Shown piece by piece: positions 1 through 64,000 of a stretch of DNA of 64,000 nt. Under the pieces are notes generated by a model. That model was not told where the DNA came from and ran no database searches. It worked only from the letters and a program-made list of their open reading frames with translations. The first letter of the stretch is position 1, and each line of letters starts with the position of its first letter. The stretch is from a virus. Lineage: Duplodnaviria > Heunggongvirae > Uroviricota > Caudoviricetes. The stretch is from positions 16,273 to 80,272 of IMG/VR virus record IMGVR_UViG_3300037400_003300. The stretch is one strand, 5' to 3'. The translations under genes and the position numbers were made by a program.

Positions 1-23
1 TGCAAAGCAGAAAGTGAGAAAAC

Positions 24-209
24 ATGAGCCTACATATTACAAATAAGGAAGTACAAAAACAAATTAAACAGCTTGGATATAAAGGATGTAAAAATTGCCA
101 ACATCAAATAGAACCATTAAGAATGTGTAAATGGGCTGAACAGGGCGGTGATGGACGTATTCATTTGATTTGCCCTATGTGGGATAAGGAAGAAAGTGAG
201 GATAAATGA
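24..209 (+). CDS. hypothetical small Cys-rich protein
   Basis: ORF track; CxxC...C motifs; GAAAGTGAG RBS-like motif upstream. Confidence 0.35.
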   Translation: MSLHITNKEVQKQIKQLGYKGCKNCQHQIEPLRMCKWAEQGGDGRIHLICPMWDKEESEDK

Positions 210-364
210 GTATTGAAGATAAAATCAGAAATGCTAAATCTAATGATTGGCTAACAGAAGGCATTCCCAAATGGCAAATATGGTTGATTGTAAGATGGGC
301 AGTATTCAAAGCGAGATTTGAACTGTTTTTGAGAAAAGTGAGGATTATAGATGGCAAAGCGTGA
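206..364 (+). CDS. hypothetical small protein
   Basis: ATGA overlap with upstream stop; 52 aa; hand-translated. Confidence 0.25.
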   Translation: MSIEDKIRNAKSNDWLTEGIPKWQIWLIVRWAVFKARFELFLRKVRIIDGKA

Positions 365-857
365 ATTGATAGATAGAAGCAACCTTGAGATTACACCAAT
401 CGCGACAGATGATTATGGCGGAAATAAAGTTGTAGCCGCAGTGCTGCTGGAAGATGTTGAAAAGGCACACGTAATCACCGAACAGGAGATAATAAAGCCC
501 TATATCGAGAAGCTGAAAGCAGATGTCGAGGCCCTCAACGCAATTAACCTTGACCTTGCAGCTGAGAACGAGGACTTGGTAGAGAGAATCGGAAAACTCA
601 TCGGATATATAGATTTCTTGAGGAACACAGCACAGGGGAAGAAGAAAAGCCTCAATCTCTTGGAGAAGGTTGTTAAAGGCGAGTTGGAAGAGATTCGAGC
701 AGAGGGAGAGAATTTTGTTAAGCTGAGAACGGGCTATATACCTATTGATGATGTAATGTCAGTGTTTGATGATTTTATGTGCGGCGAGGTGGATGAAGAG
801 GGCACAGAAACATTTTTGGAAATGCTGAAAGACAAGGCAGAAAGTGAGGAAAAATGA
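351..857 (+). CDS. hypothetical protein (paralog of 3122..3427)
   Basis: shares MAKRE...EQEI[IV]KPY[IF]EKL segment with ORF 3122. Confidence 0.45.
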   Translation: MAKRELIDRSNLEITPIATDDYGGNKVVAAVLLEDVEKAHVITEQEIIKPYIEKLKADVEALNAINLDLAAENEDLVERIGKLIGYIDFLRNTAQGKKKSLNLLEKVVKGELEEIRAEGENFVKLRTGYIPIDDVMSVFDDFMCGEVDEEGTETFLEMLKDKAESEEK

Positions 858-1387
858 AAAGATACATAGCTGCTTTAGAGATTGAAGATGATGAAGAGAT
901 TATTGATGCAAGCGTGTCTTACAGTTACAGAAGTAATGGCATGAATTACAAAGCAACAGAAAGAATGCAGCTTAAAGAAGAAAGCGAGGATGCAAGGAAT
1001 AAAACATATGAAGATGGATTAAATGATGCATGGGAAGCGGCAAGAACCGTTGTTGATTGCAAAGTGCCTTTTGATTTTTGGGAATTGTCAAGCGGGCAAT
1101 CAATGTTGGCAGTATTTAGACGATATTCGGTAAAAGAAGCGATAGAAAAGATTCGAGAATACGAGGAAGAACAGAAAAAGGCGGCTGAGATTAAGATAGG
1201 CGACAAAGTAACTGATGATGACGGATGGGAGGGCGTAGTGACGTGGATAAGCCCCGATGGCGAGTACCTATTGATAATACAGAAAGATGGAACCGCACTT
1301 CATTGGAAGAAAGAGAGTTTCAAAAAGACAGGGCGGCACTTTTCACAGATAGAAGAAGTATTAAAGCGGTTGCAGGAGGGCGAATGA
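854..1387 (+). CDS. hypothetical protein
   Basis: ORF track; start codon overlaps preceding stop (translational coupling). Confidence 0.45.
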   Translation: MKRYIAALEIEDDEEIIDASVSYSYRSNGMNYKATERMQLKEESEDARNKTYEDGLNDAWEAARTVVDCKVPFDFWELSSGQSMLAVFRRYSVKEAIEKIREYEEEQKKAAEIKIGDKVTDDDGWEGVVTWISPDGEYLLIIQKDGTALHWKKESFKKTGRHFSQIEEVLKRLQEGE

Positions 1388-1544
1388 TACAGAGACAGAA
1401 AGTGAGGAGCCATGAAACATAAGATTGATTATATGTTACAGATTATACAGTTATATTCTTACAAATTACCCACATGTAAGATTGGTAATGCTATTATGGA
1501 TTTTCGGCTAAAATACATACTGAACAGAAAGTGAGGGATAAAGA

Positions 1545-1742
1545 ATGGCTAATGCAAAGAAATGTGATATTTGCGGAGACCTGTATGAGTCTCCTATATG
1601 TAATGATGTAGTTAGAATCCATTTAGATTTCGGACATATGGGTGACCGCTATGTTGATTTATGTGATGTTTGCTACAGAAATGTTTGTAATTTTGTTAAA
1701 CCAACTCTTCCGAAAGATTGCTCAGTTGAAAGAAGAAAGTGA
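1545..1742 (+). CDS. hypothetical zinc-ribbon-like small protein
   Basis: CDICG...C...CDVC motifs. Confidence 0.4.
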   Translation: MANAKKCDICGDLYESPICNDVVRIHLDFGHMGDRYVDLCDVCYRNVCNFVKPTLPKDCSVERRK

Positions 1743-1751
1743 GAAGTAAAG

Positions 1752-1903
1752 ATGGCAACATATGAAATCACGGCAGAAATGAATTTGAAAAAGATTATCG
1801 CCGAATCAAAGGAAGTCGCACAAGCCTTAAATGACTTCGCTGATAATCTTGAACGGATTGAAAAGAAGTATGCAGAGTCGCAGAAAAGTGAGGGCGAAAA
1901 GTG
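1752..1903 (+). CDS. hypothetical small protein
   Basis: hand-translated 50-aa ORF with GAAAGTGAG motif upstream. Confidence 0.3.
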
Positions 1904-2065
1904 AAGAAACCTGCATTTGTTGAAATGGCAGAAAAAGACATGAAATTTGAAGCGGATTACGTAGTAAAAAATCTTATAGATTATGCAGAGCGAAACTGTA
2001 TTGAATATGATTTTATTTGCGAAACATTCCTAAAGGCGTTTCACAAAAGAGCAAAAGAAAAGTGA
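1901..2065 (+). CDS. hypothetical small protein
   Basis: GTG start after GAAAAGTGAGGG motif; 54 aa. Confidence 0.3.
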   Translation: MKKPAFVEMAEKDMKFEADYVVKNLIDYAERNCIEYDFICETFLKAFHKRAKEK

Positions 2066-2075
2066 GGGATAAGAA

Positions 2076-2598
2076 ATGAGTTTTTCACAACAAGTTAAAC
2101 AAAGCATAAACGGAGATGAATATTATACCCCACAAAAAGCGGTGGATATGATTATTCCATATATTCTAAGGGGGGTATAAAACAATATGGTGCCCGTTTG
2201 ATAAGGCGGATAGTAAGTTTGTAATGACTTTTAAGGATAAAGGCTTTGATGTCAGTTATGGACATATAGAAACAGGACAGGACTTTTTTGAATATCAAAA
2301 ACCAAAGGGAGATATAGTTGTATCTAATCCACCATTCAGCAAGCGAGACAAGATATTTCAAAGGTTGTATGAATGGGATATACCGTTTGCTTTGATTATC
2401 AACTTTAACGGATTGTTTGATAGCAAAAAAAGAGCAGATATTTTTAGAAAACATAAGGTTGAAGTGCTTGTGCCAAGAGGAAGAATGAAATTTTACCACA
2501 GGGATAAAGGGCTATTAAATAGTCCGAATTTTCAAAGCATATATGTCTGTAATCGGTTATTAGATAATCAGATTGTTTTTGACGAAACTACGTTTTGA
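2076..2598 (+). pseudogene. DNA N6-adenine methyltransferase (phage Dam family), frameshifted at G6 tract
   Basis: N-part MSFSQQ...DEYYTP...ILRG ends at 2180. The downstream frame opens at 2170 and gives YKTIWCPFDKADSKFV...VVSNPPFS (NPPF motif IV). One fewer G in GGGGGG (2170-2175) restores one ORF. Confidence 0.65.
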
Positions 2599-2623
2599 AC
2601 CACAGGAAAGTGAGGAATAAGGA

Positions 2624-2923
2624 ATGGCAGATATAGAGTTGGTAATTAAGATACCAGAGGAAACTGTAAATGGAATAAAGGATAATGCTATGTTCGCTAA
2701 AGATATAGCAGATCGTATTAAGTGGGATATAACAAGTGCAGTAGTCAAGGGTGTTCCACTTCCTAAAGGGCATGGGAGAATAGGAGATTTAGATGCTTTA
2801 CGATGTGAAAACACTGATTTTGATACATATAAAGACTATTGCACAATGTTTGATGAAATTGACGCGGCAGAAACAATCATAGAAGCAGATAGGAGAGAGG
2901 TAGAAGATGGGAATAACGATTGA
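2624..2923 (+). CDS. hypothetical protein
   Basis: ORF track; RBS-like motif. Confidence 0.4.
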   Translation: MADIELVIKIPEETVNGIKDNAMFAKDIADRIKWDITSAVVKGVPLPKGHGRIGDLDALRCENTDFDTYKDYCTMFDEIDAAETIIEADRREVEDGNND

Positions 2924-3098
2924 TGAAGATATGGCAAACAAAGTGATAGATAAGTTGCCCTCTGCAATACCACTATCCGAACATGAAAAGTTTATATTAT
3001 CTCAAATGGTTAATTCTGATGCAAAAACCATTGAAGAGATTGGTCTAATGTATCAAAAACAGTTAGCTGAAATATATCAACAACAGGATTTTACTTGA
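2907..3098 (+). CDS. hypothetical protein
   Basis: ORF track. Confidence 0.35.
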   Translation: MGITIDEDMANKVIDKLPSAIPLSEHEKFILSQMVNSDAKTIEEIGLMYQKQLAEIYQQQDFT

Positions 3099-3121
3099 AT
3101 CGTTAAAGGAGGACAGGAGTA

Positions 3122-3427
3122 ATGGCGAAGCGTGAATTTATATCAAGAGAAGAAGCGTTATCACATCCGTTCGCTAATGGCAAATACGACCATAAAAACG
3201 CAGATATAAACTTTATATTAGGACACGAAAGCTATAAAGAATGGTTGGAAACCTTTCCTGTGTTTACCGAGCAGGAGATAGTTAAGCCTTATTTTGAGAA
3301 GTTGACAACTAAAATACAGCAACTAAGAGGTTGCTCATGTTCAAATTCAGATGGAGTTATTGATGATATAGAAGATATAATAGACAACCTATTATCAGAA
3401 CAGGAGGTGCAGGAAGATGGCAAATAG
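3122..3427 (+). CDS. hypothetical protein (paralog of 351..857)
   Basis: AGGAGG RBS; shared motif with ORF 351. Confidence 0.45.
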   Translation: MAKREFISREEALSHPFANGKYDHKNADINFILGHESYKEWLETFPVFTEQEIVKPYFEKLTTKIQQLRGCSCSNSDGVIDDIEDIIDNLLSEQEVQEDGK

Positions 3428-3668
3428 GTGTTTATTAGCAAAGACTAGATTAGAAGAGTTTAAGCAATGGCTAATTGCTAAAGGATGGCAAATACAGGAG
3501 CCAAAAGGAGAATATGAAGTATTGAGAGCTGTTAATAAAGAAATACGCAAAAAGCCACTTATAATCTTTACCAGAATTGATGCCAAGGTGCATTACAGCA
3601 TTCAGGATAGTGACACGGGTATTATAAGAGAATTTTTAGCTGAGGGCAGAGAGAATGACGTTAACTGA
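3417..3668 (+). CDS. hypothetical protein
   Basis: ORF track. Confidence 0.4.
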   Translation: MANRCLLAKTRLEEFKQWLIAKGWQIQEPKGEYEVLRAVNKEIRKKPLIIFTRIDAKVHYSIQDSDTGIIREFLAEGRENDVN

Positions 3669-3915
3669 TTACATGAAAGAAAAGTATGATAACCGGGAAG
3701 ATAAAGATAATATATTTGGCGTTGGTATAACAGATGCAGAGTTCATACATTTTGCGATAGAGTATCTTCTTGGCGAAAATTGGTACGTTGTAGATCCTTT
3801 GGGAAAGAATCAGATTAACGAAATTGCCTTATATGAAATTCTTGAGAAGTATTCAAAGAGATATAAAAAAGAGATTAGAGCAAATGAACGAAGAAAGAAA
3901 ATGCAAGGAATGTAA
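3655..3915 (+). CDS. hypothetical protein
   Basis: ORF track. Confidence 0.4.
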   Translation: MTLTDYMKEKYDNREDKDNIFGVGITDAEFIHFAIEYLLGENWYVVDPLGKNQINEIALYEILEKYSKRYKKEIRANERRKKMQGM

Positions 3916-4033
3916 GCATTTTAAGCTTGTTAGCCATTCGCATATTATGGACAAAGATAGATTTCCTATTTGGTCATGTGAGAAGTGGGATTGCGAATTT
4001 GAAAAGGAAGAAAAAGATGAAGATAACAATTGA
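3884..4033 (+). CDS. hypothetical Cys-rich small protein
   Basis: CKECKHF...WSCEKWDC; likely internal start of ORF 3824. Confidence 0.3.
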   Translation: MNEERKCKECKHFKLVSHSHIMDKDRFPIWSCEKWDCEFEKEEKDEDNN

Positions 4034-4196
4034 TTGGTCTATCAGAGTCCCAAATTTTATTGCACCGTACATACCAAACATTGTTTATAAATTTTGTGAT
4101 GTAATAGTAAAGGTCAGAACCGGAGAGCCACTTAGTAATAAAAGCGTAAGAACGTATCTTGTAAAAAAACAAAAAAAGAAAGATATGCACGCATAA
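4018..4196 (+). CDS. hypothetical small basic protein
   Basis: internal ATG of ORF 3927; ends in a K-rich tail. Confidence 0.3.
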
Positions 4197-4223
4197 CTTA
4201 TCACGGTCAATTATGGGAAAGGA

Positions 4224-4409
4224 TTGGATAAAAATATGGGCGGAAAATATTCTATTCATGCAAGAAATTATAAAGATAAAGTATGGATGATTGGATTGTT
4301 CACTGATAATTTACTACAAGCTATTTTTACCTGGATTAAAGCATTATTTCTCTATGATCTAGTTGATTTTACAACAAGGAGAGAACGTGATGAGAAAAAT
4401 AGTGATTGA
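4224..4409 (+). CDS. hypothetical protein
   Basis: ORF track. Confidence 0.3.
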   Translation: MDKNMGGKYSIHARNYKDKVWMIGLFTDNLLQAIFTWIKALFLYDLVDFTTRRERDEKNSD

Positions 4410-4654
4410 TATATCAGATAAAGCATACGCTCATACATAAAATCTAGGATGTATATGGCACCAAGATAATAAGGAGATTGCAAATGCAATAAATGATGGC
4501 AAAGTGCTACCGACATTTAAAACTAAAGGAGATATGGTCATATATATGCTAGGCCGATTTGTTTATTCTTGTAACCTTGATAATGGTTTTATTGAAGTAT
4601 GCTTACAAAAAGGTGACGAGGAGATTATTATAACCTGTAGCGAAGCGTGGTGGA

Positions 4655-4951
4655 ATGCACCATATGAAGAATGACATAGGAGATGATAACTTGATTAAAG
4701 AATTAATGCAGGAATGGATACTAGAACGCAATGTAGTAATAAGAAGCTTAGATGTTGAAAAATTTAAAGCATTTTGGAAAAAATGGAGTGCAAGAGGATT
4801 TTATAGAAATGGGCTTCCGCTTCCGGATGATGAAGTAATCGAAATATCACTTTATAAGATGCTCTATAATTTAGAAAGCGCAACAGAAGAAGAAAAAAAT
4901 AAAGCAAAAGAGTGGCTTGAAAGTAGGGGCTATGACATATATGTAATGTAG
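4655..4951 (+). CDS. hypothetical protein
   Basis: ORF track. Confidence 0.4.
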   Translation: MHHMKNDIGDDNLIKELMQEWILERNVVIRSLDVEKFKAFWKKWSARGFYRNGLPLPDDEVIEISLYKMLYNLESATEEEKNKAKEWLESRGYDIYVM

Positions 4952-4961
4952 GGGAGAAAAA

Positions 4962-5294
4962 ATGACAATATTAAATGAAAGGGAATACCGTATTTTCTTA
5001 TCAGCTATGAGTAGAGAAGAAAAGGTATGTAGACTCTTAGATGATAAAGACGGGTATCAGAATAAAGGAATAAAGTTAGTTCCGATATGCAAAAGTATAA
5101 AACATAAAGTTAAATCTGCGGTTCCGGCCAAGTATGCATATTGGGAAAATGCAAGGACTGAAGGTAAATATAAATGTTCTGCATGTAAAGGAAAACACAT
5201 AGATCCTGAAGAGGGTGAATGGGAAGAAGTATTTGATTATAGATATAAGTATTGCCCAAATTGCGGAGCACAAATGGATATTGGAAGGGATTAG
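4962..5294 (+). CDS. hypothetical zinc-ribbon protein
   Basis: CSACKGKH...CPNCGAQM. Confidence 0.45.
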   Translation: MTILNEREYRIFLSAMSREEKVCRLLDDKDGYQNKGIKLVPICKSIKHKVKSAVPAKYAYWENARTEGKYKCSACKGKHIDPEEGEWEEVFDYRYKYCPNCGAQMDIGRD

Positions 5295-5339
5295 ATGCTA
5301 TGTATTGTCATGCATAGAAAATGATAAAAGGGGGTATAA

Positions 5340-5762
5340 ATGACATTTTATGAAGCTTGTAAAGAGATTGAAAACATATCATTTGTAGATCCTGAAATAA
5401 TTAATAGTTCGCGTAGCCAATCATTGAAAGATCGAAAGCAAACATTAGCAGCTCTTACAATTTTAGAGTTAGCACAAAAAGGTAAACTATTTTCTAAAGA
5501 ATATGTAGATCAGGTGTTGTGGGAAAGAGATATAGCCACAACGCAGCTTGACGAAATAGGAAAAAGCCTTGGTGAAAAAATGGATGATGTAAAAACTGTA
5601 ATTACTGCAAGATGGATAGAAAAAAGACACGGATACTTTGAATGTTTAAATTGTCATTGTGATACCAACAGACTTGATAAACATGGCTACCCTATAGGAC
5701 AAGACGTAAAACATAATAGACCAAAATATTGTCCACATTGCGGAGCAATTATGGAGGAATGA
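5340..5762 (+). CDS. hypothetical protein with C-terminal zinc ribbon
   Basis: CLNCHC...CPHCGAIM. Confidence 0.45.
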   Translation: MTFYEACKEIENISFVDPEIINSSRSQSLKDRKQTLAALTILELAQKGKLFSKEYVDQVLWERDIATTQLDEIGKSLGEKMDDVKTVITARWIEKRHGYFECLNCHCDTNRLDKHGYPIGQDVKHNRPKYCPHCGAIMEE

Positions 5763-5765
5763 ATT

Positions 5766-5984
5766 ATGAAGATTACGCTTGGCATATCAGTAATATTGAT
5801 CGTTTATTATTTAGGATATTCCATAGGTTTTAAATCCGGTGTTAGAGCATTTGTAGAAGAACTTAATAAGATGTCAAAAGAGTTTTTAGATAAGACAAAT
5901 GAACTTAAGAAGGAAGTTAATAAGACAAAGGAACTTGAAAAAGAATTTGAAAAAGAAAACAATATTATAAAGGAATGTGAATGA
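5766..5984 (+). CDS. small membrane / coiled-coil protein
   Basis: N-terminal TM helix, KE-rich C-terminus. Confidence 0.4.
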   Translation: MKITLGISVILIVYYLGYSIGFKSGVRAFVEELNKMSKEFLDKTNELKKEVNKTKELEKEFEKENNIIKECE

Positions 5985-6421
5985 TGACTAATTATAATGA
6001 TCTGAACATTTTTGAGAAAGCTAATCTTGCCAGGGATTTAAACATGGATACTGTTGACCAAGTAGCTGCAATGATAAATGCTAAGACAACCAATAGAAGT
6101 CAAAGAAGAAGGCTTGAAAAATCCTTAAAGAGAGTAAATACAATTTACAGTCACGTTCAAAATAGAGTTGATAGAAGCGCTTATACACAGTATCAAAAAG
6201 CAGTTGACGAAAATTTTCTTCACTTCTACTCTATTCTAGCTCTTACGATGAAAGAAGATTATCACTGGAGAGAAGATGAAACACACGATCAGATAAGCTC
6301 ACTTTTGGAAAAAGTAGATAATAAGATAAATAAGTATGCTGAAAAGGGATATAATACAAAAGATTTAGTTAAACTTTTAGATGAAACATGTGATATTAAA
6401 CTCATAGCTGATACTCATTAA
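5981..6421 (+). CDS. hypothetical protein
   Basis: ORF track. Confidence 0.45.
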   Translation: MMTNYNDLNIFEKANLARDLNMDTVDQVAAMINAKTTNRSQRRRLEKSLKRVNTIYSHVQNRVDRSAYTQYQKAVDENFLHFYSILALTMKEDYHWREDETHDQISSLLEKVDNKINKYAEKGYNTKDLVKLLDETCDIKLIADTH

Positions 6422-6426
6422 AAAAA

Positions 6427-6483
6427 TTTTCGGAATCCGAAATTATTGACAAAACTTTAACAGTTTTTTCGGAATCCGAAAAT
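6427..6483. promoter_or_regulatory. two copies of 17-bp palindrome TTTTCGGAATCCGAAAA (parS-like / ParB operator) downstream of parB
   Basis: perfect palindromes at ~6427-6443 and ~6466-6482; third copy at 8581. Confidence 0.5.
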
Positions 6484-6503
6484 TTTTAAGTGGAGGCAAA
6501 TTA

Positions 6504-7757
6504 TTATATTTTCTGTGCCTGAATGGTACTTATCTGATTAACAATATCATCAAGATTACCGGCCTTGTCATATGCTATAGCAAGCTTTTTAAGCTGTCCC
6601 GGATTTAACCTCATTAGATCATTATCATCAATCTTTGTATCTGCGAAAACTTCCACTCCTTTATATTTTCCTGCCATAAGTTCAGCAAAAATATAAGCGT
6701 TTTCTAAAATCAGTCTAATATCATTATATTCAGCCATAAGACTATTTATCTCTTTTGGCTTTAGATCATCTAACTGATTGCTTTGAATTGTTTTTCTAAA
6801 AGCAGAAAACTTAGAAGAATACTTATCAAATAAAGTAAGATTCTTTTTATCATCTGTTTTAACCGGCGAATCTTTCTCTTCATTTGGTCTTGCAGAAAAT
6901 AAAGCAGCAATAAGCGAAGATACTTTTGCTTGTCTAATAGAATCGTCATAACTTTTATCAAAATCATCGGTACTATGAAGCTGTTTAAGAAGCTTATCAA
7001 CATCTTTTCCAAGAAGCTTATGCCCATTTTTTACAGCGTCCATAATAGCCTTAACAATAATCTTCTGACTATCCTTATCGTAGCTACAGATAGAAGCCGC
7101 CTGCTCGATAAGAATTACACCATCACGTTCTGCTTCTATAAGTTCATCACAAGCCTTTAATAGCGATTTATATTTCCATACAGTGTTTTTCTTGGCATTA
7201 AATTCATCGCAAACAATATTGTCAATCTGAGCCTGACTTTTTATTCCTTGCTTGCGTAAGATGTTTTCAAGATATTTAATCTGATGTGCGATATAAATAT
7301 CTCCACCTTCAGCAGATGCCTTGATAGAGCCTCTTGAGTGTATGTTTGCCCTTAAAAACTGTAATCGTCTGTCAATCTCGTCTTTAGGATATGGATAAAC
7401 GTCACATTTTACCTTTTCCTTTTTTAGATATTTCATCGCGGCTACTCTTCGGTGTCCGGAATAGATCATGAATTTACCTGAATCTTCACCGGAAAGTTCC
7501 CAGACTTCAACAGCAGTCTTAAAGCCAACTTCTTCAATTCCCTTTGCAAGATTAGAAATAGAATCGTCTGTTACCGGGCCAAAAACATAATCATTACCAA
7601 AGCCATCACTATCTATATAATCAACTAAAAGATCAATAGATATTTCCCTATCTGCGTTTTGAGGTTCAATTTTTGATTCTTTGATTATTTCTTTTTCCTG
7701 TTCTTGTTTTAAAGAAACCTTTTTCACATTGGAAAAAAAATCATTTGCCACTACCAA
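6504..7757 (-). CDS. parB: ParB-like partition protein
   Basis: YSGHRRVAAMKYL ParB-box motif; overlaps parA stop. Confidence 0.8.
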   Translation of the reverse strand: MVVANDFFSNVKKVSLKQEQEKEIIKESKIEPQNADREISIDLLVDYIDSDGFGNDYVFGPVTDDSISNLAKGIEEVGFKTAVEVWELSGEDSGKFMIYSGHRRVAAMKYLKKEKVKCDVYPYPKDEIDRRLQFLRANIHSRGSIKASAEGGDIYIAHQIKYLENILRKQGIKSQAQIDNIVCDEFNAKKNTVWKYKSLLKACDELIEAERDGVILIEQAASICSYDKDSQKIIVKAIMDAVKNGHKLLGKDVDKLLKQLHSTDDFDKSYDDSIRQAKVSSLIAALFSARPNEEKDSPVKTDDKKNLTLFDKYSSKFSAFRKTIQSNQLDDLKPKEINSLMAEYNDIRLILENAYIFAELMAGKYKGVEVFADTKIDDNDLMRLNPGQLKKLAIAYDKAGNLDDIVNQISTIQAQKI

Positions 7758-8559
7758 TTACCTCCAAAAGTTCAGCTGCAAATTCTCTATAATCGTCAGC
7801 ACCATTATTTGAGCCGTAGTTATATATTGAGCCTTTTGATAAAGCAACTTTCTTATCTGCAAGCTTAGTAACATCGGATATGTTCATAAAGCCTTGTACT
7901 TTCGGAATTGCCGCTGAGTCACGAATCGTTGTATTGAATGTATGAACAATAGATTCGTCAAGTCCTTTAAATTGTTCCTTGATATTACTCTGAACGGATT
8001 TTTTTCGTTCATATTTCGTGAGAAGAACACCATAAACTTCAAGTGAAGGATTAAGTTCTTCTTGAATTTCACCAATATTCTCTAAAAGAGATGCAAGACC
8101 ATCAATAGCAAAGGTCTCCGGTTCCATTGGAATAATTATGCCATTGGATGCAGTTAATACATTATCCATCATTATGCCTGCTGAGGGACCAGAATCCATG
8201 ACTATAACATCATAATCTTTTTCAATCGGCATGATTGCATTTTTTAATTTAGTTTCCCTTGCTTTAGCATTGATAAGTTCACCGATTGCTAATTTGAGTT
8301 TATTATTTGCCGGGGCTATGTCACCCATAGCATTGCCTTTAACTATGATCTCTGAAAGAGGAACTTTTTTTAAGATAGCATCATAGATAGTAAGCTCGTT
8401 TTCATTTACTTGAAAAACTTTACTAGAATTTCCCTGGGGATCGAAGTCGATAAGTAAGACCTTATAACCAATTTGAGTTAATGCGTCTGTAAGACAGATA
8501 GCAGTAGTTGTTTTACCTACACCACCCTTTTGATTTACAATTCCAATTTTAATAGCCAT
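7741..8559 (-). CDS. parA: ParA/Soj-type partition ATPase
   Basis: deviant Walker A KGGVGKTTT at N-terminus. Confidence 0.85.
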   Translation of the reverse strand: MAIKIGIVNQKGGVGKTTTAICLTDALTQIGYKVLLIDFDPQGNSSKVFQVNENELTIYDAILKKVPLSEIIVKGNAMGDIAPANNKLKLAIGELINAKARETKLKNAIMPIEKDYDVIVMDSGPSAGIMMDNVLTASNGIIIPMEPETFAIDGLASLLENIGEIQEELNPSLEVYGVLLTKYERKKSVQSNIKEQFKGLDESIVHTFNTTIRDSAAIPKVQGFMNISDVTKLADKKVALSKGSIYNYGSNNGADDYREFAAELLEVIGSGK

Positions 8560-8580
8560 TTTTTAACCATCCTCTCTTAA

Positions 8581-8597
8581 TTTTCGGAATCCGAAAA
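8581..8597. promoter_or_regulatory. third TTTTCGGAATCCGAAAA palindrome in parA promoter region
   Basis: identical palindrome 22 bp upstream of parA start codon. Confidence 0.45.
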
Positions 8598-8628
8598 TAT
8601 TGATAAATATTTAACAATGTTTATATAA

Positions 8629-8819
8629 TCAGTTCCAATCTAAGTTAATTTTCTTTTTCTTTTTTGCACAGTAGATTAGATATTGATTGATAAGTGTCTG
8701 ATAGGGAATACCAGATACAGAAGCCTGATCTCTAAAGTATTTGACAGCATCAGCACTTACTTCCATTGTTACCCTTTGTTTTTTGATAAAAGGGATTTCG
8801 GTTTGAGAATCCATCATTG
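8629..8819 (-). CDS. BrnA/CopG-like ribbon-helix-helix protein (orphan antitoxin-like)
   Basis: VTMEVSADAVKYFRDQ...GIPYQTLINQYL motif; GGAGG RBS before MMDSQ; TGTGTATAAT extended -10 upstream. Confidence 0.5.
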
Positions 8820-9077
8820 CATACCTCCATAATAGATTTTCAATTAAAAATCGAATATGCAAATTATACACATTAAAAATACATTTGGCAAGAGTTAATT
8901 TTATTTTGGCAACAACAATCCCTTTTTTGTTGTTGTTTATAAAAGAGTAAATTAATAGATAAAGTATATTAATAATAGATACGTATATTAATAAATATAA
9001 TATATAACAACAATATTCTTTTATTAATTAGGGAAACAAGAAATGGCTTAAATACTGGGTTTGAGGCGCGTTAGTGT

Positions 9078-9244
9078 GTGCAAATATGGGAGTAATTGCG
9101 TGCAAATATGGGAATAATTGCGTCTAAATATGGGAGTAATTGTGTGCAAATAGCGGATTTTTCCAAAAAATAAATTGTGTATTAAAAGCGGAAAAGTTGT
9201 GTGCAAATATGGGAGTAATTGTGTGCAAATTTGGGAGCGGTGAA
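9078..9244. repeat. iterons: 4 tandem + 2 further 22-bp repeats GTGCAAATATGGGAGTAATTG(C/T)
   Basis: direct repeats at 9078, 9100, 9122, 9144 (partial), 9201, 9223; AT-rich surroundings; upstream of rep. Confidence 0.7.
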
Positions 9245-9546
9245 TAGTGATTTTGGTAAAATGCGTACAAAAAGCGGATATGGGTAAAATTACGGCAATT
9301 TTTGTGCATAATACCAAATAAAATATTAATTTGCGATAACCATATTACAATAAAACAACTATAAATCGAATTGTCAAAACATTTAAACCGCATATCTGTG
9401 GGATAAATTAATCATGAACAAAAAGAGGGTGGCAATTTTTGTAAATTGTGCATAAAAAGCGGAAATTTATATTGTAATTCATAATTTTTTATGATAAATT
9501 TGTAATTAAGTGCACAAAAAGAGTAATTTAAGTAATAAGGGAATTA

Positions 9547-10767
9547 ATGAAAAAAAGTAACAACGATTGGCTAATTAAAGTTTATTTTACGAAAAGCAAT
9601 AATCTAATCACATCAAAAAGCCGAATGACAATTATCGGAAGGAAGGTATTAGATGCTGCGATTATGAATGTCCGGGAGACATATGATGAGTATGGGAATC
9701 CTATAATAAAAGCAGACATCGATGGACAGGAACTAAAGAAATTCATTGGAAGAGATTATAACTCAATATATGACACAGTAAAAAGCCTGATTAAACCTAA
9801 ATCACAGAAAGGGGCCGATGCATTAAAACCATCTCTTCTTGATTGGAAAGTCATTATAGCCGATGACGATAGACAACAGATCATTGGAATAAATGTTATC
9901 ACATTAGCGAAGTATACTAATGGAAAATTATCTATAGTTTTTAATAACGCTTTAAAGCAAAATCTTATTGGGCTAAAGAAGAATTATACTATGCTCAATA
10001 GGGATATAATCTCCAAATTTTCAAGTAATTATTCATATCAGCTCTACCAGATTTTCAAAAAGACAATTGATAAAGAATTAAGCAGATTAAAAGAAGATGG
10101 GATTGATAATGGCAATCATCCATTTGAGCTTATTTTTGACATAATTGATCTTAAAGTTCAGCTTGGAGTAATAGAAGCAAGCGAAAACGACATTTTATAT
10201 AAAGCAATAATGAATAATAATGTCTGCACCTATGAAGAGGTTATCAGGATTGATGACGATGAACTTGTAGAAAGACTTACAGAAAGTAGGAACTTCAGAA
10301 GATATGCTGTAGAAAAAGCAAAAAAAGAGATAAATGAAATCTCTGACATAAAGATGGATTATAAGCCGATATACGGAGGCAAAGGCGGAAAGACGGTAGG
10401 CTTTAAATTTTTCATTCAGTATAAAGAAATTGAAAAGGAAAAAGAAGAAAAAGAGCCTGACGAAGTAGATATATTTGAATTTATTGATAAGGTCCGGGAG
10501 ATAATAAAAGAGCCTGTTTTAAGCAGTAAAGAGATAAAGAGTATATCGGATGCAGCTGGGTATGACCTTGATAAGATTAAAAAAGCTTATAACGTATATC
10601 AGCAACAAGACAATGTAAGAAATGTTCCTGGATTTATCATAGATGCGATTAAAAATGATTATAAGGAACTTCCAGGAAAGAAAAAATCACCTGCTCATTT
10701 TGGCATGGAAAGGGAATATACACCGGAATTTTTTAGCGAACTTGAAAAAAGACTTGTAGAAAATTAA
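9547..10767 (+). CDS. rep: iteron-type plasmid replication initiator (Rep_3/RepA-like)
   Basis: N-terminus NNLITSKSRMTIIGRKVLDAAIMNV resembles the Rep_3 N-terminal pattern; sits next to the iterons. Confidence 0.6.
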   Translation: MKKSNNDWLIKVYFTKSNNLITSKSRMTIIGRKVLDAAIMNVRETYDEYGNPIIKADIDGQELKKFIGRDYNSIYDTVKSLIKPKSQKGADALKPSLLDWKVIIADDDRQQIIGINVITLAKYTNGKLSIVFNNALKQNLIGLKKNYTMLNRDIISKFSSNYSYQLYQIFKKTIDKELSRLKEDGIDNGNHPFELIFDIIDLKVQLGVIEASENDILYKAIMNNNVCTYEEVIRIDDDELVERLTESRNFRRYAVEKAKKEINEISDIKMDYKPIYGGKGGKTVGFKFFIQYKEIEKEKEEKEPDEVDIFEFIDKVREIIKEPVLSSKEIKSISDAAGYDLDKIKKAYNVYQQQDNVRNVPGFIIDAIKNDYKELPGKKKSPAHFGMEREYTPEFFSELEKRLVEN

Positions 10768-10778
10768 GGAGTAATGCC

Positions 10779-11114
10779 ATGGAAGTATGCGAAGAAATGC
10801 AGAAATTGCGTGATTGGCTTGATGAGAATGGCATTAATTGGGAGGACAATTCAGAAGATTTACGTAGGCATATGCTAAACGATTTTGCACCCGAATATGA
10901 AATGTGGGTTGTAAGAACTCAGTTTAAAATAAAAAATGACTTCATCTCCGTAATCAACGGGCATGGTACTTATGGTGGATATGGAATAATAAGCGAAGAA
11001 AACCAAGGGCTTTTAGAAGTGATGGGATTGTGGAATGGTATCCGAGGGTGGATGACATGCGAAGAAATAACTGAGAAAATCACGGCGAAATATTTTAAGA
11101 CATCGGAGGAATGA
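10779..11114 (+). CDS. hypothetical protein
   Basis: ORF track. Confidence 0.4.
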   Translation: MEVCEEMQKLRDWLDENGINWEDNSEDLRRHMLNDFAPEYEMWVVRTQFKIKNDFISVINGHGTYGGYGIISEENQGLLEVMGLWNGIRGWMTCEEITEKITAKYFKTSEE

Positions 11115-11115
11115 C

Positions 11116-11664
11116 ATGATTAGCTTAGATTATGTAAAAGAACATATCAGTGAGATTGAATTTGATAACTGGCTTCATCAGTGCAGATTTACAAAGAGGT
11201 TTGTTGACTTTTTACCGACAAGTGAGTGGAAAAAGTTTGGATTTGAGTATCAAGGAAAAGAAGAACATATACCTAAAGAGTGGACAGAGGAAAATGTTAT
11301 TACCCAGCTTAAGTATGACCTTGATTTTGCGATTGAGAAAGCGCTTGGTCAAAGGGGAATGTCAGCAAGCCTTATGAATGATGTTTTAAGGTCATGGTGC
11401 ATAGTCCTTGAGAATGGGCTTGAAAATATAGATTACGGATGGTATGGAGATAGTCTTATCAAAGCAATCGATGAATACTATGATTTTGGGTTATACGAAG
11501 AAACAAAAGAAGGGTTTATTGAAAGCAGATTGCAATGTTTCAAAGATTCAATCTTTAAAATATTGCAAATGGATGGATATAAGATCAAAGTCGATGAAGA
11601 TGTCATGACTGTTGAGCTTGGTGATATCTGCACAGCAAAGATACAGATAACTAAAGGGGATTAA
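11116..11664 (+). CDS. hypothetical protein
   Basis: ORF track. Confidence 0.45.
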   Translation: MISLDYVKEHISEIEFDNWLHQCRFTKRFVDFLPTSEWKKFGFEYQGKEEHIPKEWTEENVITQLKYDLDFAIEKALGQRGMSASLMNDVLRSWCIVLENGLENIDYGWYGDSLIKAIDEYYDFGLYEETKEGFIESRLQCFKDSIFKILQMDGYKIKVDEDVMTVELGDICTAKIQITKGD

Positions 11665-11667
11665 GGC

Positions 11668-12198
11668 ATGGATGATATTATCTTTATGATGGCAAAAGAA
11701 TATTGTGGTGGAAATATTGGCGCTTTATCTTTCTTCTGTGAAGGATTAAAATTTGACACCATGAAAGCAAATGAAGGCTTTGCCAGAATGTATGAAAATG
11801 GGATAACTAATGAAAAACTCTATATGCTCTGGAATGATTGTTGTGATAGGGATACTAAAAGAGCAGTATATATAATGCTTCATGATAATATCGATAGTAT
11901 TCATAAGCATATCAATTATGGTAATGGCAGGGGAATACCGTATACAGAAGCCGAACCTGAACCATATAAGAGAGAAAAAGATGGAGAGTGGTATATATTC
12001 ACTTTCCTAAATGACGGAAAGAAAAATAGTGGGAAATGTGTCAAGATAAAAGGCACTTATGGCGAAGCAAGAGAAAAGATGGTTGATAAATATGGAACTC
12101 ATTTTGCTTTTCAATATCCGGAAGAAGAATGGGAAACAAATTGGAATAACCCGGATAGATTTTATCGAATGGAAGATATTATAGAAATAATAGATTGA
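11668..12198 (+). CDS. hypothetical protein
   Basis: ORF track. Confidence 0.45.
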   Translation: MDDIIFMMAKEYCGGNIGALSFFCEGLKFDTMKANEGFARMYENGITNEKLYMLWNDCCDRDTKRAVYIMLHDNIDSIHKHINYGNGRGIPYTEAEPEPYKREKDGEWYIFTFLNDGKKNSGKCVKIKGTYGEAREKMVDKYGTHFAFQYPEEEWETNWNNPDRFYRMEDIIEIID

Positions 12199-12211
12199 GG
12201 GGGATATTAAA

Positions 12212-12766
12212 ATGGCTTTTATAAAGGCAGTCACGCCAAGAACATTGCACGAAGTATGTGGCGTATATCATGGCAACTGGAATAAAGAAATGGATAGATG
12301 TTGGGAAGATTACGAAAGAGGATACTCGGTGTGTTCAAGAATGATATACACTAAGCAATTTGGCAATGTAGAACATGTTACCATAACAAGACAGCATTCC
12401 GAAGGAAGCCCACTTATTCCAACAGGCGGTGAAATGGCTATTGGTTGGAAAGAAAAAATGATGATCAAGAACGAACTTTTCGGAGAGGACCGCTTTGCAA
12501 TCGAAGTATATCCCAAGCAGGAAAATCTAATCGATGATTCAGACGTGTATCATCTATGGGTATTTAACAAGAAATATGATATGCCTTTTGGAATCCACCC
12601 AAGAGAGCATAAAAAGGCTATCAATCGTGGAGATGCGAAGCTGACAATGGATGAATTTAAAGCCTTAGAAACAGAGATAGAAAAACATAAGCCAAAGGAT
12701 TCAGAGAAAATTGATAATGCTGTCTTGGGGATGTTAGAAATGTTTAGTGGGGAAAATAATGACTGA
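12212..12766 (+). CDS. hypothetical protein
   Basis: ORF track. Confidence 0.45.
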   Translation: MAFIKAVTPRTLHEVCGVYHGNWNKEMDRCWEDYERGYSVCSRMIYTKQFGNVEHVTITRQHSEGSPLIPTGGEMAIGWKEKMMIKNELFGEDRFAIEVYPKQENLIDDSDVYHLWVFNKKYDMPFGIHPREHKKAINRGDAKLTMDEFKALETEIEKHKPKDSEKIDNAVLGMLEMFSGENND

Positions 12767-12922
12767 GAATGAGATAATTTTGCTTGCACTACTGAAATTA
12801 AAAAGAAAAGAAATGGCAATTCTAATTGAACAGCATATTCAGCAAAATGGTTTTCTTAGTGACGAAGCAGGGAAAGAACTTCGGAAGATTCTAATGGGAG
12901 AGCAAGGGCATGGTAAAGATTG
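12761..12922 (+). CDS. small protein (paralog of 14937..15254)
   Basis: hand-translated; shares QxNGFLSxEAGxxLxKxL with ORF 14937. Confidence 0.35.
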
Positions 12923-13082
12923 ATAGTTTCAAAACAGCAAAAGCATATTTGCTGGATATGAGAATTAGGTTTGATAAGACTATGGCACCAGAGATGAAGG
13001 CTGCAATGGAATATACATTCAAAGCGCTAGATGCACAGATCGTTTTGGAAAGTGCGGGTGATAATGATGTCAAGAATTTGTG
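12909..13082 (+). CDS. small protein (paralog of 14198..14358)
   Basis: shares YLxxMRIxFxKTMxP motif. Confidence 0.35.
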
Positions 13083-13246
13083 ATGATACTTGCCCAAACT
13101 GTCTTTATATCTGTGAAGGTGATTTTTTATGTAGCTTAGCAAATGAACTTGTCATTGTTGAATGGACACCTGTGTATGGGGAATGCATCAAAAATAGAAG
13201 AAGCCTATTAAACGACAAGAAAAAGAAAAAAGGGAATACAAAATGA
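13031..13246 (+). CDS. hypothetical Cys-rich protein
   Basis: CDDTCPNCLYICEGDFLC. Confidence 0.3.
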   Translation: MHRSFWKVRVIMMSRICDDTCPNCLYICEGDFLCSLANELVIVEWTPVYGECIKNRRSLLNDKKKKKGNTK

Positions 13247-13584
13247 GAGATGAAAAAGAATATCTTGATAAAGTTTTGTGGGATGACGATCCAGCTCTTT
13301 TACATAGAGGATTAAAGGCAGGGATGATAATTTTCCCAAAAGGACAGAAAGCCAGTGTTGTAGTAGGAAGAAATGAACATGGGATGGAACATGTGAGCAT
13401 AGAGATGTTTGTTGACCGCCTTCCTAAGTGGAATGAGATGTGTTTTATTAAAGATATTTTTTGGGATGAAGAGGAAAAGGTCGTGCAGATACATCCTAAA
13501 AAGAGTGAGTATGTCAATATGACGGAAGCCCTGCATCTATGGAGACCTATTGATGGTGATTTTTCAAGATTAAACAACGGCTAA
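13243..13584 (+). CDS. hypothetical protein
   Basis: ORF track. Confidence 0.45.
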   Translation: MRDEKEYLDKVLWDDDPALLHRGLKAGMIIFPKGQKASVVVGRNEHGMEHVSIEMFVDRLPKWNEMCFIKDIFWDEEEKVVQIHPKKSEYVNMTEALHLWRPIDGDFSRLNNG

Positions 13585-13604
13585 TTCTGAAAAGAGGGAT
13601 ACAT

Positions 13605-14030
13605 ATGTTTCTATTAGACGAAGAGGATATATGTTCAAAGGAAGAACAGAAACAAGAGGCTCTTTACCGAATGAATAAGCTAAACATTCTTCCGGATGTC
13701 ATTGATACATTTGAAAAGAGCAGCGAGATTAAATGTTCAGATTATGGAAAGATCATTGCAGTCCCCAAGAATATCCTTAAAGATATAAGACGATGGGAAG
13801 CTGACTACGGATGTCTTGCATATCATGTGGTACATAGTAAATTATATGGATTCGAGATATACAATGCGCTTTCTGTATCAAATTATATGGAAGATTGGGT
13901 TTACGAAAGAAGATTGATAGATAGTTATTGTTCAATGGCTTATACGATAAATGTAACCAAGCCGGATTATTCCGAATCCGGTTCAATACAACTATATAAC
14001 TATAATGGGGTATTGGAGAGGATAAACTGA
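13605..14030 (+). CDS. hypothetical protein
   Basis: ORF track. Confidence 0.45.
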   Translation: MFLLDEEDICSKEEQKQEALYRMNKLNILPDVIDTFEKSSEIKCSDYGKIIAVPKNILKDIRRWEADYGCLAYHVVHSKLYGFEIYNALSVSNYMEDWVYERRLIDSYCSMAYTINVTKPDYSESGSIQLYNYNGVLERIN

Positions 14031-14031
14031 T

Positions 14032-14220
14032 ATGAGCGCAAAAGAATACCGAGAAGCATTTAATCATATGACAGATGAAGAACATGAACTTATGTGGGAT
14101 TTATTTATGAGCGGTGAAAACCATGATTGCCATACTTGGGTGACTTTTGGAAATGTTGAAAGAGTTGTAGGCAAAATCATCTTAGGGAGAGTGGAGAATG
14201 AGCGACGAGATGGGGTATAA
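14032..14220 (+). CDS. hypothetical protein
   Basis: ORF track. Confidence 0.35.
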   Translation: MSAKEYREAFNHMTDEEHELMWDLFMSGENHDCHTWVTFGNVERVVGKIILGRVENERRDGV

Positions 14221-14358
14221 AGAAGCAAGAGAGTATCTTCAGAACATGAGAATTTTTTTTGCTAAGACAATGGAACCTAGATTGACACAGGCACTTTTGC
14301 GTGCAGATGAAGCGCTGATAGAGAAAATCGCAGAAATAGAGGGGGCAGAACATGAGCG
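14198..14358 (+). CDS. small protein (paralog of 12909..13082)
   Basis: hand-translated MSDEMGYKEAREYLQNMRIFFAKTMEP... Confidence 0.3.
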
Positions 14359-14705
14359 AATTTGACGAGCTTTTAAAAAAAATAGCACTTGCAACTTTTT
14401 TTGATAAACTTAGTAATATAACGCCTGGGTTAATAGAATATAAAATTGATACACAAGGAGTAGTAGAAGCTCATACAGAAGGTAGATCCATTGAATTAGA
14501 TTTCTTAACCGCAATAATTATTAGGGATAGAATTAAAAAAGTAGCTAAGGATCTTGGCGAAAAATATATAGATACATATTTCGATCTTATGAAAGAAATC
14601 ATTCCTTTAATTGATAAGTTTGAAGAGAAAATAATTGAGCCAGATAAGTCGGACATAGATTCAATTAAAAAGTTTAATGATTTATTTAAGGATCTAGGCT
14701 TATAG
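14352..14705 (+). CDS. hypothetical protein
   Basis: ORF track. Confidence 0.4.
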   Translation: MSEFDELLKKIALATFFDKLSNITPGLIEYKIDTQGVVEAHTEGRSIELDFLTAIIIRDRIKKVAKDLGEKYIDTYFDLMKEIIPLIDKFEEKIIEPDKSDIDSIKKFNDLFKDLGL

Positions 14706-14716
14706 ATTGGAGAAAG

Positions 14717-14950
14717 ATGGAAAAAAGATTAGTTGATTATATCAATAGTACAGATAATTCAATAATATTTGCAGAGATGACAAAAGAGCTTAATCCGGTA
14801 AGTGGATTTTGTGGCCGCAGCGATGAACTTGTTGCACTTAATATAGCGATAACTATAAAACTAATAAGAGGCTGTGATATTGAATTAAATGAATATTTTG
14901 AATTTTTAAAACAAGCATACGAGAAAGGATTTCTGGATGCTGAATCTTAA
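14717..14950 (+). CDS. hypothetical protein
   Basis: ORF track. Confidence 0.4.
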   Translation: MEKRLVDYINSTDNSIIFAEMTKELNPVSGFCGRSDELVALNIAITIKLIRGCDIELNEYFEFLKQAYEKGFLDAES

Positions 14951-15254
14951 TGAAACAATTCTTGTTGAAATAGTAAGAGTAAATACAAAAGAAGTAGCTG
15001 CATTATATCTTCAGGATTATATTCAGAGCAATGGCTTTTTAAGTAATGAAGCTGGGGATATAATCAAAAAGCTATTAAAAGAAAAAGATGATAAACCTAA
15101 GCCTGATGTAAAACCAAATATAGAACAGATGATAAAAGAAATAGAGGAACTTCCTGATACCATTTATAGCGGCAGCATAATGGATGTAACAGGTGTTTCC
15201 TGTAAAAATATGAAGGATAAAGTCATTGAAATCATTAGAAAATACTCCAAATAA
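14937..15254 (+). CDS. hypothetical protein (paralog of 12761)
   Basis: QSNGFLSNEAG motif. Confidence 0.4.
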   Translation: MLNLNETILVEIVRVNTKEVAALYLQDYIQSNGFLSNEAGDIIKKLLKEKDDKPKPDVKPNIEQMIKEIEELPDTIYSGSIMDVTGVSCKNMKDKVIEIIRKYSK

Positions 15255-15576
15255 TCAAATAGGACAACGTATCAAGTATTTGTTAATCCATAATAGAATG
15301 AACCAAAGGGACCTTGCAGATAAAGCAGGCATTACGTATACATCTTTATCTAGGTATATTAACGGCGAGCGCACTCCGAACAGTAAAATCTTGGCAAAGA
15401 TTGCTACTGCGCTTAACATAGATGCAAACTTTTTACTTGGAATAAATAAAGACATAGAAGATCCGGAGAAAGATTTTTATAAGGCCCAAAGATTAACGGC
15501 AAGAAGTGCTGATAAATGGACTAAGAAACAGAAAGCAGAATTAATCCTTGCGATAATGGGAGTTAATAATGATTAA
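15226..15576 (+). CDS. XRE-family helix-turn-helix transcriptional regulator
   Basis: IGQRIKYLLIHNRMNQRDLADKAGITYTSLSRYINGERTP HTH_3 pattern; stop overlaps tnpB-like start. Confidence 0.6.
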   Translation: MKSLENTPNNQIGQRIKYLLIHNRMNQRDLADKAGITYTSLSRYINGERTPNSKILAKIATALNIDANFLLGINKDIEDPEKDFYKAQRLTARSADKWTKKQKAELILAIMGVNND

Positions 15577-16735
15577 ATCAATCAAAGTAATGCTACTTCC
15601 TAATAATTTTCAAAAAACAAGGTTTCATCAACACGCGGGAGCAGCAAGATTTCTTTATAACTGGGCACTTGCAAAAGAAGAAGAGAATTACGAAGCAGGC
15701 GGAAAGTTTATTTCTTATTATGAACTTGCAAAAGAGCTTACAGAGATTAAGAAAACAGATGAATATGCATGGCTAAATGATATATCTGCTTGTACTTGTC
15801 AGGCTGCGATTAAAGATGCTTGTGACGCTTATAATAATTTCTTTAAAAAACGAGCCAGGCATCCAAAATTCAAATCAAAGAATAAATCGGCCCCTAGTTT
15901 TGCACAAACAGATCAGGCTATAGAGTTTACTTCTACACATGTTAGACTTAGCAGTTTATCTAAAAGTCTTAAAAGGAATAGAAAAAAACTAAACTGGGTA
16001 AGGCTTGCCGAACATGGCAAGATACCAATAAATGTAAAGCATAGCAATCCAAGGATAACTTTTGATGGCATAAATTGGTGGATTAGTGTAGGAATAGACT
16101 ATCCGGAAAATGATGTTAAATTATCTGAGGAGGGATTAGGTGTTGATCTGGGAATAAGGAACCTTGCTGTATGTTCTGATGATAACATTTATCCTAACAT
16201 CAATAAGACCAAGGCGATCAAAGATTTAGAGAAAAGAAAACGAAGATTGCAACGAAGTATATCCAGGAAATATGAGATGAACAAAAAGGGGGATGAATTT
16301 GTTAAGACAAAAAATATAATAAAAGATGAGAAAAAGTTATTAAAGATGCATCAAAGGTTGAGTAATATCAGGAAAAATTATCTGCATCATACATCCAAAG
16401 AGATTGTCGGAAAGAATCCTAAATTTATTTGCATTGATGATCTTAATATTCAAAGCATGATGAAAAACAAGTATCTTGCAAAAGCTTTTCAAGAACAGTC
16501 TCTTTACGAATTTAGCAGGCAGCTTGAATATAAGAGCAATTTTAAAGGAATTAAATTTATACGAGCAGATAGGGACTATCCATCATCAAAGAAATGTAGC
16601 ATTTGTGGAAGGATAAAGAAGAATTTAAAGCCTTATCAAAAGTTATATAAGTGTGAATGTGGAAATGTAATTGATATTCATAAGCAAGCTGCATTAAATC
16701 TTAAATCTTATGGTGAAGATATTATTGCAGAATAA
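15569..16735 (+). CDS. tnpB: TnpB-like (IS200/IS605 OrfB family) RuvC-fold protein; Cas12/TldR-like candidate
   Basis: OrfB N-terminus; RuvC-I GVDLGIRNLAV (D193); RuvC-II ICIDDLNIQSM (D290 in place of the canonical E); zinc finger CSICG...CECG; RuvC-III region DIHKQAALNL (H371 in place of D). No tnpA nearby. Confidence 0.8.
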   Translation: MIKSIKVMLLPNNFQKTRFHQHAGAARFLYNWALAKEEENYEAGGKFISYYELAKELTEIKKTDEYAWLNDISACTCQAAIKDACDAYNNFFKKRARHPKFKSKNKSAPSFAQTDQAIEFTSTHVRLSSLSKSLKRNRKKLNWVRLAEHGKIPINVKHSNPRITFDGINWWISVGIDYPENDVKLSEEGLGVDLGIRNLAVCSDDNIYPNINKTKAIKDLEKRKRRLQRSISRKYEMNKKGDEFVKTKNIIKDEKKLLKMHQRLSNIRKNYLHHTSKEIVGKNPKFICIDDLNIQSMMKNKYLAKAFQEQSLYEFSRQLEYKSNFKGIKFIRADRDYPSSKKCSICGRIKKNLKPYQKLYKCECGNVIDIHKQAALNLKSYGEDIIAE

Positions 16736-16910
16736 TAATATTGTACCGGAAGCTGGTCCGGGAATTTACGCCTACGGAGTGTACTTGAACTTGTTAGTAG
16801 ACAGCACCACCGTCGAAAGCATACACGATGAAGTAGGAATGGAACATATAAGTATATCTTATTATAAGTTTTCAGCCGGGAGTAATCCCTTGCATCTTAA
16901 TAATTTGACC
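16736..16910 (+). other. leader / possible scaffold-RNA region between the tnpB-like gene and the array
   Basis: non-coding; CCGGAAGCTGGTCCGG and CAGCCGGGAGTAATCCC hairpin potential. Confidence 0.3.
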
Positions 16911-17338
16911 TTTTAGAAGTATGTAATTTTGCATAGATGTAAAGCCTGGCACTAAAGAAAGACATAGAGGTATGTCTTTTAGAAGTATGTAATTTTGCAT
17001 AGGTGTAAAGCACAGCTTTCAGACATATCTTTATAGCCAAAACTTTTAGAAGTATGTAATTTTGCATAGATGTAAAGCTAGACATGCTGAGATAGTTTGC
17101 TGTGATTACTTTTAGAAGTATGCAATTTTGCATAGGTGCAAAGCTACTGTGATGAAGACTACGTTGCTTTTAACTAGAAGTATGTAATTTTGCATAGGTG
17201 TAAAGCACCATCTTTCCATCAGCATATCCATCGCCTCTTTTAGAAGTATTCAATTTTGCATAGGTGTAAAGCTGATTTCATAAAAAAGACATATGAGGAT
17301 TTCTTTTAGAAGTATGCTTTTCCATGTAGATGCAAAGC
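16911..17338 (+). CRISPR. CRISPR-like array: 7 repeats of 35 nt (TTTTAGAAGTATGTAATTTTGCATAGGTGTAAAGC) with 6 spacers of 23-32 nt
   Basis: repeats at ~16911, 16977, 17044, 17110, 17168, 17238, 17304; internal hairpin UAUGUAA-UU-UUGCAUA with a compensatory C/G change in repeats 4/6; period ~66 nt. Confidence 0.55.
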
Positions 17339-17835
17339 GGGCCACATCGCATCACGATTTAAAGATATGCAATATTACATAGATGCAAAGCTGGCAGTAT
17401 CTTATAAGAAGCTATTTAAACTTCTAAAGGTATCTAAATTTGCATGGATGCAAAGCGTTTACGATATTGGAAGGGAATTAGTTTGCATTGATGCAAAGCA
17501 GCAAATAATTCTGATGTAAAGCCTACGTTCTCATGACAAGAGAAATCAATTATTACTTCTAAATAATTGCAAAGCAAATATGGTTATATTTTTAATGCAA
17601 AGCAAATGTATTTATGTTTTTGATGCAAAGCCAGATCGTTTTTTGGGTTGATAATATTTTTAGAAGCTTGACAAACCATACACCAAACTCATTAAAGCAA
17701 GCTTCTTTAAATTTATCAAGATGCAAAGCGACGGATAGATACATTGATATGAAAGGTCAATAGCAAAGTGAAGAATGTGTTTGAAGAAGAAGCAAAGCGG
17801 GCGCGAGATGATTTTCTAAAGGTGTAAAGCTAAGG
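17339..17835 (+). repeat. degenerate distal repeat relics of the array
   Basis: more than 10 units ending ...GATGCAAAGC / GTAAAGC with decaying similarity. Confidence 0.5.
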
Positions 17836-17867
17836 ATGTTCATAAGCGGTAGAAAGAGGGAAGCAAA

Positions 17868-18077
17868 ATGAGTCCAGAAGTAACTAGAATAGTTTTATGT
17901 ATGCTTAGTATAAATGTTATGATTTTATCGTATTTAACACTAAAAATAACCATACAGCAGCGGCACACACTCTTATTGATTGAAGATATTATAAAAGATA
18001 TGAAAAATAATAAATACAGTGAAACACTTGCAGATATAAAAAATTATACCGGAGGAAAAAGAAGTGAAAACAAATGA
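17868..18077 (+). CDS. small membrane protein
   Basis: hydrophobic N-terminus. Confidence 0.35.
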   Translation: MSPEVTRIVLCMLSINVMILSYLTLKITIQQRHTLLLIEDIIKDMKNNKYSETLADIKNYTGGKRSENK

Positions 18078-18264
18078 GTTAGATCAGAGAATTGAAAAAG
18101 CAAGAAAGAGAGTAAAAGAAAGTAAGGCTGCATATGACAGGGCATCTAAGGAATTAAAGAATCTATTGGAAAAAAAGAAATTGATACAAGCAGATGAGAT
18201 CATGGATGCAATAGCGAAAAGCGGTAAAACATACGAAGAAGTTCTTCAATCAATTACTGCATAA
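18064..18264 (+). CDS. small coiled-coil protein
   Basis: ORF track. Confidence 0.35.
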   Translation: MKTNELDQRIEKARKRVKESKAAYDRASKELKNLLEKKKLIQADEIMDAIAKSGKTYEEVLQSITA

Positions 18265-18377
18265 TCAGCAAGATAGTGTTCAAGATATGCAATGTTTAAC
18301 TGTGTAAAATATGCTACTATTATTTCAGGTGGTAGCGGTTCCCTTGATAGTAATTGATAGGGAGGAACGGCATCGAT

Positions 18378-18494
18378 ATGGATTATATCAAGTTAGTAAC
18401 AGCTATTGTAGCAGTGATTAACTGCTTGATTAACATTATCGAGCTTGTTCTCAAATTTATAGAGAATAAGAAAAATAATAAAAACCGCTCCTGA
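18378..18494 (+). CDS. 38-aa hydrophobic peptide MDYIKLVTAIVAVINCLINIIELVLKFIENKKNNKNRS
   Basis: GGGAGG RBS; conserved in copy 2; basic C-terminus. Confidence 0.4.
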   Translation: MDYIKLVTAIVAVINCLINIIELVLKFIENKKNNKNRS

Positions 18495-18516
18495 CCTGCG
18501 AAGTCGAGCGGTTTTT
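18482..18516 (+). terminator. rho-independent terminator overlapping the peptide stop codon
   Basis: AACCGCTCCTGACCTGCGAAGTCGAGCGGTTTTT. Confidence 0.5.
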
Positions 18517-18601
18517 AAATTGACTTAACTTCAAGGGCATCGCTACCACTTGTTTAATCTATTATAACACGTAGTAATATTTTATCAACAGGAGAAAATT
18601 A

Positions 18602-18805
18602 ATGCCAAGAAGCGAAGCAAAAAGACGAGCTGATAATAAATACAATCTGGCTCATTATACGGTGCTTGGTTGCAAGATGAAGATAACAGAGGCAGAAGAG
18701 TTTAAAACGGCCTGCAAGGGCTCAGGAACAACCCCTAATGCTGTCTTTAGAAAAGCAATAGAAAACTTTATGAAGAATTATAATAGCGGGGTAAAAGATG
18801 TCTGA
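18602..18805 (+). CDS. small DNA-binding protein (RHH/excisionase-like) upstream of recombinase
   Basis: position and size; basic N-terminus. Confidence 0.35.
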   Translation: MPRSEAKRRADNKYNLAHYTVLGCKMKITEAEEFKTACKGSGTTPNAVFRKAIENFMKNYNSGVKDV

Positions 18806-19814
18806 GAATAAGAGTCAATACACTGATAAGATCAATAAGCTTTTAAATGAAATGCCTGATTTTGTTTCAGATTTTATTTATAACTTTGGCCGGGTTGAGA
18901 ACTATGCGACTAAACTTGAATATTGCCGGGACATAAAGATTTATCTTGAATTTATTGCTAATTATCTTAATGACAATTGCGAAAAGAGTATCAGGGAACT
19001 GTCAATAAAGGATGTTTCTAATATAGAGATCCTTGATATAAATAGATTTCTAACAACACTTTCAGGAAATCACAAGGAATCAACCGTAAAAAGGAAACGT
19101 GCCTCATTATCAAGTATGTACGGATTTTTTGTAGCTACAGGTAAAATGTCTCGCAATCCAATTGCAGCTACTAAGACAATAAAGGTTCCAAGTAAAGAGG
19201 TTGTTTATTTAACTAACGATGAACAACGGATATTTCTCAATACTGTAAGGCATGGAACTAAGCTTCGGGACTCAATTGCAAAGGTCCATTATATCTATGC
19301 TGATAGAGATTCGGCCATGTTTATATTACTTCTGGATACCGGCCTTCGTGTTTCCGAGATGCTTGATACGGATATTATTGATTATAATCTTGAAGAGTGC
19401 AGCGTTGTTGTTACAAGGAAAGGTGGCGATACTCAGATAGTATATTATTCCGATGAGTGCAGAGATTATCTTAAAAAATACTTTGATGCTCAAAAGGCTA
19501 AATATGGATTATCAGAAAAGAATTTAAAATTTCCCGCTTTCACTACTTCTACCGGCAATAGATTGGGAGTACGTGCGGTTGAGATCCTTGTAAAGAAATA
19601 TGTATCTGTATGCCTTCCGGACAAAACAAAGATAATATCACCACACAAATTAAGATCGAGTTTTGCTATGAGTTTCTATGCTGCAAGTGACAATGATATT
19701 CTACTTCTAAAAAAGAAAATGAACCATAAAAGCATACAGACAACAAACATATATGCAAAAGCCTCTGATACAGCCATGAAGGAATCAAGGTCATTGCTGC
19801 AGGGATTAAGATAA
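18798..19814 (+). CDS. tyrosine site-specific recombinase / integrase (XerC/D-like)
   Basis: LLLDTGLRVSE (R), HKLRSSFA (HxxR), TTNIYA (Y). Confidence 0.8.
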   Translation: MSENKSQYTDKINKLLNEMPDFVSDFIYNFGRVENYATKLEYCRDIKIYLEFIANYLNDNCEKSIRELSIKDVSNIEILDINRFLTTLSGNHKESTVKRKRASLSSMYGFFVATGKMSRNPIAATKTIKVPSKEVVYLTNDEQRIFLNTVRHGTKLRDSIAKVHYIYADRDSAMFILLLDTGLRVSEMLDTDIIDYNLEECSVVVTRKGGDTQIVYYSDECRDYLKKYFDAQKAKYGLSEKNLKFPAFTTSTGNRLGVRAVEILVKKYVSVCLPDKTKIISPHKLRSSFAMSFYAASDNDILLLKKKMNHKSIQTTNIYAKASDTAMKESRSLLQGLR

Positions 19815-19819
19815 AATAA

Positions 19820-19856
19820 AAGCTGCTTGAGTAAATCTCAAACAGCTTTTTATATT
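19820..19856. terminator. bidirectional terminator between convergent genes
   Basis: AGCTGCTTGAG-TAAAT-CTCAAACAGCT hairpin followed by a T-run. Confidence 0.45.
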
Positions 19857-20985
19857 AAACATATTGCTTCTCATGTTGATGACTTGCGATCACATTAGCA
19901 AGCCCGGCCTTATCAGAATCACTAACAAAACATCCCTGTGCACGTATTGGCTTGTTACCACCTTTTTTAATAAGCATATCGCCCCTTCCGAAAAGTTTTT
20001 CTGCACCTGTTTGATCTAAGATAATACGGGACTCCATAGAACTAGAAGTGTTAAGCGCAATTCTAAATGGGAAGTTAGCTTTAATAAGGCCCGTAACAAC
20101 GTCATGTCTAGGCGACTGAGTTCCTATGATAAGATGTATACCGCAGCCCCTTGCTTTCTGGGCAAGCCTTACAATGTATTCTTCAACCTCTCTGTTTTTC
20201 AGAATAAGATCGGCAAACTCGTCAATAATACATATTTCTCTTGATAATTCATGGCCTTTTGAATGGTATTCATCTATATCATCACAGCCATTTTTAGCAA
20301 GAAAAGCGTAGCGACTTTCCATAGAAGCACATAGCCTTGATAGAAGAGAATATGCTTCATGTTCATTACTAACAAGGTTGATATAGGTATCTTTATATTT
20401 ATTAAATTCAGTTCCCTTCATATCAATAACGTCAATGATATTACTTGTTACATCATTTGATCTTGACGTTGCATAAATGCTATGCATTAGAAGGGAAGCA
20501 AGTATAGAGTGGATAGTCTCAGATTTACCGCTTCCGGTTGTACCCGCTATTAGAATATGCGGGGCCTTGGCAATGTCTGTATAAACAGCTTTTCCATTAA
20601 GATCCTGGCCAAGTACAACGGAAGTCATACTTGTACTATCATGGAATTTATCTGTATATAGGCTGCCAAAAGGAATAACATTAAACGTCCCTTGTCTCTC
20701 AATAACAATTGTATCAGCAGTCTGATAGTAGGATATATTATCTGATCTAAGGGCGGCTGCAAGCGTAGATTCAATAGCTTTCTTGGCCCTGAGTATCTTT
20801 CCATTTAGTGTAACATCCAAAGGAAGGTTGATAATATACCTAACTACCTGTGCGCTTTCTTTAACGTCATTAACTCTAAGGCCATACTGTTCAAATATCC
20901 TGTTAATGTTTGAAATATCCTGTGATTTTAATGGATAGCTATTATTTGAACATACTGTATTTAGATTTAGATTTCTGAATGCCAT
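19855..20985 (-). CDS. FtsK/SpoIIIE-family DNA translocase ATPase
   Basis: Walker A GTTGSGKSE, Walker B ICIIDEFADL. Confidence 0.75.
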   Translation of the reverse strand: MAFRNLNLNTVCSNNSYPLKSQDISNINRIFEQYGLRVNDVKESAQVVRYIINLPLDVTLNGKILRAKKAIESTLAAALRSDNISYYQTADTIVIERQGTFNVIPFGSLYTDKFHDSTSMTSVVLGQDLNGKAVYTDIAKAPHILIAGTTGSGKSETIHSILASLLMHSIYATSRSNDVTSNIIDVIDMKGTEFNKYKDTYINLVSNEHEAYSLLSRLCASMESRYAFLAKNGCDDIDEYHSKGHELSREICIIDEFADLILKNREVEEYIVRLAQKARGCGIHLIIGTQSPRHDVVTGLIKANFPFRIALNTSSSMESRIILDQTGAEKLFGRGDMLIKKGGNKPIRAQGCFVSDSDKAGLANVIASHQHEKQYV

Positions 20986-21003
20986 GTTTTAACCTTCTCT
21001 CAA

Positions 21004-21342
21004 TTACTTTATGTATATTGCAACGGTATGATTTTCTTCATTCTCATTAAAATCATCAACGATACAATCATAGTGATCTTGATTTAATTCGTATCTTGTC
21101 TCATTCTTATAGATATACACTCTTTTCTTAAGTTCATCATATGAATATGCTTCGAAATAATTGAATTCGAGATAATGTACAAGTACAGTCCTGACATCAA
21201 TAGTACCAAAACGAAAAGTCATATTATCACCGTCTCCATAGTATACATCAAAGTTGGGAAGATGATCTTTTAATGTTTTGATAATAACATCCCAAGACTT
21301 ATCGTTACAGTTTTCAGCTTCAAAATTTACTTCATTTATCAT
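21004..21342 (-). CDS. hypothetical protein
   Basis: ORF track; conserved AGAGGTTTAAAAAT-ATG start context. Confidence 0.4.
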   Translation of the reverse strand: MINEVNFEAENCNDKSWDVIIKTLKDHLPNFDVYYGDGDNMTFRFGTIDVRTVLVHYLEFNYFEAYSYDELKKRVYIYKNETRYELNQDHYDCIVDDFNENEENHTVAIYIK

Positions 21343-21372
21343 ATTTTTAAACCTCTCTTTTTCTATAAAAAT

Positions 21373-21663
21373 TTATTCGCTATCATTTGATTCGATAATT
21401 TCTGCATCAAGTCCGTAATATTGGGACTTTTCATGGAGTTCTTTTTCGGCTTCTGCTTTTGTTTCAAAACCTTCGCTATAGATATATCTAGCTTTATTGA
21501 ACACATAATATTTTTTCATTTTTGTATCGTCAACAATATTCCAGCCTTCTTTTTCTATTTCTTCATTCGTGAAATATGCATGGAGTTGTTGTTCTGCTTC
21601 CTGAATGTTTTTCGCATAGGAAAATTCCATGTATTCACTATTATCATTTATTGCATAGAACAT
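21373..21663 (-). CDS. hypothetical protein
   Basis: ORF track. Confidence 0.4.
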   Translation of the reverse strand: MFYAINDNSEYMEFSYAKNIQEAEQQLHAYFTNEEIEKEGWNIVDDTKMKKYYVFNKARYIYSEGFETKAEAEKELHEKSQYYGLDAEIIESNDSE

Positions 21664-21672
21664 ATTTTAACC

Positions 21673-22005
21673 TCATATTTTTACTGAAATAGCATTATTA
21701 AGATTATTAGCAATTTCCATTAGAGTATCTTTTGCCTCTTGGCAGTCATCAAGTAATTCCCTGATCGAACTAGGGACACCGTTTTCGCCTCGCATATTGA
21801 CATAAATTTCAACCTCAGCATCAACATCATAATTCTCTGCGTATGCAGTAAACTTATCAACAAGGTTTTCAACAGTCCCGTCATAATCAATTTCAACCGG
21901 AATATCCTGGCCGGCTGTATCGGTCCAAAATTCAATAAGTGCAGAATCCTTTTTTATTTCATAAGATATTCCCATATTATCTAAAACTTCTTCAATTCTT
22001 TTCAT
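21673..22005 (-). CDS. hypothetical acidic protein
   Basis: ORF track. Confidence 0.4.
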   Translation of the reverse strand: MKRIEEVLDNMGISYEIKKDSALIEFWTDTAGQDIPVEIDYDGTVENLVDKFTAYAENYDVDAEVEIYVNMRGENGVPSSIRELLDDCQEAKDTLMEIANNLNNAISVKI

Positions 22006-22039
22006 ATTATTTACCCTTGTTTTTAACCTCTCTCTTTAT

Positions 22040-22336
22040 TTAACAACCTATAACTTGTCTTACAACATTCTTAAGCATAACCTCATACTTGTGCCAGTCA
22101 TCATCTGTGGGTTGAATAGTGGAATACTTCACAAAATCCATTCCAAAAATACCTAATGCGTTCTGATCTAACCAATGCCATAGACTGTTTCTATTAGCAT
22201 TGGTAAGTTTTATTCGCAGATCGGTTGTAAAACCATTACAAAATCTAATTGCTTTTATTGCCTCATTATCAAGTGTAATTTTAAAATTATCCTTATCAAC
22301 ACTAGCTTTCATTAGTAACCTCATTTCTTTATACAA
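22040..22336 (-). CDS. hypothetical protein
   Basis: ORF track. Confidence 0.4.
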   Translation of the reverse strand: MYKEMRLLMKASVDKDNFKITLDNEAIKAIRFCNGFTTDLRIKLTNANRNSLWHWLDQNALGIFGMDFVKYSTIQPTDDDWHKYEVMLKNVVRQVIGC

Positions 22337-22566
22337 TCTCTATTTGCTGCCACTTCATCTGGATAAAAGATTTCTACAATGGTGGTGTACGACTCATTAA
22401 GCAAGTTAGCAAGCTTGAAAATAAAAGCTATTTCTATTTTCTGGCGTATGCCATTAACTCTTTTATTCATGTTAGGATAATCGATTTTACTTTGAAGGCA
22501 AAAATCGCGTAGTGAAGTGTAACCTTTTTTCTTTAATAAAGCATTGAACATTTCTTTTGTTGACAT
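22321..22566 (-). CDS. XRE/Cro-like HTH regulator
   Basis: KGYTSLRDFCLQSKIDYPNMNKRVNG...IEIAFIFKLANLLNES. Confidence 0.5.
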   Translation of the reverse strand: MSTKEMFNALLKKKGYTSLRDFCLQSKIDYPNMNKRVNGIRQKIEIAFIFKLANLLNESYTTIVEIFYPDEVAANRDCIKK

Positions 22567-22614
22567 TGTTTTACCTCGCTATGTTATTTTGTACCATTGT
22601 ATCACCTATCAGAA

Positions 22615-22833
22615 TTAATTTCTACATTCATTTGATCGAATTAAATCAATTAATTCAGTTGCTTTTTTATATTCTGCGGACTCAATATCCCAGTTCCAGT
22701 CTTTTCGCATTTCTATAAGATTATAGAGAATATCTGAAATAGACATATCACTATGAATACTATCACGGTCCGCAGTCTCAAAAGGATCTACAAAGTCCAA
22801 AAACTCAATATACTTTGTATAAATACTTGCCAT
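22615..22833 (-). CDS. hypothetical protein
   Basis: ORF track. Confidence 0.35.
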   Translation of the reverse strand: MASIYTKYIEFLDFVDPFETADRDSIHSDMSISDILYNLIEMRKDWNWDIESAEYKKATELIDLIRSNECRN

Positions 22834-22837
22834 ATCT

Positions 22838-23296
22838 TTAACCCCATTCCGCTTCTTTCATTTCCGGCATACGCCACACAATGTTATTTGTTATAGCTAT
22901 TTCAAGTTCCTTTAATGCCTTAAATAAATCAGTCTTAATAGTAGAATCCTCGCTAACCTGATAAATATAGCAAGAGAGTGTCTTTAAAAGCTGATATTCC
23001 CAAGGCTGCGGCGCTTTTTCAGTATCAATCGGATGATATAATGTCTTATAATCTTTTGGCATTTCAACATCAATATCACAGTCGGCCTCATAACGGTTAT
23101 TAAATGCAGCCACATTAAATGCATAAAGCTTTTTGAATATTTCCTTTGTAGGTGTAGAATGGTAGCCAAGGTTAAGGGCCTCATTTAACAATCTTGGAAT
23201 AGAATATCCAAAATAATCATAACCAAAATCATTTAATGTCTTGATATAGTCCGCAAGGCCGGCGATCACTTCTTCTTTCATAATAAAACAACTCAT
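22838..23296 (-). CDS. hypothetical protein
   Basis: ORF track. Confidence 0.45.
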   Translation of the reverse strand: MSCFIMKEEVIAGLADYIKTLNDFGYDYFGYSIPRLLNEALNLGYHSTPTKEIFKKLYAFNVAAFNNRYEADCDIDVEMPKDYKTLYHPIDTEKAPQPWEYQLLKTLSCYIYQVSEDSTIKTDLFKALKELEIAITNNIVWRMPEMKEAEWG

Positions 23297-23347
23297 TTTT
23301 AACCTCTTTTCTTATGTTTCCAGGGGCCTTGCCCCCGGAAAATATAT

Positions 23348-24280
23348 TTATTTTACGATTTCTTTTATTTCTGCATAGGAAACTTGGCCTTGTATTGGCG
23401 TTCCGTCTGCATATACCATATGCTTTTCCAAAAATTCAAATGTTATATTTTTGCTGCCGCCTCTCAAATAGCGTACATTGCCCCACTTTTCAACATTGAC
23501 GATCATTCCTTTTTTCAATGATTTACGATCAATTATTCCGCCTTGCTGCTGGATAAGCGCGTCATAATATGCGGCCTTCTCAATGTTTGTTTCAATTATT
23601 TCCATAGCATTGTCAATATACTTGTTATATTTGTCGCTATCGTCGGGATACTTTTCGATCATTTCTTTATAGTATTCAACATTGCGATTTTGTGCGCGAA
23701 TAGTCTTTTCCGCATCGTCAATACGACGTTGACAAAATCCCTTGGAAGGAATCTCTTTTGCCTGCCTTGCAATTTCCGCACGCTGCAAATAATATTCAGA
23801 CTTGCGAAATTCCTCAAAACCTTTTTCATAGCTTGCCCACATTCTATTGCGTTTATTAGTAAAGGCCCGGCCAGCAGATGTATTAATGTTCGGTTGCGTA
23901 AAAAATGCTATATCACCATGCATACTATTTATCGGCGCTTGCAATTGTTCGGCGCGTTGTTCGGCTTTTTCTGCCTTGTATTTGTAGCGATCGGCCCGGC
24001 GTTCTGCCTTCTCAATGCGCCTGTTTTCTTGGTCCTCAAATGACAATCTTTCGCCGATGGTTCCTTTATTCTCTAAACCTAAATTCAATGCGATTTCGCG
24101 CGGTCTATAAAGATGTGGGAACTTGCAACGACTAATCCATGCAGCAGATCGACGACTAAAAAGGAAATTACTTTTAATTGCTGATTTGTCGTCATTAGAT
24201 AATGACATATATTTTTCCTTGTCGAAATGCAATTCAATTTTTCCAGTTTCCTTGTTTTCAATAAAATAATTTTCAGACAT
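23348..24280 (-). CDS. hypothetical coiled-coil protein (start of CpG-rich island)
   Basis: ORF track; KAEKAEQRAEQLQ coiled coil. Confidence 0.45.
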   Translation of the reverse strand: MSENYFIENKETGKIELHFDKEKYMSLSNDDKSAIKSNFLFSRRSAAWISRCKFPHLYRPREIALNLGLENKGTIGERLSFEDQENRRIEKAERRADRYKYKAEKAEQRAEQLQAPINSMHGDIAFFTQPNINTSAGRAFTNKRNRMWASYEKGFEEFRKSEYYLQRAEIARQAKEIPSKGFCQRRIDDAEKTIRAQNRNVEYYKEMIEKYPDDSDKYNKYIDNAMEIIETNIEKAAYYDALIQQQGGIIDRKSLKKGMIVNVEKWGNVRYLRGGSKNITFEFLEKHMVYADGTPIQGQVSYAEIKEIVK

Positions 24281-24295
24281 AATAAACCTCTTTTC

Positions 24296-24505
24296 TCATA
24301 GATATGAATAAATAAAATTATCAATAGCAACAGAGTCTTTTTTATTTAAAAGATCCTGTAATATATTTGCTTCTTTTGCGGTTATAAGTCTTTTCACACG
24401 TTTAAAGCCATTGGCATATACGTTATTAAATCTATTATATTCCGCATATATTCCAGTCTTTTCTTTTATCAATTTAAGATTTCGATCAATAACTTTTCCT
24501 GGCAT
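24296..24505 (-). CDS. hypothetical protein
   Basis: ORF track. Confidence 0.35.
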   Translation of the reverse strand: MPGKVIDRNLKLIKEKTGIYAEYNRFNNVYANGFKRVKRLITAKEANILQDLLNKKDSVAIDNFIYSYL

Positions 24506-24511
24506 ACGTTT

Positions 24512-24874
24512 TCACCCCTCTATATATTCTTTTCGATAGCTATTCCATGTATCCAATAGCCATTTAATATCACTACCAAAAGTACATTCATTGTCTATTA
24601 CGTCACCCGCGGCGTCAATAGGGCAATTCCAGTCCATATCATAGTCGCACTGCATTATAGAATTGCGCGGCTGCATTGCGATCTTACCAAACAATGTATA
24701 ATCGCCGGTATTTTCATAGTCCATGTAAGCAAAACAAACTGCATACAGATTGTCATTATCCCTAAATAGCGGGCAAAACCACGTACCGGAATAGTCTTTT
24801 GTCGTCAATGCTTCTTTTGCGACGTTCATAACATTATCAATCATTGCTTTTTCTTTTAATTCTCTATAAATCAT
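24512..24874 (-). CDS. hypothetical protein
   Basis: ORF track. Confidence 0.4.
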   Translation of the reverse strand: MIYRELKEKAMIDNVMNVAKEALTTKDYSGTWFCPLFRDNDNLYAVCFAYMDYENTGDYTLFGKIAMQPRNSIMQCDYDMDWNCPIDAAGDVIDNECTFGSDIKWLLDTWNSYRKEYIEG

Positions 24875-24890
24875 TTTTCAAAACCTCTTT

Positions 24891-25631
24891 TCATGCCGGT
24901 ACTTTGTCAATACCATTTACTTTTAATAGGTTGATAAAGTCCGGAAATGTTTTATTTTCCAGTATTTTTTCAACCCGTGTTTTTAGTTCGAGATCGACAA
25001 TTTCAATAGCCTCTTTAAAACTTCCATTAAAAGAAGCACAAGGCAGGCCGCAACATGGTACAATAATATGCTTTAATCCTTTTATTTTGGCGTCGGCCGA
25101 TACAATCCAGGTTAATCCGAACTTATTAAAGGCTTTAGCGTTATAATCAATAGCAAGTTGATCGCGTTTAATCATTTTATATGCAATTGCTTTTTCAAGT
25201 TTTATTTGTGTTTCAATATCCAGACGACTGACATTAAAGTTATCAATTAAAATATCATTCAATTTATTTAGACGTGTAAACGCGTCAGAAACACCGGATA
25301 AAACCTTTTTATCGTATGAATAAACCTTTTTTGTATGATTAAGATCGTCTACCATAGCAACAAATATAGAATGCAATTTTTCCGCTTTTTCTTTTCCATT
25401 AAGATCGTCAATTAGCATAGATACGACTTTTTTATAATCAATTAGCGAAAATTTACATATCAAGTTATAAAGTTTTATTTTGAAATATCCTTTTCCGGAC
25501 TTGTATTCTATTTCAATATATTTATCATTTGCATTTTCCAGGCAATCAATTAATAATTCGTTGTTTGCGTAGGTGTATGCAATTTCTAATTGTGTTCTAC
25601 TCATGTTTAATACCTTCTTTCCAGTGCTCAA
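24891..25631 (-). CDS. hypothetical protein
   Basis: ORF track. Confidence 0.45.
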   Translation of the reverse strand: MSTGKKVLNMSRTQLEIAYTYANNELLIDCLENANDKYIEIEYKSGKGYFKIKLYNLICKFSLIDYKKVVSMLIDDLNGKEKAEKLHSIFVAMVDDLNHTKKVYSYDKKVLSGVSDAFTRLNKLNDILIDNFNVSRLDIETQIKLEKAIAYKMIKRDQLAIDYNAKAFNKFGLTWIVSADAKIKGLKHIIVPCCGLPCASFNGSFKEAIEIVDLELKTRVEKILENKTFPDFINLLKVNGIDKVPA

Positions 25632-25885
25632 AAATCATAAATAAATGAATACATGACTTCCATATCTGAAATACACGGTGTTTTATTCATTTCATTTATA
25701 AAATTTATGTGTTCTGAAAAATCATTATCTGAAAGTTTGCAAGCTTCTTTTGCTTGTAAAACAATCAAGTCATTTAAACTTTTTCCATGTTTTTGTAATG
25801 CGAGATTATTTAATTCTTTTTTCAGATCGTCGTTTACGTCAAAAAATTTAATGTATGCATTTAATAAAGAATTGTATTTATCCAT
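25628..25885 (-). CDS. hypothetical protein
   Basis: ORF track. Confidence 0.35.
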   Translation of the reverse strand: MDKYNSLLNAYIKFFDVNDDLKKELNNLALQKHGKSLNDLIVLQAKEACKLSDNDFSEHINFINEMNKTPCISDMEVMYSFIYDF

Positions 25886-25904
25886 TTTTTCACTAAACCT
25901 TTTT

Positions 25905-26378
25905 TTATATTGAAATTTTTAGTAATGAATCATTGTATTGATCGCCGTATTTATCAATTATCTTTTTCAGCTTGTAATTAAGCATTTTATGCATAGAATC
26001 ATAAATACCTTTTACATGATATTCATGTATTAAATTTTCACATTCTGTTATAGATTGATCGCGGTAAAAATAATAATTTTCCGCAGCGGCTTTATTTTCT
26101 GACGTTCTAATTGCCAAATAGTAGTTGTATTTATTAGTTACGTAATTAAAGCGGATATTAGAACGGTGAAAAATATCAAGGTTATAACGCTTTACATATT
26201 TTTGTATTTTGTCAATTTCTGCGCGCAGCGGATTAATATCTGTATTTTCCAGCATTATTTCTGCGGCTGTATATGTATAGCCGGGCGCGTTGTAAAAATA
26301 GTGTTCGTCGCCATATATATTCAATTTGTATGTATAGTTATTCTTTTTTAGATAATTGCACAATGTTTCAATAGTCAT
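25905..26378 (-). CDS. hypothetical protein
   Basis: ORF track. Confidence 0.4.
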   Translation of the reverse strand: MTIETLCNYLKKNNYTYKLNIYGDEHYFYNAPGYTYTAAEIMLENTDINPLRAEIDKIQKYVKRYNLDIFHRSNIRFNYVTNKYNYYLAIRTSENKAAAENYYFYRDQSITECENLIHEYHVKGIYDSMHKMLNYKLKKIIDKYGDQYNDSLLKISI

Positions 26379-26393
26379 GTTTTTAACCTCTTT

Positions 26394-26810
26394 TTAAAAA
26401 TTCAATAGATAATATTCTTTTATTAGCTCGATTTTTTCCGGCGTCTTTTTCCCGGCTAAACTATTAATCAATTCAATTTGTTTTTGATATGATGTATAAT
26501 TAAATATTTCATCCAAAATACGCGAGTAGTTATGATTAAAATCATATCGATCAATAGTTAATGCAATATTCAATCTATCAATTGTTTTTTGTTTGTGATT
26601 CCTGGCGATATTTTCAATTTTTATCATTGCATCGGCTGGAATATATCCGGGCCGGACAAATAATTTTATATTTCCGGCCGGTGATATATGCGCAACTTTT
26701 TTATAGTCGCCGTGATCATACACGGCGCTATTACATACCGTTGCGCCGTTTCCGAAATAACCAACGAATAGTTCAAATTTTTCCATGTTTAAAACCTCTT
26801 TAAATCGCAT
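26394..26810 (-). CDS. hypothetical protein
   Basis: ORF track. Confidence 0.4.
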   Translation of the reverse strand: MRFKEVLNMEKFELFVGYFGNGATVCNSAVYDHGDYKKVAHISPAGNIKLFVRPGYIPADAMIKIENIARNHKQKTIDRLNIALTIDRYDFNHNYSRILDEIFNYTSYQKQIELINSLAGKKTPEKIELIKEYYLLNF

Positions 26811-27735
26811 TTAATCGCGTGTAAATGTCGTTATACTCATTCATAAAGTTATCAATAGACTTGTATTCTTTATTTTTATCGCTATTTTCCAGACGTTCAA
26901 AACTTCTAAAAATGCCTTCTATACCGTGAAAATAATCAAGTTTTTTATTTACACTAGCAATATCCGCCGCCGTTGTTGCTTCCACTAACATATTAATGAC
27001 ATTGTTCTTTTTATCCAGAATTGCAGCTTTTAAAGCTTTTATTTTGTCGGTATTATCAATACATATATATGCATTTTTTGCTTTTTCTGCGCGTAAAATT
27101 GCAGCCCTGCGGCGTAAAGTCTCGCGACGATACATAAGTAAATAGCCGGATTTATCTATTAAAGAATTAATATCCATAGTATTGTATCTATATGTATCAA
27201 GTTGATAGGTTAATCCGTCATTGTCGGTTGTCTGCATGTTTAATGAATAAATGCATTTTTCTGTGCTATTATAAGGTGTGTTAACTTGTGCTTTTAAAAG
27301 CTTTAAACGCTGCATAGAATCTATATTTTTACGCGCTGGAATGCTTAAAAAGTCCCTATTTTGACATATTACAATAGTGTGTGTGGCGTTTTTACGGACC
27401 GATTCAAAATCCGACTTTGTATAAAATGTATCAAGTGATACAAATTTATTGTTATTGTATCCAGTTGAATTAATGTCTTTTTCCATATTTCCACTAGGAT
27501 CAAGGACCGCAACGCGATAATTTGTACAATACGCCGTGTTGGACCGGGTAAGCATTACAAAAATATCTTTTTTAGGTGTATAGCCGGCAGCGGCTTTTAT
27601 AATCTGATTTATTGTAAATTTTCCCGCTATGTCAAAAATATAATAGGGCTTTATAAAATCCAGGCCTATGCAGGCATGCAAACTTTGCAAAATTCTTTTA
27701 TTTTCTTTTAATAAGCTATGTAATAATGTATTCAT
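26800..27735 (-). CDS. hypothetical protein
   Basis: ORF track. Confidence 0.45.
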   Translation of the reverse strand: MNTLLHSLLKENKRILQSLHACIGLDFIKPYYIFDIAGKFTINQIIKAAAGYTPKKDIFVMLTRSNTAYCTNYRVAVLDPSGNMEKDINSTGYNNNKFVSLDTFYTKSDFESVRKNATHTIVICQNRDFLSIPARKNIDSMQRLKLLKAQVNTPYNSTEKCIYSLNMQTTDNDGLTYQLDTYRYNTMDINSLIDKSGYLLMYRRETLRRRAAILRAEKAKNAYICIDNTDKIKALKAAILDKKNNVINMLVEATTAADIASVNKKLDYFHGIEGIFRSFERLENSDKNKEYKSIDNFMNEYNDIYTRLNAI

Positions 27736-27739
27736 ATGT

Positions 27740-27949
27740 TTAAATCCCTTCTTTTTTTAATATTTTGGTTGTACGATCTTTTAAAATTTGATTGTATTTA
27801 TTTATTGCGTTACCGCGTCTAAAATACCACGGGCTTATTTGTTGCGAAAATCCGCAACCGGTCCGGACCATAACGCAAAATTGATTAATTTGTTGATTGT
27901 CTTTTATAACGAAATATGGAAAAGACTCTTTTATAATTTCTATGCGCAT
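27740..27949 (-). CDS. hypothetical protein
   Basis: ORF track. Confidence 0.3.
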   Translation of the reverse strand: MRIEIIKESFPYFVIKDNQQINQFCVMVRTGCGFSQQISPWYFRRGNAINKYNQILKDRTTKILKKEGI

Positions 27950-27952
27950 TTT

Positions 27953-28273
27953 TTAGCCCCCCATTATTAAATCTAAAAAACTTTTTTCAAGTTCTGCGGC
28001 GGCTGTATAACGCGCAGTAACATTAAATATATATTTATAGTCACTTAAATCAGCAAAAATTTTACTATAGAGACGGGCCCCGGCGACGGCGACGGGATAA
28101 AAAGCATTAATAGCTTTTTCCCTAGAATAATTTCCGCGTTTAAAATATCTATTTAAGTTTTTACAAATAGGAATAATATATTGATCGTATAAATCCGCGT
28201 TGTTTTCGATAAAAAGTGATAACTCGCGGGATTCCGTTGTGTTATTGATATACATGTTTTTTGTCTTTTTCAT
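27953..28273 (-). CDS. hypothetical protein
   Basis: ORF track. Confidence 0.4.
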   Translation of the reverse strand: MKKTKNMYINNTTESRELSLFIENNADLYDQYIIPICKNLNRYFKRGNYSREKAINAFYPVAVAGARLYSKIFADLSDYKYIFNVTARYTAAAELEKSFLDLIMGG

Positions 28274-28276
28274 AAT

Positions 28277-28471
28277 TTACCCCTTTATAAATCCAGTATT
28301 TAATATTGTTAATAGTTCCTTTTTTGATACATTTGTAAGTTTGATTTTTTTAACTGGATAATTCCAGTTAACAGCGTTAAAGACTGGAATATATCCGAAT
28401 ATTTCAAAATTTTGAATTATAAAATCCGTGTTATATCTCTTTAAAATAGTGGCTATTTCGTAAAGATTCAT
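28277..28471 (-). CDS. hypothetical protein
   Basis: ORF track. Confidence 0.35.
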   Translation of the reverse strand: MNLYEIATILKRYNTDFIIQNFEIFGYIPVFNAVNWNYPVKKIKLTNVSKKELLTILNTGFIKG

Positions 28472-28762
28472 GTTTTTAACCTCTCTATAATTGTTATATT
28501 GTACGTTGTTGTTTTGTACTTGATAATGTAATTATATTACTATATAAAATTGTTGTCAAGTACCATTTTTAAATTTTTTAAATTGTTTTTTAATCCAGTA
28601 TTTATGCGGGTTTACAAGGATCTTTACAAATTGACGATAAAAATATTATTGATTGACGTTTAAAAAGTGTGTACACTATTATTAATAAGTAAATATTGAA
28701 TGTTAAGGGATAAACGGCCCGCATTCTTTTTCTATTGTGAAAAGTTTGCGAGTCGTTTTTAA

Positions 28763-29479
28763 ATGCCAGGGACCGGAAAAATGAATATTGAAAATATAGT
28801 AAAGAATACAATTAAAAATACAGATACCGCCGGCGGCGGGAAAATTGACGATCTTTTGCAGCATGAAATATTAACCGATGATATAAAAAATGAAATTTTT
28901 GAATGCTGGAAAAATGATCTTGATATCTATATTGACAACTACGCACAGACAAGTCCAGATATTAACGCGAATAAAGGCATGTTTAAATGTAGCTTGGAAA
29001 CTTGGCAAGCATGCGCTAGTGATATAGGCCGGAATTACTTCTTTAAAAATAGATACTTAATAGATAAAAAGAAAATAGCCGCGCAGGGCGGCGGGACAAT
29101 ATACCGTGATGATCTTTTATTAATCGGCCTGGAATTATATGAATATTACTGTAATTTGTTTAGAAAACAATTTTTTATTTATGATTGCACGCGGTTTTTA
29201 GGAATATCAAAAGAAGTGTTATATAGATTAAATACATTGCACAGTGACTTGCTAAAAAGGGCCCACACAATTCAAGAATCCAGCATGCGCACAGCATTGG
29301 CAAGCGGCCGCAGCAATGTTACTGCTATAGCAATACTATTAAATCACGATTACAACTATACAAGGACAACCGAAATAATACATAGTAGCGATAGAATTAA
29401 ATCAGCCGATACATTGCCAGTGCTTAAAATTGACGATATACCAAACAATGAAATTAAAAGATCGAGTGAAAACATGTAA
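28763..29479 (+). CDS. hypothetical protein
   Basis: ORF track; divergent from the minus-strand cluster. Confidence 0.45.
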   Translation: MPGTGKMNIENIVKNTIKNTDTAGGGKIDDLLQHEILTDDIKNEIFECWKNDLDIYIDNYAQTSPDINANKGMFKCSLETWQACASDIGRNYFFKNRYLIDKKKIAAQGGGTIYRDDLLLIGLELYEYYCNLFRKQFFIYDCTRFLGISKEVLYRLNTLHSDLLKRAHTIQESSMRTALASGRSNVTAIAILLNHDYNYTRTTEIIHSSDRIKSADTLPVLKIDDIPNNEIKRSSENM

Positions 29480-29527
29480 AAAGTGCACTGTTACGGCGTT
29501 TTCAGGGCTGCAAACATCCGTTTACAA

Positions 29528-29553
29528 TTGCGTAAAATTGTAATTTTGCGAAA
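29528..29553. promoter_or_regulatory. imperfect inverted repeat TTGCGTAAAATT-GT-AATTTTGCGAA upstream of RHH operon (possible operator)
   Basis: dyad symmetry ~190 bp upstream of the first RHH gene. Confidence 0.25.
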
Positions 29554-29746
29554 AAGAGTCAATCAACACGGCGTAGGGGTTCCGGGCCGATGAAGGCCAC
29601 CCCCAGGCTTAGCCCCTCAGTCACCGAAAAAACAAAAGAGGGTAATACAAACCGCACAACCATGCAGGTTAACCAATTTTCATCATGAAATAAAAAATAG
29701 GCCAAAAATGCTGCAAACCTAGTTAACTTCTAAAGGAGAGGGGATT

Positions 29747-30118
29747 ATGGCAGAGAAAAAGGTAATAGGAATAAAAGTTGGAGCAGAAGATTATAGAAGA
29801 TTAGAAATCATTGCAGACCGAGAGAACATGAGCATTTCAGCGATTTTAAAACTTTGTGTGAATGCAATTATCAATAATGAGATAGAGCTAGAGAAAGGTG
29901 AGCTAAAGCTAGGAGTTAACTACGTTTGCGAGGATTTAGACACACCATTTGGGGAGAAAGTAGAGCGAAAATTAAACAAACTACGTGAGAGGGAGTATCC
30001 GGAGTGGTATATCGAAGCGCTGAAAGAGCAGATGTTAACTAGCTTTGACGCACAAATAGAGATGTTACCGAAGAAATTCAACCCAAAAAGAATGCGAAGT
30101 GATGATTGGGGGTGCTGA
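29747..30118 (+). CDS. ribbon-helix-helix DNA-binding protein
   Basis: IGIKVGAEDYRRLEIIADRENMSISAILKLCV RHH pattern; AGGAGAGGGG RBS. Confidence 0.5.
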   Translation: MAEKKVIGIKVGAEDYRRLEIIADRENMSISAILKLCVNAIINNEIELEKGELKLGVNYVCEDLDTPFGEKVERKLNKLREREYPEWYIEALKEQMLTSFDAQIEMLPKKFNPKRMRSDDWGC

Positions 30119-30120
30119 AG

Positions 30121-30372
30121 ATGCCAACGAAAGATTCCATGATAAAGACCGCAAGGATCACGCAGGAAACCTGGAGAAAGATGGAAGCATACATGGAGAG
30201 GGAAGATGTGACCTTCTCAGGAGCAATAAGAAAGCTGGTCGAGGAAGCGGACATACCGAAGCAGCGTAGGGAGTTTGTAGACACGAAAGAGCTGGTAGAC
30301 CTCTGTGAAAGAAGGAATATCGAACCACAGACACTAATAGATGGGCTTGTAAGGGAGTTAAAGAGGGGATGA
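30121..30372 (+). CDS. ribbon-helix-helix DNA-binding protein
   Basis: KTARITQETWRKMEAYM...SGAIRKLVE. Confidence 0.5.
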   Translation: MPTKDSMIKTARITQETWRKMEAYMEREDVTFSGAIRKLVEEADIPKQRREFVDTKELVDLCERRNIEPQTLIDGLVRELKRG

Positions 30373-30539
30373 GTAGTAGTAAGACACAGACAAGAACCAT
30401 AAGGATAAAGAATGAGACAGCGGATTTCTTCAGAGACAAGCCACTTAACAAAGTAGTTGAGAACGTGCATGACCTGGCACTAAAGAAAGACATAGAGGTA
30501 TGTGAGAATGGGAAAATTTCTATACTCAGTGGACGGTGA
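30369..30539 (+). CDS. ribbon-helix-helix-like small protein (contains the protospacer)
   Basis: RTIRIKNETADFFRDKPLNKVVENVHDLALKK; hand-translated. Confidence 0.4.
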   Translation: MSSSKTQTRTIRIKNETADFFRDKPLNKVVENVHDLALKKDIEVCENGKISILSGR

Positions 30540-30864
30540 GCATTTTGAGGAACTTGGGCATGTATCGGATATAGAGCTTAGTGCTGAAGAGGAAGAGGTA
30601 GCCGAGAGATTTTTTACGCCAGATACGATTGAATTAACTATGCAAGCGCCAGAGTTAAATATGGACGGATTGGTTCGCAGCATGCTTGGCCAAAGTGCGT
30701 ATAACTCGATAAAACTTAGGCAAGACGGGTATTTAAGCCCTGAGAACGGGTGGTTCACACCAGTTGAGAGTCCGGCGATAAAACTTATTGAAAAAATAGA
30801 CAAAGAGAGGAGAAGGCATGACAAAGAAAGAGAGAGAAGCACTAAATCAGGCATTGAAGAATGA
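30502..30864 (+). CDS. hypothetical acidic protein (the gene whose RBS/start region matches spacer 1)
   Basis: ORF track; GTG 30502 or ATG 30508 start after AGAGG. Confidence 0.45.
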   Translation: MRMGKFLYSVDGEHFEELGHVSDIELSAEEEEVAERFFTPDTIELTMQAPELNMDGLVRSMLGQSAYNSIKLRQDGYLSPENGWFTPVESPAIKLIEKIDKERRRHDKERERSTKSGIEE

Positions 30865-31012
30865 GTTTTTAGATCAGGACGAAGCTGAGATGCGAAAAGG
30901 GTACAGAGAATTTGCAAGGCAGCTTCAATTAGCGCAGGAAGAAATGGGGCTTACAAGATATGAGGCAATAATATTCCTGTCAACCTTGATAGGGAATAGT
31001 ATGCATAAATGA
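30818..31012 (+). CDS. hypothetical protein
   Basis: ORF track. Confidence 0.35.
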   Translation: MTKKEREALNQALKNEFLDQDEAEMRKGYREFARQLQLAQEEMGLTRYEAIIFLSTLIGNSMHK

Positions 31013-31139
31013 AAAATAACAGCGCCAAGAATTTTCGTAGCTACAGGATGTGAAGCCCTTACGAGGGAGCAACCTCATGGAGAGGAGATATGTTGTAGTG
31101 AGCTTTAGACGGATGGCGCACCTAAATAGGAGGATGTAT

Positions 31140-31547
31140 ATGGACACAAGAACTATCAACGAGCATTATGCCGAGATAGGTGCTGAGCTTATTGAGAAGG
31201 AAGAAGCACTTGAAGGCATAAGAAACAGCACTGCGACCATCATTTATCTGTCTAGTGAACACAAAAAGACGGGAAATGGGAAGGTGGTCAAGGCACAGTG
31301 CGAAAAAATCTCCGACAAGTACAAATGGGGGATTCCATGTGACTTCACGATAACGGTTTTTGAGCCAAATTGTGAAGGAATGACCGAGGAACAGATGAAA
31401 ATGCTTATTTTCCATGAGTTATTGCATGTAAAGATAAGCTACAAGGATGACGGAACGGAAGTTTTTGGTATTAATCCACATGATCTTGAGGATTTTAAGC
31501 TGATTATTGACAGGTTTGGCACAGAGTGGGCGGAGGTAAAGGAATGA
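31140..31547 (+). CDS. HExxH (SprT-like) putative metallopeptidase-domain protein
   Basis: AGGAGG RBS then ATG at ~31140; FHELLHV motif. Confidence 0.45.
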   Translation: MDTRTINEHYAEIGAELIEKEEALEGIRNSTATIIYLSSEHKKTGNGKVVKAQCEKISDKYKWGIPCDFTITVFEPNCEGMTEEQMKMLIFHELLHVKISYKDDGTEVFGINPHDLEDFKLIIDRFGTEWAEVKE

Positions 31548-32494
31548 TAGCATTTGTTATTGGTATTATTGCTACTATCGTGGCATTTTTCATACTTGGA
31601 ATTGATTTTGATGAAGTAGATTTTATGTGGGAGCCAAAGAAAAGGCAGGTGTTTTCGCTTATAGGACTGATTATATGTCTTTTAGGCTTTATAAAGACGG
31701 TTCCGACAGGTTCAACCGGTATCGTAACAACATTTGGTAGGATCGAGAACATTACTTTGGATGCGGGCATACATTTTATGGCACCTTGGAAGAAAGTAGT
31801 TAACATGGACAACCGGACACAGAAACAGTCCATAGAGATGCAGTGCTTTAGTTCAGATATTCAGGAAGTAAGCGTTATATACACGGTAAATTACCAGATA
31901 AACAAAGCAAATGCGCAGGAAATCTACAGGACGATAGGAAAAGAGTATTTTGACAAGATAGTAATGCCAAAAGCACTTGAAGCAGTAAAGTCAGTATTTG
32001 CCAAGTATACGGCTGAGGCGCTTGTAGCATCAAGAGCAGGGCTTTCAAAAGAGATTGAAGCAGTGCTTGTGGATGATCTTAGCAAGCAGAATATACAGAT
32101 CACTGCAACATCTATTGAGAACATTGATTTTACCGATGCTTTTACAAATGCAGTTGAAGCAAAGCAGGTAGCTGAGCAGAACAAGTTAAAAGCACAGACA
32201 GAACAGGCGCAGGCAACACTTGAAGCACAGGCACAGGCTGAAAGACAGGTAATAAAAGCCCAGGCAGATGCAGATGCGTCAATTCTTGCAGCAAAAGCAG
32301 ATGCAGAGGTTGCAAAGATCAGTTCTGACAGCGCACTTTACCAAGGCGAGAAGGAAGCATCCATTTTACAGAGAGTTGGAGAGCAGCTTGCGAAATATCC
32401 TGACCTTGTAAAGTACAAATACATTGAAGGCTGGGATGGCAAGATGCCACAGACAATACTTGGAAACTCAGATGTGATCATGGATATGAGGTAA
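31526..32494 (+). CDS. SPFH/Band-7 (stomatin/prohibitin-like) membrane protein
   Basis: N-terminal TM helix, SPFH core, Ala/Gln-rich coiled-coil tail. Confidence 0.65.
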   Translation: MGGGKGMIAFVIGIIATIVAFFILGIDFDEVDFMWEPKKRQVFSLIGLIICLLGFIKTVPTGSTGIVTTFGRIENITLDAGIHFMAPWKKVVNMDNRTQKQSIEMQCFSSDIQEVSVIYTVNYQINKANAQEIYRTIGKEYFDKIVMPKALEAVKSVFAKYTAEALVASRAGLSKEIEAVLVDDLSKQNIQITATSIENIDFTDAFTNAVEAKQVAEQNKLKAQTEQAQATLEAQAQAERQVIKAQADADASILAAKADAEVAKISSDSALYQGEKEASILQRVGEQLAKYPDLVKYKYIEGWDGKMPQTILGNSDVIMDMR

Positions 32495-32498
32495 AAAA

Positions 32499-32813
32499 AT
32501 GGCAATACCGACGTATGGACCGGGCGTACACAGATTAAAGATTGAGCCAATGGACATAGGACATGCAAGGGTAAGCATTGATGACACGGTAGTACGCGCA
32601 AGCAAGGTAGACGTACATATGGAAGTTGGTTCGATGCATCAGGCGGAGATAACACTTCTTGGTCAGCCTGAGATGGACATTGACTCGTTAATTACCTTTG
32701 ATTTTAGTCCAAAAACTGTGAAAAGAGCAGTTGATGTGCTTAAGATAGCGCTTAGAAAGAATGACTTTATCGCAAGATTAGGTCTTGAAGAGTTAAATAA
32801 TTTAGAGCGGTGA
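32499..32813 (+). CDS. hypothetical protein
   Basis: ORF track. Confidence 0.4.
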   Translation: MAIPTYGPGVHRLKIEPMDIGHARVSIDDTVVRASKVDVHMEVGSMHQAEITLLGQPEMDIDSLITFDFSPKTVKRAVDVLKIALRKNDFIARLGLEELNNLER

Positions 32814-32923
32814 GAAGGATAAAACCTTTTCATCGTATTAGCCGGGAGGCAGAGTTCGACGGAGCAAGGAACACCACTCTCTGACAAAAGTGGGCGGATC
32901 TGCAATAAAAAGAAAGGGAAGGT

Positions 32924-34687
32924 ATGGCTTCTAATGACCTTATCAGAGCATTTGAAGGCTATAAAACATATTATGACAATCATGGCGCAGATGAAGCGCT
33001 TATAAATGCCTGTGTAGAAGCTGCAAAGACCGCTTTTTTTATTGAAAAAGATGAAAAATACGGGTTAGGCATTACAGGAACGACTAAAAACTACATAAAT
33101 GAGCTAGTTCTGACTAAGACTGGCGCGGGATTCTTTGATCTTGAGAGATATGCGATAGCAAATGATACAGAGTATACCATCATCAATACCGGTTACGACA
33201 TCTATAGGCTAGAGTCTTTCTCAAGATTTGAATCGTACATGCACTACATCGAAAGGGACAGGAGACAAGAAAAACGTTTTTACCTTCCGAGAAGATGTAC
33301 TTTAGGGATAGTAGCAAATGATATGCAGCGTTTGGAAGATGATGAACTTGATGTTTATGGACTTAGTTTACCATCAAGAACCGGTAAGAGTTCAATCTGT
33401 ATCTTCTTTCTTACATGGGTAGGAGTACGAAAACCAAACAGCCATAATGCGATGGGTGGGCATTCTGGACAGCTTGCAAAGAGATTCTACAGAGGTCTTG
33501 ATAACATAATCGAAACACCGGATTACCGATACGATGAAGTGTTTCATTTATGGAATCCTGAATACCGAGCAGTCTTACAGGCAAAATCATCAGATCCAGC
33601 AGAATTTACACTTAATCTGGGTTCACCTGATGAGTTTTCAACCTTTACATGCCGAGGAATAGACGGAACATGGACGGGTGCTATCGATGTATCTTCAGAT
33701 GGTTACTTATACGTGGATGACCTCATAAGAGACAGAGAACATTCACTTAGTCCATCACGAGTTGAAAATACTTATCAAGAGTATCAGAACAAGATGCTTG
33801 ACCGTATGAATGACGGTGCGAAAAAGATGCTTGTCGGTACTTTATGGACAGTAAATGATCCGCTTGAGCGTGAGAGAAAGGTAAATGATGGCAATCCAAG
33901 GGCATTGTTCAGGAAGATACCTGCTCTTAACGAAAATGATGAGAGTAATTTCCAATACACGGTCAAAGGATTTTCTACTGAGTATTACAAGAACATGCGA
34001 GACAGGCTTGATAAGGCTGAATGGATGGCAAAATTCCAGCAACAGCCATTTGTCAGAGAAGGTCTTACGTATCCTATCGAGGAACTGCGGTTTTTTGATG
34101 GATTTTTACCGGTTGGAAACTGTTCGACTATCGCACACATAGACGTTGCTTTTGGTGGTGGAGACAGGTTATCAATGCCGATATGTAAGGATTTTGGCGA
34201 AGAAAAGAAGTATATCGTGGGCTGGATACATGATAGCCGTTCACCAGGATTTACGGTTCCAAGAGTAGTTGATGCGATTGACAGATACTACATAACAAAG
34301 CTTTACATAGAGAAAAACTCAGGTGGACAGCTCTATGCAGATAAAGTCTCAGAAGAAATGAAGAACAGAGGAATAAACCACTGTAAGATTGAGCTTTATT
34401 CCGCACCTAATAAGATTTCAAAGAATGACAAGATAAGCGGATATTCAGATTATGTAAAACGCAATTTCTTGTTCTTATCGGCTAAAAGCCGTGATATTTA
34501 CGAGGAAGATATAGATTTTTATAAGCAAGATGCCGACTACCGCAAGGCATTGGACGAGATGACAACATTCAGTATTGAGGGAAAGGGAAAGCAGTTTGAT
34601 GATTCACCGGATTCCATCTCTTCACTTGCTATGAAGATGGATAACAGGCGGTCAACAAAAGCAAGGATAATGAGTTCACCATTATGA
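32924..34687 (+). CDS. terL: terminase large subunit
   Basis: Walker A-like LPSRTGKSS; VDDL; C-terminal nuclease-like IDVAFGGGDR; 587 aa. Confidence 0.8.
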   Translation: MASNDLIRAFEGYKTYYDNHGADEALINACVEAAKTAFFIEKDEKYGLGITGTTKNYINELVLTKTGAGFFDLERYAIANDTEYTIINTGYDIYRLESFSRFESYMHYIERDRRQEKRFYLPRRCTLGIVANDMQRLEDDELDVYGLSLPSRTGKSSICIFFLTWVGVRKPNSHNAMGGHSGQLAKRFYRGLDNIIETPDYRYDEVFHLWNPEYRAVLQAKSSDPAEFTLNLGSPDEFSTFTCRGIDGTWTGAIDVSSDGYLYVDDLIRDREHSLSPSRVENTYQEYQNKMLDRMNDGAKKMLVGTLWTVNDPLERERKVNDGNPRALFRKIPALNENDESNFQYTVKGFSTEYYKNMRDRLDKAEWMAKFQQQPFVREGLTYPIEELRFFDGFLPVGNCSTIAHIDVAFGGGDRLSMPICKDFGEEKKYIVGWIHDSRSPGFTVPRVVDAIDRYYITKLYIEKNSGGQLYADKVSEEMKNRGINHCKIELYSAPNKISKNDKISGYSDYVKRNFLFLSAKSRDIYEEDIDFYKQDADYRKALDEMTTFSIEGKGKQFDDSPDSISSLAMKMDNRRSTKARIMSSPL

Positions 34688-35055
34688 GTTTAAATGAGAA
34701 AACAGTTGATGAAAAGACATTTAAAGAGTGTTGTGATCTGATGCTGAGCGGTAGGATGCATCCGGAAGTGGCTGCATATCTCACGGGATTATCAAGACCA
34801 ACGTTTTATAAGAGAGTCAATCAATATTATGATCCTGAGAGATATGGGGAGTTGCCTGAAGATTTCTTTTCCGGCAGAAAATCAGTCTGGAAGGAAAACA
34901 CCGGATGGATAAAGAATAGTGTAGCGGTTCAAAGGTACATTGAGAATCAGAAAGAGAAGCAAAGACGCAGGATTGAAAGGCGGCAGAGGTTAAGGGAAGA
35001 GTTAAACAGAAATAAAGCAGTAAAAGCTGACAAACTTCCCAGATTGGAGGACTGA
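34684..35055 (+). CDS. HTH-containing basic protein (DNA-binding; possibly terminase small-subunit-like)
   Basis: LTGLSRPTFYKRV HTH; Arg-rich C-terminus. Confidence 0.35.
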   Translation: MSLNEKTVDEKTFKECCDLMLSGRMHPEVAAYLTGLSRPTFYKRVNQYYDPERYGELPEDFFSGRKSVWKENTGWIKNSVAVQRYIENQKEKQRRRIERRQRLREELNRNKAVKADKLPRLED

Positions 35056-35210
35056 TGGCAATTGTATTTAAAACGGCTGTAAGTGTAATTTCACTTGCAA
35101 TGATGGGGATTCTTATAGCGATAGGAATGAAAAGTGATGATACAGGAAAGACAGTTTCAAATGTATTGATGCTTATCTATGGACTCTGTATTGTGGCTAT
35201 GTGGGTGTAA
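35055..35210 (+). CDS. small membrane peptide
   Basis: 51-aa two-TM ORF, hand-translated. Confidence 0.3.
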   Translation: MAIVFKTAVSVISLAMMGILIAIGMKSDDTGKTVSNVLMLIYGLCIVAMWV

Positions 35211-35213
35211 AGT

Positions 35214-35624
35214 ATGAATAAGAGAAAATTGGACAAATATAATATAAATAAATTCAGATACAGGGAATTATGTGCTTTTTGTTTGCAATATCAGGATTGG
35301 AAAGATGAACTTAGCAACAATGTCTACTTTTCGGCCATAAAATATGACGGAGCAAAACCATCTAACCATCAAGCTTCCGATACTACAGCCAAACACGCCC
35401 TTAGAATGCTCAAGCTTAAGAGAAATTGTGATCTTATAGAGAAATGTGCGAAAGAAGCCACAGCAAAAACAGGTGGAGAGATATGGAGATACATCATAAA
35501 AAATGTTTGCTTTGAAGTTTCGTACAGGTATATGAAAACATACGATGAAATTCCTATCGAAAGAGCGACATTTTTCTCATATAAGAGGTATTTTTTCTAT
35601 TTATTAGATCAGGAAAAGGATTGA
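35214..35624 (+). CDS. hypothetical protein (possible late-gene regulator)
   Basis: ORF track. Confidence 0.35.
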   Translation: MNKRKLDKYNINKFRYRELCAFCLQYQDWKDELSNNVYFSAIKYDGAKPSNHQASDTTAKHALRMLKLKRNCDLIEKCAKEATAKTGGEIWRYIIKNVCFEVSYRYMKTYDEIPIERATFFSYKRYFFYLLDQEKD

Positions 35625-35652
35625 ATGTTGAATAAATTATCAATTTTGATAT

Positions 35653-35872
35653 AATAAAGAAGAGTGGTAGCGATACCCCTTGATTAAGCAAATAAAAAAG
35701 TCCGCTTAACTTGTGAGGTTAGGAGCGGTCTTTTTTATTGTTCTTTTTGTTCTTTAGAATATCGAACAATAGCCTTATGATATTCAATAGAAAATTGCAC
35801 AATGCAATAATCTCTGAGATAGTCATAGGCATCACGTTCCTTTCCCTTATATTTCAAGGGAAACCGCTACCA
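35653..35872 (-). mobile_element. MITE-like cassette copy 2 (inverted relative to copy 1)
   Basis: TIRs AGTGGTAGCGATACCCC / GGGAAACCGCTACCACT; the internal sequence is recognisably homologous to copy 1 (not scored). Confidence 0.5.
35717..35827 (-). CDS. 36-aa hydrophobic peptide MTISEIIALCNFLLNIIRLLFDILKNKKNNKKDRS
   Basis: homolog of the copy-1 peptide; terminator hairpin CCGCTCCTAACCTCACAAGTTAAGCGG downstream. Confidence 0.4.
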
Positions 35873-36048
35873 CTAAGAGATACTATACCACAGAAGCCCA
35901 ATAAAATAAACTTTATATAAAAATGTAGACTTTTTTATATAACTTTGGTTGTAAAATGGTAGTGTAAAATAATATAAACAGAGCCTATAGGGCATTTAAA
36001 ATACAGCAAGCCTTACCTTCGGGTGGGGCTTTTTTATATGGTGAAAAT

Positions 36049-37599
36049 ATGGGCGGTAGGAAAAAGATAATGACCGATGTTCCGGTCGTTACTGCTGAAA
36101 ATATAATATCGATTATTCAAAAAGCAATCGGAGACCATAAAGAAAACGCTGCTAAGATACAGGAATTATTTGATTTTGAAGAGGGCTTTCAGCCACTTCA
36201 AAGAGTGAAGGTGTATCGAAGCGATATTGATATAGATGTGACTGATAACGTAGCTAATGAGATTGTTGAGTTTAAAGTTGCTCTAAACTATGGAAATCCT
36301 ATTTCTTTTAAGAAACGTGGATCTGTAGATGGGATGATTGAAGCAATCGAGATGTGGAATGACCAGTATTTCCTTACGGATTCAGATTCAAGCAATCAGG
36401 AACTTGCAAGAGATTTTGAAATCTGCGGTATTGGAAATGTTTTTATTGATATAAATACTGATTATGAGGAAGGCGATTCTTACTACACAAGAACAATCTT
36501 AAATCCAAGGACTTCATTTGTTATTTACTCATCATATTACTATGACCGCAGACCGATGGTAGGTGTAACGTTCCGTAAAGATTCAGATGGAGTAACGCAT
36601 TACACGGCATTTTCTAAGGATTTCAGATTTGAGATAAAGTATTGGATAATCCAGAATCCGGGGAAAGAAGATGAACCGGTCTGGGCGCATGAGGATAGGA
36701 GTGGAGAAGTAAATCCACTTCATGCGATACCTATTATCGAATATTTTAGAAGTTATGACAGAATGGGATGCTTTGAAAGGCAGATTCCCGCAATGAACAA
36801 CCTTAACCTGCTTGTTTCTGACTTCTCGAATGACGTAGACCAGAACACACAGGTTGTATGGTGGGCAAATGATTGTGAGTTTGAGACCATACAGGTTGTA
36901 AATGAGGATGGGACTGTTACTGAGCAGGTAAAACATCCAAAATCTAACGAATGGCTTCAGACATTTACAACAAGAGATGGCAAGATACCGAAAGTTCAGC
37001 CACTTATCGTTAATTACGATTACGCGGGAATGCTGAATAATTATATGTCTCAGAGAGCATTGATACTCCAGAAGTGTAATGTGCCTCAGAGAAATGATAA
37101 TTCCGGAGGAAGCACAGGTGTTGCAATGAGTGATGCTACCGGATGGAGTGCAGCTGATATTGCGGCAAATAAAGAGGAAATGATTATCTCTAAGAGTATC
37201 AGACGGGAGATAAAAGTTATCTGTGCTGCGATAAGAGAAAGCGCATGTCCTTTGGACAGTCCACTTAGAAAGATTAAGCCATCCGATATTGAGCCAAGCA
37301 TAAAGAGACAGAAGAATTATGAACTTTCAGTAAAGACAACGGCAATATCTAATCTGATTAATATTGGATTCAGTCTTGAAGATACGCTTGATGCTGTACC
37401 ACTGTTTCCAGATCCGGCACAGGTTATTGAGCGAAGTAAAGAAGGTGTGGAAGCATATCAGAAAACAAAACTTAAGCAATCCGAAAAGAGTGAAGAAAAA
37501 GAAGCAACGCCCGGTTCAGACGATCCCATATATCAGATTGAGAACAGCCCTAATATAGATGGAATGAACACAGATAATGGCGAAGAGGATGAAAATTGA
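36049..37599 (+). CDS. portal protein
   Basis: 516 aa; position between terminase and head-morphogenesis genes. Confidence 0.65.
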   Translation: MGGRKKIMTDVPVVTAENIISIIQKAIGDHKENAAKIQELFDFEEGFQPLQRVKVYRSDIDIDVTDNVANEIVEFKVALNYGNPISFKKRGSVDGMIEAIEMWNDQYFLTDSDSSNQELARDFEICGIGNVFIDINTDYEEGDSYYTRTILNPRTSFVIYSSYYYDRRPMVGVTFRKDSDGVTHYTAFSKDFRFEIKYWIIQNPGKEDEPVWAHEDRSGEVNPLHAIPIIEYFRSYDRMGCFERQIPAMNNLNLLVSDFSNDVDQNTQVVWWANDCEFETIQVVNEDGTVTEQVKHPKSNEWLQTFTTRDGKIPKVQPLIVNYDYAGMLNNYMSQRALILQKCNVPQRNDNSGGSTGVAMSDATGWSAADIAANKEEMIISKSIRREIKVICAAIRESACPLDSPLRKIKPSDIEPSIKRQKNYELSVKTTAISNLINIGFSLEDTLDAVPLFPDPAQVIERSKEGVEAYQKTKLKQSEKSEEKEATPGSDDPIYQIENSPNIDGMNTDNGEEDEN

Positions 37600-38233
37600 T
37601 GAACTTAATATCTTAAGCAGTGAGAATACGCATGAAGAGGAGTCTTTTGATTATAAAGATTATATGGAGCATTACTTTGATACTATGCAAATCTCCGAGA
37701 AGCAAAAGAGAGAGCGTATTGAAGAAGCAAAAGAGATACTTGATGCAATCTTACTGTTTTTGATATGGTGCGAAGAAAATCCTGAGAACGTGCAAAGAGA
37801 AGATACAAAGCGCGATATGGAAAATCTTTACAAAGAAGTCATCTTTCAGAAAGTCGAGCCTGATGATTTTGTTGATATGTACGTTCTGTTCTTTATAAAC
37901 AATCTGGTAGAAGTAACAACGGAGAATGAAGGTGATGAATACTTCACATCTGTTGAAAGAGCTACAAAGATTGCATGTAATGAAGCAAACAGCGTTATCA
38001 ACTATTCAGAACTGCAAAGAGCCATTGAACAGGGATACACTTATAAGCAATGGCACACAGAGCTTGATGAGAAGGTTCGTGAGACTCATCAGGAGATGGA
38101 AGGTGTTACGATTCCTATAAACGAGCCGTTTTTTGTTGGTAATTCCAGGATGATGATGCCACATGACATAACAATGGGAGCGGATGCGAGAGAGATAGTT
38201 AATTGTAGGTGTTCACTTTCATTTTTGGATTAA
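37577..38233 (+). CDS. head morphogenesis protein (SPP1 gp7 / Mu F family)
   Basis: C-terminal REIVNCRCSL motif. Confidence 0.7.
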   Translation: MAKRMKIDELNILSSENTHEEESFDYKDYMEHYFDTMQISEKQKRERIEEAKEILDAILLFLIWCEENPENVQREDTKRDMENLYKEVIFQKVEPDDFVDMYVLFFINNLVEVTTENEGDEYFTSVERATKIACNEANSVINYSELQRAIEQGYTYKQWHTELDEKVRETHQEMEGVTIPINEPFFVGNSRMMMPHDITMGADAREIVNCRCSLSFLD

Positions 38234-38409
38234 TATGGTTCGGGACAGAGACGTTAAACCTGTTCGAGAAGTCGTAGAGCGCGACTATAAATAAGGCTCA
38301 ATCGTATGAATACCGAGAGCGGCGGTCATAATACCGCTTATAAAATGTAAACCTTTGAAAGCTATGATGCATATCATGGCTTTTTTTATTGCTCAAAAAG
38401 GAGAAGGTC

Positions 38410-38598
38410 ATGATTACAAGTATTCAAGCAAATAGCGCAAACGGTGTAGGACATTTAGCATGTGATACAGAAGCAGACCTTGCTAATCTTCCGGATTACG
38501 CAAAATCAAATAACTTGAAACAGGGGACTGACTGCATTGTTATTGATACATCCAACGTATACATGATGAAGTCGGATTATACCTTTAAGCAGATTTAA
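38410..38598 (+). CDS. hypothetical small protein
   Basis: RBS AAAGGAGAAGG. Confidence 0.35.
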   Translation: MITSIQANSANGVGHLACDTEADLANLPDYAKSNNLKQGTDCIVIDTSNVYMMKSDYTFKQI

Positions 38599-38609
38599 GG
38601 AGGAAAACT

Positions 38610-39032
38610 ATGGATGTTATATCGTATGTTCTCTCCAAACGAATAGCTGAAGGCGCAGTATCGGGCGTGGCAGAAATGACTGTTGATGGGCAGACCTTAA
38701 ATATAGAATGTACGGATGGAACACACCTGGAAATGGATTTTCCTATGCCTGCTGATGGTGCATCTATAACAGATGTTGAGATCATCTCAAATGGACATCT
38801 TATCTGCACGTTATCTAATGGGAATACGATTGATGCAGGGAAAGTCCCAGACGTACTTACAAGAATCGAGTCTGTCAGCGACATAGACGATGTTGAGCTT
38901 GACGCTCTTGCAGATGGGCAAGTTCTTTCGTGGGATGAAACAAGTGGCAAATGGACTAATAAGGATACTGGCGGTTCAGTAGATGAACTGACACAGGAAC
39001 AGGTAGAAAACCTGCTCTCAATAATACAATAA
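38610..39032 (+). CDS. tail-fibre-associated protein
   Basis: AGGAGG RBS; in tail-fibre-like module. Confidence 0.4.
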   Translation: MDVISYVLSKRIAEGAVSGVAEMTVDGQTLNIECTDGTHLEMDFPMPADGASITDVEIISNGHLICTLSNGNTIDAGKVPDVLTRIESVSDIDDVELDALADGQVLSWDETSGKWTNKDTGGSVDELTQEQVENLLSIIQ

Positions 39033-39042
39033 AGGAGAAAAT

Positions 39043-39702
39043 GTGATGGCAAATTTTGTTTCTAATGACAATATGACCGAATTGATGAATGGTATTGCAA
39101 CAAAGTTTAATAGTCTTGGAGGAGCATGGAAGTTCAGAGGTTCTGTTACATTCGCTAATCTTCCATCAACTATCACCCCTGCAATGGCAGGTTATCTTTA
39201 CAACGTGACCAATGACTTTACAACAGATGCTAGATTCGTTGAGGGTGCAGGCAAGAAATACAAAGCAGGAACCAATGTAGCAGTTGCAGATTTGACTACA
39301 TATTCAGCTGTAACACCGGTTGGTTCAGAAGATCCTTCATCGGAAGGCTGGTATGAGCTTATCAATGGAAAATACATTCTTTCAACAGATACAGTAGTTG
39401 ATAGTGAAAAGACATATTACAGTGCTGTAGTAGATGTGAAGTTTGATGTAGCGGGTTCTTTTGAAGATTTAGAGAATGTCTACAACATGATCGCAGGTAC
39501 ATTTGATGATACAGAGCCTTACAGCACTGGCGATGTTGTAATTTATGAGGGTGGCCTTTACAAATTTAAAGCGGATCATGCAGCAGGGGCTTGGGATGTT
39601 TCTGAGGTTGATAGTACAAAAGTTGCAGACCTTGTTACAGCAGCAGAACCAGACAGCCTTACGCCTGCACAAATCAATGCGTTGTTAGCACTTCTTGATT
39701 AA
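39043..39702 (+). CDS. tail fibre-like protein (paralog of 59552..61003 N-terminal region)
   Basis: shared FxxLPS...G.LYNVTxxFTT...EGAGxxYxAGTNV and ...GKTYY segments. Confidence 0.5.
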   Translation: MMANFVSNDNMTELMNGIATKFNSLGGAWKFRGSVTFANLPSTITPAMAGYLYNVTNDFTTDARFVEGAGKKYKAGTNVAVADLTTYSAVTPVGSEDPSSEGWYELINGKYILSTDTVVDSEKTYYSAVVDVKFDVAGSFEDLENVYNMIAGTFDDTEPYSTGDVVIYEGGLYKFKADHAAGAWDVSEVDSTKVADLVTAAEPDSLTPAQINALLALLD

Positions 39703-39713
39703 GAGGGAAAGAT

Positions 39714-40166
39714 ATGAGTCTAAAAAACTATATGGCTTATGGGGATGCTGAAACCATCCTCACAAGCTATGCAAATAGAATAAAGCAAAGTCCTACGACA
39801 TTTGTTGGAACAACGGCAGAGTGGAATGCACTATCAGCTTCAGAAAAAGCAGAATATGTCCTTGTAGACATTACTGACGATGAGAGTTCACTTTCAGGAA
39901 TGCCAAGATTTCCAGATTATTCTAATCAGATTACAGTTGATGGAAGCCCTTGGACAGCTACAGAAGATTGTTATATTACTTATACATTATGCAATAGTGT
40001 ATACAGTACAGATAACAGGCTTCAGATTGATGGAAATGTTGTTAGTACCTATAGTAGCGCAGGTGGAACTTATGTACATCAATTCAATGGTTATGTTAGA
40101 GAAGGTCAGATAATATCTGCGGATGACGTTTATAGTCTTAGAGTATTTCCGCTACTAGGAGATTAA
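39714..40166 (+). CDS. hypothetical structural protein
   Basis: ORF track. Confidence 0.4.
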   Translation: MSLKNYMAYGDAETILTSYANRIKQSPTTFVGTTAEWNALSASEKAEYVLVDITDDESSLSGMPRFPDYSNQITVDGSPWTATEDCYITYTLCNSVYSTDNRLQIDGNVVSTYSSAGGTYVHQFNGYVREGQIISADDVYSLRVFPLLGD

Positions 40167-40180
40167 GGAAGGAAAAGACA

Positions 40181-42142
40181 ATGGGATTATATAAGAATAA
40201 TAATGGTGTTTTAATTCCCATAGCAGGGCGCGGAAAAGCGGAATATGGAGCAAGCACTACAAGAAGAAATACTTGGACAAATAGCGAAGCTATAAATCCG
40301 GATTCAAGTATTGCCTTTTCTGTATCATTCGATGTACCGATGCCTGATGATAATTATGAGGTCGATTGGACTTGCAGTGCAAGCGCATTACACCCTGTTA
40401 TAGAAGGAAAGACAGCAAGTGGTTTTACAGGTCATGCATATAGGCTTATATCTCCTGCGGTAGAAATCGGGAATGGTGTTATCAATTTTACAGCATTCAG
40501 ACTATATACGGATCTTGAATACAACGAACTTTTAGATGATACTTCCGGGTTAATAAAAAACACCTCAGAGATGGGAGCTGTCAACCTATTTGAGACCACT
40601 TTAAAAAGTCAGAGGTACAATAAGGTAATCTATTCAGTTAATGCCGATGGAACAATTGGCATTGAGGTACTTGAAAGACCTACAGGAAGTACCGGAAATA
40701 TTATTGGGTGGATTGAGGTAAAGGCAGGAGAGACTTATAAGCTCACAGGTGGAATATCTGAAACCGAAAGACTTGAACTTAGGAATGCCGATTATAGTGC
40801 GTGGACAAATAATACAGCAGGTAAGACTGTTTCTTCTCCGGTTGTAGCCACAAACATTGATACATTTATGCCTAATGATGATGCTACTATAATGGTTTAT
40901 TGCCGCATAGATGAAACAGGCAACACCGGAAATGTCGGCACTTTAGAGCCTATGATAAGATTTGCTTCCTTTTTGGAGGACACTTTCTTACCGTATGCAA
41001 AGACCAATAGGCTTTTGACAGTAGAAACAGATGAATTATTCGATAACGCCTCTATGCTCAAAGGCATGACAGCAATAACAGTTCAGACGGATCTTGATGA
41101 TGTTACTACTTTAGGCAATTACTATAAATCAAGCACATCTATATATGTGACTAATGCTCCGACAGGAATCGATTCAGAGACAAGTGCGATATTCAGGCTT
41201 AATGTTGAGAACGGTTCTGATTCTACAGATAAATACATACAGACAATCATCAAGAATGATGGGACAACCTACAAAAGAGGTTATGACGGAACGAATTGGA
41301 GCAGCTGGATAGAGTTTGCTTCAAGTGCCACTGTTTCAAGCATAAATACAAGGCTTACCGCAGCTGAAACAGATATAGACAACCTTGAATCAAGTAGATT
41401 AAAGACATATACGTCTGATGCAACGGCATGGGACACGGTGCCTACATCTTTAAGCGTAAAGCCTGTTACAAGTGGCGGCATAAAGACTGCGCTTGATAAT
41501 AAGCTTGCTACATATGCAGGTGATGATACAGCTTGGGACACAACCCCTACAGCGAACAGCACAAACCCTGTTACAAGTGGCGGCGTAAAGACTCAGATTG
41601 ACACTATCAACGGCAACAAGGCTAATCAGACTGTCATAGCAACAAGGCAGGCTAATCTTGTCGCTTCAAGAAGGTACGAGATCGGAGATCAGTTCATTTA
41701 CAATAACACTCTGTATAAAGCTACACAGGTTATTGAGCCAAACACAAATATCAATATCGCGGCAGGTGGAAATGCTACAACGGCAGACAATATTAGTTCG
41801 CAAATTAGCAATTTAGGGAATTACTCAACAACTGAACATTTAACAGGCAAATATTGGGTAGGTGGGAAACCGATATATAGAAAAGTAGTTAATTTTGGTA
41901 TGTTACCGAATAATACAGTTAAAACAGTAAATCATAATGTTTCTGGTATTTCTGATTGGGTATCTTTTTATGGTATAACATGGAACAATGCGAAAACTAG
42001 CATGGTATTACCTCATGTTGATTTTGATTCTTCATATTCTGTTGCGCTTTGGGTTACTTCAACAGCTATTACAATAAAAACAGGGCAAAATAGAAATGAA
42101 TTTTCAGAATGCTATGTGATACTTGAATATACCAAAACGTAA
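40181..42142 (+). CDS. tail fibre / receptor-binding protein with invertible C-terminal segment
   Basis: AWDTxPTxxSxxPVTSGG(I/V)KT repeats; inverted repeat at 41797 lies inside the gene. Confidence 0.6.
   Translation: MGLYKNNNGVLIPIAGRGKAEYGASTTRRNTWTNSEAINPDSSIAFSVSFDVPMPDDNYEVDWTCSASALHPVIEGKTASGFTGHAYRLISPAVEIGNGVINFTAFRLYTDLEYNELLDDTSGLIKNTSEMGAVNLFETTLKSQRYNKVIYSVNADGTIGIEVLERPTGSTGNIIGWIEVKAGETYKLTGGISETERLELRNADYSAWTNNTAGKTVSSPVVATNIDTFMPNDDATIMVYCRIDETGNTGNVGTLEPMIRFASFLEDTFLPYAKTNRLLTVETDELFDNASMLKGMTAITVQTDLDDVTTLGNYYKSSTSIYVTNAPTGIDSETSAIFRLNVENGSDSTDKYIQTIIKNDGTTYKRGYDGTNWSSWIEFASSATVSSINTRLTAAETDIDNLESSRLKTYTSDATAWDTVPTSLSVKPVTSGGIKTALDNKLATYAGDDTAWDTTPTANSTNPVTSGGVKTQIDTINGNKANQTVIATRQANLVASRRYEIGDQFIYNNTLYKATQVIEPNTNINIAAGGNATTADNISSQISNLGNYSTTEHLTGKYWVGGKPIYRKVVNFGMLPNNTVKTVNHNVSGISDWVSFYGITWNNAKTSMVLPHVDFDSSYSVALWVTSTAITIKTGQNRNEFSECYVILEYTKT
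41797..41814. repeat. inversion site IR1-L TTCGCAAATTAGCAATTT
   Basis: 18/18 match to the reverse complement of 42399-42416. Confidence 0.7.
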
Positions 42143-42400
42143 TTAAACTTTTATGCAAACAATACCAGCACTCATTGTTACATTGTTAGCCCCACTTACC
42201 ACCTTTGTACATTGAACATCAACATAATTACTCACTACATGTATTGCAGAAAAAACAACTGTCCAGTCGTTTGTGCTAAAAGCAAGCAATGAATGATAGG
42301 CGTAACCACTTGGAACATATAATCTTACAGATATGGTGTTTCCTAGATTCATGTTGTTGTATGTGGTATCGCCTATTACGGTTTTAAAGCGATTGGTCAA
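42143..42400 (-). CDS. alternative tail-fibre C-terminal cassette (promoterless, inverted)
   Basis: no own N-terminus; the IR encodes SQISNL in the same frame as in the + gene. Confidence 0.55.
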   Translation of the reverse strand: MTNRFKTVIGDTTYNNMNLGNTISVRLYVPSGYAYHSLLAFSTNDWTVVFSAIHVVSNYVDVQCTKVVSGANNVTMSAGIVCIKV

Positions 42401-42416
42401 ATTGCTAATTTGCGAA
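42399..42416. repeat. inversion site IR1-R (reverse complement of IR1-L)
   Basis: AAATTGCTAATTTGCGAA. Confidence 0.7.
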
Positions 42417-42483
42417 ATAAATAAAAATCGAATTAGATAAAAAAATGCATTCTAAAATAAAGACTTTTATAAAGGAGAAAAAA

Positions 42484-42747
42484 ATGAAAACAAAATTTTA
42501 TACTCTTATTATCAAGACTTATGATAATGGAGCCGATGACAAAACATCGTTGTATACGTATGACACATTCGATGAAGCGATTTCCGCAGCTCATACTCAG
42601 TGGGGACAGAACGTCGGTGCTGACACGATAGCAAGAGTTATGGCAAAGGTAACTAGCAGTTACGGAGTAGATTATCCTCTTCATACGCTGTATTGGGAGA
42701 AGCCCCAGCCCCAGCCTGAAGAAGAGGAAGAGGAAACTTCAGAGTGA
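42484..42747 (+). CDS. hypothetical protein with acidic PQPQPEEEEEE tail
   Basis: AAAGGAGAAAAA RBS. Confidence 0.4.
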   Translation: MKTKFYTLIIKTYDNGADDKTSLYTYDTFDEAISAAHTQWGQNVGADTIARVMAKVTSSYGVDYPLHTLYWEKPQPQPEEEEEETSE

Positions 42748-42880
42748 TTCTTATAAAAAGGTAAAGAATTTATAAGAAACCTCTGCTATGTATATGCTAA
42801 TAATTTGCAGAACAGAAAACTCATTTCATTATGAAAAAAATATGATGCCCCTTGTCGATATAATAAGGCAGGAGGTGCTT

Positions 42881-43867
42881 ATGGAAGAAGTAATTAATAA
42901 AATCGTAAATGCAATGGATGATTTAACACCAGAGCAGATCAGAAAATTAAGGAATGTGTTGGTTATTAATTTGAATAATCAACCAAGTCAAAAAAATGAA
43001 GTGAGTATAGGGATTGAGAATTGGGAGCAGATTATTAAGAATTATCTAGGATGTAAAAAACTTGAAAACTGTGCAGATGGAACCATTATGAACTATCGAA
43101 GAATTTTAAGGATAATGTATTCTGAGATTGGAAAATCAATAAAAGATATAACGTCTAATGATTTGAGATTTTTTATGGCTAAGTATATAGAAGAAAGAAA
43201 AATCTCGATGCAATATTCAGAGAACATTAGGCATATTTTGAATGGATTCTTCAGATGGTGTCAAGATGAAGAAATAATCCAGTCGAATCCGGCGAGAAAG
43301 CTTCAAAGGATAAAAGTTCCAAAGCTAATAAAGAAACCTTATACAGCAGAGGAAAGACTTAAACTTACAAGAACAGCAAAGTGCATGAGAGACATGGCAA
43401 TCATGGAAGTTTTGTATAGCACTGCGGGCAGACTTGGAGAAATCCTTGCTTTGAATAGAGAGGATGTAAAGTTTATTGGTAACAAAGCGGAAATCATAAT
43501 ATATGGACAGAAAGGCAAGGCAGAGAGAAAAGTCTTTCTTACAGAGCAAAGTGTTTATTATCTGAAGAGTTACCTTGAAAGTCGAACAGATAATGATCCT
43601 GCATTATTTGTATCTTTAAGAAAGCCATTCCATAGGATTGATGAAAGAGCAGTTCAGTTAATGATTAAGAATCTCGGAGAACGATGCGGAGTTGTTGCAC
43701 ATCCACATAAGTTCAGAAGGACTCTATTAACTGATATGAGTAAACGTGGAGCAAATATTCAGGACATAAAGGAATATGCCGGACATGTGAAGATTGAAAC
43801 GACCATGCTCTATGTTTCGACCAATGAAGAGTCAGTAAAAGCAGCATTTGATAGATGCATAAGCTAA
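42881..43867 (+). CDS. tyrosine recombinase (candidate invertase for the flanking invertible segments)
   Basis: GGAGGTG RBS; ...STAGRLGE (R), HKFRRT (HxxR), TTMLYV (Y). Confidence 0.75.
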   Translation: MEEVINKIVNAMDDLTPEQIRKLRNVLVINLNNQPSQKNEVSIGIENWEQIIKNYLGCKKLENCADGTIMNYRRILRIMYSEIGKSIKDITSNDLRFFMAKYIEERKISMQYSENIRHILNGFFRWCQDEEIIQSNPARKLQRIKVPKLIKKPYTAEERLKLTRTAKCMRDMAIMEVLYSTAGRLGEILALNREDVKFIGNKAEIIIYGQKGKAERKVFLTEQSVYYLKSYLESRTDNDPALFVSLRKPFHRIDERAVQLMIKNLGERCGVVAHPHKFRRTLLTDMSKRGANIQDIKEYAGHVKIETTMLYVSTNEESVKAAFDRCIS

Positions 43868-43912
43868 TGTAATGAACTCTTTTAGGCTGTCCGGAAGGAT
43901 GGCTTATTTTTC

Positions 43913-44254
43913 ATGCATTTTTTTAATGTGGTAAGGGACGTTAGAAAACATGCGCAATTTAGCAAATTTGCGAACGCTGGGGCGAAAGGAACTTATTTTA
44001 TTCTTGCTCTTAACGCAACATACACAGCAGGTTCCGATGGCTATTTGCAAATGTCTGCCAGTGCTCCTGCGGGTTCGGCAGTAATCGTTGAATTTTACGA
44101 TAGAAGTGGTGTCCATATGTTTACTGTGTTTGAGGTAACACCAGTCCAAAATATGGGCTCAAGCTCTGCTATATATGTTAAGAAAGGAATGATGTTTAAA
44201 GCCACAAGAATTGATGCTGGCGCACAGGCTATCTTCAATCCATTTAGTTATTGA
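43913..44254 (+). CDS. 113-aa protein with invertible C-terminal segment
   Basis: IR2-L at 43956 lies in codons AQFSKFAN. Confidence 0.5.
   Translation: MHFFNVVRDVRKHAQFSKFANAGAKGTYFILALNATYTAGSDGYLQMSASAPAGSAVIVEFYDRSGVHMFTVFEVTPVQNMGSSSAIYVKKGMMFKATRIDAGAQAIFNPFSY
43956..43975. repeat. inversion site IR2-L AATTTAGCAAATTTGCGAAC
   Basis: 20/20 reverse complement of 44493-44512. Confidence 0.7.
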
Positions 44255-44264
44255 TAACGTTTAT

Positions 44265-44492
44265 TTAAAGCCAAACCAAAAACCTCACTGCTATATTTGC
44301 GCTCTCGTTATTGAACGCTTGGCAAATTGAGCTTGCCCCTGAAGTATTTGAATTGTAATTAATAAAATACCTTGCTGTTTGCTGGCAAACACAAGTCATT
44401 CTGGATTTAGTACCGAAAAATTTTCCTGATGGGAGAAAATATTGCCCCCATGATTGAGGCGGCACTACAATCCAGTCTGAATCATAATCTGG
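44265..44492 (-). CDS. alternative C-terminal cassette for gene 43913 (inverted, promoterless)
   Basis: frame through the IR reads EFSKFAN, same as the + gene. Confidence 0.5.
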   Translation of the reverse strand, partial: PDYDSDWIVVPPQSWGQYFLPSGKFFGTKSRMTCVCQQTARYFINYNSNTSGASSICQAFNNESANIAVRFLVWL

Positions 44493-44512
44493 GTTCGCAA
44501 ATTTGCTAAATT
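44493..44512. repeat. inversion site IR2-R GTTCGCAAATTTGCTAAATT
   Basis: shares TTCGCAAATT core with IR1. Confidence 0.7.
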
Positions 44513-44595
44513 CCGTAATTAAAGTATTTATATAAAGAGCATAAAGATTGCTTTTAATTTTTTTAAAATCAAATGGATTAAAACAGGAATTAAAA

Positions 44596-44721
44596 TGCCA
44601 GTAAAGAAAGTAAAAGGTGGTTACAAATGGGGCGATAGCGGAAAAGTATACAAGAAAAAAGAAGATGCTTTAAAGCAAGGACGCGCCATAGAAGCCAATA
44701 AAAAGAAGAAAAAGCGTTGAA
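44596..44721 (+). CDS. small lysine-rich protein
   Basis: 41-aa ORF MPVKKVKGGYKWGDSGKVYKKKEDALKQGRAIEANKKKKKR. Confidence 0.3.
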
Positions 44722-44904
44722 CCTTTCAAGGTCAGATGGTACAGTATAGAAAAAGGTGCTACCCACGATAACGGTTAACCCGAAATAATGGTAATAATAC
44801 CCGCTAGTTTCTCAGGCTGGGCGGTTATTTTATTGCCTGATAATTTTTGAATATTAACAGGGATAAGACATTCCATTACGGAGTGTCTTTTTTGAGGGCA
44901 AAAT

Positions 44905-45243
44905 ATGTTTACAACAGGGCAGATTTGGGCTTTTTTTGTAGTACTTATAGGACTTATCCTTACGATATTAAACATCATAGAGAAAGTAATCCTTTTAAAA
45001 GCAAGGTCAAAAGAACCACAGGCTAAGTTAGAGAGCAGATTAGTGGCTCTTGAAACATGGAAATCAGAAGTGAATCAGAGACTTGATAAGGATGAAGAAC
45101 ACTTTGACAAGATTGACGAAGGTAACAAGGTAACACAGCAGGCTTTACTTGCGCTGATGGATGCCGCTTTGTCAGATGATGGAAGTAAAGGTGAACTGAA
45201 ATCAGCAAGAAAAGACCTCTATGAATATCTGTCAAAGAAATGA
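44905..45243 (+). CDS. membrane-anchored coiled-coil protein
   Basis: N-terminal TM helix. Confidence 0.4.
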   Translation: MFTTGQIWAFFVVLIGLILTILNIIEKVILLKARSKEPQAKLESRLVALETWKSEVNQRLDKDEEHFDKIDEGNKVTQQALLALMDAALSDDGSKGELKSARKDLYEYLSKK

Positions 45244-45455
45244 AAGGAGACACCATGAAACTTAGTGATTTCTTGGCTGCTTTAAAAAATCCTAATGTTC
45301 AGGTTGCAGTTACCGACTTGCAGGATGCTGAGATATGCAAGATTTTTGCTTCTTCTTATCCAGCGCTTGATGAATCGGTCAGCGAGAGAACAATAAACAG
45401 ATGGTCAATCAAAACAGCAACAAGTATAGAGATTGTGCTGAATGATGCTCCATAA
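45240..45455 (+). CDS. hypothetical protein
   Basis: ORF track. Confidence 0.35.
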   Translation: MKGDTMKLSDFLAALKNPNVQVAVTDLQDAEICKIFASSYPALDESVSERTINRWSIKTATSIEIVLNDAP

Positions 45456-46192
45456 AATTATTGGACTTCAACTTTAAATGTGATAGAATAGCATGGATGC
45501 TACCAAAAGCGGTAGGCGGTTGGCTCTTTGCCAGGTTATACCTGAGAACTCCCTTATTAAAGGAGGTGTTTTATGGGAAATCTGCTATGGAGCTTTGATG
45601 CTAAGACTATTGCTTATTACTTTGAGCATGGACTTAGTGATAATGGGAACTATAATCCTCATTGTTGCAATCATATCAAAGTTCAAGAAATAAATTTTTC
45701 CATCAAAAAAGACCGCTGAACACTTTGACCGAGTAGAAAGCGATCTCTTTTGATTGCAACTATTAATCAGAGCTAACCGTCTATCGGTAGCATCTTTCTA
45801 CAGACATAATAACATAAATCCTATAAAAAGCAAAATTCCATAATGCTTGCTAGCCAAATCATCCCCCATGATTGGCTTTATCTCCTCCTACAAGGCATCT
45901 ATGTTTCATCGCATAGATGTCTTTTTTGTCTGCAAAGGCATAATTTTTCCTTTTACTAGGGCGTATGACAGTCAAATGTCATGCGCCTTTTTCTTTGTCT
46001 GCCAAGATGAAGACTCGTTATTAAACCTCCGGGGTGCCTATCTGTCAAAGGATTCGTGCCCTATCACGCTCAGAGTAATCTGGGCGTTTTTTTGTGTCAA
46101 GGAAAAGACTTAGAAACCCTGAGAGAACAGCAAACACGCCATGAGGTTAGAGAAAACCTCACCAAAAAACACGAAAAGGAGAAAACAAAGAT

Positions 46193-46858
46193 ATGAAGAA
46201 CAGAACCATCGGAACCAATGAATTGTTGCCTATGAACTTACAGTTTTTTGCTGAGGATGCGGGTGAGGGGGCAGACGAAAGCTCCGGTTCGACGGACAAC
46301 GGAGAAACAAAGCCTGAACCCGATGAGGGCGAACCATCCAAGAGTTATGAGGATGCGTTAAGTGAGATTGCCGCAGCTAAAGCGGAAGCAAAGAAGTTAA
46401 AGGCAGAAAGGGACGCGGCACTTAAGAAAAGTGGTGAGATTTCCAAACAGCTTAGAGCAAAGATGTCTGAAGATGAACTGAAAGCAGAACAGGATGCACA
46501 GGCTAAAGAGGAATACGAAGCTCATGTAAAAGAACTTGAGCAGTACAAAGCCGAGAACGAAGCACTTAAGCGTTATAGGCTTCAAGGCATGACTGATGAT
46601 CTTGCAGCCAAAGCTGCAAAAGCAGAAATCGAGGGTGACATGGATGCTCTTGCGGATGTTCAGAAACAGCATACGCAGTCTCTTATCAAAGCAAAGGAAG
46701 CTGAATGGAAAGCGTCACGCCCAAGAGTAAACGTTGGCGATGATGAGGATTCTTCTATGACAAAGGAAGAGATTTTAGCAATTCAGGACAGAGATGAACG
46801 TACCAGGATGATTGCTAAGCATCTTTCTTTGTTTGAACAAAAAAACAAAGGAGAATAA
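46193..46858 (+). CDS. scaffolding protein
   Basis: acidic, coiled-coil; N-terminal MNLQFFA motif; upstream of the capsid gene. Confidence 0.55.
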   Translation: MKNRTIGTNELLPMNLQFFAEDAGEGADESSGSTDNGETKPEPDEGEPSKSYEDALSEIAAAKAEAKKLKAERDAALKKSGEISKQLRAKMSEDELKAEQDAQAKEEYEAHVKELEQYKAENEALKRYRLQGMTDDLAAKAAKAEIEGDMDALADVQKQHTQSLIKAKEAEWKASRPRVNVGDDEDSSMTKEEILAIQDRDERTRMIAKHLSLFEQKNKGE

Positions 46859-46861
46859 AAG

Positions 46862-48007
46862 ATGGCAGCTGAAAAAAATCTAATCAAAAAAGCCGATCTT
46901 GCTAGAGCAAGAGAAGTCGATTTCGTCTATCGCTTTACCGACAGTATCAATAAGCTTGTTGAAGCTCTTGGTGTAACAAGAAAGGAAAAAAAGGTTGCAG
47001 GTACTTTTCTTAAGGCTTACAAAGCAACCGGAACTCTTCAGGACGGACTTGTAGCAGAAGGTGATCTTATTCCTCTTAGCCACTACAAGACTATACCTGT
47101 TAACTTCGGTGAGATTCCTTTCAAGAAATGGAGAAAGGCTACATCCGCTGAAGCTATTATCGAAAAAGGCTACGAACAGGCTGTAACAATGACAACAGAC
47201 GAGATGCTCAAGGATGCTCAGAAGGGTATCAAGAAGTATTTCTTCAACTTCTTGTCACAGGGCACAGGTCTTGCATCAGGAACAACTTTCCAGTCAACAC
47301 TTGCAGCTATTTGGGGACAGCTTCAGGTACTTTTTGAAGATACAGAGATTGCAGCTGTATACTTCATGAACCCACTTGATGTTGCTGATTATCTTGGAAC
47401 AGCTCAGATCACATTGCAGACAGCTTTCGGTATGTCTTATATCGAGAACTTCCTTGGACTTGGAACAGTTATCCTTAATTCCAATATTCCAAAGGGAACT
47501 ATCTATGGAACTGCTAAGGAAAACATAGTTCTTTACTACATTCCTGTAAATGGTGCTGATCTTGGAGAGGTATTCCAGTTCACATCTGATGAGCTTGGAT
47601 ATATCGGTATCCATGAAACATCTGATTATGACAACATGACAGCAAAAGATACTGTTGTTTCCGGTATCGTTTTGTTTGCTGAGAGAATCGATGGTATTGT
47701 TGTTGGTTTTATCGGTGGTTCTATCACACCTACAATCACAACTGACGTTGATGAGATCACAATTCCTGTTGGCGGAATGGATACAATCCATGCTAAGGTT
47801 GCACCTGCTGGAACATCCTTCACATGGACATCTGATGACACAACAGAAACATATGTTAAGGTTACTCCTGGACTTGACAATGCAGATGTTGTTATCACAG
47901 GTGTTGCAACAACAATTTCCGGTGGAACAGATTCACCCGTTACACTTACATGCACAGCAGGCGGCGTAACAAAGACTGTAACTGTTACTGTTTCAGCTAG
48001 TGCTTGA
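46862..48007 (+). CDS. major capsid protein with C-terminal Ig-like (Big_2-type) domain
   Basis: position and size; the C-terminal ~90 aa is rich in T/V and G, like an Ig-like decoration domain. Confidence 0.55.
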   Translation: MAAEKNLIKKADLARAREVDFVYRFTDSINKLVEALGVTRKEKKVAGTFLKAYKATGTLQDGLVAEGDLIPLSHYKTIPVNFGEIPFKKWRKATSAEAIIEKGYEQAVTMTTDEMLKDAQKGIKKYFFNFLSQGTGLASGTTFQSTLAAIWGQLQVLFEDTEIAAVYFMNPLDVADYLGTAQITLQTAFGMSYIENFLGLGTVILNSNIPKGTIYGTAKENIVLYYIPVNGADLGEVFQFTSDELGYIGIHETSDYDNMTAKDTVVSGIVLFAERIDGIVVGFIGGSITPTITTDVDEITIPVGGMDTIHAKVAPAGTSFTWTSDDTTETYVKVTPGLDNADVVITGVATTISGGTDSPVTLTCTAGGVTKTVTVTVSASA

Positions 48008-48026
48008 TGAAAGAAGGGGAAGGCGT

Positions 48027-48371
48027 ATGCAGTATGAAGTAATTAGATACTTTACTGATGCGCAGGATAACGAGCATGCTTACCGCGAGGGAGATATCTT
48101 CCCTCGCGAGGGGCATACCGTATCAAATGCGCGTATTAGTGATTTGCTTAGTGGAAATAACTTTCAGAGAGTACCTCTTATTAAGCGCGTGACAAACACA
48201 AGCGTTAAGAAAGAGAAGAAGGTTGAGGAAGCTAAGGAATACACAGCAGAGGACATCATGAAAATGCCTTACATGAAGCTCAAATCTCTTGCAAGGCAGA
48301 ATGATGTTGATGTTAAGGACAGGGAAGCTGTTGATATAAGAAATGATCTTATTGAAAAACTGGGGTTGTGA
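48027..48371 (+). CDS. head-tail connector region protein
   Basis: gene order. Confidence 0.35.
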   Translation: MQYEVIRYFTDAQDNEHAYREGDIFPREGHTVSNARISDLLSGNNFQRVPLIKRVTNTSVKKEKKVEEAKEYTAEDIMKMPYMKLKSLARQNDVDVKDREAVDIRNDLIEKLGL

Positions 48372-48715
48372 TTATGACAAAGAATGAGATGCTTGATGAG
48401 ATTTTTGAAAACTTAAAAGTGGAGATAAATGCAGATGATTCTCAATCTGATAAGGTAAACGAGCCTCTTTTAAGATTGAAAGTCGAAGGGGCATATCGTG
48501 ATGTCAAAAGGGCGAGGAATTATCCAAGTCACTATGCCGAAGCATGGGTTGAAAATGATATGCTAAATTATTATACCAACATAGAATCGGTTGCAAGATA
48601 CGATTACAACAAGGTAGGCGCTGAGGGACAGTCTACTTATAGTGCTGATGGAACAAGCATTCAGTATCTTAGCAGAGACAGTCTTTTCAGAGGCGTTTAT
48701 CCTATCTCAAGATAA
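48368..48715 (+). CDS. head-tail connector (gp6-like) protein
   Basis: size and position. Confidence 0.4.
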   Translation: MIMTKNEMLDEIFENLKVEINADDSQSDKVNEPLLRLKVEGAYRDVKRARNYPSHYAEAWVENDMLNYYTNIESVARYDYNKVGAEGQSTYSADGTSIQYLSRDSLFRGVYPISR

Positions 48716-48726
48716 GGAGGGCAATA

Positions 48727-49160
48727 TGAGAGTTGCAAGAAGAATAAAGCAGCGTATGTATTATGCACTTCTTATAGGGAAAGAGCCTATCTATGAACGG
48801 GATGATAATGGGAATATTATATATAGAATCCATGCCGGAGAGCGAATACCTGTTGAAACGGGTGAATTTAAGGATAAATATTCTGAGCCTATAATGTTTT
48901 TTAACTCAATCTCAGGACAGCTTACAGAGAATGAACTACAGGCGTTTGGAACGCAGAACATGGCAGATGCAAAGATGACTTATAAAAGAGGACAATATCC
49001 ATTTAGGACCGGCACTCTTATCTGGAAGCAGTCAGAGATAAAGTACATCGGTGATGAGATTGATCCGGCATCTGCTGATTTTAGAGTTATGGGCGTTATG
49101 AATGAAGGACAGCTCTTTTGGAAAGCAATGATGCAAGCGGTATCTAACAATGAAAGTTGA
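48727..49160 (+). CDS. head closure / head-tail adaptor protein
   Basis: AGGAGG RBS; gene order. Confidence 0.4.
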
Positions 49161-49701
49161 AATATCTCTTAATGAAAAAAGCGTAAATCATGCTATAGGG
49201 CAATTAAAAGCATATCGAGATAGCTTGGCTACAAAGAATGAGCAGTTTGTTTATGAACTTCTTAATCTTGGTATCAGTGTAGCTGAGGAACACGCAGGGG
49301 GATATGGCAAATATATTACTTTTTCAAAGGAAGGAAAAGGTGGCATAACAACCATAGGTTATCTTGTCGGTGAAGATGCACAGAAGATAATCGCTGAATG
49401 GGATTATTATGGCGAAAGGAAAACTGCTGTGCTTAGTCCTATTCTTCTTGCTGAGTTTGGTAGCGCAACATATGCAGAGGCCCTTTTTGATGTAGAGGGT
49501 GTAGGTCAAGGAACTTTCCCCGGACAAACACATGCTTTTGAAAATTCATGGTGGTACAAAGAGTGGGATGAGAATGGTAAAGGTGAATGGAAGAGAGGAC
49601 GAGGCGTAACGCCTACTCATCCAATGTATCACGCCAAGATGAAGATGTATGAGCAGATTTATAACGTAGCAAGAAAGGTATTCAGAACTGATGGTAGATG
49701 A
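49150..49701 (+). CDS. head-tail joining protein
   Basis: gene order. Confidence 0.35.
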   Translation: MKVEISLNEKSVNHAIGQLKAYRDSLATKNEQFVYELLNLGISVAEEHAGGYGKYITFSKEGKGGITTIGYLVGEDAQKIIAEWDYYGERKTAVLSPILLAEFGSATYAEALFDVEGVGQGTFPGQTHAFENSWWYKEWDENGKGEWKRGRGVTPTHPMYHAKMKMYEQIYNVARKVFRTDGR

Positions 49702-50128
49702 AATATGGTATTCCAAAATTGAATCTTATATATTGACTATTCTTAAGTATGAGCTTGTACAGAAACTTTTGGCACCATTTCCGAATCTTACTTGCACTAC
49801 TTCCAATCAGGAAGAATCGCTTGAATTTGTTGGTGATTTCCCTACTATGTACGTTCACATGTTACCTCCGTATGAAGAAGGTAGGGATTTAACCAATGAG
49901 ACAGTTAATGGCATCAATTGTACTTTTGAACTTGTCGTTTATTCCGACAAGTCTGAAAAAGAATGTCGCAACATCATAACCGCAGGTATTCAGCAGATGA
50001 AAAAGTTGCATTTCAACGTTGAAACGTTTCCTGATCCTAGAACGTCAGATAAGAAGTATATTGCGATTACAAGACTTAACAGAGTAATTGCAAGCGGTGA
50101 TAAGGAATTAGTACCGCAAGATGAATGA
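49691..50128 (+). CDS. tail completion protein
   Basis: gene order. Confidence 0.35.
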   Translation: MVDEIWYSKIESYILTILKYELVQKLLAPFPNLTCTTSNQEESLEFVGDFPTMYVHMLPPYEEGRDLTNETVNGINCTFELVVYSDKSEKECRNIITAGIQQMKKLHFNVETFPDPRTSDKKYIAITRLNRVIASGDKELVPQDE

Positions 50129-50216
50129 TTTAGCTCAACAGAGCTTTTCATAGATAAAACGAAGAGAGGAGCAATCCTCTTTTTTTTAATGCCATTTATG
50201 GCAGAAAGGAGATAAT

Positions 50217-50702
50217 ATGGCAGTTCAAGAGGCAGGTCTGTCCACATTAGGAGTTAAATTTGGATACGCCGTTGAGACTGTTGCAGGAACACAGCCCGCA
50301 GCATTCATACAGCTTGAAAGATGTAATGCGATTGCTGGTATCGAATTGTCTACTGAGACTATCGATGCCTCAGCTCTTGAAGATTATATCACAAAGTATA
50401 TCGCCGGACGTCAGGATTCAGGCGGTGAGTGGACAATTACATTTAACTACACAGCTGAAGTAGCAACACAGCTTCAGACAATGATCTCAGCTTACAACAC
50501 AGCAAAGGCATCTAACCTTAAGACATGGTTTGAGGTTTGGATTCCTAATGCTACAAATGGATTCTATGTAGTTGCACAGCCCCCTCAGAGACTTCCCATG
50601 CCGGAGTTCTCACAGAATGAGCTTCTGACAATCGAAGTTGGCTTTGCGGTTGAGGATTATAAGGGCGAGCTTACAGCTATCGAGCCAGCAGCGGCGGGGT
50701 AA
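50217..50702 (+). CDS. major tail protein
   Basis: 161 aa immediately upstream of the chaperone pair and tape measure. Confidence 0.65.
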   Translation: MAVQEAGLSTLGVKFGYAVETVAGTQPAAFIQLERCNAIAGIELSTETIDASALEDYITKYIAGRQDSGGEWTITFNYTAEVATQLQTMISAYNTAKASNLKTWFEVWIPNATNGFYVVAQPPQRLPMPEFSQNELLTIEVGFAVEDYKGELTAIEPAAAG

Positions 50703-51034
50703 ATAGCTCTGGTGGAAGTGGCAATCAGAGCGGTAACTCTAGTCAGACCACTGGTTATCTTGATGCAACAGCACTCGGCGCAATGTCTGATTCTGATATC
50801 CTTGCTCTTGCAACAGAGAGAGGTTACACAATAGGAGCAGAATCGGATACTACTGAAGAGATTATCAATGACTTCCTGGACGAGCAGGAACTTAAGTATC
50901 CATTCACTCAGGCAGAACTTGAGGAACTTACAGTTAATGAAATCGAGGCTATTGCATCAGCAAGAGGTTACACGATAACCGAGACACTTAAAGCAGACAT
51001 TATTACTGAGTTTTTGTCTTTGCAAAATGCTTAA
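50663..51034 (+). CDS. -1-frame C-terminal extension of major tail protein (putative frameshift fusion)
   Basis: frame -1 opens at 50663 and overlaps the MTP end. It encodes Gly/Ser linker NSSGGSGNQSGNSSQTTG with no start codon, then two ~30-aa ARGYTI...EFL repeats. GGGG at 50696-50699 lies just before the TAA stop. Confidence 0.5.
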   Translation, partial: GRAYSYRASSGGVNSSGGSGNQSGNSSQTTGYLDATALGAMSDSDILALATERGYTIGAESDTTEEIINDFLDEQELKYPFTQAELEELTVNEIEAIASARGYTITETLKADIITEFLSLQNA

Positions 51035-51100
51035 CGGAACATGGGGCGGCTTTCGGGCTGCCCCTTTCCCTTTAAGCAGATGGGAAAGGAAAAGGATTAT

Positions 51101-51505
51101 ATGAGAACTTTTTTGATTAACGACAAAAGATATGTAGCAAAAGAATTTACTTTCGGCGCAGTAAGACAGCTTGAAGGTTATGGACTTTCGCTTACTGATG
51201 TACAGAATAAGCCAATGACTCTTGCGGCAGCTTACCTTGCATTCTGTGCGAATATCAACATGGATGCAGCTGATAATGAGATCCAGGAGCATGTTATCAA
51301 TGGTGGAAACCTTGATGGTATTTTTGAGGCTGTTACTGAAGCCATGAATGAATCACGTTTTTTTCAGGCGCTCAACAAAAAGGCGGAAGCAGAACAGGAA
51401 GTTCAGAATATTCCGGAAGTTCCAGTAGTTCCGGTAGTACCTCTTCAGGAAATTCCGGTTCAGGCAGTAACAGCAACACAGGTGGGAGAAGCAAGAATAC
51501 AGTAA
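51101..51505 (+). CDS. tail assembly chaperone (gpG-like)
   Basis: position before the tape measure; the -1 partner follows. Confidence 0.6.
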   Translation: MRTFLINDKRYVAKEFTFGAVRQLEGYGLSLTDVQNKPMTLAAAYLAFCANINMDAADNEIQEHVINGGNLDGIFEAVTEAMNESRFFQALNKKAEAEQEVQNIPEVPVVPVVPLQEIPVQAVTATQVGEARIQ

Positions 51506-51909
51506 AATATAAGACTCTTACCGAAGAATATGAGAAAGAACTTTTACCTTCAGTATTGGCAATGGGGTATTCATATTGGGATTTCTGGAATATGAATCCA
51601 AGGATATTAGAGCCAATACTTGAAGGTTATAAACTTAAACGAAAGATAATAGATGAAAATCAATGGCTTATGGGTGGCTATGTTTTTGAAGCGGTCTCTA
51701 TAGCTATAGGAAATATGGCAAAGAAGAAAGGCCAGAAGCCAAATAATTATTTTGAAGAAATAAAAAAGCCAGCGTTGCAGGCAATTAATTCTGATAATGG
51801 AGAATTGACAGAAGAAGAGAAGCAAAGAAGGCTTGATCTTCTCATGGCAGGACTCAGAGTTAAACAGGCAAACTTTGAATTGGCAAAACAGCAAAAGAAG
51901 GGGCAGTGA
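51352..51909 (+). CDS. tail assembly chaperone GT-type -1 frameshift extension
   Basis: T7 slippery site at 51358-51364 lies 6 nt after the -1 frame opens; Ser/Gly-rich linker; canonical G/GT arrangement. Confidence 0.6.
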   Translation: MTFFSGAQQKGGSRTGSSEYSGSSSSSGSTSSGNSGSGSNSNTGGRSKNTVKYKTLTEEYEKELLPSVLAMGYSYWDFWNMNPRILEPILEGYKLKRKIIDENQWLMGGYVFEAVSIAIGNMAKKKGQKPNNYFEEIKKPALQAINSDNGELTEEEKQRRLDLLMAGLRVKQANFELAKQQKKGQ

Positions 51910-51930
51910 TTTAGGTCGCTGCCTTTTTCT

Positions 51931-54900
51931 ATGAGGATGAATACTATGAATGTAGATTCATTAAATATACAAATCAAATCTAGCGCAACTGATGCAAAAA
52001 AGTCTTTAGATAGTCTTATTACTTCACTTAAAAACTTAAACAAACAACTTGGACTTAAAGAGGGCACAAAACTTGCGACCACATTAAAGACTATCTCCAA
52101 CTCTGCTGTTTCTGCGTCTGCCGAAATTAATAAGATTAGTGGAACCGGACTTGAAAAGGTTTCTAAAGAAGCAGCCGTAGCGCAGAAGTCAATTCAGAAA
52201 CTCGCAAAAGAAGGCGAAAATGTAAAGAAAACAATTGAAGGGTTTAAATTTCCTGATTTTGATAGATACTTCGGTGTGATGAATGACAAGTTTGAAGTAT
52301 CTGAATCTATGGAAAAAGGAACCAATAATGCGATTAAGAACATTAAAAATCTTGGATTCGTTATAAAAAACTTGGATGATTCTGCTCCGGAACGTGTAGT
52401 TGAGGATGTACAAGAAAAACTTCTTCCTGCAACAACAAGAGTTAATGACCAGATAAAAGAATTAGCGAAGAATTTTAATGAAGTAAGCGAGATAAAAGTT
52501 TTTGATGTTGCAACAAAGAAAACAGAAGCAACATCATATCAGATTGGGAAATTACTCGCTTCCGTAAGAGAATATAAGAAAATTATATCCGAAATGGAGA
52601 GCGGAAAACGTGCATTTGATCCTAAAATGTACAGTGATGCAGTAATAGGTCTTAATCAAGCAAAGAAATCTATTGATGCATACAAAAAATCATTATCTAC
52701 TACTGAAGAAGTGGCAGATGCTTTATCAAGAAAAATGGAATTGATTAGTTCCAGGTCGGCAGGTGCATCTATTCCAAAGGATTTTAAAGCAATTTATGAT
52801 AATGCATTAAAGTCAGCGCAAGCAGCAGATGAACTGGCAAAGGGAACTCAGAAAGCCAAAACAGAGATTGAACATTTACTTGAGAAGTATAGGGAATATA
52901 AAAAGATTATCTCTGAAATGGAAAGTGGGAAAAGACCTGTTGATGAGAAAGAATATAAAGAAGCAGTCATAGGTTATTCCAAAGCCAAAGAAGCAATCGA
53001 TGAGTATAAAAAATCTCTTGATAAAATACCAGACAGGCCAAAACTGTCATTTTTCAAGGATGTAATACCGCAATTGCTTGTGCTAGAGCGTGGGTTTGGC
53101 AATTTATCGAATAAATTTAATGCATTGGCTGACAAGAGTACGAAGTTGTTCAAAATAATGATTACCCCTTTGAAACTTGCAGCTAGAGAGTATACTGAGA
53201 AATTTCAAGGAATCAAACATGCTGTAACAGGATTTCGCGAACATTTTATTTCAAACATGACTAAGGTTTCTCAGTTTTGGGCAAAAACAATGCGAACATT
53301 TACTTTCATGCTTGTTCGTAAAGCAATAACTGCTATTATTTCCGAAGTAAATAATGCAATAAAATCGCTAGCTCAGTTCTCTAATACGATGGGAACTCAG
53401 TTTAATCAAAGCATTTCAAACCTTGTGGCTGATTTTCAATATCTTGGCCGTTCTATTGTAAGTGTATTCGCTCCTCTTCTTGAGATGATTACGCCTATTA
53501 TCGATGCCATTGTTGAAAAAATCGCAACATTGCTTTCATATATAGGAATGCTATTTGCTGCTTTAGGAGGAAAGTCTTCTTTTACTAAGGCAAAAAAAGA
53601 GGTGACGAATTATGGTGCAGCTGTAGGGAAAGCCGCTAAGTCTGTTAGTACTCTTACAATGGGTATTGATGAACTTAATATCTTGTCTGAAAACAAAGGC
53701 GGTGGAGGTGGCGGAGCTGGTTCACCTCTGGCGGGTTGGGAAGAAGTGGAAATTCCCAACTGGATAAATGGCTTTGCCAATAAAGTGAAGAAAACATTTG
53801 GTGATCTATTTGAACCAATGTTAAAGGCTTGGAGAGCAGCAAAAAATTATATACTTTCTGGTTGGGAGTATATGACGGATGAGATGAAGAAGCTTTTAGC
53901 ATCGATATGGCGAGATTTTATAAGAGTATGGAAAAGCGATGTAGTAACCAATATCTTCTATCAGCTTTTAATGATGGTTGGAGATATTGAAAGAGTAATA
54001 GGTAATCTTGCTAAGAGATTTAGAGAAGCATGGGATAATGCGGATGCAGGTTACAATATCTTGATGAATATTGCCAAAGCCATATATAAAATTGTTGAAC
54101 ATGCTCGCAATGTCACTCTATATATGGTGAGATGGAGCGATGAATTAACGTTTGATCCCCTTATACAATCTTTAGTAAGACTAACTGATAGTTTTATTAG
54201 ATTGGCAGACTTTATTGGCGGTGTATTTGAAGATGTCATGAAAAACGTTGTTCTCGAATATATCGGGTGGTTAATTGAAGAAGGGCTTCCACATCTAAAT
54301 AATACAATAGCAGAAGTTATTGATGCCTTCAATTTTGATAAGATAAGGCAAGACCTCGAACCATTTGAAAAAGCTTTTATAACGGTGCTTGAAAATATTC
54401 ATACCGGAACAACAAACGCTTTAGGAAATCTTGGCAAGCAATTAGCAGACTTTACTGATTCAAAGGAATTTACGGATTTTCTGGTACGTTTATCTGAAAT
54501 TATGGGAATGATTTCAGCAGAAGATGTTGAAAAACTTCTTACAGGAATTGGAAAAGGCATTTTAGATATTGCTGAGTCCGTTGTGAAATTTGTTAATTCA
54601 GATACTTTCATGAATTTCATGGAGAGTATTGATGAATGGTTCGAGAATCTTTCGGCGGATGATATTGCAGATGGTCTTACCAAAATAGCTCATGCAATTC
54701 TTCTTTTTAAGTTTGGAGCTTTTGCGGCTGAAGGTGTCGCAGCTTTCTTAAAAGTAATATTGACATTACAGGCGTTTAGCAATATTTCAAAAATCGCAAC
54801 TGGATTAACTGCAACAGGCGCAGGAGCAACAGCTGCCGCTGGAGGATTTAGTGCATTTACAGCAGCAGCGCTTCCAGTTGTAGGAATACTTGCCGCGATT

Positions 54901-56850
54901 GTTTTAGTTGTTGCTTCTCTTATTGCTGCATATGGTGGACTAGGTGGAGCATTACAAGAAATAAAAAGAAGATTTGATGAAGTAGTTACTGTTCTAAAAT
55001 TAGTTGCCGAAAAGATTGGAATTACTGATGTTATAAATCAGTTAAAGGAATCTCTACAGAGACTTGGGGAGAAACTTGCAAAATTAAAAGATCTTTGGGA
55101 TGTTCTTTTAACAATCATTCAAATAGTTGCTGTTGTATTAGGTACTGTGCTTCTTGTGGCATTTGGAGTAGTGATAGGTGCTGTAAACTTTTTGATTGAT
55201 TGTCTAGGCGCTTTGGTTGATGTTCTTAGTGGCGTAGGAACAATGATTAAAGGTCTTTTCACGGGCGATTGGAGTGCTGTAAAGGAAGGTGCGGTTAGAG
55301 CAGGAAAAGCAATTGTAGGTGAACCTTTTGGTGAAAGCATTATTGATACAATAAGCGGATACAAAGATAAAATTAAAGGCAGCGTGACAGGTGCAATAAA
55401 TGATGGATTAGCAGATGTTCCTTCTCTTACAAAGAGTACGTCTGAAAATATCGGAAAATCTATTGCTGACAATGAAACTTCATCGCTTATTCAAAGTATC
55501 AATAATTCTCAATCAGCGGTAAACGGAGCTAATGTTGGATTACTTGCAGGAGTATTAAATACAGTAAATACGGCTGATTATGCTACAGCTGGTAATACAT
55601 TTGCATCTTCTGAATACTCGGCATATCAAGATAGTATCTCTGCATTAGATTTTTCAAATCTTGGAATTGAATGGAACACTAAGACAAGTGATGCTTTAAA
55701 AAATAGCGGAGAATTATTCTCAAATGCCAATAAAGAGACCTCTGAAGCAGGCGCAAATGAATTTAGCCAGAGCTATGTAGATGCTATAACTAATCAGAGT
55801 GGCATGGGCGAGAGTCTAAATAAATATGGAAAGTCTATCGGAGCTGAATTTACTAATGGAATGGGTGATGGAATAAATGAACAGGTTAGTGCAATCTGTG
55901 AAAGGATAGTATCACTTTTCCAGACAACGCTTACACCAGATAAGTTCGTTTTTATGGGCACATCTATCTCAAATGCTATCGCTCTGGGAATAAACCAGGG
56001 AATGCCTGTAATAAGCACAGCGCTTGTCAATATTCTTTCGTATATGACGTTGACAATACAAAATTATGTCAATCTCATGGGTACGACTATTCCTAGTCTT
56101 ATCTTACCGGCTCTGACTTCTGCATTCGAGATATTTAGGGCATGGTTTAACGAGTCAATGACTGCATGGTGGAACGATGATGTTGTTCCCTTATTTGCTG
56201 ATGCAAAATGGGATGAAGAGATATTTACACCACTGGCTGATAACATCCATGAACATTTTGATTTATTTAGCACATGGTGGAACACTACGCTACTTGCATG
56301 GTGGGAAGACCAAGTTGTTCCTTGGTTTGAAGAAAAAAAATGGGGTGAACAATTTGAACATATCCTTAAAGTAGCGATTGAAGTCTTTGCTAAAGTTCGA
56401 GAAGCAATTAAAACGCATATAGAGAATGCGGAATATGATGTTAAATTTGCTTGTGAGAATATGAAAGACTCAATCCAAAGTGTTATTGATGAGATTGATG
56501 ACCTTATTGAAAAACTCAAAGAGGTTCCTAGTGAAGTTACATTCCATGCGCCACATGGCTATGCAGAAGGTGGTTTTCCGTCTTCAGGTTCATTATTCTT
56601 TGCCAATGAAGCAGGCCCGGAACTTGTGGGTACTATTCACGGAAATACTGCGGTAGCAAATAATAATGAGATTACAGGAATCAGGGAAGCAGTACTTGCA
56701 AGCGGCAATCAGGAATCAGAACTTCTTGCCAGACTTATCACAATAACGCAGGCACTTCTTGATAAAGAGCCTGTCGTTATTGATGATAGGAATATAGCAA
56801 GAATGGCTACAAGCGGCCAGGGAAGGCTTGGAATGAATATAATAACGTAA
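51931..56850 (+). CDS. tail tape measure protein
   Basis: 1639 aa, coiled-coil, internal duplication (EYKKIISEMESGKR x2), Gly8 tract, hydrophobic segments. Confidence 0.85.
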   Translation: MRMNTMNVDSLNIQIKSSATDAKKSLDSLITSLKNLNKQLGLKEGTKLATTLKTISNSAVSASAEINKISGTGLEKVSKEAAVAQKSIQKLAKEGENVKKTIEGFKFPDFDRYFGVMNDKFEVSESMEKGTNNAIKNIKNLGFVIKNLDDSAPERVVEDVQEKLLPATTRVNDQIKELAKNFNEVSEIKVFDVATKKTEATSYQIGKLLASVREYKKIISEMESGKRAFDPKMYSDAVIGLNQAKKSIDAYKKSLSTTEEVADALSRKMELISSRSAGASIPKDFKAIYDNALKSAQAADELAKGTQKAKTEIEHLLEKYREYKKIISEMESGKRPVDEKEYKEAVIGYSKAKEAIDEYKKSLDKIPDRPKLSFFKDVIPQLLVLERGFGNLSNKFNALADKSTKLFKIMITPLKLAAREYTEKFQGIKHAVTGFREHFISNMTKVSQFWAKTMRTFTFMLVRKAITAIISEVNNAIKSLAQFSNTMGTQFNQSISNLVADFQYLGRSIVSVFAPLLEMITPIIDAIVEKIATLLSYIGMLFAALGGKSSFTKAKKEVTNYGAAVGKAAKSVSTLTMGIDELNILSENKGGGGGGAGSPLAGWEEVEIPNWINGFANKVKKTFGDLFEPMLKAWRAAKNYILSGWEYMTDEMKKLLASIWRDFIRVWKSDVVTNIFYQLLMMVGDIERVIGNLAKRFREAWDNADAGYNILMNIAKAIYKIVEHARNVTLYMVRWSDELTFDPLIQSLVRLTDSFIRLADFIGGVFEDVMKNVVLEYIGWLIEEGLPHLNNTIAEVIDAFNFDKIRQDLEPFEKAFITVLENIHTGTTNALGNLGKQLADFTDSKEFTDFLVRLSEIMGMISAEDVEKLLTGIGKGILDIAESVVKFVNSDTFMNFMESIDEWFENLSADDIADGLTKIAHAILLFKFGAFAAEGVAAFLKVILTLQAFSNISKIATGLTATGAGATAAAGGFSAFTAAALPVVGILAAIVLVVASLIAAYGGLGGALQEIKRRFDEVVTVLKLVAEKIGITDVINQLKESLQRLGEKLAKLKDLWDVLLTIIQIVAVVLGTVLLVAFGVVIGAVNFLIDCLGALVDVLSGVGTMIKGLFTGDWSAVKEGAVRAGKAIVGEPFGESIIDTISGYKDKIKGSVTGAINDGLADVPSLTKSTSENIGKSIADNETSSLIQSINNSQSAVNGANVGLLAGVLNTVNTADYATAGNTFASSEYSAYQDSISALDFSNLGIEWNTKTSDALKNSGELFSNANKETSEAGANEFSQSYVDAITNQSGMGESLNKYGKSIGAEFTNGMGDGINEQVSAICERIVSLFQTTLTPDKFVFMGTSISNAIALGINQGMPVISTALVNILSYMTLTIQNYVNLMGTTIPSLILPALTSAFEIFRAWFNESMTAWWNDDVVPLFADAKWDEEIFTPLADNIHEHFDLFSTWWNTTLLAWWEDQVVPWFEEKKWGEQFEHILKVAIEVFAKVREAIKTHIENAEYDVKFACENMKDSIQSVIDEIDDLIEKLKEVPSEVTFHAPHGYAEGGFPSSGSLFFANEAGPELVGTIHGNTAVANNNEITGIREAVLASGNQESELLARLITITQALLDKEPVVIDDRNIARMATSGQGRLGMNIIT

Positions 56851-56904
56851 GTGTAAGGCGGTTGTCTGTCAAAGGGCATCCGCCTATTTTAATGGAGGTG
56901 CAGT

Positions 56905-57288
56905 ATGGCATTTCTTGAAGTTAATGGAATTGAATTACCTTGTCCGAGCGTAGGACTTGAGATTATTTTAAGTGATGCTGTTAATTCAGGTCGAAATGCT
57001 AACGCGGAGGTTATTGCAGAAAAAGTAGGAAAGACAAACCTTAAATACAATAATCTTATGTGGAAATGGCTTACGCCTGATCAATGGAGTTTAATATGTA
57101 ATCTTTTTTCAAATTTCTTTGTTACTGCAAAGGTATGGAGTCCACTAGAAAATGATTTTGTGATATTGAAGATGTATCCGGGCGATAGATCAGCACAGGT
57201 CTATTGGCTTGATGAAGACCATACCACTCCAAGAAATTTTATGGACTGCAAGGTGAATATCATTGATTGCGGACTTATAGGACGATGA
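56905..57288 (+). CDS. tail protein (distal tail region)
   Basis: gene order. Confidence 0.35.
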   Translation: MAFLEVNGIELPCPSVGLEIILSDAVNSGRNANAEVIAEKVGKTNLKYNNLMWKWLTPDQWSLICNLFSNFFVTAKVWSPLENDFVILKMYPGDRSAQVYWLDEDHTTPRNFMDCKVNIIDCGLIGR

Positions 57289-57298
57289 GGGCTAATAG

Positions 57299-59542
57299 AT
57301 GCAAGCAGTAAGTTCAGCATATAGAGCAGAGCAAAAAGAATATTTAAGAGAAGAAGGATATATCTGGGTATATCTTGGTGTTATATCAAAAGAAGCTCAG
57401 GCACATGCAAAGCCAAATGGAACGTTTACGCTATATTCATCTCCACAGCTTGTTAATTCTACGGTGCCATTTGAGGGATATTATGCGATTCCGGAAGAAA
57501 ACTTTATCAGAGCAGATGGAACACAGTACTTTCTTCCAAGAAATAAGAACTCTTTTGCATTATATCAAGGATTAGTAACTCAGGAGATGTGTGATTCAGT
57601 TACATTTACCTTTGGAAAGTACACTCATCTTGATATTAAGGGACTTACTATTGACTTTGGTGATTATTATCCTACTAGCTTTGAAATCACAAATGGTACA
57701 TATACATATTCATATACAAACGATAAGCCTGGCGAATGGGTTACAGAAGATATATTCAGAGATACAGACCACATTACTATAACACCTAATGAGATTGTAG
57801 GCGGACAAAAGAGATTTAGGATAATTTCTATATTGTTTGGTATTGGACTTATGTTCGATAACAATTCGCTTATATCAACATCATGGAAATCTGAATGCTC
57901 TCATGTATCGAATGAGTTGCCTACAAAAGCATTTTCATTTGCTATTGATAATACTAATAAGAGGTTTGCAGCGGATGATCCTAACTCATATCTTGCTTTC
58001 CTTGAGGAACAGCAGGAGGTTGAGTTTGAATATGGACGAAATCTAAAAGATGGAACGCTATATGCGATTCCAGGAGGAAAGCTAAGACTTAAAACATGGT
58101 CTAGTGATGATACTCGGGCGAGCTTTAGCGCAGTAGGATTTCTTGATTACACAGAGAGCAAATATTACAAAGGCAAATACTATCCTAATGGTATTTCATT
58201 ATATGATCTTGCAATTGAAGTATGTCAGGATGCAGGCATAGAGAAATACACAATTGATAATTATCTTCAGACAATGCATACAAAAAATCCTCTACCTATT
58301 GAAAAACATAAAAATTTGCTTCAGCTCATAGCAAATGCATCTCGTTCTATCATGCGTGAGACAAGAGATGGAGGAATAGAGATAAAGAGTTCGTTTACAC
58401 CGGATATTGTGAGTGTAACGACAAATGGCCAGACCATCTATTCAAATGCTGAGAATGTATTTAAAGAGGATATCACGGTCAGCGATTATGCAACCTCTGA
58501 GAAAAATTTCTCACGTTTGGATGGGCTTCATTATTTCTTGCCAAGGACTTCGAGAGTATATGCTGCAACAGGTTATATTTCTTCTCATGTATCAAATGCA
58601 AATGGCACTTTCTCGACTAATCCAGAGATAACAATAGAGTGGGAGGCAGCTTGGACATTCTTTGGAATGAGTTTAGCGTTCTATAATGCAAAGCCAAGCA
58701 GTTTTACTATCTATTCATATAACTACAATGAGCTTGTTAGCAGTAAAGAATATGATGAGATAGATTATTTGACTGTTATTGAAGATGATTTTGTTGGAAT
58801 AAGCAGGATGCGCATTGTTTTTAACAAAACAAGTCCTTACCAAAGGATTCACCTCTCGCATGTTTCTTTTGGAGATATAACGGATTATGTGCTTGATTAC
58901 TCTGATATGACATCTTCTCCGACTGCATCAGTGGCAGAGAAGGTAAAGAATGTAAATGTTACTTACTATGAATACAGCTATGGAAGCTCACAAAAGAAAA
59001 TAAGTTCTACTATGGCTGTTGCGGGTAATAACGTAGTCACATTTAAAAATCCTGCATACAATTACTCATTAAGTTATGCAAGCGTTCAGCCGGGCACGTT
59101 AACCATTATAAGCAGTGGTGCATATTATGTTGAGTTTACTTCTTCTATTGCAGCTGAAGTAAATATAACCGGTATTGAATTTGTAGTATCAACAAAGGAA
59201 GTAACACAGGAAGTCAGGCAGATAGGTACAGATAAGACAGCATCGAATGTACTTATCGACAATGCAATTGATGCGCAAAACGAAGCGGAGTGGCTTGCAG
59301 ACTACTTTGCAAATGATATTGATTATATTATTTCTTATCGTGGTGAGCCTGCGTTAGATCCAGATGACCTTATTTACACAGAGAATAGAAGTATTGAGAA
59401 AAACCTAGTAAGAATAACAAGTACACAAATTGATACAAGCACCGGAATGAGTATGAGTTGCAAGTTAAACGCAAGGCGAGTAAGTTATGTACTTCCTGCG
59501 GTTGTTGGTTCTGCAATTGTTGGCGAGAGTGCTGTACATTAA
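57299..59542 (+). CDS. tail-associated structural protein (Dit/Tal-like)
   Basis: 747 aa after the tape measure. Confidence 0.45.
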   Translation: MQAVSSAYRAEQKEYLREEGYIWVYLGVISKEAQAHAKPNGTFTLYSSPQLVNSTVPFEGYYAIPEENFIRADGTQYFLPRNKNSFALYQGLVTQEMCDSVTFTFGKYTHLDIKGLTIDFGDYYPTSFEITNGTYTYSYTNDKPGEWVTEDIFRDTDHITITPNEIVGGQKRFRIISILFGIGLMFDNNSLISTSWKSECSHVSNELPTKAFSFAIDNTNKRFAADDPNSYLAFLEEQQEVEFEYGRNLKDGTLYAIPGGKLRLKTWSSDDTRASFSAVGFLDYTESKYYKGKYYPNGISLYDLAIEVCQDAGIEKYTIDNYLQTMHTKNPLPIEKHKNLLQLIANASRSIMRETRDGGIEIKSSFTPDIVSVTTNGQTIYSNAENVFKEDITVSDYATSEKNFSRLDGLHYFLPRTSRVYAATGYISSHVSNANGTFSTNPEITIEWEAAWTFFGMSLAFYNAKPSSFTIYSYNYNELVSSKEYDEIDYLTVIEDDFVGISRMRIVFNKTSPYQRIHLSHVSFGDITDYVLDYSDMTSSPTASVAEKVKNVNVTYYEYSYGSSQKKISSTMAVAGNNVVTFKNPAYNYSLSYASVQPGTLTIISSGAYYVEFTSSIAAEVNITGIEFVVSTKEVTQEVRQIGTDKTASNVLIDNAIDAQNEAEWLADYFANDIDYIISYRGEPALDPDDLIYTENRSIEKNLVRITSTQIDTSTGMSMSCKLNARRVSYVLPAVVGSAIVGESAVH

Positions 59543-59551
59543 GGAGGAACT

Positions 59552-61003
59552 ATGGCATATCCTAAACATATTTGGAGAAAAGGAGAGATTATTAACGCTG
59601 AGCCTCTAAATAACATTGAGAATGGTATTGCAAATGAAGAGACAAGGGCAACAGATTCGGAAGTAATCTTAGATAATAAAATAGAGGCAAATAAGTCTGC
59701 TTCTGATGATGCAATTGCTACAGAATCAATAAGAGCTTCCACCGCAGAGGATGAACTATCTCAGCGTATAAATGCTTTAAATCTAAACTTTGCTGATTTA
59801 CAAAATTATGTAAATAAAATGAGTTCAGCCACATATAAGGCAAGCGGTTCAATATTATTTTCTGAATTGCCAGAACTAAGTGGAAATAACGTAGGTAATG
59901 TTTATAACATTAAGGAATCTTTTACGACTACATCTGATTTCTACGAGGGAGCAGGGCATACTTACGGGGCAGGTACAAATGTATCGATTATTCAAGTAGA
60001 AGACTCAGATTATCAGGTCACTCAAGTCAGCGTTGGGGATAATCCATTAGAACTTGGCTTGTATGAATATGATACTCAAACTGATACTTATATTCTTACT
60101 ACGGACACTTCGCCTGAAAGTGGGAAAACATATTATATAAGAAATGTGACAATTAATTATTTTTATGACGTAATGACAGCATCTATTGACACATCAGAGT
60201 TTGTCAAATACACAGACATAGCAACTAATAGTAGATTGGGAATTTGCAAGCCTGATGGAAGTAGTATTCATATGAATGATAGAGGTACTTTCTATCTTAA
60301 TGTCAGAAATCCCGAAGATGTGACTAGTCATGTAGATAATTTATCACTTGCCATTCATCATGCAGAACTTGCTAGATATGGTTTCTTTGTTGGTGATTGG
60401 TTTGATGGGACGAATTATAGATATTTCATTGCAGGATATAATCCTTTTCGCGGTAATCGTTCAAGCGCTGCTGACCCAGCAAGTTCAATATGCTTAGATG
60501 TTGACCATGTGGCACTTGTTTTTTCTGTTGGGCAGCTTAAATGGCATGATTCTGGAACATCTGTTATGAACGTTGGTTATGCGGGTTCAGATTATCAGAA
60601 TTACTTAGAAACAACAGTAATGAATAATGTCAAAAACGACATGATAGAGCTACTTGGAGGTGAAACAGGACTTGAATATTTGAGAGAGCAGACTAAGTAT
60701 TTTAGAAGAAATGATGATGAACCCGCTCTTTCGAGAGATAGACACAAGTATATATCTGCTTTAACAGAGAGACAGGTTTATGGTTCAGCTCTTTATTCTA
60801 AAGACCAGTTACAGACAGGTGAAGCATATCATCAGCTTGAAATCTTCCAAAAATATCTTCCTGTCATGAGCCTTGAAGGAGGCTTTTGGCTGAGAGATAT
60901 TGCATCGAGTGCATCTGCATGTTGTGTAGATGACAATGGAATGCCTAGTACTGATTCATTTAGAAATACAAGAAATGGTGCGGCAATGATCTTATTTAGA
61001 TAA
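59552..61003 (+). CDS. tail fibre protein (paralog of 39043..39702)
   Basis: shared segments with ORF 39043. Confidence 0.5.
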   Translation: MAYPKHIWRKGEIINAEPLNNIENGIANEETRATDSEVILDNKIEANKSASDDAIATESIRASTAEDELSQRINALNLNFADLQNYVNKMSSATYKASGSILFSELPELSGNNVGNVYNIKESFTTTSDFYEGAGHTYGAGTNVSIIQVEDSDYQVTQVSVGDNPLELGLYEYDTQTDTYILTTDTSPESGKTYYIRNVTINYFYDVMTASIDTSEFVKYTDIATNSRLGICKPDGSSIHMNDRGTFYLNVRNPEDVTSHVDNLSLAIHHAELARYGFFVGDWFDGTNYRYFIAGYNPFRGNRSSAADPASSICLDVDHVALVFSVGQLKWHDSGTSVMNVGYAGSDYQNYLETTVMNNVKNDMIELLGGETGLEYLREQTKYFRRNDDEPALSRDRHKYISALTERQVYGSALYSKDQLQTGEAYHQLEIFQKYLPVMSLEGGFWLRDIASSASACCVDDNGMPSTDSFRNTRNGAAMILFR

Positions 61004-61012
61004 GGAGTTATT

Positions 61013-61477
61013 ATGGCTTGGACAACACCAAAAACAGATTGGAAAACTGAATATAGCAATATAAATATATATTTAGGCGACTTTTTTAATGTCGAAGATT
61101 ACAATCGTATCAAAAATAATCTTCAATACATTGACGATAGAGCTAAAGAACTATTTTATAATGTCCCCGTGATAAATCTTGGTGCTGATAAGCATTTTCC
61201 AATACCCGGAAGTCCTGATTTTAACAATGACAATATATTTGCTGACGAAATAAATGCTATTGAAAATGGGCTGCAAGGGATACAGGATGCTATAAATTTA
61301 TTTGATTATGGTAAGGCAAAGCTTTTCTATGAGAATGGAGCATTTATTGATTATAAGGAACTCAACAGATTAGAAAGCGCTTTTCTTGACCTTTATGACC
61401 ATATCGAAAGTTCAATCGCAGGTAAAATGAGACTTTCTTTCAGGCTTGGACAGTCTGGAAGCACAATAAAAGTTTAA
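61013..61477 (+). CDS. hypothetical tail-fibre-associated protein
   Basis: gene order. Confidence 0.35.
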   Translation: MAWTTPKTDWKTEYSNINIYLGDFFNVEDYNRIKNNLQYIDDRAKELFYNVPVINLGADKHFPIPGSPDFNNDNIFADEINAIENGLQGIQDAINLFDYGKAKLFYENGAFIDYKELNRLESAFLDLYDHIESSIAGKMRLSFRLGQSGSTIKV

Positions 61478-61492
61478 GGGAAAGGAGTAATC

Positions 61493-61723
61493 ATGGATAA
61501 ACTTACAAGCAGAAAATTTTGGATCTGTGTTGCTGCATTCTTAGCAAGCGTAGCAACATCAATCTCCGGCATCTCTACAAGTAATGAGACTATCACGATT
61601 ATCGGAACTGTTTGCGGTATTTTTTCAGCAGCCATTTATGCTTTTTGTGAAGCATGGGTAGATGCAAAGTCACTTGATGTTGACATAAGTAAGATGCCTC
61701 TTGATGATGATGAGGATGAGTGA
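61493..61723 (+). CDS. holin
   Basis: 76 aa, two TM helices, acidic C-terminus, directly upstream of the endolysin. Confidence 0.55.
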   Translation: MDKLTSRKFWICVAAFLASVATSISGISTSNETITIIGTVCGIFSAAIYAFCEAWVDAKSLDVDISKMPLDDDEDE

Positions 61724-62427
61724 TGAATACGGTAGATAAGGTTCTTAAAATTGCAGCTGAAGAAGTTGGATATTTGGAAAAATCGAAGCTTGCATATCAA
61801 AAGAACCCAGATATTATTTACCAAAAGACCGCAGGTGCAGGAAATGACAATATAACTAAATATGGATATGAAATGAACAAAATATATCCTGCTACTATGG
61901 ATAAGTTTTCTTTATGGTGTGATGCTTTTGTTGATTGGTGTTTCTATAAGGCATATGGAGTAACAACAGCTAAATCGCTTCTTAATGGCAACTTCGATGA
62001 TTATACTGTTGCATCATGCCGAATGTATGAGAAACATAAAGCACTTGATAAAGTACCTACTATCGGAGATCAGGTTTTTTTTACAAAGAATGGTAAATCA
62101 AGCGGATGCTATCATACAGGAATTGTTTATGATTTAGATAATAATTTCTTTTATACTATTGAAGGCAATACTTCAAATGCCAATGCTGTAGTAAGTAATG
62201 GTGGCGGAGTATCTAAAAAGAAGTATAATAGATTCAACTATGCAGGAAGAGTCCTTTTCGGACATCCAAAGTATGATACAATACCCAAGAAGTCACTTGA
62301 TGAGATTGCAAAAGAAGTAATAATCGGTAAATGGGGTAATGGTGAAGAAAGAAAAAAGCGATTGACTGAAGCGGGATATGATTATGAAACCATAAGAGTG
62401 CTAGTTAATAAATCTGTAAAAATATAA
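61720..62427 (+). CDS. endolysin: CHAP domain + CW_7 (Cpl-7-like) cell-wall-binding repeat
   Basis: Cys in WCDAFVDWC, His in CYHTGIVYD; C-terminal IIGKWGNGEERKKRLTEAGYDYETIRVLVN. Confidence 0.65.
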   Translation: MMNTVDKVLKIAAEEVGYLEKSKLAYQKNPDIIYQKTAGAGNDNITKYGYEMNKIYPATMDKFSLWCDAFVDWCFYKAYGVTTAKSLLNGNFDDYTVASCRMYEKHKALDKVPTIGDQVFFTKNGKSSGCYHTGIVYDLDNNFFYTIEGNTSNANAVVSNGGGVSKKKYNRFNYAGRVLFGHPKYDTIPKKSLDEIAKEVIIGKWGNGEERKKRLTEAGYDYETIRVLVNKSVKI

Positions 62428-62479
62428 CAAGATGATGTATAATATTTTCTGAAGTACTACTGAAAGGACATGTTTTATT

Positions 62480-62806
62480 ATGAAAAGTGCGGCTGATAAT
62501 TTAAAAAACGAATTGGGGATTGACCTTGACAAACCAATTCCTGCATCTTTCAATGTGCCTTATTATGTCCATCAGGACGATATGAACAGGCAAGACCAAA
62601 GCCACAAGATTGAAAATAATTGGAAAAATGCAATCATTTGTGGACTTATCTTTGTCTATGCTATTACTATCTTTGGCTTTCTTATTTATGAATCGAATAA
62701 GTCAAGCGTACCGGTAACAGTCACTCAGACTACACCAAGCGGAAATAATAGTTCTTATATAGGCAGAGACAATATGAGTGTAAACACACCCGAAATGACG
62801 GAATGA
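62480..62806 (+). CDS. single-TM membrane protein
   Basis: central hydrophobic helix. Confidence 0.4.
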   Translation: MKSAADNLKNELGIDLDKPIPASFNVPYYVHQDDMNRQDQSHKIENNWKNAIICGLIFVYAITIFGFLIYESNKSSVPVTVTQTTPSGNNSSYIGRDNMSVNTPEMTE

Positions 62807-62876
62807 TATATAGCTAGTTTTTTGAGGAAGTTCTTTATTAGAACTTCCTTTTTTTATTGCAGAAAGGAGCAGAATA

Positions 62877-63559
62877 TGGCACTAAGAACTGATTATAGAG
62901 ACGATATTTTTAGCGGCAATCGAAAATATTCTCAAATAGATAACGGCGATGGTACTATATCATTTACTGATGAAACTCAGTATGATCAAGTAGGTGATTC
63001 ATTTGGTGCAACTCAGATAAATGAGATTGACGGGAAAATAAATGGACACGATACAAATATTAGCAACATAAATACTAATGTATCAAATATAAATACTAGA
63101 TTAACTAATTTGAGCAACGATTTAGTTGCTCAAGGAACAAGATTTTATTTTGATACCAAAAATGGAAAGTGGGGATGGAACTCAAGCCCATCACGAGGTG
63201 CTGATACATTCCACCCTTTTAATCAGATTCAAGCAATTTCTATTCCTTTTGTTTCTACAATTGGTACAAGTGAGAATGCAAATCATTTAGTAAGAACTAC
63301 TGTAGATATTAGAGAAGTTGCAAGAATGACTGTTGAAAATTGGTATACAAATTCTTATCAATATGGAAGGCAAAGAGCTACTATAGCATTAAGTGTTGAT
63401 GGTGTGAACTTTTATAATATATGGGATGTGACTCCGACTGCTACAAGTGTTCCATGCGGAACTTGGGAGGTAACGAATTATAATTTTGTAAAATTTGAAG
63501 CGAACGCGTATGGAGCGGGAATTGAAAGTGGCTTTCATAATATTTCATTATATAATTAA
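62877..63559 (+). CDS. hypothetical protein
   Basis: AGGAGCAGAAT RBS then ATG 62877. Confidence 0.4.
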
Positions 63560-63618
63560 AATTCATGCATTGAGTTTACGTAATGATGCTTTAAAGCAGA
63601 ATTTATTAAGAGGAATCA

Positions 63619-63858
63619 ATGGAGTATAAGAATCATAAATTAAAAGAAATGAAAAAATCGACCATAGAAGAAATTGTCAATGAGCATGTTGTAGGATTCA
63701 AAGCAAAGCGTAATCGCAGATTGCTCATATTAAGATGGTGTGATGGACTAACATATGAGGAATTAGCAGAAGAACTGGATATGTCTGTAAGCCAAGTAAA
63801 GAAGATAACATACGATTATGAGAAAGTTCTTTGTAAACATTTGAGGGTAGAAGAATAA
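63619..63858 (+). CDS. small sigma-70 region-4-like HTH protein
   Basis: RRLLILRWCDGLTYEELAEELDMSVSQVKK. Confidence 0.45.
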   Translation: MEYKNHKLKEMKKSTIEEIVNEHVVGFKAKRNRRLLILRWCDGLTYEELAEELDMSVSQVKKITYDYEKVLCKHLRVEE

Positions 63859-63864
63859 ACATTG

Positions 63865-63899
63865 AGGCTCCGGGGTTTCGCTTGGAGCCTCTTTTTTAT
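63865..63899 (+). terminator. rho-independent terminator
   Basis: GAGGCTCCGGGGTTTCGCTTGGAGCCTC + TTTTTT. Confidence 0.6.
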
Positions 63900-64000
63900 T
63901 TGTTTTTGGCTTTCATTTCACGTCTATATTCATCTGCGATATAATCCGGGCCATTCATCCACATATCTGTGTCTTCGTCAAAAAGCATATCACCTGTTTC

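What the first reader, a model, noticed from the sequence alone, without database searches (positions are those of the whole stretch)
15569..17835. TnpB-like RuvC protein directly followed by a CRISPR-like repeat-spacer array
A 388-aa IS605-OrfB/TnpB-family protein has no tnpA partner and no recognisable IS ends, and is translationally coupled to an XRE regulator. A 175-bp structured leader separates it from an array on the same strand. The array has seven well-conserved 35-nt repeats (TTTTAGAAGTATGTAATTTTGCATAGGTGTAAAGC) alternating with unique 23-32-nt segments at a ~66-nt period. Each repeat contains a 7-bp stem (UAUGUAA / UUGCAUA), and the two variant repeats carry a compensatory U-to-C change that preserves pairing, which argues for a functional RNA hairpin. 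More than ten further repeats degrade progressively toward 17835, like the trailer end of a CRISPR array. There are no cas1/cas2/cas4 genes in the window. Under 400 aa, this would be a minimal TnpB-to-Cas12 intermediate (type V-U-like), or a TnpB using a multi-guide array instead of a single omega-RNA guide, carried on a phage-plasmid.
Basis: partly seen in the sequence, partly recalled or inferred. Interest (0 to 1): 0.9.

Follow-up and report, generated by a model that had tools for sequence, protein, structure and literature searches.

The report
Altered TnpB beside a borrowed CRISPR array
A phage-plasmid carries an immobilised transposon nuclease gene (TnpB) with an altered catalytic site, its guide-RNA scaffold, and directly after it a real, still-changing CRISPR array whose repeats look borrowed from a Cas9-type (II-A) system; this shows one way a transposon protein may become CRISPR-linked.

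Summary
ORF 15569-16735 is an IS607-family TnpB homologue. The "leader" is its RAGATH-18 guide-RNA (reRNA) scaffold. From 16910 there is a genuine CRISPR array with 36-nt repeats and 30-31-nt spacers.

Fourteen related loci carry the same module, all in the same position of Rep3/ParA phage-plasmids where context is held. Spacers differ at the tnpB-proximal end, and closely related loci share trailers.

- **Altered protein.** In every array-linked copy the RuvC-III aspartate, required for cleavage in the closest characterised homologue ISFba1, is His or Asn. The TAM-reading residues are also changed. The gene is still under strong purifying selection (dN/dS 0.05-0.13).
- **Repeat origin.** The repeat and the leader-repeat junction (ATTTGAC/CTTT) are of type II-A ancestry. 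They are not derived from the reRNA.
- **Self-targeting.** The newest spacer matches the element itself perfectly (30474-30503).

No cas genes are present.

Most likely this is a probably non-cleaving TnpB derivative that uses the array. Its scaffold would act as a tracrRNA through an 8-14-nt anti-repeat at 16890-16898, and spacers would be added in trans by a host II-A machinery. This is inferred, not shown.

It is a new variant of the known TranC / type V-U / TldR kinds.

The parts
15226..15576 (+). XRE-family HTH ORF (116 aa) whose stop overlaps the tnpB start by 8 nt. An HTH ORF sits in this position in many but not all relatives.
   Evidence: Pfam HTH_3 1.3e-13. An HTH ORF lies upstream in L016, L017, L022, L023, L025, L026 and L027, but not in L018 or L024.
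15569..16735 (+). Immobilised IS607-family TnpB derivative (388 aa). RuvC-I D193 is kept. RuvC-II is 'IDDLN' where E is expected. RuvC-III is 'IDIHKQAA', with His where the catalytic Asp is expected. TAM-reading residues are changed (K83->Q, Y117->A, 'DN'->'TD' in ISFba1 numbering).
   Evidence: NCBIfam guided_TnpB 5e-81. PDB 8IAZ (ISFba1 TnpB) 1.7e-67, with the His aligned to the D371A position. Clade-versus-canonical alignments. dN/dS 0.05-0.13.
16743..16889 (+). reRNA/omega-RNA-like scaffold: a 5' hairpin, the RAGATH-18 core (16771-16839), the last stem, and a clade-specific small hairpin GGGAGTAATCCC (16878-16889). The canonical right-end terminus '...CAGTAACGG' is replaced.
   Evidence: Rfam RF03064 64.7 bits. 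The consensus fold has 32 pairs, 15 of them with changes on both sides, across clade and canonical relatives. Canonical ends seen in L004, L005 and L066.
16890..16898 (+). Candidate anti-repeat TTGCATCTT, at the position where a canonical reRNA guide would begin. It is complementary to the 3' part of the repeats and is the exact complement of the trailer motif AGATGCAA.
   Evidence: Runs of 8-9 contiguous pairs in several loci, and 8-14 bp duplexes (-7.9 to -13.5 kcal/mol) in the loci where this segment gives the best duplex. Per-locus shuffle p ranges from 0.007 to 0.36. Suggestive, not proven.
16903..16909 (+). Leader end ATTTGAC, abutting the first repeat (C/TTT). It resembles the type II-A group 1 leader-anchoring junction ATTTGAG/GTTT.
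   Evidence: The sequence is ATTTGAC in 14 of 15 clade scaffolds and AATTGAC in L025. The motif definition is from PMC5382924.
16910..17338 (+). CRISPR array: seven 36-nt repeats and six 30-31-nt spacers. The newest spacer is 16946-16975.
   Evidence: Relatives have the same repeat family with different spacers. The repeat is 23/36 identical in register to the S. pyogenes and S. thermophilus CRISPR3 / S. agalactiae II-A repeats and 27/36 to the L043 array repeat (p<5e-5).
17339..17835 (+). Trailer: 12 AAAGC-ended units at irregular spacing that keep only the repeat's last 8-10 nt (TG[C/T]AAAGC).
   Evidence: 7 of the 9 ATGCAAAGC copies in the window lie here, against 1.24 expected. Position-wise conservation over 50 units in 5 loci. 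Trailer blocks are conserved across subclades.
17650..17717 (+). Conserved long hairpin inside the trailer. Its 5' arm resembles the repeat's 5' end and its 3' arm is complementary to it. The loop holds a conserved ACACCAAAC.
   Evidence: z-scores of -4.5, -4.9 and -5.2 in three subclades and -2.4 in L016, with different stem sequences. Alignment.
30474..30503 (+). Protospacer: a perfect 30/30 match to the newest spacer, inside a 56-aa ORF (30369-30539) about 1 kb downstream of the small-terminase-like gene. Flanks are 5' GCATGAC and 3' GAGAATGG.
   Evidence: The same site occurs in the L001 contig (30/30) and, with 3 mismatches, in the L003 contig.

Best explanation
**What it is.** This is a domesticated IS607-family TnpB module on a phage-plasmid. 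It is no longer a transposon. It has joined a CRISPR array of type II-A ancestry.

**Shown.**
- The protein is kept by strong purifying selection. It has lost the canonical RuvC-III aspartate and changed its TAM-reading residues.
- Its RAGATH-18 scaffold RNA keeps its fold through compensatory changes.
- The transposon's right-end terminus is gone, and the scaffold now runs into about 30 nt of CRISPR leader followed by the array.
- The array gains and loses spacers at the tnpB-proximal end among near-identical elements.

**Inferred mechanism.**
1. The scaffold RNA works like a tracrRNA. Its 3' tail UUGCAUCUU, at the former guide position, pairs with the 3' part of each repeat (AGRUGYAA). This leaves 'AGC' plus the spacer where the reRNA guide normally starts.
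2. The TnpB derivative is thereby programmed by many spacers.
3. Because the catalytic Asp is His or Asn, it most likely binds DNA without cutting, as Cas12m, Cas12c and TldR do. It would then silence competing mobile elements or the element's own genes.
4. New spacers are inserted in trans by a host type II-A Cas1-Cas2(-Csn2-Cas9) machinery that recognises the ATTTGAC/CTTT junction.
For: - **Homology and scaffold.**
- **Catalytic and TAM residues.** RuvC-III D->H/N is found in all array-linked copies, while canonical relatives at about 60% identity keep E and D. In ISFba1, D194/E290/D371 are required for cleavage and K83/N121/N122 read the TAM (PMC11061315).
- **Selection.** dN/dS is 0.05-0.13.
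- **Scaffold fold.** 15 of 32 pairs have changes on both sides.
- **Distribution.** The same module was found in 14 related loci. All with enough flanking DNA sit at the same position in Rep3/ParA phage-plasmid contigs. All arrays of this repeat family in three large collections are next to this TnpB clade.
- **Spacer turnover.** L065 has a TnpB 99.2% identical to the window's but different spacers. One spacer is shared by L001, L003 and L065 behind different newer spacers.
- **Type II-A features.**
- **Derived hairpin.** The repeat has a hairpin that the II-A-like L043 repeat lacks by eye.
- **Trailer constraint.** Only the repeat's 3' end is conserved in trailers, the side that abuts the spacer in type V crRNAs.
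- **Anti-repeat.** A candidate sits at the guide position.
- **Linker tolerance.** The last 21 nt of the ISFba1 scaffold are dispensable, so an altered linker is tolerated.
- **Self-targeting.** A perfect self-targeting spacer is tolerated, as expected for a non-cleaving effector.
Against: - **No expression data.** Neither transcription nor processing has been observed.
- **Weak anti-repeat.** It is only 8-14 bp. Per-locus significance is modest (p 0.007-0.36), the loci are not independent, and covariation is not clean. A scan of the whole window did not rank the scaffold among the best partners of the full repeat.
- **PAM/TAM conflict.** II-A-type acquisition selects a 3' PAM, whereas a TnpB needs a 5' TAM. 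The single protospacer has 5' GCATGAC, which is not AGGAG, and 3' GAGAAT, which is purine-rich and Cas9-PAM-like.
- **Shared descent.** Co-occurrence of TnpB and array could reflect common descent within one element family.
- **Rearranged active site.** A single RuvC-III substitution can sometimes be compensated. The TldR study warns of this.
- **Few targets.** Only 1 of 53 spacers has a known target.
Confidence: 0.4

Rival explanations
1. Two independent neighbours. The array is an orphan type II-A-like array that the phage-plasmid keeps in order to use the host's Cas9, tracrRNA and adaptation proteins against competitors. The TnpB derivative is a separate TldR-like regulator with its own fixed guide.
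For: - 36-nt repeat, 30-nt spacers, junction ATTTGAC/CTTT versus ATTTGAG/GTTT, and in-register identity to II-A repeats.
- The 3' flank GAGAAT of the only protospacer is purine-rich, like some Cas9 PAMs (the PAM comparison is from memory).
- The trailer hairpin has a 10-13-nt arm complementary to the repeat's 5' end, which is the side a tracrRNA pairs with.
- There is no strong anti-repeat in the scaffold.
Against: - A perfect self-targeting spacer with a plausible 3' PAM would destroy the element if an active Cas9 used it.
- The repeats have gained a hairpin. They vary between subclades at positions 11-31, where a tracrRNA would pair.
- Trailers conserve the 3' end of the repeat, not the 5' end.
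- No full-length anti-repeat or cas9 is in the window.
- The sequence at the fixed-guide position has no other match in the window. It contains a conserved hairpin, which is unlike a guide.
- The repeat pattern was not found next to cas genes in any collection.
Confidence: 0.25
2. It is still a nuclease: a true TranC or type V-U effector with a rearranged catalytic site. For example, the retained Asp two residues upstream, or the His, could complete the site. It would then cleave targets specified by the array.
For: - Strong purifying selection.
- RuvC-I Asp is kept. RuvC-II stays acidic (E or D) in every copy.
- Published surveys report TnpB groups with non-canonical sites that may stay active (PMC10691335; TldR preprint).
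- PADLOC's best models are Cas12u4 and Cas12f.
Against: - The RuvC-III Asp is essential in the closest characterised homologue.
- The position is His in most copies but Asn in one (P0011/L024). The RuvC-II pair drifts between ED, DD, EN and DN, which suggests relaxed constraint on catalysis.
- A perfect self-match is tolerated.
Confidence: 0.13
3. The scaffold RNA still carries a fixed guide, which is the CRISPR leader remnant it landed in. The dead TnpB would bind leader DNA: its own leader, a competitor's or the host's II-A leader. It would then control array transcription or spacer integration, acting as an RNA-guided regulator or anti-CRISPR.
For: - By the ISFba1 spacing (50 nt after RAGATH-18), the guide would be exactly the 20 nt before the first repeat, 16890-16909.
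- The segment is conserved in all relatives.
- A guide transcribed from its own target always matches it.
Against: - The segment has indels and substitutions after its first 8 nt among relatives. That is poor for a shared external target.
- No second copy occurs in the window.
- The TAM is unknown.
Confidence: 0.12
4. A decaying relic: a dead insertion sequence next to a decaying tandem repeat, with no function.
For: Degenerate trailer. One relative (L026) has only one good repeat. One cluster (P0017) holds a truncated protein.
Against: dN/dS is 0.05-0.13 over dS up to 2.5. The RNA fold is maintained by compensatory changes. Spacers turn over between 99%-identical elements.
Confidence: 0.03

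Closest known systems
ISFba1-type IS607 TnpB guided by RAGATH-18-derived reRNA (Cell Res 2024, PMC11061315; PDB 8IAZ)
   Same: - Closest solved and characterised homologue (phmmer 1.7e-67, full length).
- Same size (387 versus 388 aa).
- Same RNA scaffold family immediately downstream.
- Upstream ORF overlapping the tnpB start, as in IS607 elements.
   Different: - Catalytic D371 is His here and E290 is Asp. TAM readers K83, Y117 and N121/N122 are changed.
- There is no transposase.
- The right-end terminus is replaced.
- It sits in one syntenic position in a phage-plasmid family rather than in many insertion sites.
- It is followed by a CRISPR array instead of a single flank-derived guide.
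TranC (transposon-CRISPR intermediates; Jin et al., Cell 2025, cited in PMC13565253 and bioRxiv 10.64898/2026.03.27.714800) and Cas12-U groups (PMC10691335)
   Same: - A TnpB-sized effector with a short CRISPR array downstream on the same strand.
- No adaptation genes.
- Repeats of 32-38 nt and 3-20 repeats.
- IS605 or IS607 ancestry.
- Some are encoded by viruses.
   Different: - TranCs are active nucleases, and their crRNA repeat is the split-off 3' part of the reRNA.
- Here the RuvC-III Asp is lost, the reRNA scaffold is still whole, and the repeat is not significantly like the reRNA 3' end (p 0.13-0.23). It is II-A-like.
- LaTranC matches only the C-terminal third of this protein (2.9e-13).
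TldR (TnpB-like nuclease-dead repressors; bioRxiv 10.1101/2023.11.30.569447)
   Same: - A domesticated, immobile TnpB with a deteriorated RuvC site.
- It keeps its guide-RNA scaffold.
- It is encoded by a temperate mobile element.
   Different: - TldRs use one fixed guide against a host promoter, and many are C-terminally truncated.
- Here the protein is full length and no fixed-guide target was found.
- A multi-spacer array with turnover follows.
Cas12m / Cas12c (type V effectors that bind and silence without cutting DNA)
   Same: The proposed mode of action is the same: array-programmed DNA binding that silences mobile elements.
   Different: Those are larger, bona fide Cas12 lineages with their own repeat types. 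No close sequence relationship was seen here. Function is untested here.
Type II-A CRISPR arrays (group 1 leader end ATTTGAG/GTTT; PMC5382924)
   Same: - 36-nt repeat and 30-nt spacers.
- Junction ATTTGAC/CTTT.
- Repeat starts (C)TTTTAGA and ends AAAGC.
- 23/36 in-register identity to streptococcal II-A repeats.
   Different: - The first repeat base and the last leader base are C, not G.
- The repeat has an internal hairpin.
- No cas9, cas1, cas2 or csn2 gene and no long anti-repeat is in the element.

Membership tests
IS607-family TnpB with RAGATH-18 reRNA | Full-length homology to characterised TnpB (HTH, OrfB_IS605 and zinc-ribbon/TNB domains) | tested here: met
IS607-family TnpB with RAGATH-18 reRNA | RAGATH-18-containing scaffold RNA immediately downstream on the same strand | tested here: met
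   RF03064 64.7 bits at 16771-16839. Fold conserved with compensatory changes.
IS607-family TnpB with RAGATH-18 reRNA | Intact RuvC D-E-D triad (D194, E290, D371 in ISFba1) | tested here: not met
   The window has D, D, H. The whole clade has H or N at the third position.
IS607-family TnpB with RAGATH-18 reRNA | Part of a mobile element: transposase or its remnant, defined ends, several insertion sites | tested here: not met
   No transposase in the window. The right-end terminus TAACGG is replaced. All copies with enough flanking DNA are in one syntenic position.
IS607-family TnpB with RAGATH-18 reRNA | TAM-reading residues for 5'-AGGAG (K83, N121, N122, Y117) | tested here: not met
   K83->Q, Y117->A/F/S, 'DN'->'TD'. 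Canonical relatives keep K, Y and DN.
TranC / type V-U (TnpB-like effector plus CRISPR array) | TnpB-sized effector gene with a CRISPR array downstream on the same strand, conserved across relatives | tested here: met
   14 related loci.
TranC / type V-U (TnpB-like effector plus CRISPR array) | Array with variable spacers (true CRISPR behaviour) | tested here: met
   53 distinct spacers. Turnover is at the tnpB-proximal end and older spacers are shared.
TranC / type V-U (TnpB-like effector plus CRISPR array) | tracrRNA with an anti-repeat against the last ~16 nt of the repeat, lying between the gene and the array | tested here: inconclusive
   TTGCATCTT (16890-16898) pairs 8-14 bp with the repeat's 3' half. 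This meets the lenient working criterion quoted. Shuffle p is 0.007-0.36 per locus and covariation is not clean.
TranC / type V-U (TnpB-like effector plus CRISPR array) | Repeat derived from the 3' part of the reRNA (functional RNA splitting) | tested here: not met
   Local similarity of the repeat to the reRNA 3' end is not above shuffles (p 0.13-0.23). The repeat is II-A-like instead.
TranC / type V-U (TnpB-like effector plus CRISPR array) | crRNA-guided DNA cleavage | not testable with these tools
   Needs biochemistry. The altered RuvC-III argues against cleavage.
TldR (nuclease-dead TnpB repressor) | Conserved inactivating substitutions in the RuvC triad (the defining study required two or more) | tested here: inconclusive
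   The third position is always changed. The second is changed conservatively (E->D) in about half of the clade.
TldR (nuclease-dead TnpB repressor) | Single adjacent guide RNA whose fixed guide matches a promoter | tested here: not met
   The guide-position sequence has no other match in the window. Host genomes could not be searched.
Type II-A CRISPR array | 36-nt repeats with ~30-nt spacers | tested here: met
Type II-A CRISPR array | Leader-repeat junction ATTTGAG/GTTT, with the repeat starting with G and ending with C | tested here: inconclusive
   ATTTGAC/CTTT: 6 of 7 leader bases match. The first repeat base is C and the last is C.
Type II-A CRISPR array | Adjacent cas9-cas1-cas2-csn2 and a tracrRNA with a long anti-repeat | tested here: not met
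   No such domains among the scanned ORFs of at least 180 aa. No long anti-repeat in the window.

The most novel reading that the evidence does not exclude
A mobile-element-encoded, non-cleaving TnpB has captured a Cas9-type (II-A) array. The former reRNA guide segment, which is the CRISPR leader the transposon landed in, now serves as the anti-repeat. The element gets its spacers from the host's II-A adaptation machinery. If so, this is a natural type II / type V hybrid. It would be a living example of the 'transposon lands beside a pre-existing array' route to CRISPR association, which differs from the reRNA-splitting route shown for TranC.
Probability: 0.3. Interest if true: 0.85.

Novelty: new variant of a known kind. 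Interest (0 to 1): 0.66.

Why it matters
Two routes have been proposed for how TnpB became Cas12. One is duplication or splitting of its own guide RNA. The other is landing next to an existing array (PMC10691335). Only the first has experimental examples, the TranC systems.

This family looks like the second route caught in the act:
- a whole reRNA scaffold;
- a leader remnant at the guide position that can pair with the repeat;
- repeats of II-A type;
- active spacer turnover without any cas gene in the element.

If the protein uses the array, three things follow:
- An effector of one CRISPR class can adopt an array, and the adaptation service, of another class.
- Phage-plasmids carry compact programmable DNA binders of 388 aa.
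- There would be a tractable system for asking how TAM/PAM requirements are reconciled between the adaptation machinery and the effector.

If the protein does not use the array, the locus is still a conserved pairing of an orphan II-A-like array with a TldR-like protein on a phage-plasmid.

Tried and rejected
- **Close relatives in reference collections.** Megablast of the locus against phage and plasmid collections gave no match.
- **Spacer targets.**
  - 41 and then 11 further spacers were searched against phages, and the first 41 against plasmids. Nothing was found. L043's own 21 spacers, added as a control for the method, also found nothing, so these databases simply lack the relevant gut/rumen elements.
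  - Four further spacers were scanned in IMG/VR. Only the arrays themselves were hit.
  - All spacers were searched against all fetched loci. Only the self-match of the newest window spacer turned up.
- **Host arrays with this repeat.** A strict pattern found nothing in GTDB genomes. A relaxed pattern found only one more TnpB-linked array (L040) plus single chance hits. The metagenome scan found more TnpB-linked arrays and one unrelated long II-A-like array, L043. The repeat was also searched against plasmids and gave only chance hits.
- **tracrRNA elsewhere in the window.** None was found. The best non-array duplex is -26.6 kcal/mol at 27646-27705, against a background of -22 to -24.
- **First anti-repeat candidate (16765-16774, TTTACGCCTA).** It gives a 10-nt run with the window and L002 repeats, but 59 of 1000 shuffles do as well. 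It is invariant in canonical relatives, is part of the RAGATH-18 P1 stem, and repeat variants break it. Rejected.
- **Repeat derived from the reRNA 3' end.** Not significant.
- **Pseudoknot between the 5' hairpin loop and the scaffold's 3' end in the clade.** Not supported: the 3' segment varies (CAGC, CAAC, CAAT) while the loop is invariant.
- **Trailer pseudo-spacers as self-regulatory guides.** No matches in the window.
- **TAM of canonical relatives from insertion sites.** The 7 places retrieved for one cluster were all the same site, so this failed. The TAM was taken from the literature instead.
- **Relatives lacking tnpB.** The neighbouring integrase was used to look for them and found only one known contig.
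- **Promoter and terminator scan.** Nothing above chance in the leader.

Full report
**1. What is in the window**

ORF 15569-16735 (+) encodes a 388-aa protein. It matches NCBIfam 'guided_TnpB' (5e-81) and the three Pfam domains of TnpB. Its start overlaps the stop of an XRE-type HTH ORF, 15226-15576.

The 174 nt after the stop codon are not an anonymous leader. Positions 16771-16839 are a full-length match to Rfam RAGATH-18 (64.7 bits, gathering score 44.9). RAGATH-18 is the core of the guide RNA ('reRNA') of IS607-family TnpBs (PMC11061315).

From 16910 there are seven 36-nt repeats, CTTTTAGAAGTATGTAATTTTGCATAGGTGTAAAGC, with six 30-31-nt spacers. Twelve further units follow that keep only the last 8-10 nt of the repeat.

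The window as a whole is a phage-plasmid:
- ParA at 7741-8559 (-) and Rep3 at 9547-10767;
- a small-terminase-like ORF at 28763, portal at 36049, MuF at 37577 and a tape-measure-size ORF at 51931;
- two tyrosine recombinases and an FtsK-like ATPase.

No Cas1, Cas2, Cas9 or Csn2 domain occurs in any of the scanned ORFs of at least 180 aa.

**2. The closest characterised relative, and what has changed**

The best solved structure is 8IAZ, ISFba1 TnpB (1.7e-67 over the full length). ISFba1 is a 387-aa IS607 TnpB with these published properties:
- It cleaves DNA next to a 5'-AGGAG TAM, guided by a 187-nt RAGATH-18 scaffold plus a 20-nt guide.
- Cleavage depends on D194, E290 and D371.
- K83, N121 and N122 read the TAM.
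- The last 21 nt of the scaffold before the guide are disordered and dispensable.

The database search gave two groups of homologues. A tight clade is 77-99% identical to the window protein. After a gap come thousands of proteins at about 60% identity, the named ones from Lachnospira.

| Feature (ISFba1 numbering) | Canonical group (~60% identity) | Array-linked clade |
|---|---|---|
| RuvC-II | 'IEDLN' | 'IDDLN', 'IENLD' or 'IDNLN' |
| RuvC-III | 'IDRDxQA' | 'ID[IV][HN]KQAA' in every member |
| K83 | K | Q |
| Y117 | Y | A, F or S (Y in P0011) |
| N121/N122 equivalents | 'DN' | 'TD' |

In the 8IAZ alignment the window's His falls exactly on the engineered D371A position.

The gene is nevertheless under strong purifying selection. 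dN/dS is 0.05-0.13 for pairs with dS from 0.23 to 2.5.

The RNA scaffold is also maintained. In an alignment of nine clade members and three canonical elements, RNAalifold finds 32 pairs, 15 of them with changes on both sides. Some of these changes vary within the clade, for example CCGGA/TCCGG versus CCGAA/TTCGG.

Canonical scaffolds end '...TTTTCAGTAACGG' and then diverge into unrelated flanks. In the clade this terminus is replaced by 'CCGGGAGTAATCCC TTGCATCTT...AATTTGAC', followed by the first repeat.

So this is a former IS607-type element that is no longer mobile. Its protein and RNA are both conserved. Its catalytic and TAM-reading residues have changed together.

**3. The array behaves as a CRISPR array**

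The same module was recovered in L001-L003 (IMG/VR), L016-L027 (assemblies encoding clade proteins), L040 (a MAG contig), and L050, L052 and L065 (metagenomes). It consists of tnpB, the scaffold, the conserved about 30-nt leader remnant and the array. L025 ends inside its first repeat.

Where enough DNA is held, the position is the same in contigs of 57-85 kb with Rep3 and ParA. The gene order is (HTH)-tnpB-array-small ORFs-integrase-FtsK.

Repeat variants differ between subclades at positions 11-31. Positions 2-10 and 32-36 are invariant.

53 distinct spacers were collected. Their G+C, measured on the first 41 (0.36), equals that of the window.

Spacer content changes fastest at the tnpB-proximal end:
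- L065 encodes a TnpB 99.2% identical to the window's but shares none of the window's spacers.
- L001, L003 and L065 share the spacer TCCAATGGTGACAGCTGACCTTTTGCAA, each behind different newer spacers.
- The window, L001 and L003 share the degenerate trailer.
- Internal duplications of spacers occur in L001, L050 and L065.

This is the polarity expected of leader-end acquisition. It is not what a plain tandem duplication would give.

**4. Where the repeat comes from**

The repeat is not detectably related to the reRNA 3' end. Its local alignment score is no better than shuffles (p 0.13-0.23).

It is instead a type II-A-like repeat:
- It is 36 nt long with 30-nt spacers.
- It is identical in register at 23 of 36 positions to the S. 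pyogenes repeat and to the S. thermophilus CRISPR3 / S. agalactiae / S. mutans repeat. Those sequences were confirmed in the literature.
- It is identical at 27 of 36 positions to the repeat of a long stand-alone array found in a metagenome (L043). The shuffled mean is 10-11, and no shuffle out of 20,000 reached the observed value.
- The last seven leader bases are ATTTGAC in 14 of 15 clade scaffolds (AATTGAC in L025), abutting CTTT.

A survey of 167 type II-A loci found the junction ATTTGAG/GTTT to be the conserved, functionally required leader-anchoring site of the largest group. That survey also found 36-nt repeats (PMC5382924).

The simplest history is therefore that an IS607-type element inserted into the leader of a pre-existing II-A-type array, 26-33 nt upstream of the first repeat. 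This is the second route to type V systems suggested in PMC10691335.

Ongoing spacer turnover without cas genes in the element implies adaptation in trans. A host II-A-like Cas1-Cas2 that accepts this junction is the most plausible source. This is inference; no such host locus could be retrieved.

**5. Does the TnpB derivative use the array?**

Arguments for:
- **(a) Co-occurrence.** Every array of this repeat family in IMG/VR, the JGI metagenomes and the GTDB genomes lies beside this TnpB clade. This is weakened by common descent.
- **(b) Co-maintenance.** Protein and scaffold are both maintained, yet the scaffold is no longer followed by a flank-derived guide. The sequence there contains a small conserved hairpin (GGGA-loop-TCCC, with the loop varying) and has no second copy in the window.
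- **(c) Candidate anti-repeat.** Directly after that hairpin comes TTGCATCTT (16890-16898).
  - With the ISFba1 spacing, this is where the guide would start.
  - It is complementary to the 3' part of the repeats and is the exact complement of AGATGCAA, the core of the motif conserved throughout the trailers.
  - RNAduplex gives 8-14-bp duplexes with this segment in the loci where it is the best partner. Examples are -13.5 kcal/mol in the L018 and L052 types and -7.9 to -11.0 kcal/mol in the window. Per-locus shuffle p ranges from 0.007 to 0.36.
  - Because the strands pair antiparallel, the spacer's 5' end would sit at the scaffold's 3' end, where the guide normally begins.
  - This satisfies the working criterion used for compact type V tracrRNAs: at least 6 of 10 pairs within the last 16 nt of the repeat.
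- **(d) Derived hairpin.** The repeats have a 6-bp hairpin at positions 11-16 with 21-26. It is paired in 86.7% of cells, against 24-64% when slid. By eye, the II-A-like L043 repeat lacks it.
- **(e) Trailer constraint.** Trailers retain only the repeat's 3' end. That is the side that abuts the spacer in type V crRNAs. In type II crRNAs it is the side that is trimmed away.
- **(f) Self-targeting.** The newest window spacer matches the element itself 30/30 at 30474-30503. The site is in a small ORF about 1 kb downstream of the small-terminase-like gene. It is conserved in the L001 and L003 elements. An abundant genotype with a perfect self-match is easier to reconcile with a non-cleaving effector.

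Arguments against:
- The pairing is short and its statistics are modest. The loci are not independent, and the covariation is untidy.
- II-A-style acquisition selects a 3' PAM, while a TnpB needs a 5' TAM. The one protospacer has 5' GCATGAC and 3' GAGAAT.
- There are no expression data.
- A rearranged but active RuvC site cannot be excluded from sequence alone.

**6. Verdict**

This is a TnpB-CRISPR association of the TranC / type V-U kind. Three features set it apart:
- a non-canonical, probably dead RuvC site and altered TAM readers;
- an intact reRNA scaffold rather than a split one;
- an array of type II-A ancestry that is still acquiring spacers without cas genes in cis.

| Reading | Estimate |
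|---|---|
| Array-programmed, non-cleaving DNA binder with trans adaptation | 0.4 |
| Independent neighbours (host-Cas9 array plus a TldR-like protein) | 0.25 |
| Still-active nuclease | 0.13 |
| Leader-directed regulator | 0.12 |
| Relic | 0.03 |

**7. Limits**

- Only one protospacer is known.
- Host identity is inferred only from the Lachnospira names on some of the canonical TnpB relatives.
- ORFs under 180 aa were not all screened for Cas2.
- The comparison of the 3' flank with Cas9 PAMs rests on my own memory of published PAMs and on a single site.

Noticed in passing
window 17650-17717 (and homologous blocks in L002, L016, L022, L024, L027, L040): A long conserved hairpin inside the array trailer. 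Its 5' arm looks like the repeat's 5' end (TTTTAGAAGCTTG / CTTTTAGGAGCC). Its 3' arm is the complement, so it could also pair with the 5' end of any repeat. The loop holds a conserved ACACCAAAC. Stems differ between subclades but stay paired, with z-scores of -4.5 to -5.2 in three subclades and -2.4 in L016. It may be a terminator, a tracr-like element or a regulatory structure.
   Followed up: partly
window 17330-17835: A cluster of the 9-mer ATGCAAAGC (7 of the 9 copies in the window, 1.24 expected) at irregular spacing of 23-67 nt. Relatives have the same kind of cluster with spacings down to 5 nt. Simple decay of 66-nt units does not explain this.
   Followed up: partly
window 30474-30503: Self-targeting. 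The newest spacer matches the element's own DNA perfectly, in a 56-aa ORF at the start of the packaging/late region. The spacer has the sense of the coding strand, so the crRNA would pair with the template strand.
   Followed up: yes
window 9078-9152: 3.4 tandem copies of a 22-nt unit (GTGCAAATATGGGAGTAATTGC) about 400 nt upstream of the Rep3 initiator gene (9547-10767). These are probably the replication iterons.
   Followed up: no
L043 (OLOD01011558.1, 1937 nt): A stand-alone array of at least 24 repeats, GTTTTAGAAGTGTGTTATTTTGAATGATTACAAAGC, with 30-nt spacers. It is the nearest 'ordinary' relative of the window's repeat (27/36). The contig holds no leader or cas genes, so its system type and host are unknown.
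   Followed up: partly
L066-L068 (upstream of the canonical tnpB) and L004 2720-2760: Canonical relatives have a 49-aa MerR-like ORF overlapping the tnpB start, probably a remnant of the IS607 serine recombinase. In L004 a second copy of the right-end terminus (TTATAAGTTTTCAGTAACGG) lies about 70 nt upstream of tnpB.
   Followed up: no
window 27646-27705 (+): The best non-array partner of the repeat RNA in the whole window (-26.6 kcal/mol, background -22 to -24). It carries pieces of the reverse-complemented repeat (GCTTTA, CCTATGCA, TTGCAAAATT, CTTTTA). It lies inside the minus-strand ORF 26800-27735.
   Followed up: no
L001 7379-7408 and 7773-7802; L050; L065: Identical spacers occur twice within one array: L001 spacer 1 equals spacer 7, L050 has a two-unit block duplication, and L065 has two identical adjacent spacers. 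This indicates recombination or repeated acquisition inside these arrays.
   Followed up: no
L001 7708-7736: One spacer (GCCGTCCTCTGCTTCTGCCCGCCCGAAAG) has about 66% G+C, far above the 36% of the elements and of the other spacers. Its source is therefore compositionally foreign. No match was found in IMG/VR.
   Followed up: partly

Follow-up and report, generated by a model that had tools for sequence, protein, structure and literature searches.

An immobile TnpB-derived gene on phage-plasmids

The window analysed here is the whole stretch of 64,000 nucleotides taken from the virus record IMGVR_UViG_3300037400_003300. On its plus strand, positions 15569-16735 encode a TnpB-derived effector of 388 aa, of the IS607/RAGATH-18 lineage, whose three RuvC positions read D193, D290 and H371. 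It is preceded on the same strand by a gene for a 116-aa protein with an XRE/Cro-C1-type HTH (15226-15576; Pfam HTH_3, 1.3e-13; PHROG transcriptional regulator families). The end of this gene overlaps the start of the effector gene by 8 nt, so that the two are probably co-transcribed. The HTH gene occupies the same position in L001, L002, L006, L007, L053, L054 and L055, and is absent there in L003.

The effector gene lies between the XRE regulator and integrase/FtsK, a synteny conserved across phage-plasmids with dS above 1.5, and genes for ParA, Rep3, integrase, FtsK and portal are found in its context. Among the families listed for related loci, no recombinase/TnpA family stands beside it, and the Pfam lists for the called genes of these loci hold no Cas1/Cas2 family. 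The effector gene is immobile and has a fixed place on ParA/Rep3/integrase phage-plasmids. Loci L011 and L013 were considered as independent insertions from which IS ends and a TAM could be read, and were rejected because both lie in the same phage region.

The Pfam domains of the effector are HTH_OrfB_IS605, OrfB_IS605 (RuvC) and Cas12f1-like_TNB (zinc ribbon), and the zinc finger is kept, with all four cysteines invariant (C343, C346, C362, C364). An AF2 model of the protein (pLDDT 85.7) has as its best Foldseek match 8IAZ, the ISFba1 TnpB, and confidently predicts a TnpB fold. Strong purifying selection acts on the gene (dN/dS of 0.04-0.10, with dS up to >2), whose product is functional. 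A full-length ORF is preserved in 15 clusters, and the truncated members are P0016 and P0017/L055.

The RuvC site compared with solved TnpBs and near relatives

A preliminary description of this DNA had read three RuvC motifs in the effector, and both motifs and numbering were found to be exact: GVDLGI contains D193, ICIDDLN contains D290, and DIHKQAALNL contains D369, I370, H371 and Q373. The codon of D193, the RuvC-I catalytic Asp (16145-16147, + strand), is intact and the residue is invariant across the clade and its relatives. The RuvC-II site is the D290 codon (16436-16438, + strand), and I370 and H371 are encoded by 16676-16681 of the same strand, H371 (16679-16681) being at the site of the RuvC-III catalytic Asp.

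The same description had equated D290 with the catalytic Glu of TnpB and H371 with its catalytic Asp, and HMMER alignment to solved TnpBs agrees. Effector segment CGNVIDIHKQAALNLK pairs with ISDra2 CGETHDRDENAALNIR, which puts H371 on D361, and D290 of ICIDDLN falls on ISDra2 E278; the corresponding ISFba1 residues are D371 and E290. The best PDB match of the effector is again the ISFba1 IS607 TnpB, 8IAZ (phmmer E 1.7e-67). Its catalytic residues D194, E290 and D371 have each been mutated, and cleavage depends on all three (PMC11061315). The deposited 8IAZ chain itself has D371A, at the same site as H371 of the effector. It had been anticipated that D369 might turn out to occupy the catalytic position and make the protein an active nuclease; in the alignment it falls instead on the first Asp of DRD, away from the catalytic position, and since it is also Gly in P0012 it was rejected as a substitute. 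Another candidate for compensation in the window protein, D336, was discarded as variable within the clade, and a search across the clade found no conserved acidic residue gained. The ISFba1 residues that read the TAM are also replaced in the same alignment (N61T, N62E, K80C, K83Q, N121T, N122H), at sites that vary within the clade as well.

We compared 16 close members, which we call the clade, with the 103 nearest TnpB relatives (~60% identity). E290, R370 and D371 are each kept in 103 of 103 relatives, whereas none of the 16 clade members has an intact triad. Position 371 is H in 14 members, N in 2 and D in none, so that the replacement of the RuvC-III catalytic Asp by His371, proposed for the window protein, concerns a site lost throughout the clade; position 370 is I or V, in place of the R found in all relatives. 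Position 290 is D in 12 members and E in 4, thus acidic in 16 of 16, and position 291 alternates between D and N. Gln373 is the normal residue of the intact relatives (DRDxQA). Because E290D is polymorphic and Gln373 ancestral, only the RuvC-III change defines the clade. The earlier statement that two catalytic positions are non-canonical is therefore true of the window protein, but E290D is not fixed, and the Asn-to-Gln change at 373, which had been counted as a further defect, is uninformative. Every member retains D193 and an acid at position 290, more than a fully dead site would require.

Judging from these sequences, the RuvC-III replacement is not due to chance. Positions 290, 291, 293, 296, 335, 338, 342, 345, 370 and 371 are invariant in the relatives and polymorphic in the clade, and the relaxed sites cluster in RuvC-II, in the strand and zinc-finger region before RuvC-III, in RuvC-III itself and in the TAM-reading region. 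The array-less relatives of the clade retain the catalytic triad. Since the Asp is lost clade-wide, the pocket is relaxed, no new acid has appeared and the protein is under purifying selection, the effector is most likely a nuclease-impaired RNA-guided binder, and cleavage of target DNA is predicted to be lost or strongly reduced.

Histidine can ligate metal in nucleases of the RNase H fold, as in the DEDH site of Argonaute, H983 of Cas9 and H143 of Thermus RuvC. One alternative, which we take seriously but consider unlikely, is that nuclease activity persists in a non-canonical RuvC site (D193, D/E290, H371 and possibly D369) and that the effector cuts rivals like a miniature type V or TranC system. 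The RuvC-I Asp and an acidic RuvC-II residue in every member, together with His in 14 of 16, speak for it. It also has a precedent in the TnpB branch RIIIr-4, represented in viruses, where a conserved RuvC-III Asp-to-His change was argued to leave the protein active (Altae-Tran et al., PNAS 2023, PMC10691335). RIIIr-4 is, however, a different lineage, with an RHH/MazE partner and no C4 zinc finger, whereas here the zinc finger is intact, an XRE HTH protein is encoded upstream, His alternates with Asn, and the nearest relatives, at ~60% identity, are canonical DRD TnpBs. Moreover, the site does not resemble a conserved rearranged one: His has become Asn in two independent members, E and D interchange at position 290 and D and N at 291, R370, absolutely conserved otherwise, has been lost and its neighbours are relaxed, no compensating acid was gained, and D369 has a Gly counterpart in P0012. 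We also considered V-U24 of Altae-Tran et al., defined by a non-canonical RuvC-I and an HTH partner, and set it aside, as RuvC-I is canonical here.

Guide scaffold and repeat-spacer array

Wholly 3′ of the effector stop codon lies a putative guide-RNA scaffold (16736-16909, + strand), reRNA/omega-RNA-like and possibly tracr-like. It contains a RAGATH-18 motif at 16771-16839 (Rfam RF03064, 64.7 bits for a gathering score of 44.9, E 7.4e-12), followed by ~110 nt, compared with 67 nt in a listed IS607 reRNA. The scaffold is near-identical across loci L001-L010, and its first ~130 nt have homologues in the scaffolds of loci L011-L013, which have no array. Next comes a CRISPR-like array (16910-17456, + strand) of 9 recognisable 36-nt repeats (consensus CTTTTAGAAGTATGTAATTTTGCATAGATGTAAAGC) and ~30-nt spacers, in which the repeats grow degenerate with distance from the effector gene. 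The two arms of the repeat hairpin covary from one phage to another (TATGYA..TGCATA versus CTTGTG..ACAAG). The array ends in a degenerate trailer (17457-17830, + strand) with about ten irregularly spaced copies of the repeat 3′ end (GATGCAAAGC), nearly unchanged in L008, L010, L049 and L055.

Ten clade loci, the window included, were readable downstream of the effector gene, plus L055. The array directly adjoins the TnpB scaffold and runs in the same direction in the window, L001, L003, L006, L008-L010, L049, L052 and L053, and also in L055. Clade arrays hold 1 to 11 spacers, those of L052 and L053 being short or degenerate, and no array is present in the intact-triad relatives. Scaffold and first repeat run on without a break, and the 3′ segment of the L011 scaffold (CTGTTAAAAGTAT) resembles the 5′ part of the repeat; the 36-nt repeat was plausibly derived from the scaffold 3′ end. 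Co-folding gave a possible scaffold-repeat pairing, without covariation support. In L055, a deletion variant, the effector C-terminus and most of the scaffold are gone and five good repeat-spacer units remain.

Could the array serve another effector, for instance a host Cas9, with the TnpB-like protein a bystander, or only an RNA chaperone or processor? The geometry of 36-nt repeats and 30-nt spacers would suit this, and the repeat resembles those of type II-A, of which the S. pyogenes one would be identical to it at 24 of 36 positions. That the upstream end gains spacers with no element-encoded Cas1-Cas2 on record, and that L055 has five good units beside a truncated effector and scaffold, is also consistent with it. 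We nevertheless find it quite improbable: the array directly follows the TnpB scaffold and is oriented like it in all ten readable clade loci and L055, intact-triad relatives have no array, the 5′ part of the repeat resembles the scaffold 3′ segment of these relatives, and the effector itself is under strong purifying selection.

Spacer turnover and targets

The newest, scaffold-proximal spacer (spacer 1, 16946-16975, + strand) had been reported to match its own genome. The match is real, 30 of 30 nucleotides being identical to 30474-30503 (+ strand). This protospacer falls within a 56-aa ORF (30369-30539); it also overlaps the RBS region and the start of the ORF at 30502/30508-30864, and its 5′ flank, at the TAM position, reads ATGAC (30469-30473). 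Guide 1 is complementary to the template strand of an operon on the + strand, at an intragenic site ~1.8 kb inside it. No promoter-like site is listed over 30474-30503, the best such sites being at about 28.5-28.7 kb. The homologous sites of L010 and L003 differ from spacer 1 at spacer positions 6-9 and 29. Spacer 1 matches its own lineage's variant of this polymorphic site, at 30 of 30 positions; no spacers against the homologous site were found in L003 and L010. The L049 genome, 99.985% identical to the window, has the same protospacer but neither spacer 1 nor spacer 2. The spacer behind the self-match was thus acquired recently from the element's own DNA, and is not a conserved TldR-style guide. 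The self-match is known from one assembly; other contigs with an identical protein break at the array.

More generally, the window, L008, L010, L049 and L055 have a common trailer and different proximal spacers. New spacers enter at the scaffold-proximal end and losses occur inside the array; the recently gained spacers keep its exact periodicity. Another spacer (17207-17236, + strand) matches the related phage-plasmid L010 (IMGVR_UViG_3300028887_000107) at 27 of 30 positions, in a gene region missing from the window. A further one (17273-17302, + strand) resembles spacer 1 in the same register, with 15 of 28 positions identical and a 9-nt run, ranking 4th of 903 spacer pairs; it may have come from another phage with a diverged version of the spacer 1 target. 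No motif is common to the 5′ flanks of the candidate protospacers (ATGAC, CGTAT, CTATC/CAATC), as far as three flanks can tell. For about 40 other spacers no protospacers were found. A comparison of ~42 spacers with GenBank phages and PLSDB plasmids gave zero matches; in IMG/VR, three of the five spacers scanned hit nothing beyond the arrays themselves and the other two had no hit at all, and two scanned in JGI metagenomes had no match. One GC-rich L008 spacer matched 27 genomes and was discarded, because it is the reverse complement of the LSGGQ signature of ABC-ATPases and cannot be traced to a source. For three L008 spacers, the 60.5-kb contig that carries them contains no other exact copy.

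These observations bear on the proposal that the effector is a nuclease-impaired binder of the TldR type, a dedicated transcription factor that represses its own genome's gene at 30474-30503 through guide 1, the other spacers acting as extra regulatory guides. The impaired binder is, on the sequences, the likeliest reading, and that part of the proposal was retained. The rest, which relied on the self-match, found no support, as that spacer is the newest one and is missing in L049. The match is perfect, the guide pairs with the template strand of the + operon, the RuvC site has deteriorated, and the locus sits in the lysogeny region between the XRE regulator and the integrase, all of which would fit a regulator. 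However, the position of the target, ~1.8 kb into the operon and overlapping none of the listed promoter-like sites, speaks against repression at this site, and so do relatives that do not target it: L049 has the target but not spacer 1, and L003 and L010 hold the homologous site with no spacer against it. Regulation by fixed guides does not fit either, since spacer content varies among close relatives, one spacer matches a related phage, and the three L008 spacers lack a copy in their own contig; the first two points are what CRISPR-like interference would show. A dedicated TldR-type regulator thus appears improbable.

For an active nuclease, spacer 1 would be harmless if its protospacer lacks a TAM, or the window would be a short-lived, doomed variant. 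The flank ATGAC, which is unlike the AGGAG and GAGGG TAMs of characterised IS607 TnpBs, fits the first possibility, and the presence of spacer 1 in the window and not in L049 is also in keeping with a cutting effector.

Lastly, the locus could be a decaying, functionless transposon remnant, a pseudogenising TnpB followed by relic repeats. The triad is broken, P0016 and P0017/L055 are truncated, and the arrays of L052 and L053 are short or degenerate, as expected of decay. Pseudogenisation was rejected on the dN/dS values, which stay low up to high dS with the full-length ORF preserved in the 15 clusters. Conservation of the scaffold, covariation of the repeat hairpin and recent spacer gain with exact periodicity likewise contradict a relic, which we regard as highly improbable.

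Discussion

We favour, with somewhat better than even confidence, the view that this locus is a cleavage-impaired, TranC/type-V-like RNA-guided interference module of a temperate phage-plasmid, derived from an IS607-type TnpB and its RAGATH-18 guide RNA. Because a residue essential in the nearest tested relative is lost, the effector probably binds and blocks rival DNA instead of cutting it. Transcripts of the scaffold and the repeat-spacer units would load the effector with guides of about 30 nt, and the complex would bind DNA of competing phage-plasmids without efficient double-strand cleavage, blocking transcription or replication like Cas12m or Cas12c. Repeat-spacer units would have to be used without the RAGATH-18 core, and spacers acquired without Cas1-Cas2 of the element, integration presumably passing through a host adaptation complex. 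Those acidic residues that remain may have a part in RNA processing. The self-derived spacer 1 would have been taken accidentally and tolerated since binding is not lethal, and could lower expression of the late operon beyond 30.5 kb. Because the three 5′ flanks give no TAM motif, the self-target may also be simply unlicensed rather than tolerated.

The closest characterised system is that of the ISFba1 IS607 TnpB (Ren et al., Cell Res 2024, PMC11061315). The two proteins are of similar length (388 and 387 aa), share domain order and zinc finger, and the Foldseek match to 8IAZ is at 36% identity. In both systems the scaffold, with RAGATH-18, lies wholly downstream of the ORF, and the guide 3′ of the scaffold. 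Unlike ISFba1 TnpB, the clade has His or Asn for D371 and Ile or Val for R370, and the readers of the AGGAG TAM are replaced; unlike the IS element, its locus is immobile, without TnpA, and has a multi-spacer array in place of one guide.

With TranC, the module shares a TnpB-sized effector of IS605/IS607 TnpB descent, a downstream CRISPR array, no adaptation genes and a repeat that is plausibly a split-off omega-RNA 3′ end. The type V/TranC features seen here are a TnpB-family effector with a downstream array in the same orientation, and spacers that vary, with polarised gain. Described TranCs are active nucleases used for editing, whereas the RuvC-III Asp is lost here. LaTranC (PDB 9JFO/9JFQ), the TranC compared, is distant, with a phmmer E of about 3e-13 over the C-terminal third.

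TldRs (Wiegand et al., PMC10705468) are likewise TnpB descendants on temperate phages that have left the transposon with a deteriorated RuvC and entered a new conserved gene neighbourhood. Each has a single adjacent guide whose promoter target is conserved, and in most of them the C-terminal ZnF/RuvC-III is missing (PMC10705468). In contrast, the effector described here is full length, with ZnF and RuvC-I intact, a changing multi-spacer array and a recent intragenic self-target.

The association of an array with a nuclease-dead effector had been expected to be new, which was overstated. Cas12m, Cas12c, Cas12k and the predicted V-O/V-P systems combine arrays with nuclease-deficient Cas12 and interfere by binding or transcription block (PMC11013384, PMC12669027). 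By analogy, the effector would most probably work like these nuclease-deficient type V effectors. The resemblance is functional only, as Cas12m structures rank 32-35 among the Foldseek matches, at 8-10% identity, and show no specific homology. Unlike Cas12m, Cas12c and Cas12k, the effector is much smaller, has a RAGATH-18 scaffold and is borne by a phage-plasmid.

A bolder reading, possible though tentative, is that we are looking at a living TnpB-to-CRISPR transition: a RAGATH-18/IS607 TnpB would have settled on phage-plasmids, its scaffold 3′ end multiplied into an array, host adaptation been borrowed, and cleavage and strict TAM reading abandoned in favour of binding-only silencing of rivals and occasionally of the phage's own late operon. 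If so, this would be the smallest known natural CRISPR-interference effector, at 388 aa, with a self-renewing array.

If the effector does bind without cutting, it would be a natural programmable DNA binder of 388 aa that takes multiplexed guides; being far smaller than Cas12m or dCas12f fusions, it would be of interest as a scaffold for CRISPRi and base editors. It would also mean that nuclease loss, the TldR route, and array gain, the TranC/Cas12 route, can coincide in one lineage, that phage-plasmids can turn such a system on their relatives, and that arrays without Cas1-Cas2 can still turn over. The window and L049, which are two proximal spacers apart, form a pair in which acquisition in trans and tolerance of a self-spacer can be tested.

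An ISFba1-type TnpB with an altered RuvC site

The TnpB-like effector is a 388-aa ORF (15569-16735, + strand) to which Pfam assigns three TnpB domains. Its motifs and numbering are those of the preliminary description: GVDLGI with D193, ICIDDLN with D290, and DIHKQAALNL with D369, I370, H371 and Q373. When all PDB chains were compared with HMMER, the top match was 8IAZ (E 1.7e-67), the IS607-family TnpB of ISFba1 (PMC11061315), followed by the ISDra2 TnpB chains 8BF8, 8EXA and 8H1J (E about 6e-34). In these alignments, effector CGNVIDIHKQAALNLK is paired with ISDra2 CGETHDRDENAALNIR, and counting residues back from 369 places H371 on ISDra2 D361 and D290 on E278. Cleavage by ISFba1 requires D194, E290 and D371, as assayed with the D194A, E290A and D371A mutants (PMC11061315); the deposited 8IAZ chain reads DRA where the wild type has DRD, and it is this engineered D371A that is aligned with the effector's His. 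With H371 on D361/D371 and D290 on E278, the replacement of the RuvC-III Asp and RuvC-II Glu reported earlier is confirmed. The AlphaFold model of the effector, a confident one (pLDDT 85.7), was closest in fold to ISFba1 TnpB.

A homologue search over 5.8 billion proteins recovered a tight clade (clusters P0001-P0015, 77-99% identity) and, beyond a gap, Lachnospiraceae-type TnpBs in the hundreds, about 60% identical. E290, R370 and D371 were invariant in 103 of 103 full-length relatives (motifs IEDL and DRDxQA). None of the 16 clade members has Asp at 371 (14 His, 2 Asn); all carry Ile or Val in place of R370, and at 290 twelve have Asp and four Glu. The change of Asn to Gln, also listed as a defect before, is not one, as Gln373 is the normal residue of intact-triad relatives. 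Within the clade, 28 of the 181 positions with at least 95% conservation in relatives vary; a first group lies in the part responsible for TAM reading in ISFba1 (54, 74, 79-85, 107, 114), a second in the RuvC pocket (290, 291, 293, 296, 335, 338, 342, 345, 370, 371). No conserved gained acidic residue able to restore the catalytic site was found in the clade alignment; D336, considered as a compensating acid, is present in the window but variable across the clade. D193 and all four cysteines of the zinc finger are invariant, and pairwise comparisons of the gene give dN/dS of 0.04-0.10 at dS values reaching above 2. The clade has lost the RuvC-III Asp and the Arg beside it, and its RuvC-II and TAM-reading residues are relaxed, while the remainder of the effector evolves under strong purifying selection.

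Judged from these residues, the effector is likely impaired as a nuclease. The main alternative is that a D-D/E-H site keeps the enzyme active, His being a ligand in several RNase H-fold nucleases. Moreover, a large TnpB branch with a RuvC-III His, RIIIr-4, was argued to be still active by Altae-Tran et al. (PMC10691335). RIIIr-4 is however a different lineage, without the zinc finger. The present clade has both His and Asn at 371 and both Glu and Asp at 290, and no member keeps the otherwise invariant Arg; we consider an active enzyme unlikely.

The effector gene belongs to a phage-plasmid

The effector gene occupies a single syntenic position, usually after and overlapping an XRE-type HTH gene, with small ORFs, an integrase and an FtsK-like gene downstream. 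Genes for ParA, a Rep3 initiator, a portal and a phage metallopeptidase are found on the carriers as well. In the window, region 6504-10767 holds a ParA-type ATPase (7741-8559, - strand) and a Rep3-family initiator (9547-10767, + strand), and the integrase (18798-19814), FtsK-like ATPase (19855-20985, - strand) and portal (36049-37599) follow. By this fixed synteny and gene content, the effector gene is immobile and is carried by a temperate phage-plasmid rather than an IS element. The element looks to be a phage-plasmid that has an integrase as well.

A guide scaffold followed by an array

The guide scaffold (16736-16909), near-identical across related loci, contains a RAGATH-18 RNA (16771-16839; Rfam score above the gathering score), the hallmark of the ISFba1-type guide RNA, whose scaffold is wholly downstream of the gene (PMC11061315). 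Its initial ~130 nt align with the scaffolds of array-less relatives (L011-L013). The effector descends from an IS607/RAGATH-18 TnpB.

Directly 3' of the scaffold, at 16910, starts an array of nine recognisable 36-nt repeats (consensus CTTTTAGAAGTATGTAATTTTGCATAGATGTAAAGC, 16910-16945) with ~30-nt spacers. The repeat hairpin covaries between phages, and the array is absent in relatives with an intact triad. Repeat length, 30-nt spacer size and repeat end motifs are all type II-A-like, and the consensus is identical at 24 of 36 positions to the S. pyogenes type II-A repeat. Cas1 and Cas2 families were absent from the Pfam lists for called genes of related loci, and none of roughly 20 window ORFs scanned matched either; given the II-A-like repeat as well, the element could be using a type II adaptation complex of its host.

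The array is followed by a degenerate trailer (17457 to approximately 17830) with copies of the repeat 3' end only, about ten of GATGCAAAGC or ATGCAAAGC at irregular spacings of 19-98 nt. It is conserved near base for base in four related loci (L008, 12037-12410; L010, 11695-12063; L049; L055), and may be an old decayed array. The trailer 9-10-mer is partly complementary to an invariant scaffold segment, CCCTTGCATCT (16883-16893).

Spacer turnover

The window and these four loci share the trailer and differ in their scaffold-proximal spacers. L049, an independent ENA assembly (ERZ27256908 k141_1839334), is 99.985% identical to the window (15384-30614) over 13.6 kb, and its first array unit is window spacer 3: the window holds two additional proximal units, in exact 66-67-nt register. 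Polarised spacer gain accounts for this difference, loss of exactly two proximal units being less likely. The two sequences thus serve as a natural before-and-after comparison for the gain of spacers by an array that has no adaptation genes nearby.

Arrays are short or decayed in L052 and L053. A recurrent deletion variant (P0017/L055, 10001-10954 of L055), found in 7 contigs from several samples, fuses effector codon ~288 to the 3' end of the RAGATH-18 motif at a GATGA microhomology. It removes the C-terminal third of the protein (RuvC-II, zinc finger and RuvC-III) and about 90 nt, most of the scaffold, leaving five good repeat-spacer units. Such decay and deletion are typical of an accessory module. 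In L052 (4347-4989), which has the Asn371 variant P0011 and a short decayed array, a HicA/HicB toxin-antitoxin pair lies just downstream.

Spacer targets

The self-matching guide proposed earlier was recovered: spacer 1 is identical to 30474-30503 (30/30). This protospacer is internal to a 56-aa ORF and overlaps both the start of the following ORF and its ribosome-binding region. None of the listed promoter-like sites overlaps it, and the best ones of the target operon are about 1.8 kb upstream. Homologous sites in L010 (20903-20932) and L003 (19849-19878) differ from spacer 1 at positions 6-9 and 29, and neither array holds a spacer against its own site; in L049, the identical protospacer is present and spacer 1 absent. 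Spacer 1 is therefore a recent pickup from its own lineage's DNA rather than an inherited regulatory guide, which leaves the model of a dedicated TldR repressor without its main support. The self-match fits a non-cutting effector, as cleavage would be expected to purge such a variant; the self-target may also be simply unlicensed.

Another spacer (17207-17236) matches the related phage-plasmid L010 (61-90) at 27/30, in a gene region absent from the window. One spacer of L008 (11708-11736, GCCGTCCTCTGCTTCTGCCCGCCCGAAAG) is GC-rich within an element of 36% GC; read in reverse complement, it encodes LSGGQKQR, the signature of ABC-transporter ATPases. Its matches fall in 27 genomes of several phyla, with 29/29 in a Bryobacterales MAG and in Butyrivibrio sp. 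LB2008, and it may be host-derived. Protospacer searches gave no match beyond three candidates, whose 5' flanks (ATGAC, CGTAT, CTATC/CAATC) hold no common TAM motif. Taken together, the spacers point to CRISPR-like targeting of relatives, in which sequence of the element itself or of a host is now and then picked up.

In both comparisons of a spacer with a related phage, mismatches cluster at protospacer positions 6-9, beside the TAM position; this would fit seed escape mutations, or with two cases may be chance. Spacer 17273-17302 is similar to spacer 1 when the two are compared in register. A second instance of this pattern comes from a single array of L001 (11444-11473, TATTTAGATGAAAAAGATTCAGAC..., and 11642-11670, TATAGAAATGAAAAATAAGCATAAC...): its two spacers are 18/28 identical in register and look drawn from one site present in diverged copies. 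In the 3' end of the XRE gene, CTTGGAATAAATAAAGACATAGA (15436-15458) agrees at 19 of 23 positions with the start of spacer 1 (its first 23 nt), probably by coincidence of A-rich codons, both encoding K-D-I-E.

Proposed mode of action and known systems

We propose that array-derived guides load onto the effector, and that the complex would bind DNA without efficient cleavage and interfere as a roadblock, on the model of Cas12m and Cas12c (PMC12669027). Spacers would be supplied by a host adaptation complex, and the retained acidic residues may serve RNA processing. Taken jointly, we hold this mechanism to be somewhat probable. Of the TldR-like reading in the preliminary description, the predicted nuclease impairment likely stands, the RuvC-III Asp being lost clade-wide; the dedicated self-repressor is unlikely, the self-target of spacer 1 being recent and intragenic. 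A cleavage-impaired miniature CRISPR-like interference system of phage-plasmids is a better description.

Some 50 independent origins of type V systems from TnpB have already been recognised, as have several separate inactivations of RuvC (PMC12669027), so that the system is not a new category. In the literature covered, we found neither a RAGATH-18 TnpB with an array nor one with this RuvC-III substitution. The effector is an ISFba1-type TnpB by descent, but departs from that family in catalytic site, mobility and single guide. TranCs are alike in architecture but are active nucleases. TldRs share nuclease decay and phage carriage, whereas here the array turns over and no promoter is a conserved target. 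Finally, in its probable mode of action the effector resembles Cas12m, Cas12c, V-O and V-P (PMC12669027), but it is unrelated to them in sequence.

Follow-up and report, generated by a model that had tools for sequence, protein, structure and literature searches.

Two inverted cassettes of a phage-plasmid and their relatives as a probable family of hitherto undescribed toxin-antitoxin modules under RNA control

The two short, oppositely oriented cassettes present in a 64,000-nt stretch of a Caudoviricetes genome (positions 16,273 to 80,272 of IMG/VR record IMGVR_UViG_3300037400_003300, here called the window) appear to belong to a hitherto undescribed family of toxin-antitoxin (addiction) modules under RNA control, a family common in rumen Lachnospiraceae and in their phages and plasmids. 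Judged from comparative sequence analysis, each cassette would be a self-contained type I toxin-antitoxin-like module, a reading to which we assign a probability of about 0.7. An architecture of the type I toxin or small membrane peptide kind had already been proposed in a sequence-only reading of the window, and this proposal gains support from predicted convergent promoters, a bidirectional terminator, a helix joining the 5' and 3' ends and a constrained open reading frame (ORF). Members of the family are laid out as a weak sense promoter, a 5' arm, an ORF of 27-40 aa, a bidirectional terminator, a 3' arm and a stronger antisense promoter, and the same promoter and terminator layout recurs in all 38 relatives with sufficient flanking sequence.

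The two copies are homologous units of ~210-220 nt. Their ends are complementary, and each contains a small hydrophobic ORF, the stop codon of which is overlapped by a hairpin. In a gap-permissive global alignment they share 167 identical positions, or 75% of the length of the longer one, with z = 16 relative to shuffled sequences, and identical stretches between them reach only ~20 nt. The earlier description of two homologous cassettes in opposite orientation is therefore correct, with copy 1 on the plus and copy 2 on the minus strand. The extent given for copy 1 (18328-18550) agrees with the positions of its arms and the flanking G·T pair, while the interval given for copy 2 (35653-35872) has the right location but runs about 10 nt too far at the 3' end and falls 1-2 nt short at the 5' end. 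What had been termed 16-bp terminal inverted repeats (TIRs) are indeed complementary ends; as RNA, however, they form a helix of 19-20 pairs in both copies, interrupted by a single mismatch and including one or two G·U pairs, and the comparisons below speak against a transposon origin. An inverted-repeat search returned arm complementarity over 22 nt (86%) in copy 1 and 21 nt (86%) in copy 2, and both copies fold more stably than shuffled sequences (z = -7.9 and z = -7.3, respectively). The copies flank a 17-kb block that, as stated before, contains genes for an integrase (18798-19814), FtsK (19855-20985) and the large terminase subunit (32924-34687). Copy 1 lies 250 nt upstream of this tyrosine recombinase, and the neighbours of the two copies comprise the integrase, small unknown genes and a portal gene. 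The bracketing appears incidental, since the cassette family also occurs as single copies, at intergenic sites of plasmids and at ordinary ones of chromosomes. The parts of the two cassettes are as follows.

Copy 1
18328-18550, plus strand: complete unit, including the flanking G18328·T18550 pair
18329-18337 and 18541-18549: complementary end segments, GTGGTAGCG and the complement of GTGGTAGCG
18296-18323, plus strand: predicted sense promoter of the peptide mRNA, TTAACT-16-TATTAT, at a position conserved across the family; its -10 element stops 5 nt short of the 5' arm
18328-18347, plus strand: 5' arm GGTGGTAGCGGTTCCCTTGA, the predicted mRNA 5' end; the arm as a whole pairs with the 3' arm, and GTTCCCTT, its inner half, has the Shine-Dalgarno (SD) region as an alternative partner
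18359-18367, plus strand: purine-rich SD region AGGGAGGAA, pairing with the 5' arm in the leader-only fold
18378-18494, plus strand: ORF of 38 aa (MDYIKLV...NKKNNKNRS), MDYIKLVTAIVAVINCLINIIELVLKFIENKKNNKNRS, for a single hydrophobic helix followed by a basic tail
18479-18517, both strands: bidirectional intrinsic terminator, TAAAAACCGCTC...GAGCGGTTTTTA; the A-tract and the left arm of the terminator encode the peptide tail and the stop codons
18531-18550, plus strand: 3' arm TCAAGGGCATCGCTACCACT, complementary to the 5' arm; its opposite strand would supply the initial ~20 nt of the predicted antisense RNA
18561-18588, minus strand: predicted antisense promoter, TTGATA-16-TG-n-TATAAT (11/12 match)
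18470-18554, minus strand: predicted antisense (antitoxin) RNA of ~85 nt, with approximate ends inferred from promoter and terminator

Copy 2
35664-35873, minus strand: complete unit (35663-35874 counting the flanking A·T pair)
35882-35910, minus strand: predicted sense promoter, TTTATT-17-TG-n-TATAGT; its -10 element stops 8 nt short of the 5' arm
35854-35874, minus strand: 5' arm AGTGGTAGCGGTTTCCCTTGA
35837-35848, minus strand: SD region AAGGGAAAGGAA, pairing with TTTCCCTT in the leader-only fold
35719-35832, minus strand: ORF of 37 aa (MPMTISE...KNKKNNKKDRS), MPMTISEIIALCNFLLNIIRLLFDILKNKKNNKKDRS; alternative starts are GTG 35835 and ATG 35826, the latter being the second ATG and giving 35 aa
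35691-35739, both strands: bidirectional terminator
35663-35683, minus strand: 3' arm TCAAGGGGTATCGCTACCACT
35628-35655, plus strand: predicted antisense promoter, TTGAAT-16-TG-n-TATAAT
35661-35745, plus strand: predicted antisense RNA of ~85 nt, with approximate ends

The hydrophobic-peptide ORFs (38 aa, and 37 or 35 aa) and the GC-rich hairpins overlapping the stop codons were thus found where the sequence-only reading had seen them.

The arms begin at the predicted transcription start (+1) of two convergent promoters that lie outside them. Among the 38 relatives the antisense promoter scores 5.4/6 in the -10 and 4.6/6 in the -35 element, carries the TG motif in 31 cases and ends 8-13 nt past the 3' arm, whereas the sense promoter is weaker (-10, 4.9/6; -35, 3.8/6) and ends ~8 nt ahead of the 5' arm. 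The terminator hairpin sits on or just after the stop codon, with the 3' arm ~15-20 nt further on, and it is bidirectional because T-runs are present on both sides, the T content after the stem being about 7 of 10 in the sense and 7.9 in the antisense direction. The stronger convergent promoter would make an antisense RNA of ~85 nt ending at the common terminator, and the 5' end of this predicted RNA is a near-copy of the mRNA's own 5' arm. As the terminator looks efficient in the sense direction, most sense transcripts may end short of the 3' arm.

Sequence variation indicates that the small (<60 aa), hydrophobic, membrane-directed ORF is under coding selection. It is intact in all 39 unique copies, in which the other two frames are never open, an SD sequence is correctly placed ahead of it, and differences are distributed over the three codon positions as 36/19/46%, so that changes are most frequent at the third position. 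Although identity lies below 30%, an alignment of the peptides needs no internal gaps between residue ~5 and the tail, divergence within the family reaching ~20-30% identity; the best 19-aa hydropathy window ranges from 1.75 to 2.82 and the Lys/Asn-rich tail carries a net charge of +1 to +6. That the cassette is a structured non-coding RNA with a fortuitous ORF would accord with the very strong folding z-scores and the conserved ends and terminator, but in view of these coding signatures, and of an Rfam search in which the cassette gave nothing at the gathering threshold nor at E <= 10, we consider it very improbable.

The 5' and 3' arms themselves vary in a manner indicating that they form a conserved, covarying RNA helix of 19-21 bp on the sense strand. 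Its 16 pairs are 99.0% paired over 38 relatives, a value to be read with the fact that most copies were retrieved with sequence patterns containing the arm ends and that the alignment (A5) was fitted to the model, so that conservation of the outer stem arises partly by construction. Column counts were taken from this covariance model (CM)-based alignment because the columns of a MAFFT alignment (A2) were poorly aligned around the inner stem and the terminator. Six pairs show compensatory, two-sided changes; none of 500 shuffles reaches the observed pairing and covariation and slid controls are only 40-60% paired, although such shuffle statistics, like counts of the 38-of-39 kind, overstate independence because the sequences are related by descent. 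On the sense strand G·U occurs in nine arm columns and A·C in two, which points to pairing as RNA, since both would be equally likely if the arms acted as DNA. The arm duplex is also more stable on the sense strand in 38 of 39 copies (-31.1 versus -26.4 kcal/mol). Members found without arm patterns (L075, L077, L085, L086 and L088) have different yet complementary arms, and an outer swap from GCGG/UCGC to GCAA/UUGC is seen in L075 and L081. Arm-to-arm pattern scans yielded many chance matches in GC-rich contigs, which were discarded by inspection, and two weak covariance model matches (L019, 5145-5219; L040, 4198-4339) are not members, as they consist of an A-tract and a terminator only and represent generic terminators.

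Folding models give the C-rich inner half of the 5' arm a second possible partner, the SD region. This arm-SD hairpin is part of the leader-only minimum free energy (MFE) structure in 38 of 39 copies, while the closing helix between the arms is found in 34 of 39 full-length structures. When the footprint of the antisense RNA is blocked, the arm-SD hairpin returns in 37 of 39 copies, compared with 6 of 39 when it is left unblocked. The complementarity is conserved (87% paired), but the column test detects no significant covariation, which limits the claim to conserved complementarity; a register shifted by +1 pairs equally well, and a fixed-window test of cognate against non-cognate combinations gave a noisy p of ~0.02. 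The SD purines are paired equally often in full-length and leader-only structures, with other partners in the full-length ones.

Taken together, these features bear the possibility of a switch, which we infer from promoters, RNA ends and an antisense RNA that are themselves predicted. Transcription of the mRNA from a weak sigma-70-type promoter would begin with the 5' arm, at its first base. In nascent mRNA or mRNA ended at the terminator, the 5' arm would sequester the SD and translation would not take place. In read-through mRNA the stronger end-to-end helix (about -31 kcal/mol) would capture the 5' arm, thereby protecting both RNA ends and taking the arm off the SD. The antisense RNA, a perfect complement of the 3' arm, spacer and terminator, would displace the 5' arm so that the SD is covered again, and the antisense:mRNA duplex would probably also be marked for RNase III. 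Upon loss of the element or arrest of antisense synthesis, the stable mRNA could outlive the antisense RNA, the membrane peptide would be made and harm the cell, and the outcome would be post-segregational killing or a stabilised phage-plasmid, on which the module is present in two diverged copies. Such a switch needs read-through transcripts because the 3' arm lies beyond the terminator.

A mechanism resembling that of par/Fst is a possible, if doubtful, alternative for the same module. Here, the mRNA would end at the common terminator and never include the 3' arm, antisense RNA and mRNA would make first contact via their complementary terminator stem-loops, and the 5' end of the antisense RNA, the near-copy of the anti-SD arm, would pair with the ribosome-binding region in trans and block translation; the inverted repeat would then exist because both RNAs need the same anti-SD sequence. 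The symmetric terminator, T-rich both ways, fits this proposal, as does the mean energy of -13.1 kcal/mol for pairing between the antisense 5' end and the ribosome-binding region (shuffles, -9.4 ± 2.9), and there is a precedent in the par locus of plasmid pAD1 from Enterococcus faecalis, in which convergent RNAs with a common terminator pair via 5'-end repeats and block the ribosome (PMC4147584). However, the antisense 5' end pairs with the ribosome-binding region less strongly than the cis arm does in 31 of 38 copies and differs from that arm exactly at the U-run that pairs beside the SD. Moreover, the outer 9-10 nt of the arms are barely complementary to the ribosome-binding region and are nevertheless conserved and covarying between the arms, and the excess of G·U over A·C would be unexpected if the arms never paired.

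The remaining explanations are less compatible with the data. A non-toxic small membrane protein, be it a lysis holin or antiholin or a superinfection-exclusion or defence factor, could be tuned by antisense RNA without any role in addiction; its sole named relatives are "putative holin-like" (PF16935), weak PHROG matches are to a holin and a membrane moron, and the window belongs to a phage or phage-plasmid. Nevertheless, we regard this as improbable. No linkage to lysis genes is apparent in the window, where neither copy adjoins an endolysin or other lysis gene, or at nine other loci whose neighbours were examined. Across the family, the neighbours are Rep3, ParA, integrase, resolvase and phage genes but also chromosomal genes, many copies residing in intergenic regions next to, for example, GreA, PriA or ABC transporters. 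Layered repression by SD sequestration and a stronger antisense promoter is typical of toxic genes, and so are the signs of decay, namely an IS200/IS605 insertion inside the ORF and 5'-truncated remnants retaining the antisense side only, which are typical of toxin-antitoxin loci. The sequence-only reading had also considered a MITE, that is a non-autonomous transposable element with TIRs, a mobile terminator module and a pair of recombination sites. The unit is short with inverted ends, there are several copies per genome or contig in varied contexts, and homology of differently placed copies begins within a few nucleotides of the arms. Yet the check that had been suggested, for target-site duplications, had a negative outcome in all 39 copies, in which direct repeats within 3 nt of the unit ends are at most 0-4 nt long and inconsistent, the copies are diverged rather than near-identical and contain a selected ORF, the predicted promoters lie outside the supposed TIRs with the arms at their +1, RNA wobble rules govern arm variation and no transposase is conserved nearby. 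A MITE is accordingly a most unlikely explanation, and the same observations speak against a mobile terminator module. Recombination sites, at which the adjacent integrase or homologous recombination would invert or excise the 17-kb block, might be suspected from the mutual inversion of the copies and from the proximity of copy 1 to the recombinase gene, but in related contigs the sequence flanking each copy on either side runs collinear with that of the window, without inversion, one relative (L001) has cassette 1 without the neighbouring integrase, identity between the copies is confined to the short stretches mentioned above, and the family consists mostly of single copies unrelated to integrases. 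The chances of this explanation are negligible, and both it and the MITE were rejected.

The addiction module reading agrees with the relationships of the peptide, which by profile comparison is distantly related to Hol_Tox of Pfam ("putative holin-like toxin"). The family profile aligns with Hol_Tox over 27 columns (hhalign probability 95%, E = 3.6e-8), and a profile built from distant members retrieves PF16935 proteins. As single sequences, 11 of 29 family members give sub-threshold Hol_Tox matches (best E = 4.5e-4); of the window peptides, that of copy 2 reaches 10.4 bits (E = 0.61) and that of copy 1 gives no match, so that both stay below the gathering cut-off of PF16935 (23.3 bits), and the threshold of no toxin family in Pfam or NCBIfam is reached. 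Searches of the peptides against Pfam, NCBIfam, PHROGs and PADLOC gave nothing above threshold, and neither cassette had a blastn match among GenBank phages or PLSDB plasmids. The weak single-sequence toxin matches are all to type I toxins (Hol_Tox, DinQ-like, YonT with E = 0.29, and PepG1). Hol_Tox (TCDB 1.E.42, from Firmicutes) and the cassette family share a single-helix peptide of ~30 aa and a common core consisting of G, a hydrophobic run, IGLVYKI and a Lys-rich tail, whereas the window peptides differ from Hol_Tox in the N-terminus and in their tails (NKKNNKNRS). A bona fide Hol_Tox locus, L088, matches the RNA layout of the cassettes including the anti-SD hairpin and the convergent promoter, and its arms have GUGG...CCAC ends and a CCCCUUG/CAAGGGG inner stem. 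In the literature searched, Hol_Tox or "holin-like toxin" figures as an annotation label only, with no RNA regulation described. We tentatively extend the proposal to a three-way strand-displacement switch, with an antitoxin RNA mimicking the mRNA 5' end, that would be valid for the whole Hol_Tox (PF16935) family of Firmicutes, a generalisation we consider possible rather than probable. The 5' arm would have the SD (off) and the 3' arm as competing partners, the 3' arm would in turn pair either with the 5' arm or with the antisense mimic, and only transcripts reading through the bidirectional terminator would be translatable. If true, the "putative holin-like" label would become that of a large, structurally defined type I toxin-antitoxin superfamily.

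Several established systems share parts of this design. RNA I of par has a 5' stem-loop covering the SD, plus a helix guarding the 5' end. The par locus (Fst/RNA I-RNA II) and the cassettes, as predicted here, have in common a convergent toxin mRNA and antitoxin RNA with one bidirectional terminator. In par, however, the repeats (DRa/DRb) are direct in the DNA and render the RNAs complementary, whereas those of the cassettes are inverted and give both RNAs the same sequence; the complement of the antisense 5' end sits in the mRNA's own 3' arm, past the terminator, unlike in par, and the cassette peptides have no match to Fst toxin (Pfam) at E <= 10. In hok/sok of plasmid R1 and aapA1/isoA1 of Helicobacter, full-length toxin mRNAs contain a long-distance 5'-3' helix and rival SD pairings, and the combination of stable mRNA and unstable antisense RNA leads to plasmid addiction. 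In these systems it is the inactive form that is locked by the 5'-3' helix, activation comes about by 3' trimming, and the antisense RNA acts on the 5' region. In the cassettes, unlike hok/sok, the antisense RNA would cover the 3' arm and the 5'-3' helix would compete with SD sequestration; furthermore, the cassettes lack a leader ORF like mok and have no Rfam match, and the predicted antisense promoter is at the 3' end. The logic of the proposed arm release is similar to that of bsrG/SR4 from prophage regions of Bacillus subtilis, where antisense RNA and toxin mRNA overlap in the 3' part of the latter and binding of SR4 to the bsrG 3' end remodels the 5' region, lengthening the helix at the SD from 4 to 8 bp (PMC3834814). 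The toxins of bsrG/SR4, txpA/RatA and yonT/SR6 are unrelated to the cassette peptides apart from the weak YonT match, and these loci have separate terminators, an overlap of ~120 nt, no end-to-end mRNA helix and no mimicry of a 5' arm. Prophage-encoded systems of Clostridioides difficile such as CD0977.1-RCd11 resemble the cassettes in their small membrane toxins with Lys-rich tails, cis-antisense RNAs and a host among the Clostridia, but have no detectable sequence relation to them. To our knowledge, neither arms nor a common-terminator arrangement have been reported for them. Type I toxin-antitoxin systems stabilise the prophages of C. difficile (PMC7699646).

Our findings, if confirmed, would establish a toxin family under RNA regulation in Lachnospiraceae of the rumen (Butyrivibrio, Pseudobutyrivibrio) and in their phage-plasmids, for which no type I system had previously been described within the literature searched; for Butyrivibrio, this literature gave annotation-level mentions only. 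Cultured strains with the module include Butyrivibrio sp. M55 (contig NZ_FPCD01000018.1) and Butyrivibrio sp. INlla16 (NZ_FMYB01000072.1). They would also give the Hol_Tox label of Pfam, so far uncharacterised, a defined RNA architecture of unusual design, with an antisense RNA acting as a mimic of the mRNA 5' end and a terminator located within a long-range helix, and the covariance model would annotate the mRNA structure and the missed antisense gene together. For annotation in general there is a warning that "TIR-bounded cassettes" can be convergent-promoter RNA modules. Modules of this kind would explain the stability of rumen mobile elements and could serve as tools for counter-selection or plasmid stabilisation in genetically difficult rumen bacteria.

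The sequence-only reading had described two homologous units in opposite orientation, and reading and aligning both regions bears this out, together with the coordinates of copy 1 on the plus strand; copy 2 does lie on the minus strand, with one end about 10 nt away from where it had been placed.

Cassette copies and their predicted antisense promoters in the window
G18328/G18329 to C18549/T18550, plus strand: copy 1 (sequence reading and alignment)
35874/35873 down to 35664/35663, minus strand: copy 2 (sequence reading and alignment)
18588..18561, minus strand: antisense promoter of copy 1, TTGATA-16-TGnTATAAT (promoter match)
35628..35655, plus strand: antisense promoter of copy 2, TTGAAT-16-TGnTATAAT (promoter match)

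The sequence GTGGTAGCG is found at the four cassette ends, once at each, and nowhere else in the window. Arm lengths are 22 and 21 nt, both with 86% complementarity as DNA; in RNA the arms make 19-20 pairs, one or two of them G·U, and leave a single mismatch. Globally aligned, the copies agree at about 75% of positions (z = 16 relative to shuffles), and the units fold with z-scores of -7.9 (copy 1) and -7.3 (copy 2). The open reading frames (38 aa in copy 1; 37/35 aa in copy 2) and the stop-codon hairpins are as previously described.

Each copy has a sigma-70-like promoter, the -10 element of which ends 5-8 nt upstream of the 5' arm, and a second, much better one on the opposite strand just outside the 3' arm. 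The stop-codon hairpin is preceded by an A-tract and followed by a T-tract and termination is therefore possible in both directions; the A-tract encodes the Lys/Asn-rich tail of the peptide, whose Arg-Ser-stop forms the left arm of the terminator stem. Promoters on either side of the unit and a bidirectional hairpin point to two convergent transcription units, one for the peptide mRNA and one for a predicted antisense RNA of ~85 nt that starts with a near-copy of the mRNA 5' arm.

The cassette has no match in GenBank phages, PLSDB or Rfam, and relatives were recovered by pattern scans and peptide searches. Both copies are present in a sister phage (L001/L003), and the family occurs on several other viral contigs, in nine GTDB genomes, all of rumen Lachnospiraceae (among them Butyrivibrio sp. 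M55 and INlla16, both isolates, and a Pseudobutyrivibrio MAG), and on many more rumen-type metagenome contigs. A 38.9-kb contig with both cassettes, collinear with the window (JAFYHY010000145.1; loci L034 and L040), has been assigned to a MAG carrying the label Aeriscardovia sp. (Actinomycetota); since every other carrier belongs to the Lachnospiraceae, it is probably a mis-binned phage contig. Once duplicates were removed, 39 unique full-length copies were left, all with the reading frame intact and neither of the remaining frames ever open; codon positions 1/2/3 take 36/19/46% of the differences. The peptides comprise 27-40 aa and their hydrophobic core aligns without internal gaps at identities down to ~20%. 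It is a small family, which accounts for 46 clusters (50% identity) in a set of 1.84 billion representatives.

Single-sequence scans gave sub-threshold matches only, every one to a type I toxin (E-values: Hol_Tox 0.61, DinQ-like 0.0028, YonT 0.29, PepG1 0.19), and sub-threshold matches to PF16935 were found in 11 of 29 family members. Profile-profile comparison with Hol_Tox (PF16935) reached 95% probability (E = 3.6e-8), and PF16935 proteins bearing the NCBI name 'putative holin-like toxin' are recovered with a profile built from more distant members. The RNA layout of the cassettes, GUGG...CCAC ends included, recurs at L088, a bona fide PF16935 locus. The family is a remote branch of Hol_Tox, a name that occurs solely as an annotation label in the literature searched.

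The arms had been taken for terminal inverted repeats, possibly of a MITE. We reject this reading: no target-site duplications were found at the cassette copies examined, every copy in the family comparison has its promoters located beyond the arms, and the arms vary as an RNA helix. In A5, an alignment of 38 mutually related copies, mostly found with patterns that include the arms and realigned and fitted to a covariance model built from the family, the closing helix of 16 pairs is 99.0% paired, as against only 40-60% in slid controls; six of its pairs have changed on both sides, a covariation reached by 0 of 500 shuffles, and in the terminator helix 8 of the 11 pairs covary. One-sided arm changes are nearly all G·U (9 columns/53 cells) rather than A·C (2 columns/2 cells), which argues for an RNA helix because DNA repeats would give both equally; in line with this, 38 of 39 copies have the stabler arm duplex on the sense strand (-31.1 vs -26.4 kcal/mol). 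Members retrieved without recourse to the arms lend arm pairing independent support: L075, found by an ORF-plus-terminator pattern, has AGGGUAGCAA.../...UUGCUACCUU; L081 has GCAA/UUGC; and in L077, L085 and L086 the sequences at the 5' and 3' sides are entirely different, yet pairing extends over 25-35 bp, likewise better on the sense strand. Comparative evidence of this kind indicates that the arms are an RNA helix and not terminal inverted repeats.

A role as recombination sites, also suggested earlier, finds no support and was dismissed, because, around both copies, phage relatives run collinear with the window and the sister phage L001 (IMGVR_UViG_3300037249_000806) is without the tyrosine recombinase after cassette 1 (L001 7877-7912 vs window 18774-19845). 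It keeps cassette 1, FtsK and the TnpB array. The window, which encodes both FtsK and the recombinase, looks like a phage-plasmid, combining Rep3 and iterons with terminase, portal and tail genes.

Replication and virion features of the window
9053-9259: six iteron-like repeats of 22 bp, TGTGTGCAAATATGGGAGTAAT, upstream of the Rep3-type initiator
9547-10767: Rep3-type initiator
32924-34687: terminase
36049-37599: portal

In Butyrivibrio sp. M55 the module adjoins Rep3 and Toprim genes; other neighbours are ParA, integrases, resolvases and TnpB, and plain chromosomal intergenic sites (ABC-F/GreA, PriA, BlaR/BlaI) are occupied as well. Degenerate copies also exist. A cassette-1-type reading frame (L020 1181-1332 / L015 1-2028; IMGVR_UViG_3300028797_000118) is split, directly after TTAC, by an IS200/IS605 element of ~2 kb with TnpA, TnpB and subterminal hairpins at each end. 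Three remnants (L069 3167-3306, L033 3516-3587, L035 3726-3831) consist of terminator, 3' arm and antisense promoter only, that is the antisense-RNA side of the module, and L078 (4959-5140) has promoter, 5' arm, reading frame and terminator without 3' arm or antisense promoter.

The window holds further features of note. A TnpB-like protein of 388 aa (15569-16735; HTH_OrfB_IS605, OrfB_IS605 and Cas12f1-like TNB domains) is followed by a RAGATH-18 RNA (16771-16839, 64.7 bits) and a CRISPR-like array (16894-17500) in which 36-nt repeats (CTTTTAGAAGTATGTAATTTTGCATAGATGTAAAGC; ~10 copies) alternate with spacers of 30 nt. RAGATH-18-derived RNAs have been published as guides of IS607 TnpB, with one guide in each (PMC11061315), whereas an array is present here; array and TnpB are conserved in the related contigs L001, L040 and L041. 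The first spacer (CTGGCACTAAAGAAAGACATAGAGGTATGT, 16946-16975) matches the window exactly at 30474-30503, a short gap between minus-strand reading frames (30078-30470 and 30480-30917). It could act as a guide, self-targeting or regulatory, or its target may be part of a separately inserted element. There are three copies of a palindromic box, AATTTTCGGAATCCGAAAAT (6418-6487 and 8572-8622), two of them forming a 32-nt inverted pair and the third lying 2.1 kb away; they look like operators to which a regulator would bind.

In predicted folds of leader-only or terminator-ended mRNA, the purine-rich Shine-Dalgarno (SD) region is bound by the inner, C-rich half of the 5' arm (38/39 copies), while in folds of full-length RNA the partner of the 5' arm is the 3' arm (34/39 copies); when the region covered by the antisense RNA is blocked, the arm-SD hairpin returns in 37/39 as opposed to 6/39 unblocked. 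Distant relatives retain this logic although their sequences differ: L077 and L086 have a CCUCC-GGAGG pairing, with another GGAGG in the 3' arm, and in L088 UCCCCU pairs with AGGGGGA. The arm-SD helix has conserved complementarity (87% paired) in its favour, but no covariation, and pairing is just as good in a shifted register.

Promoters, terminator, arm helix, intact reading frame and Hol_Tox kinship support and sharpen the suggestion of a type-I-toxin-like peptide, and a type I toxin-antitoxin-like module is the best-supported reading (probability roughly 0.7). How it would operate can be proposed only tentatively, at somewhat below even odds: the 5' arm would sequester the SD, the 3' arm of read-through transcripts would capture the 5' arm, and the antisense RNA would displace it again, probably triggering cleavage of the duplex. 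This switch has its main weakness in the terminator, which looks efficient for sense transcription. A parallel is offered by bsrG/SR4, where the antisense RNA also binds at the 3' end and the SD helix is extended (PMC3834814). Alternatively, as in par (PMC4147584), the antisense RNA could meet the terminated mRNA via the terminator and then block the ribosome-binding site in trans with its 5' end; predicted pairing of the two has a mean of -13.1 kcal/mol vs -9.4 for shuffles, yet such a mechanism explains neither the covarying outer arm nor the G·U bias.

Under the type I reading, the cassette would represent a new form, well defined by computation, of a kind of system already known, unusual in its apparent arrangement of arms, terminator and predicted antisense RNA. 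Its biological role we infer from other type I toxin-antitoxin systems, which stabilise prophages in C. difficile (PMC7699646). Two diverged copies on a phage-plasmid would fit post-segregational killing, and phage exclusion is equally possible.
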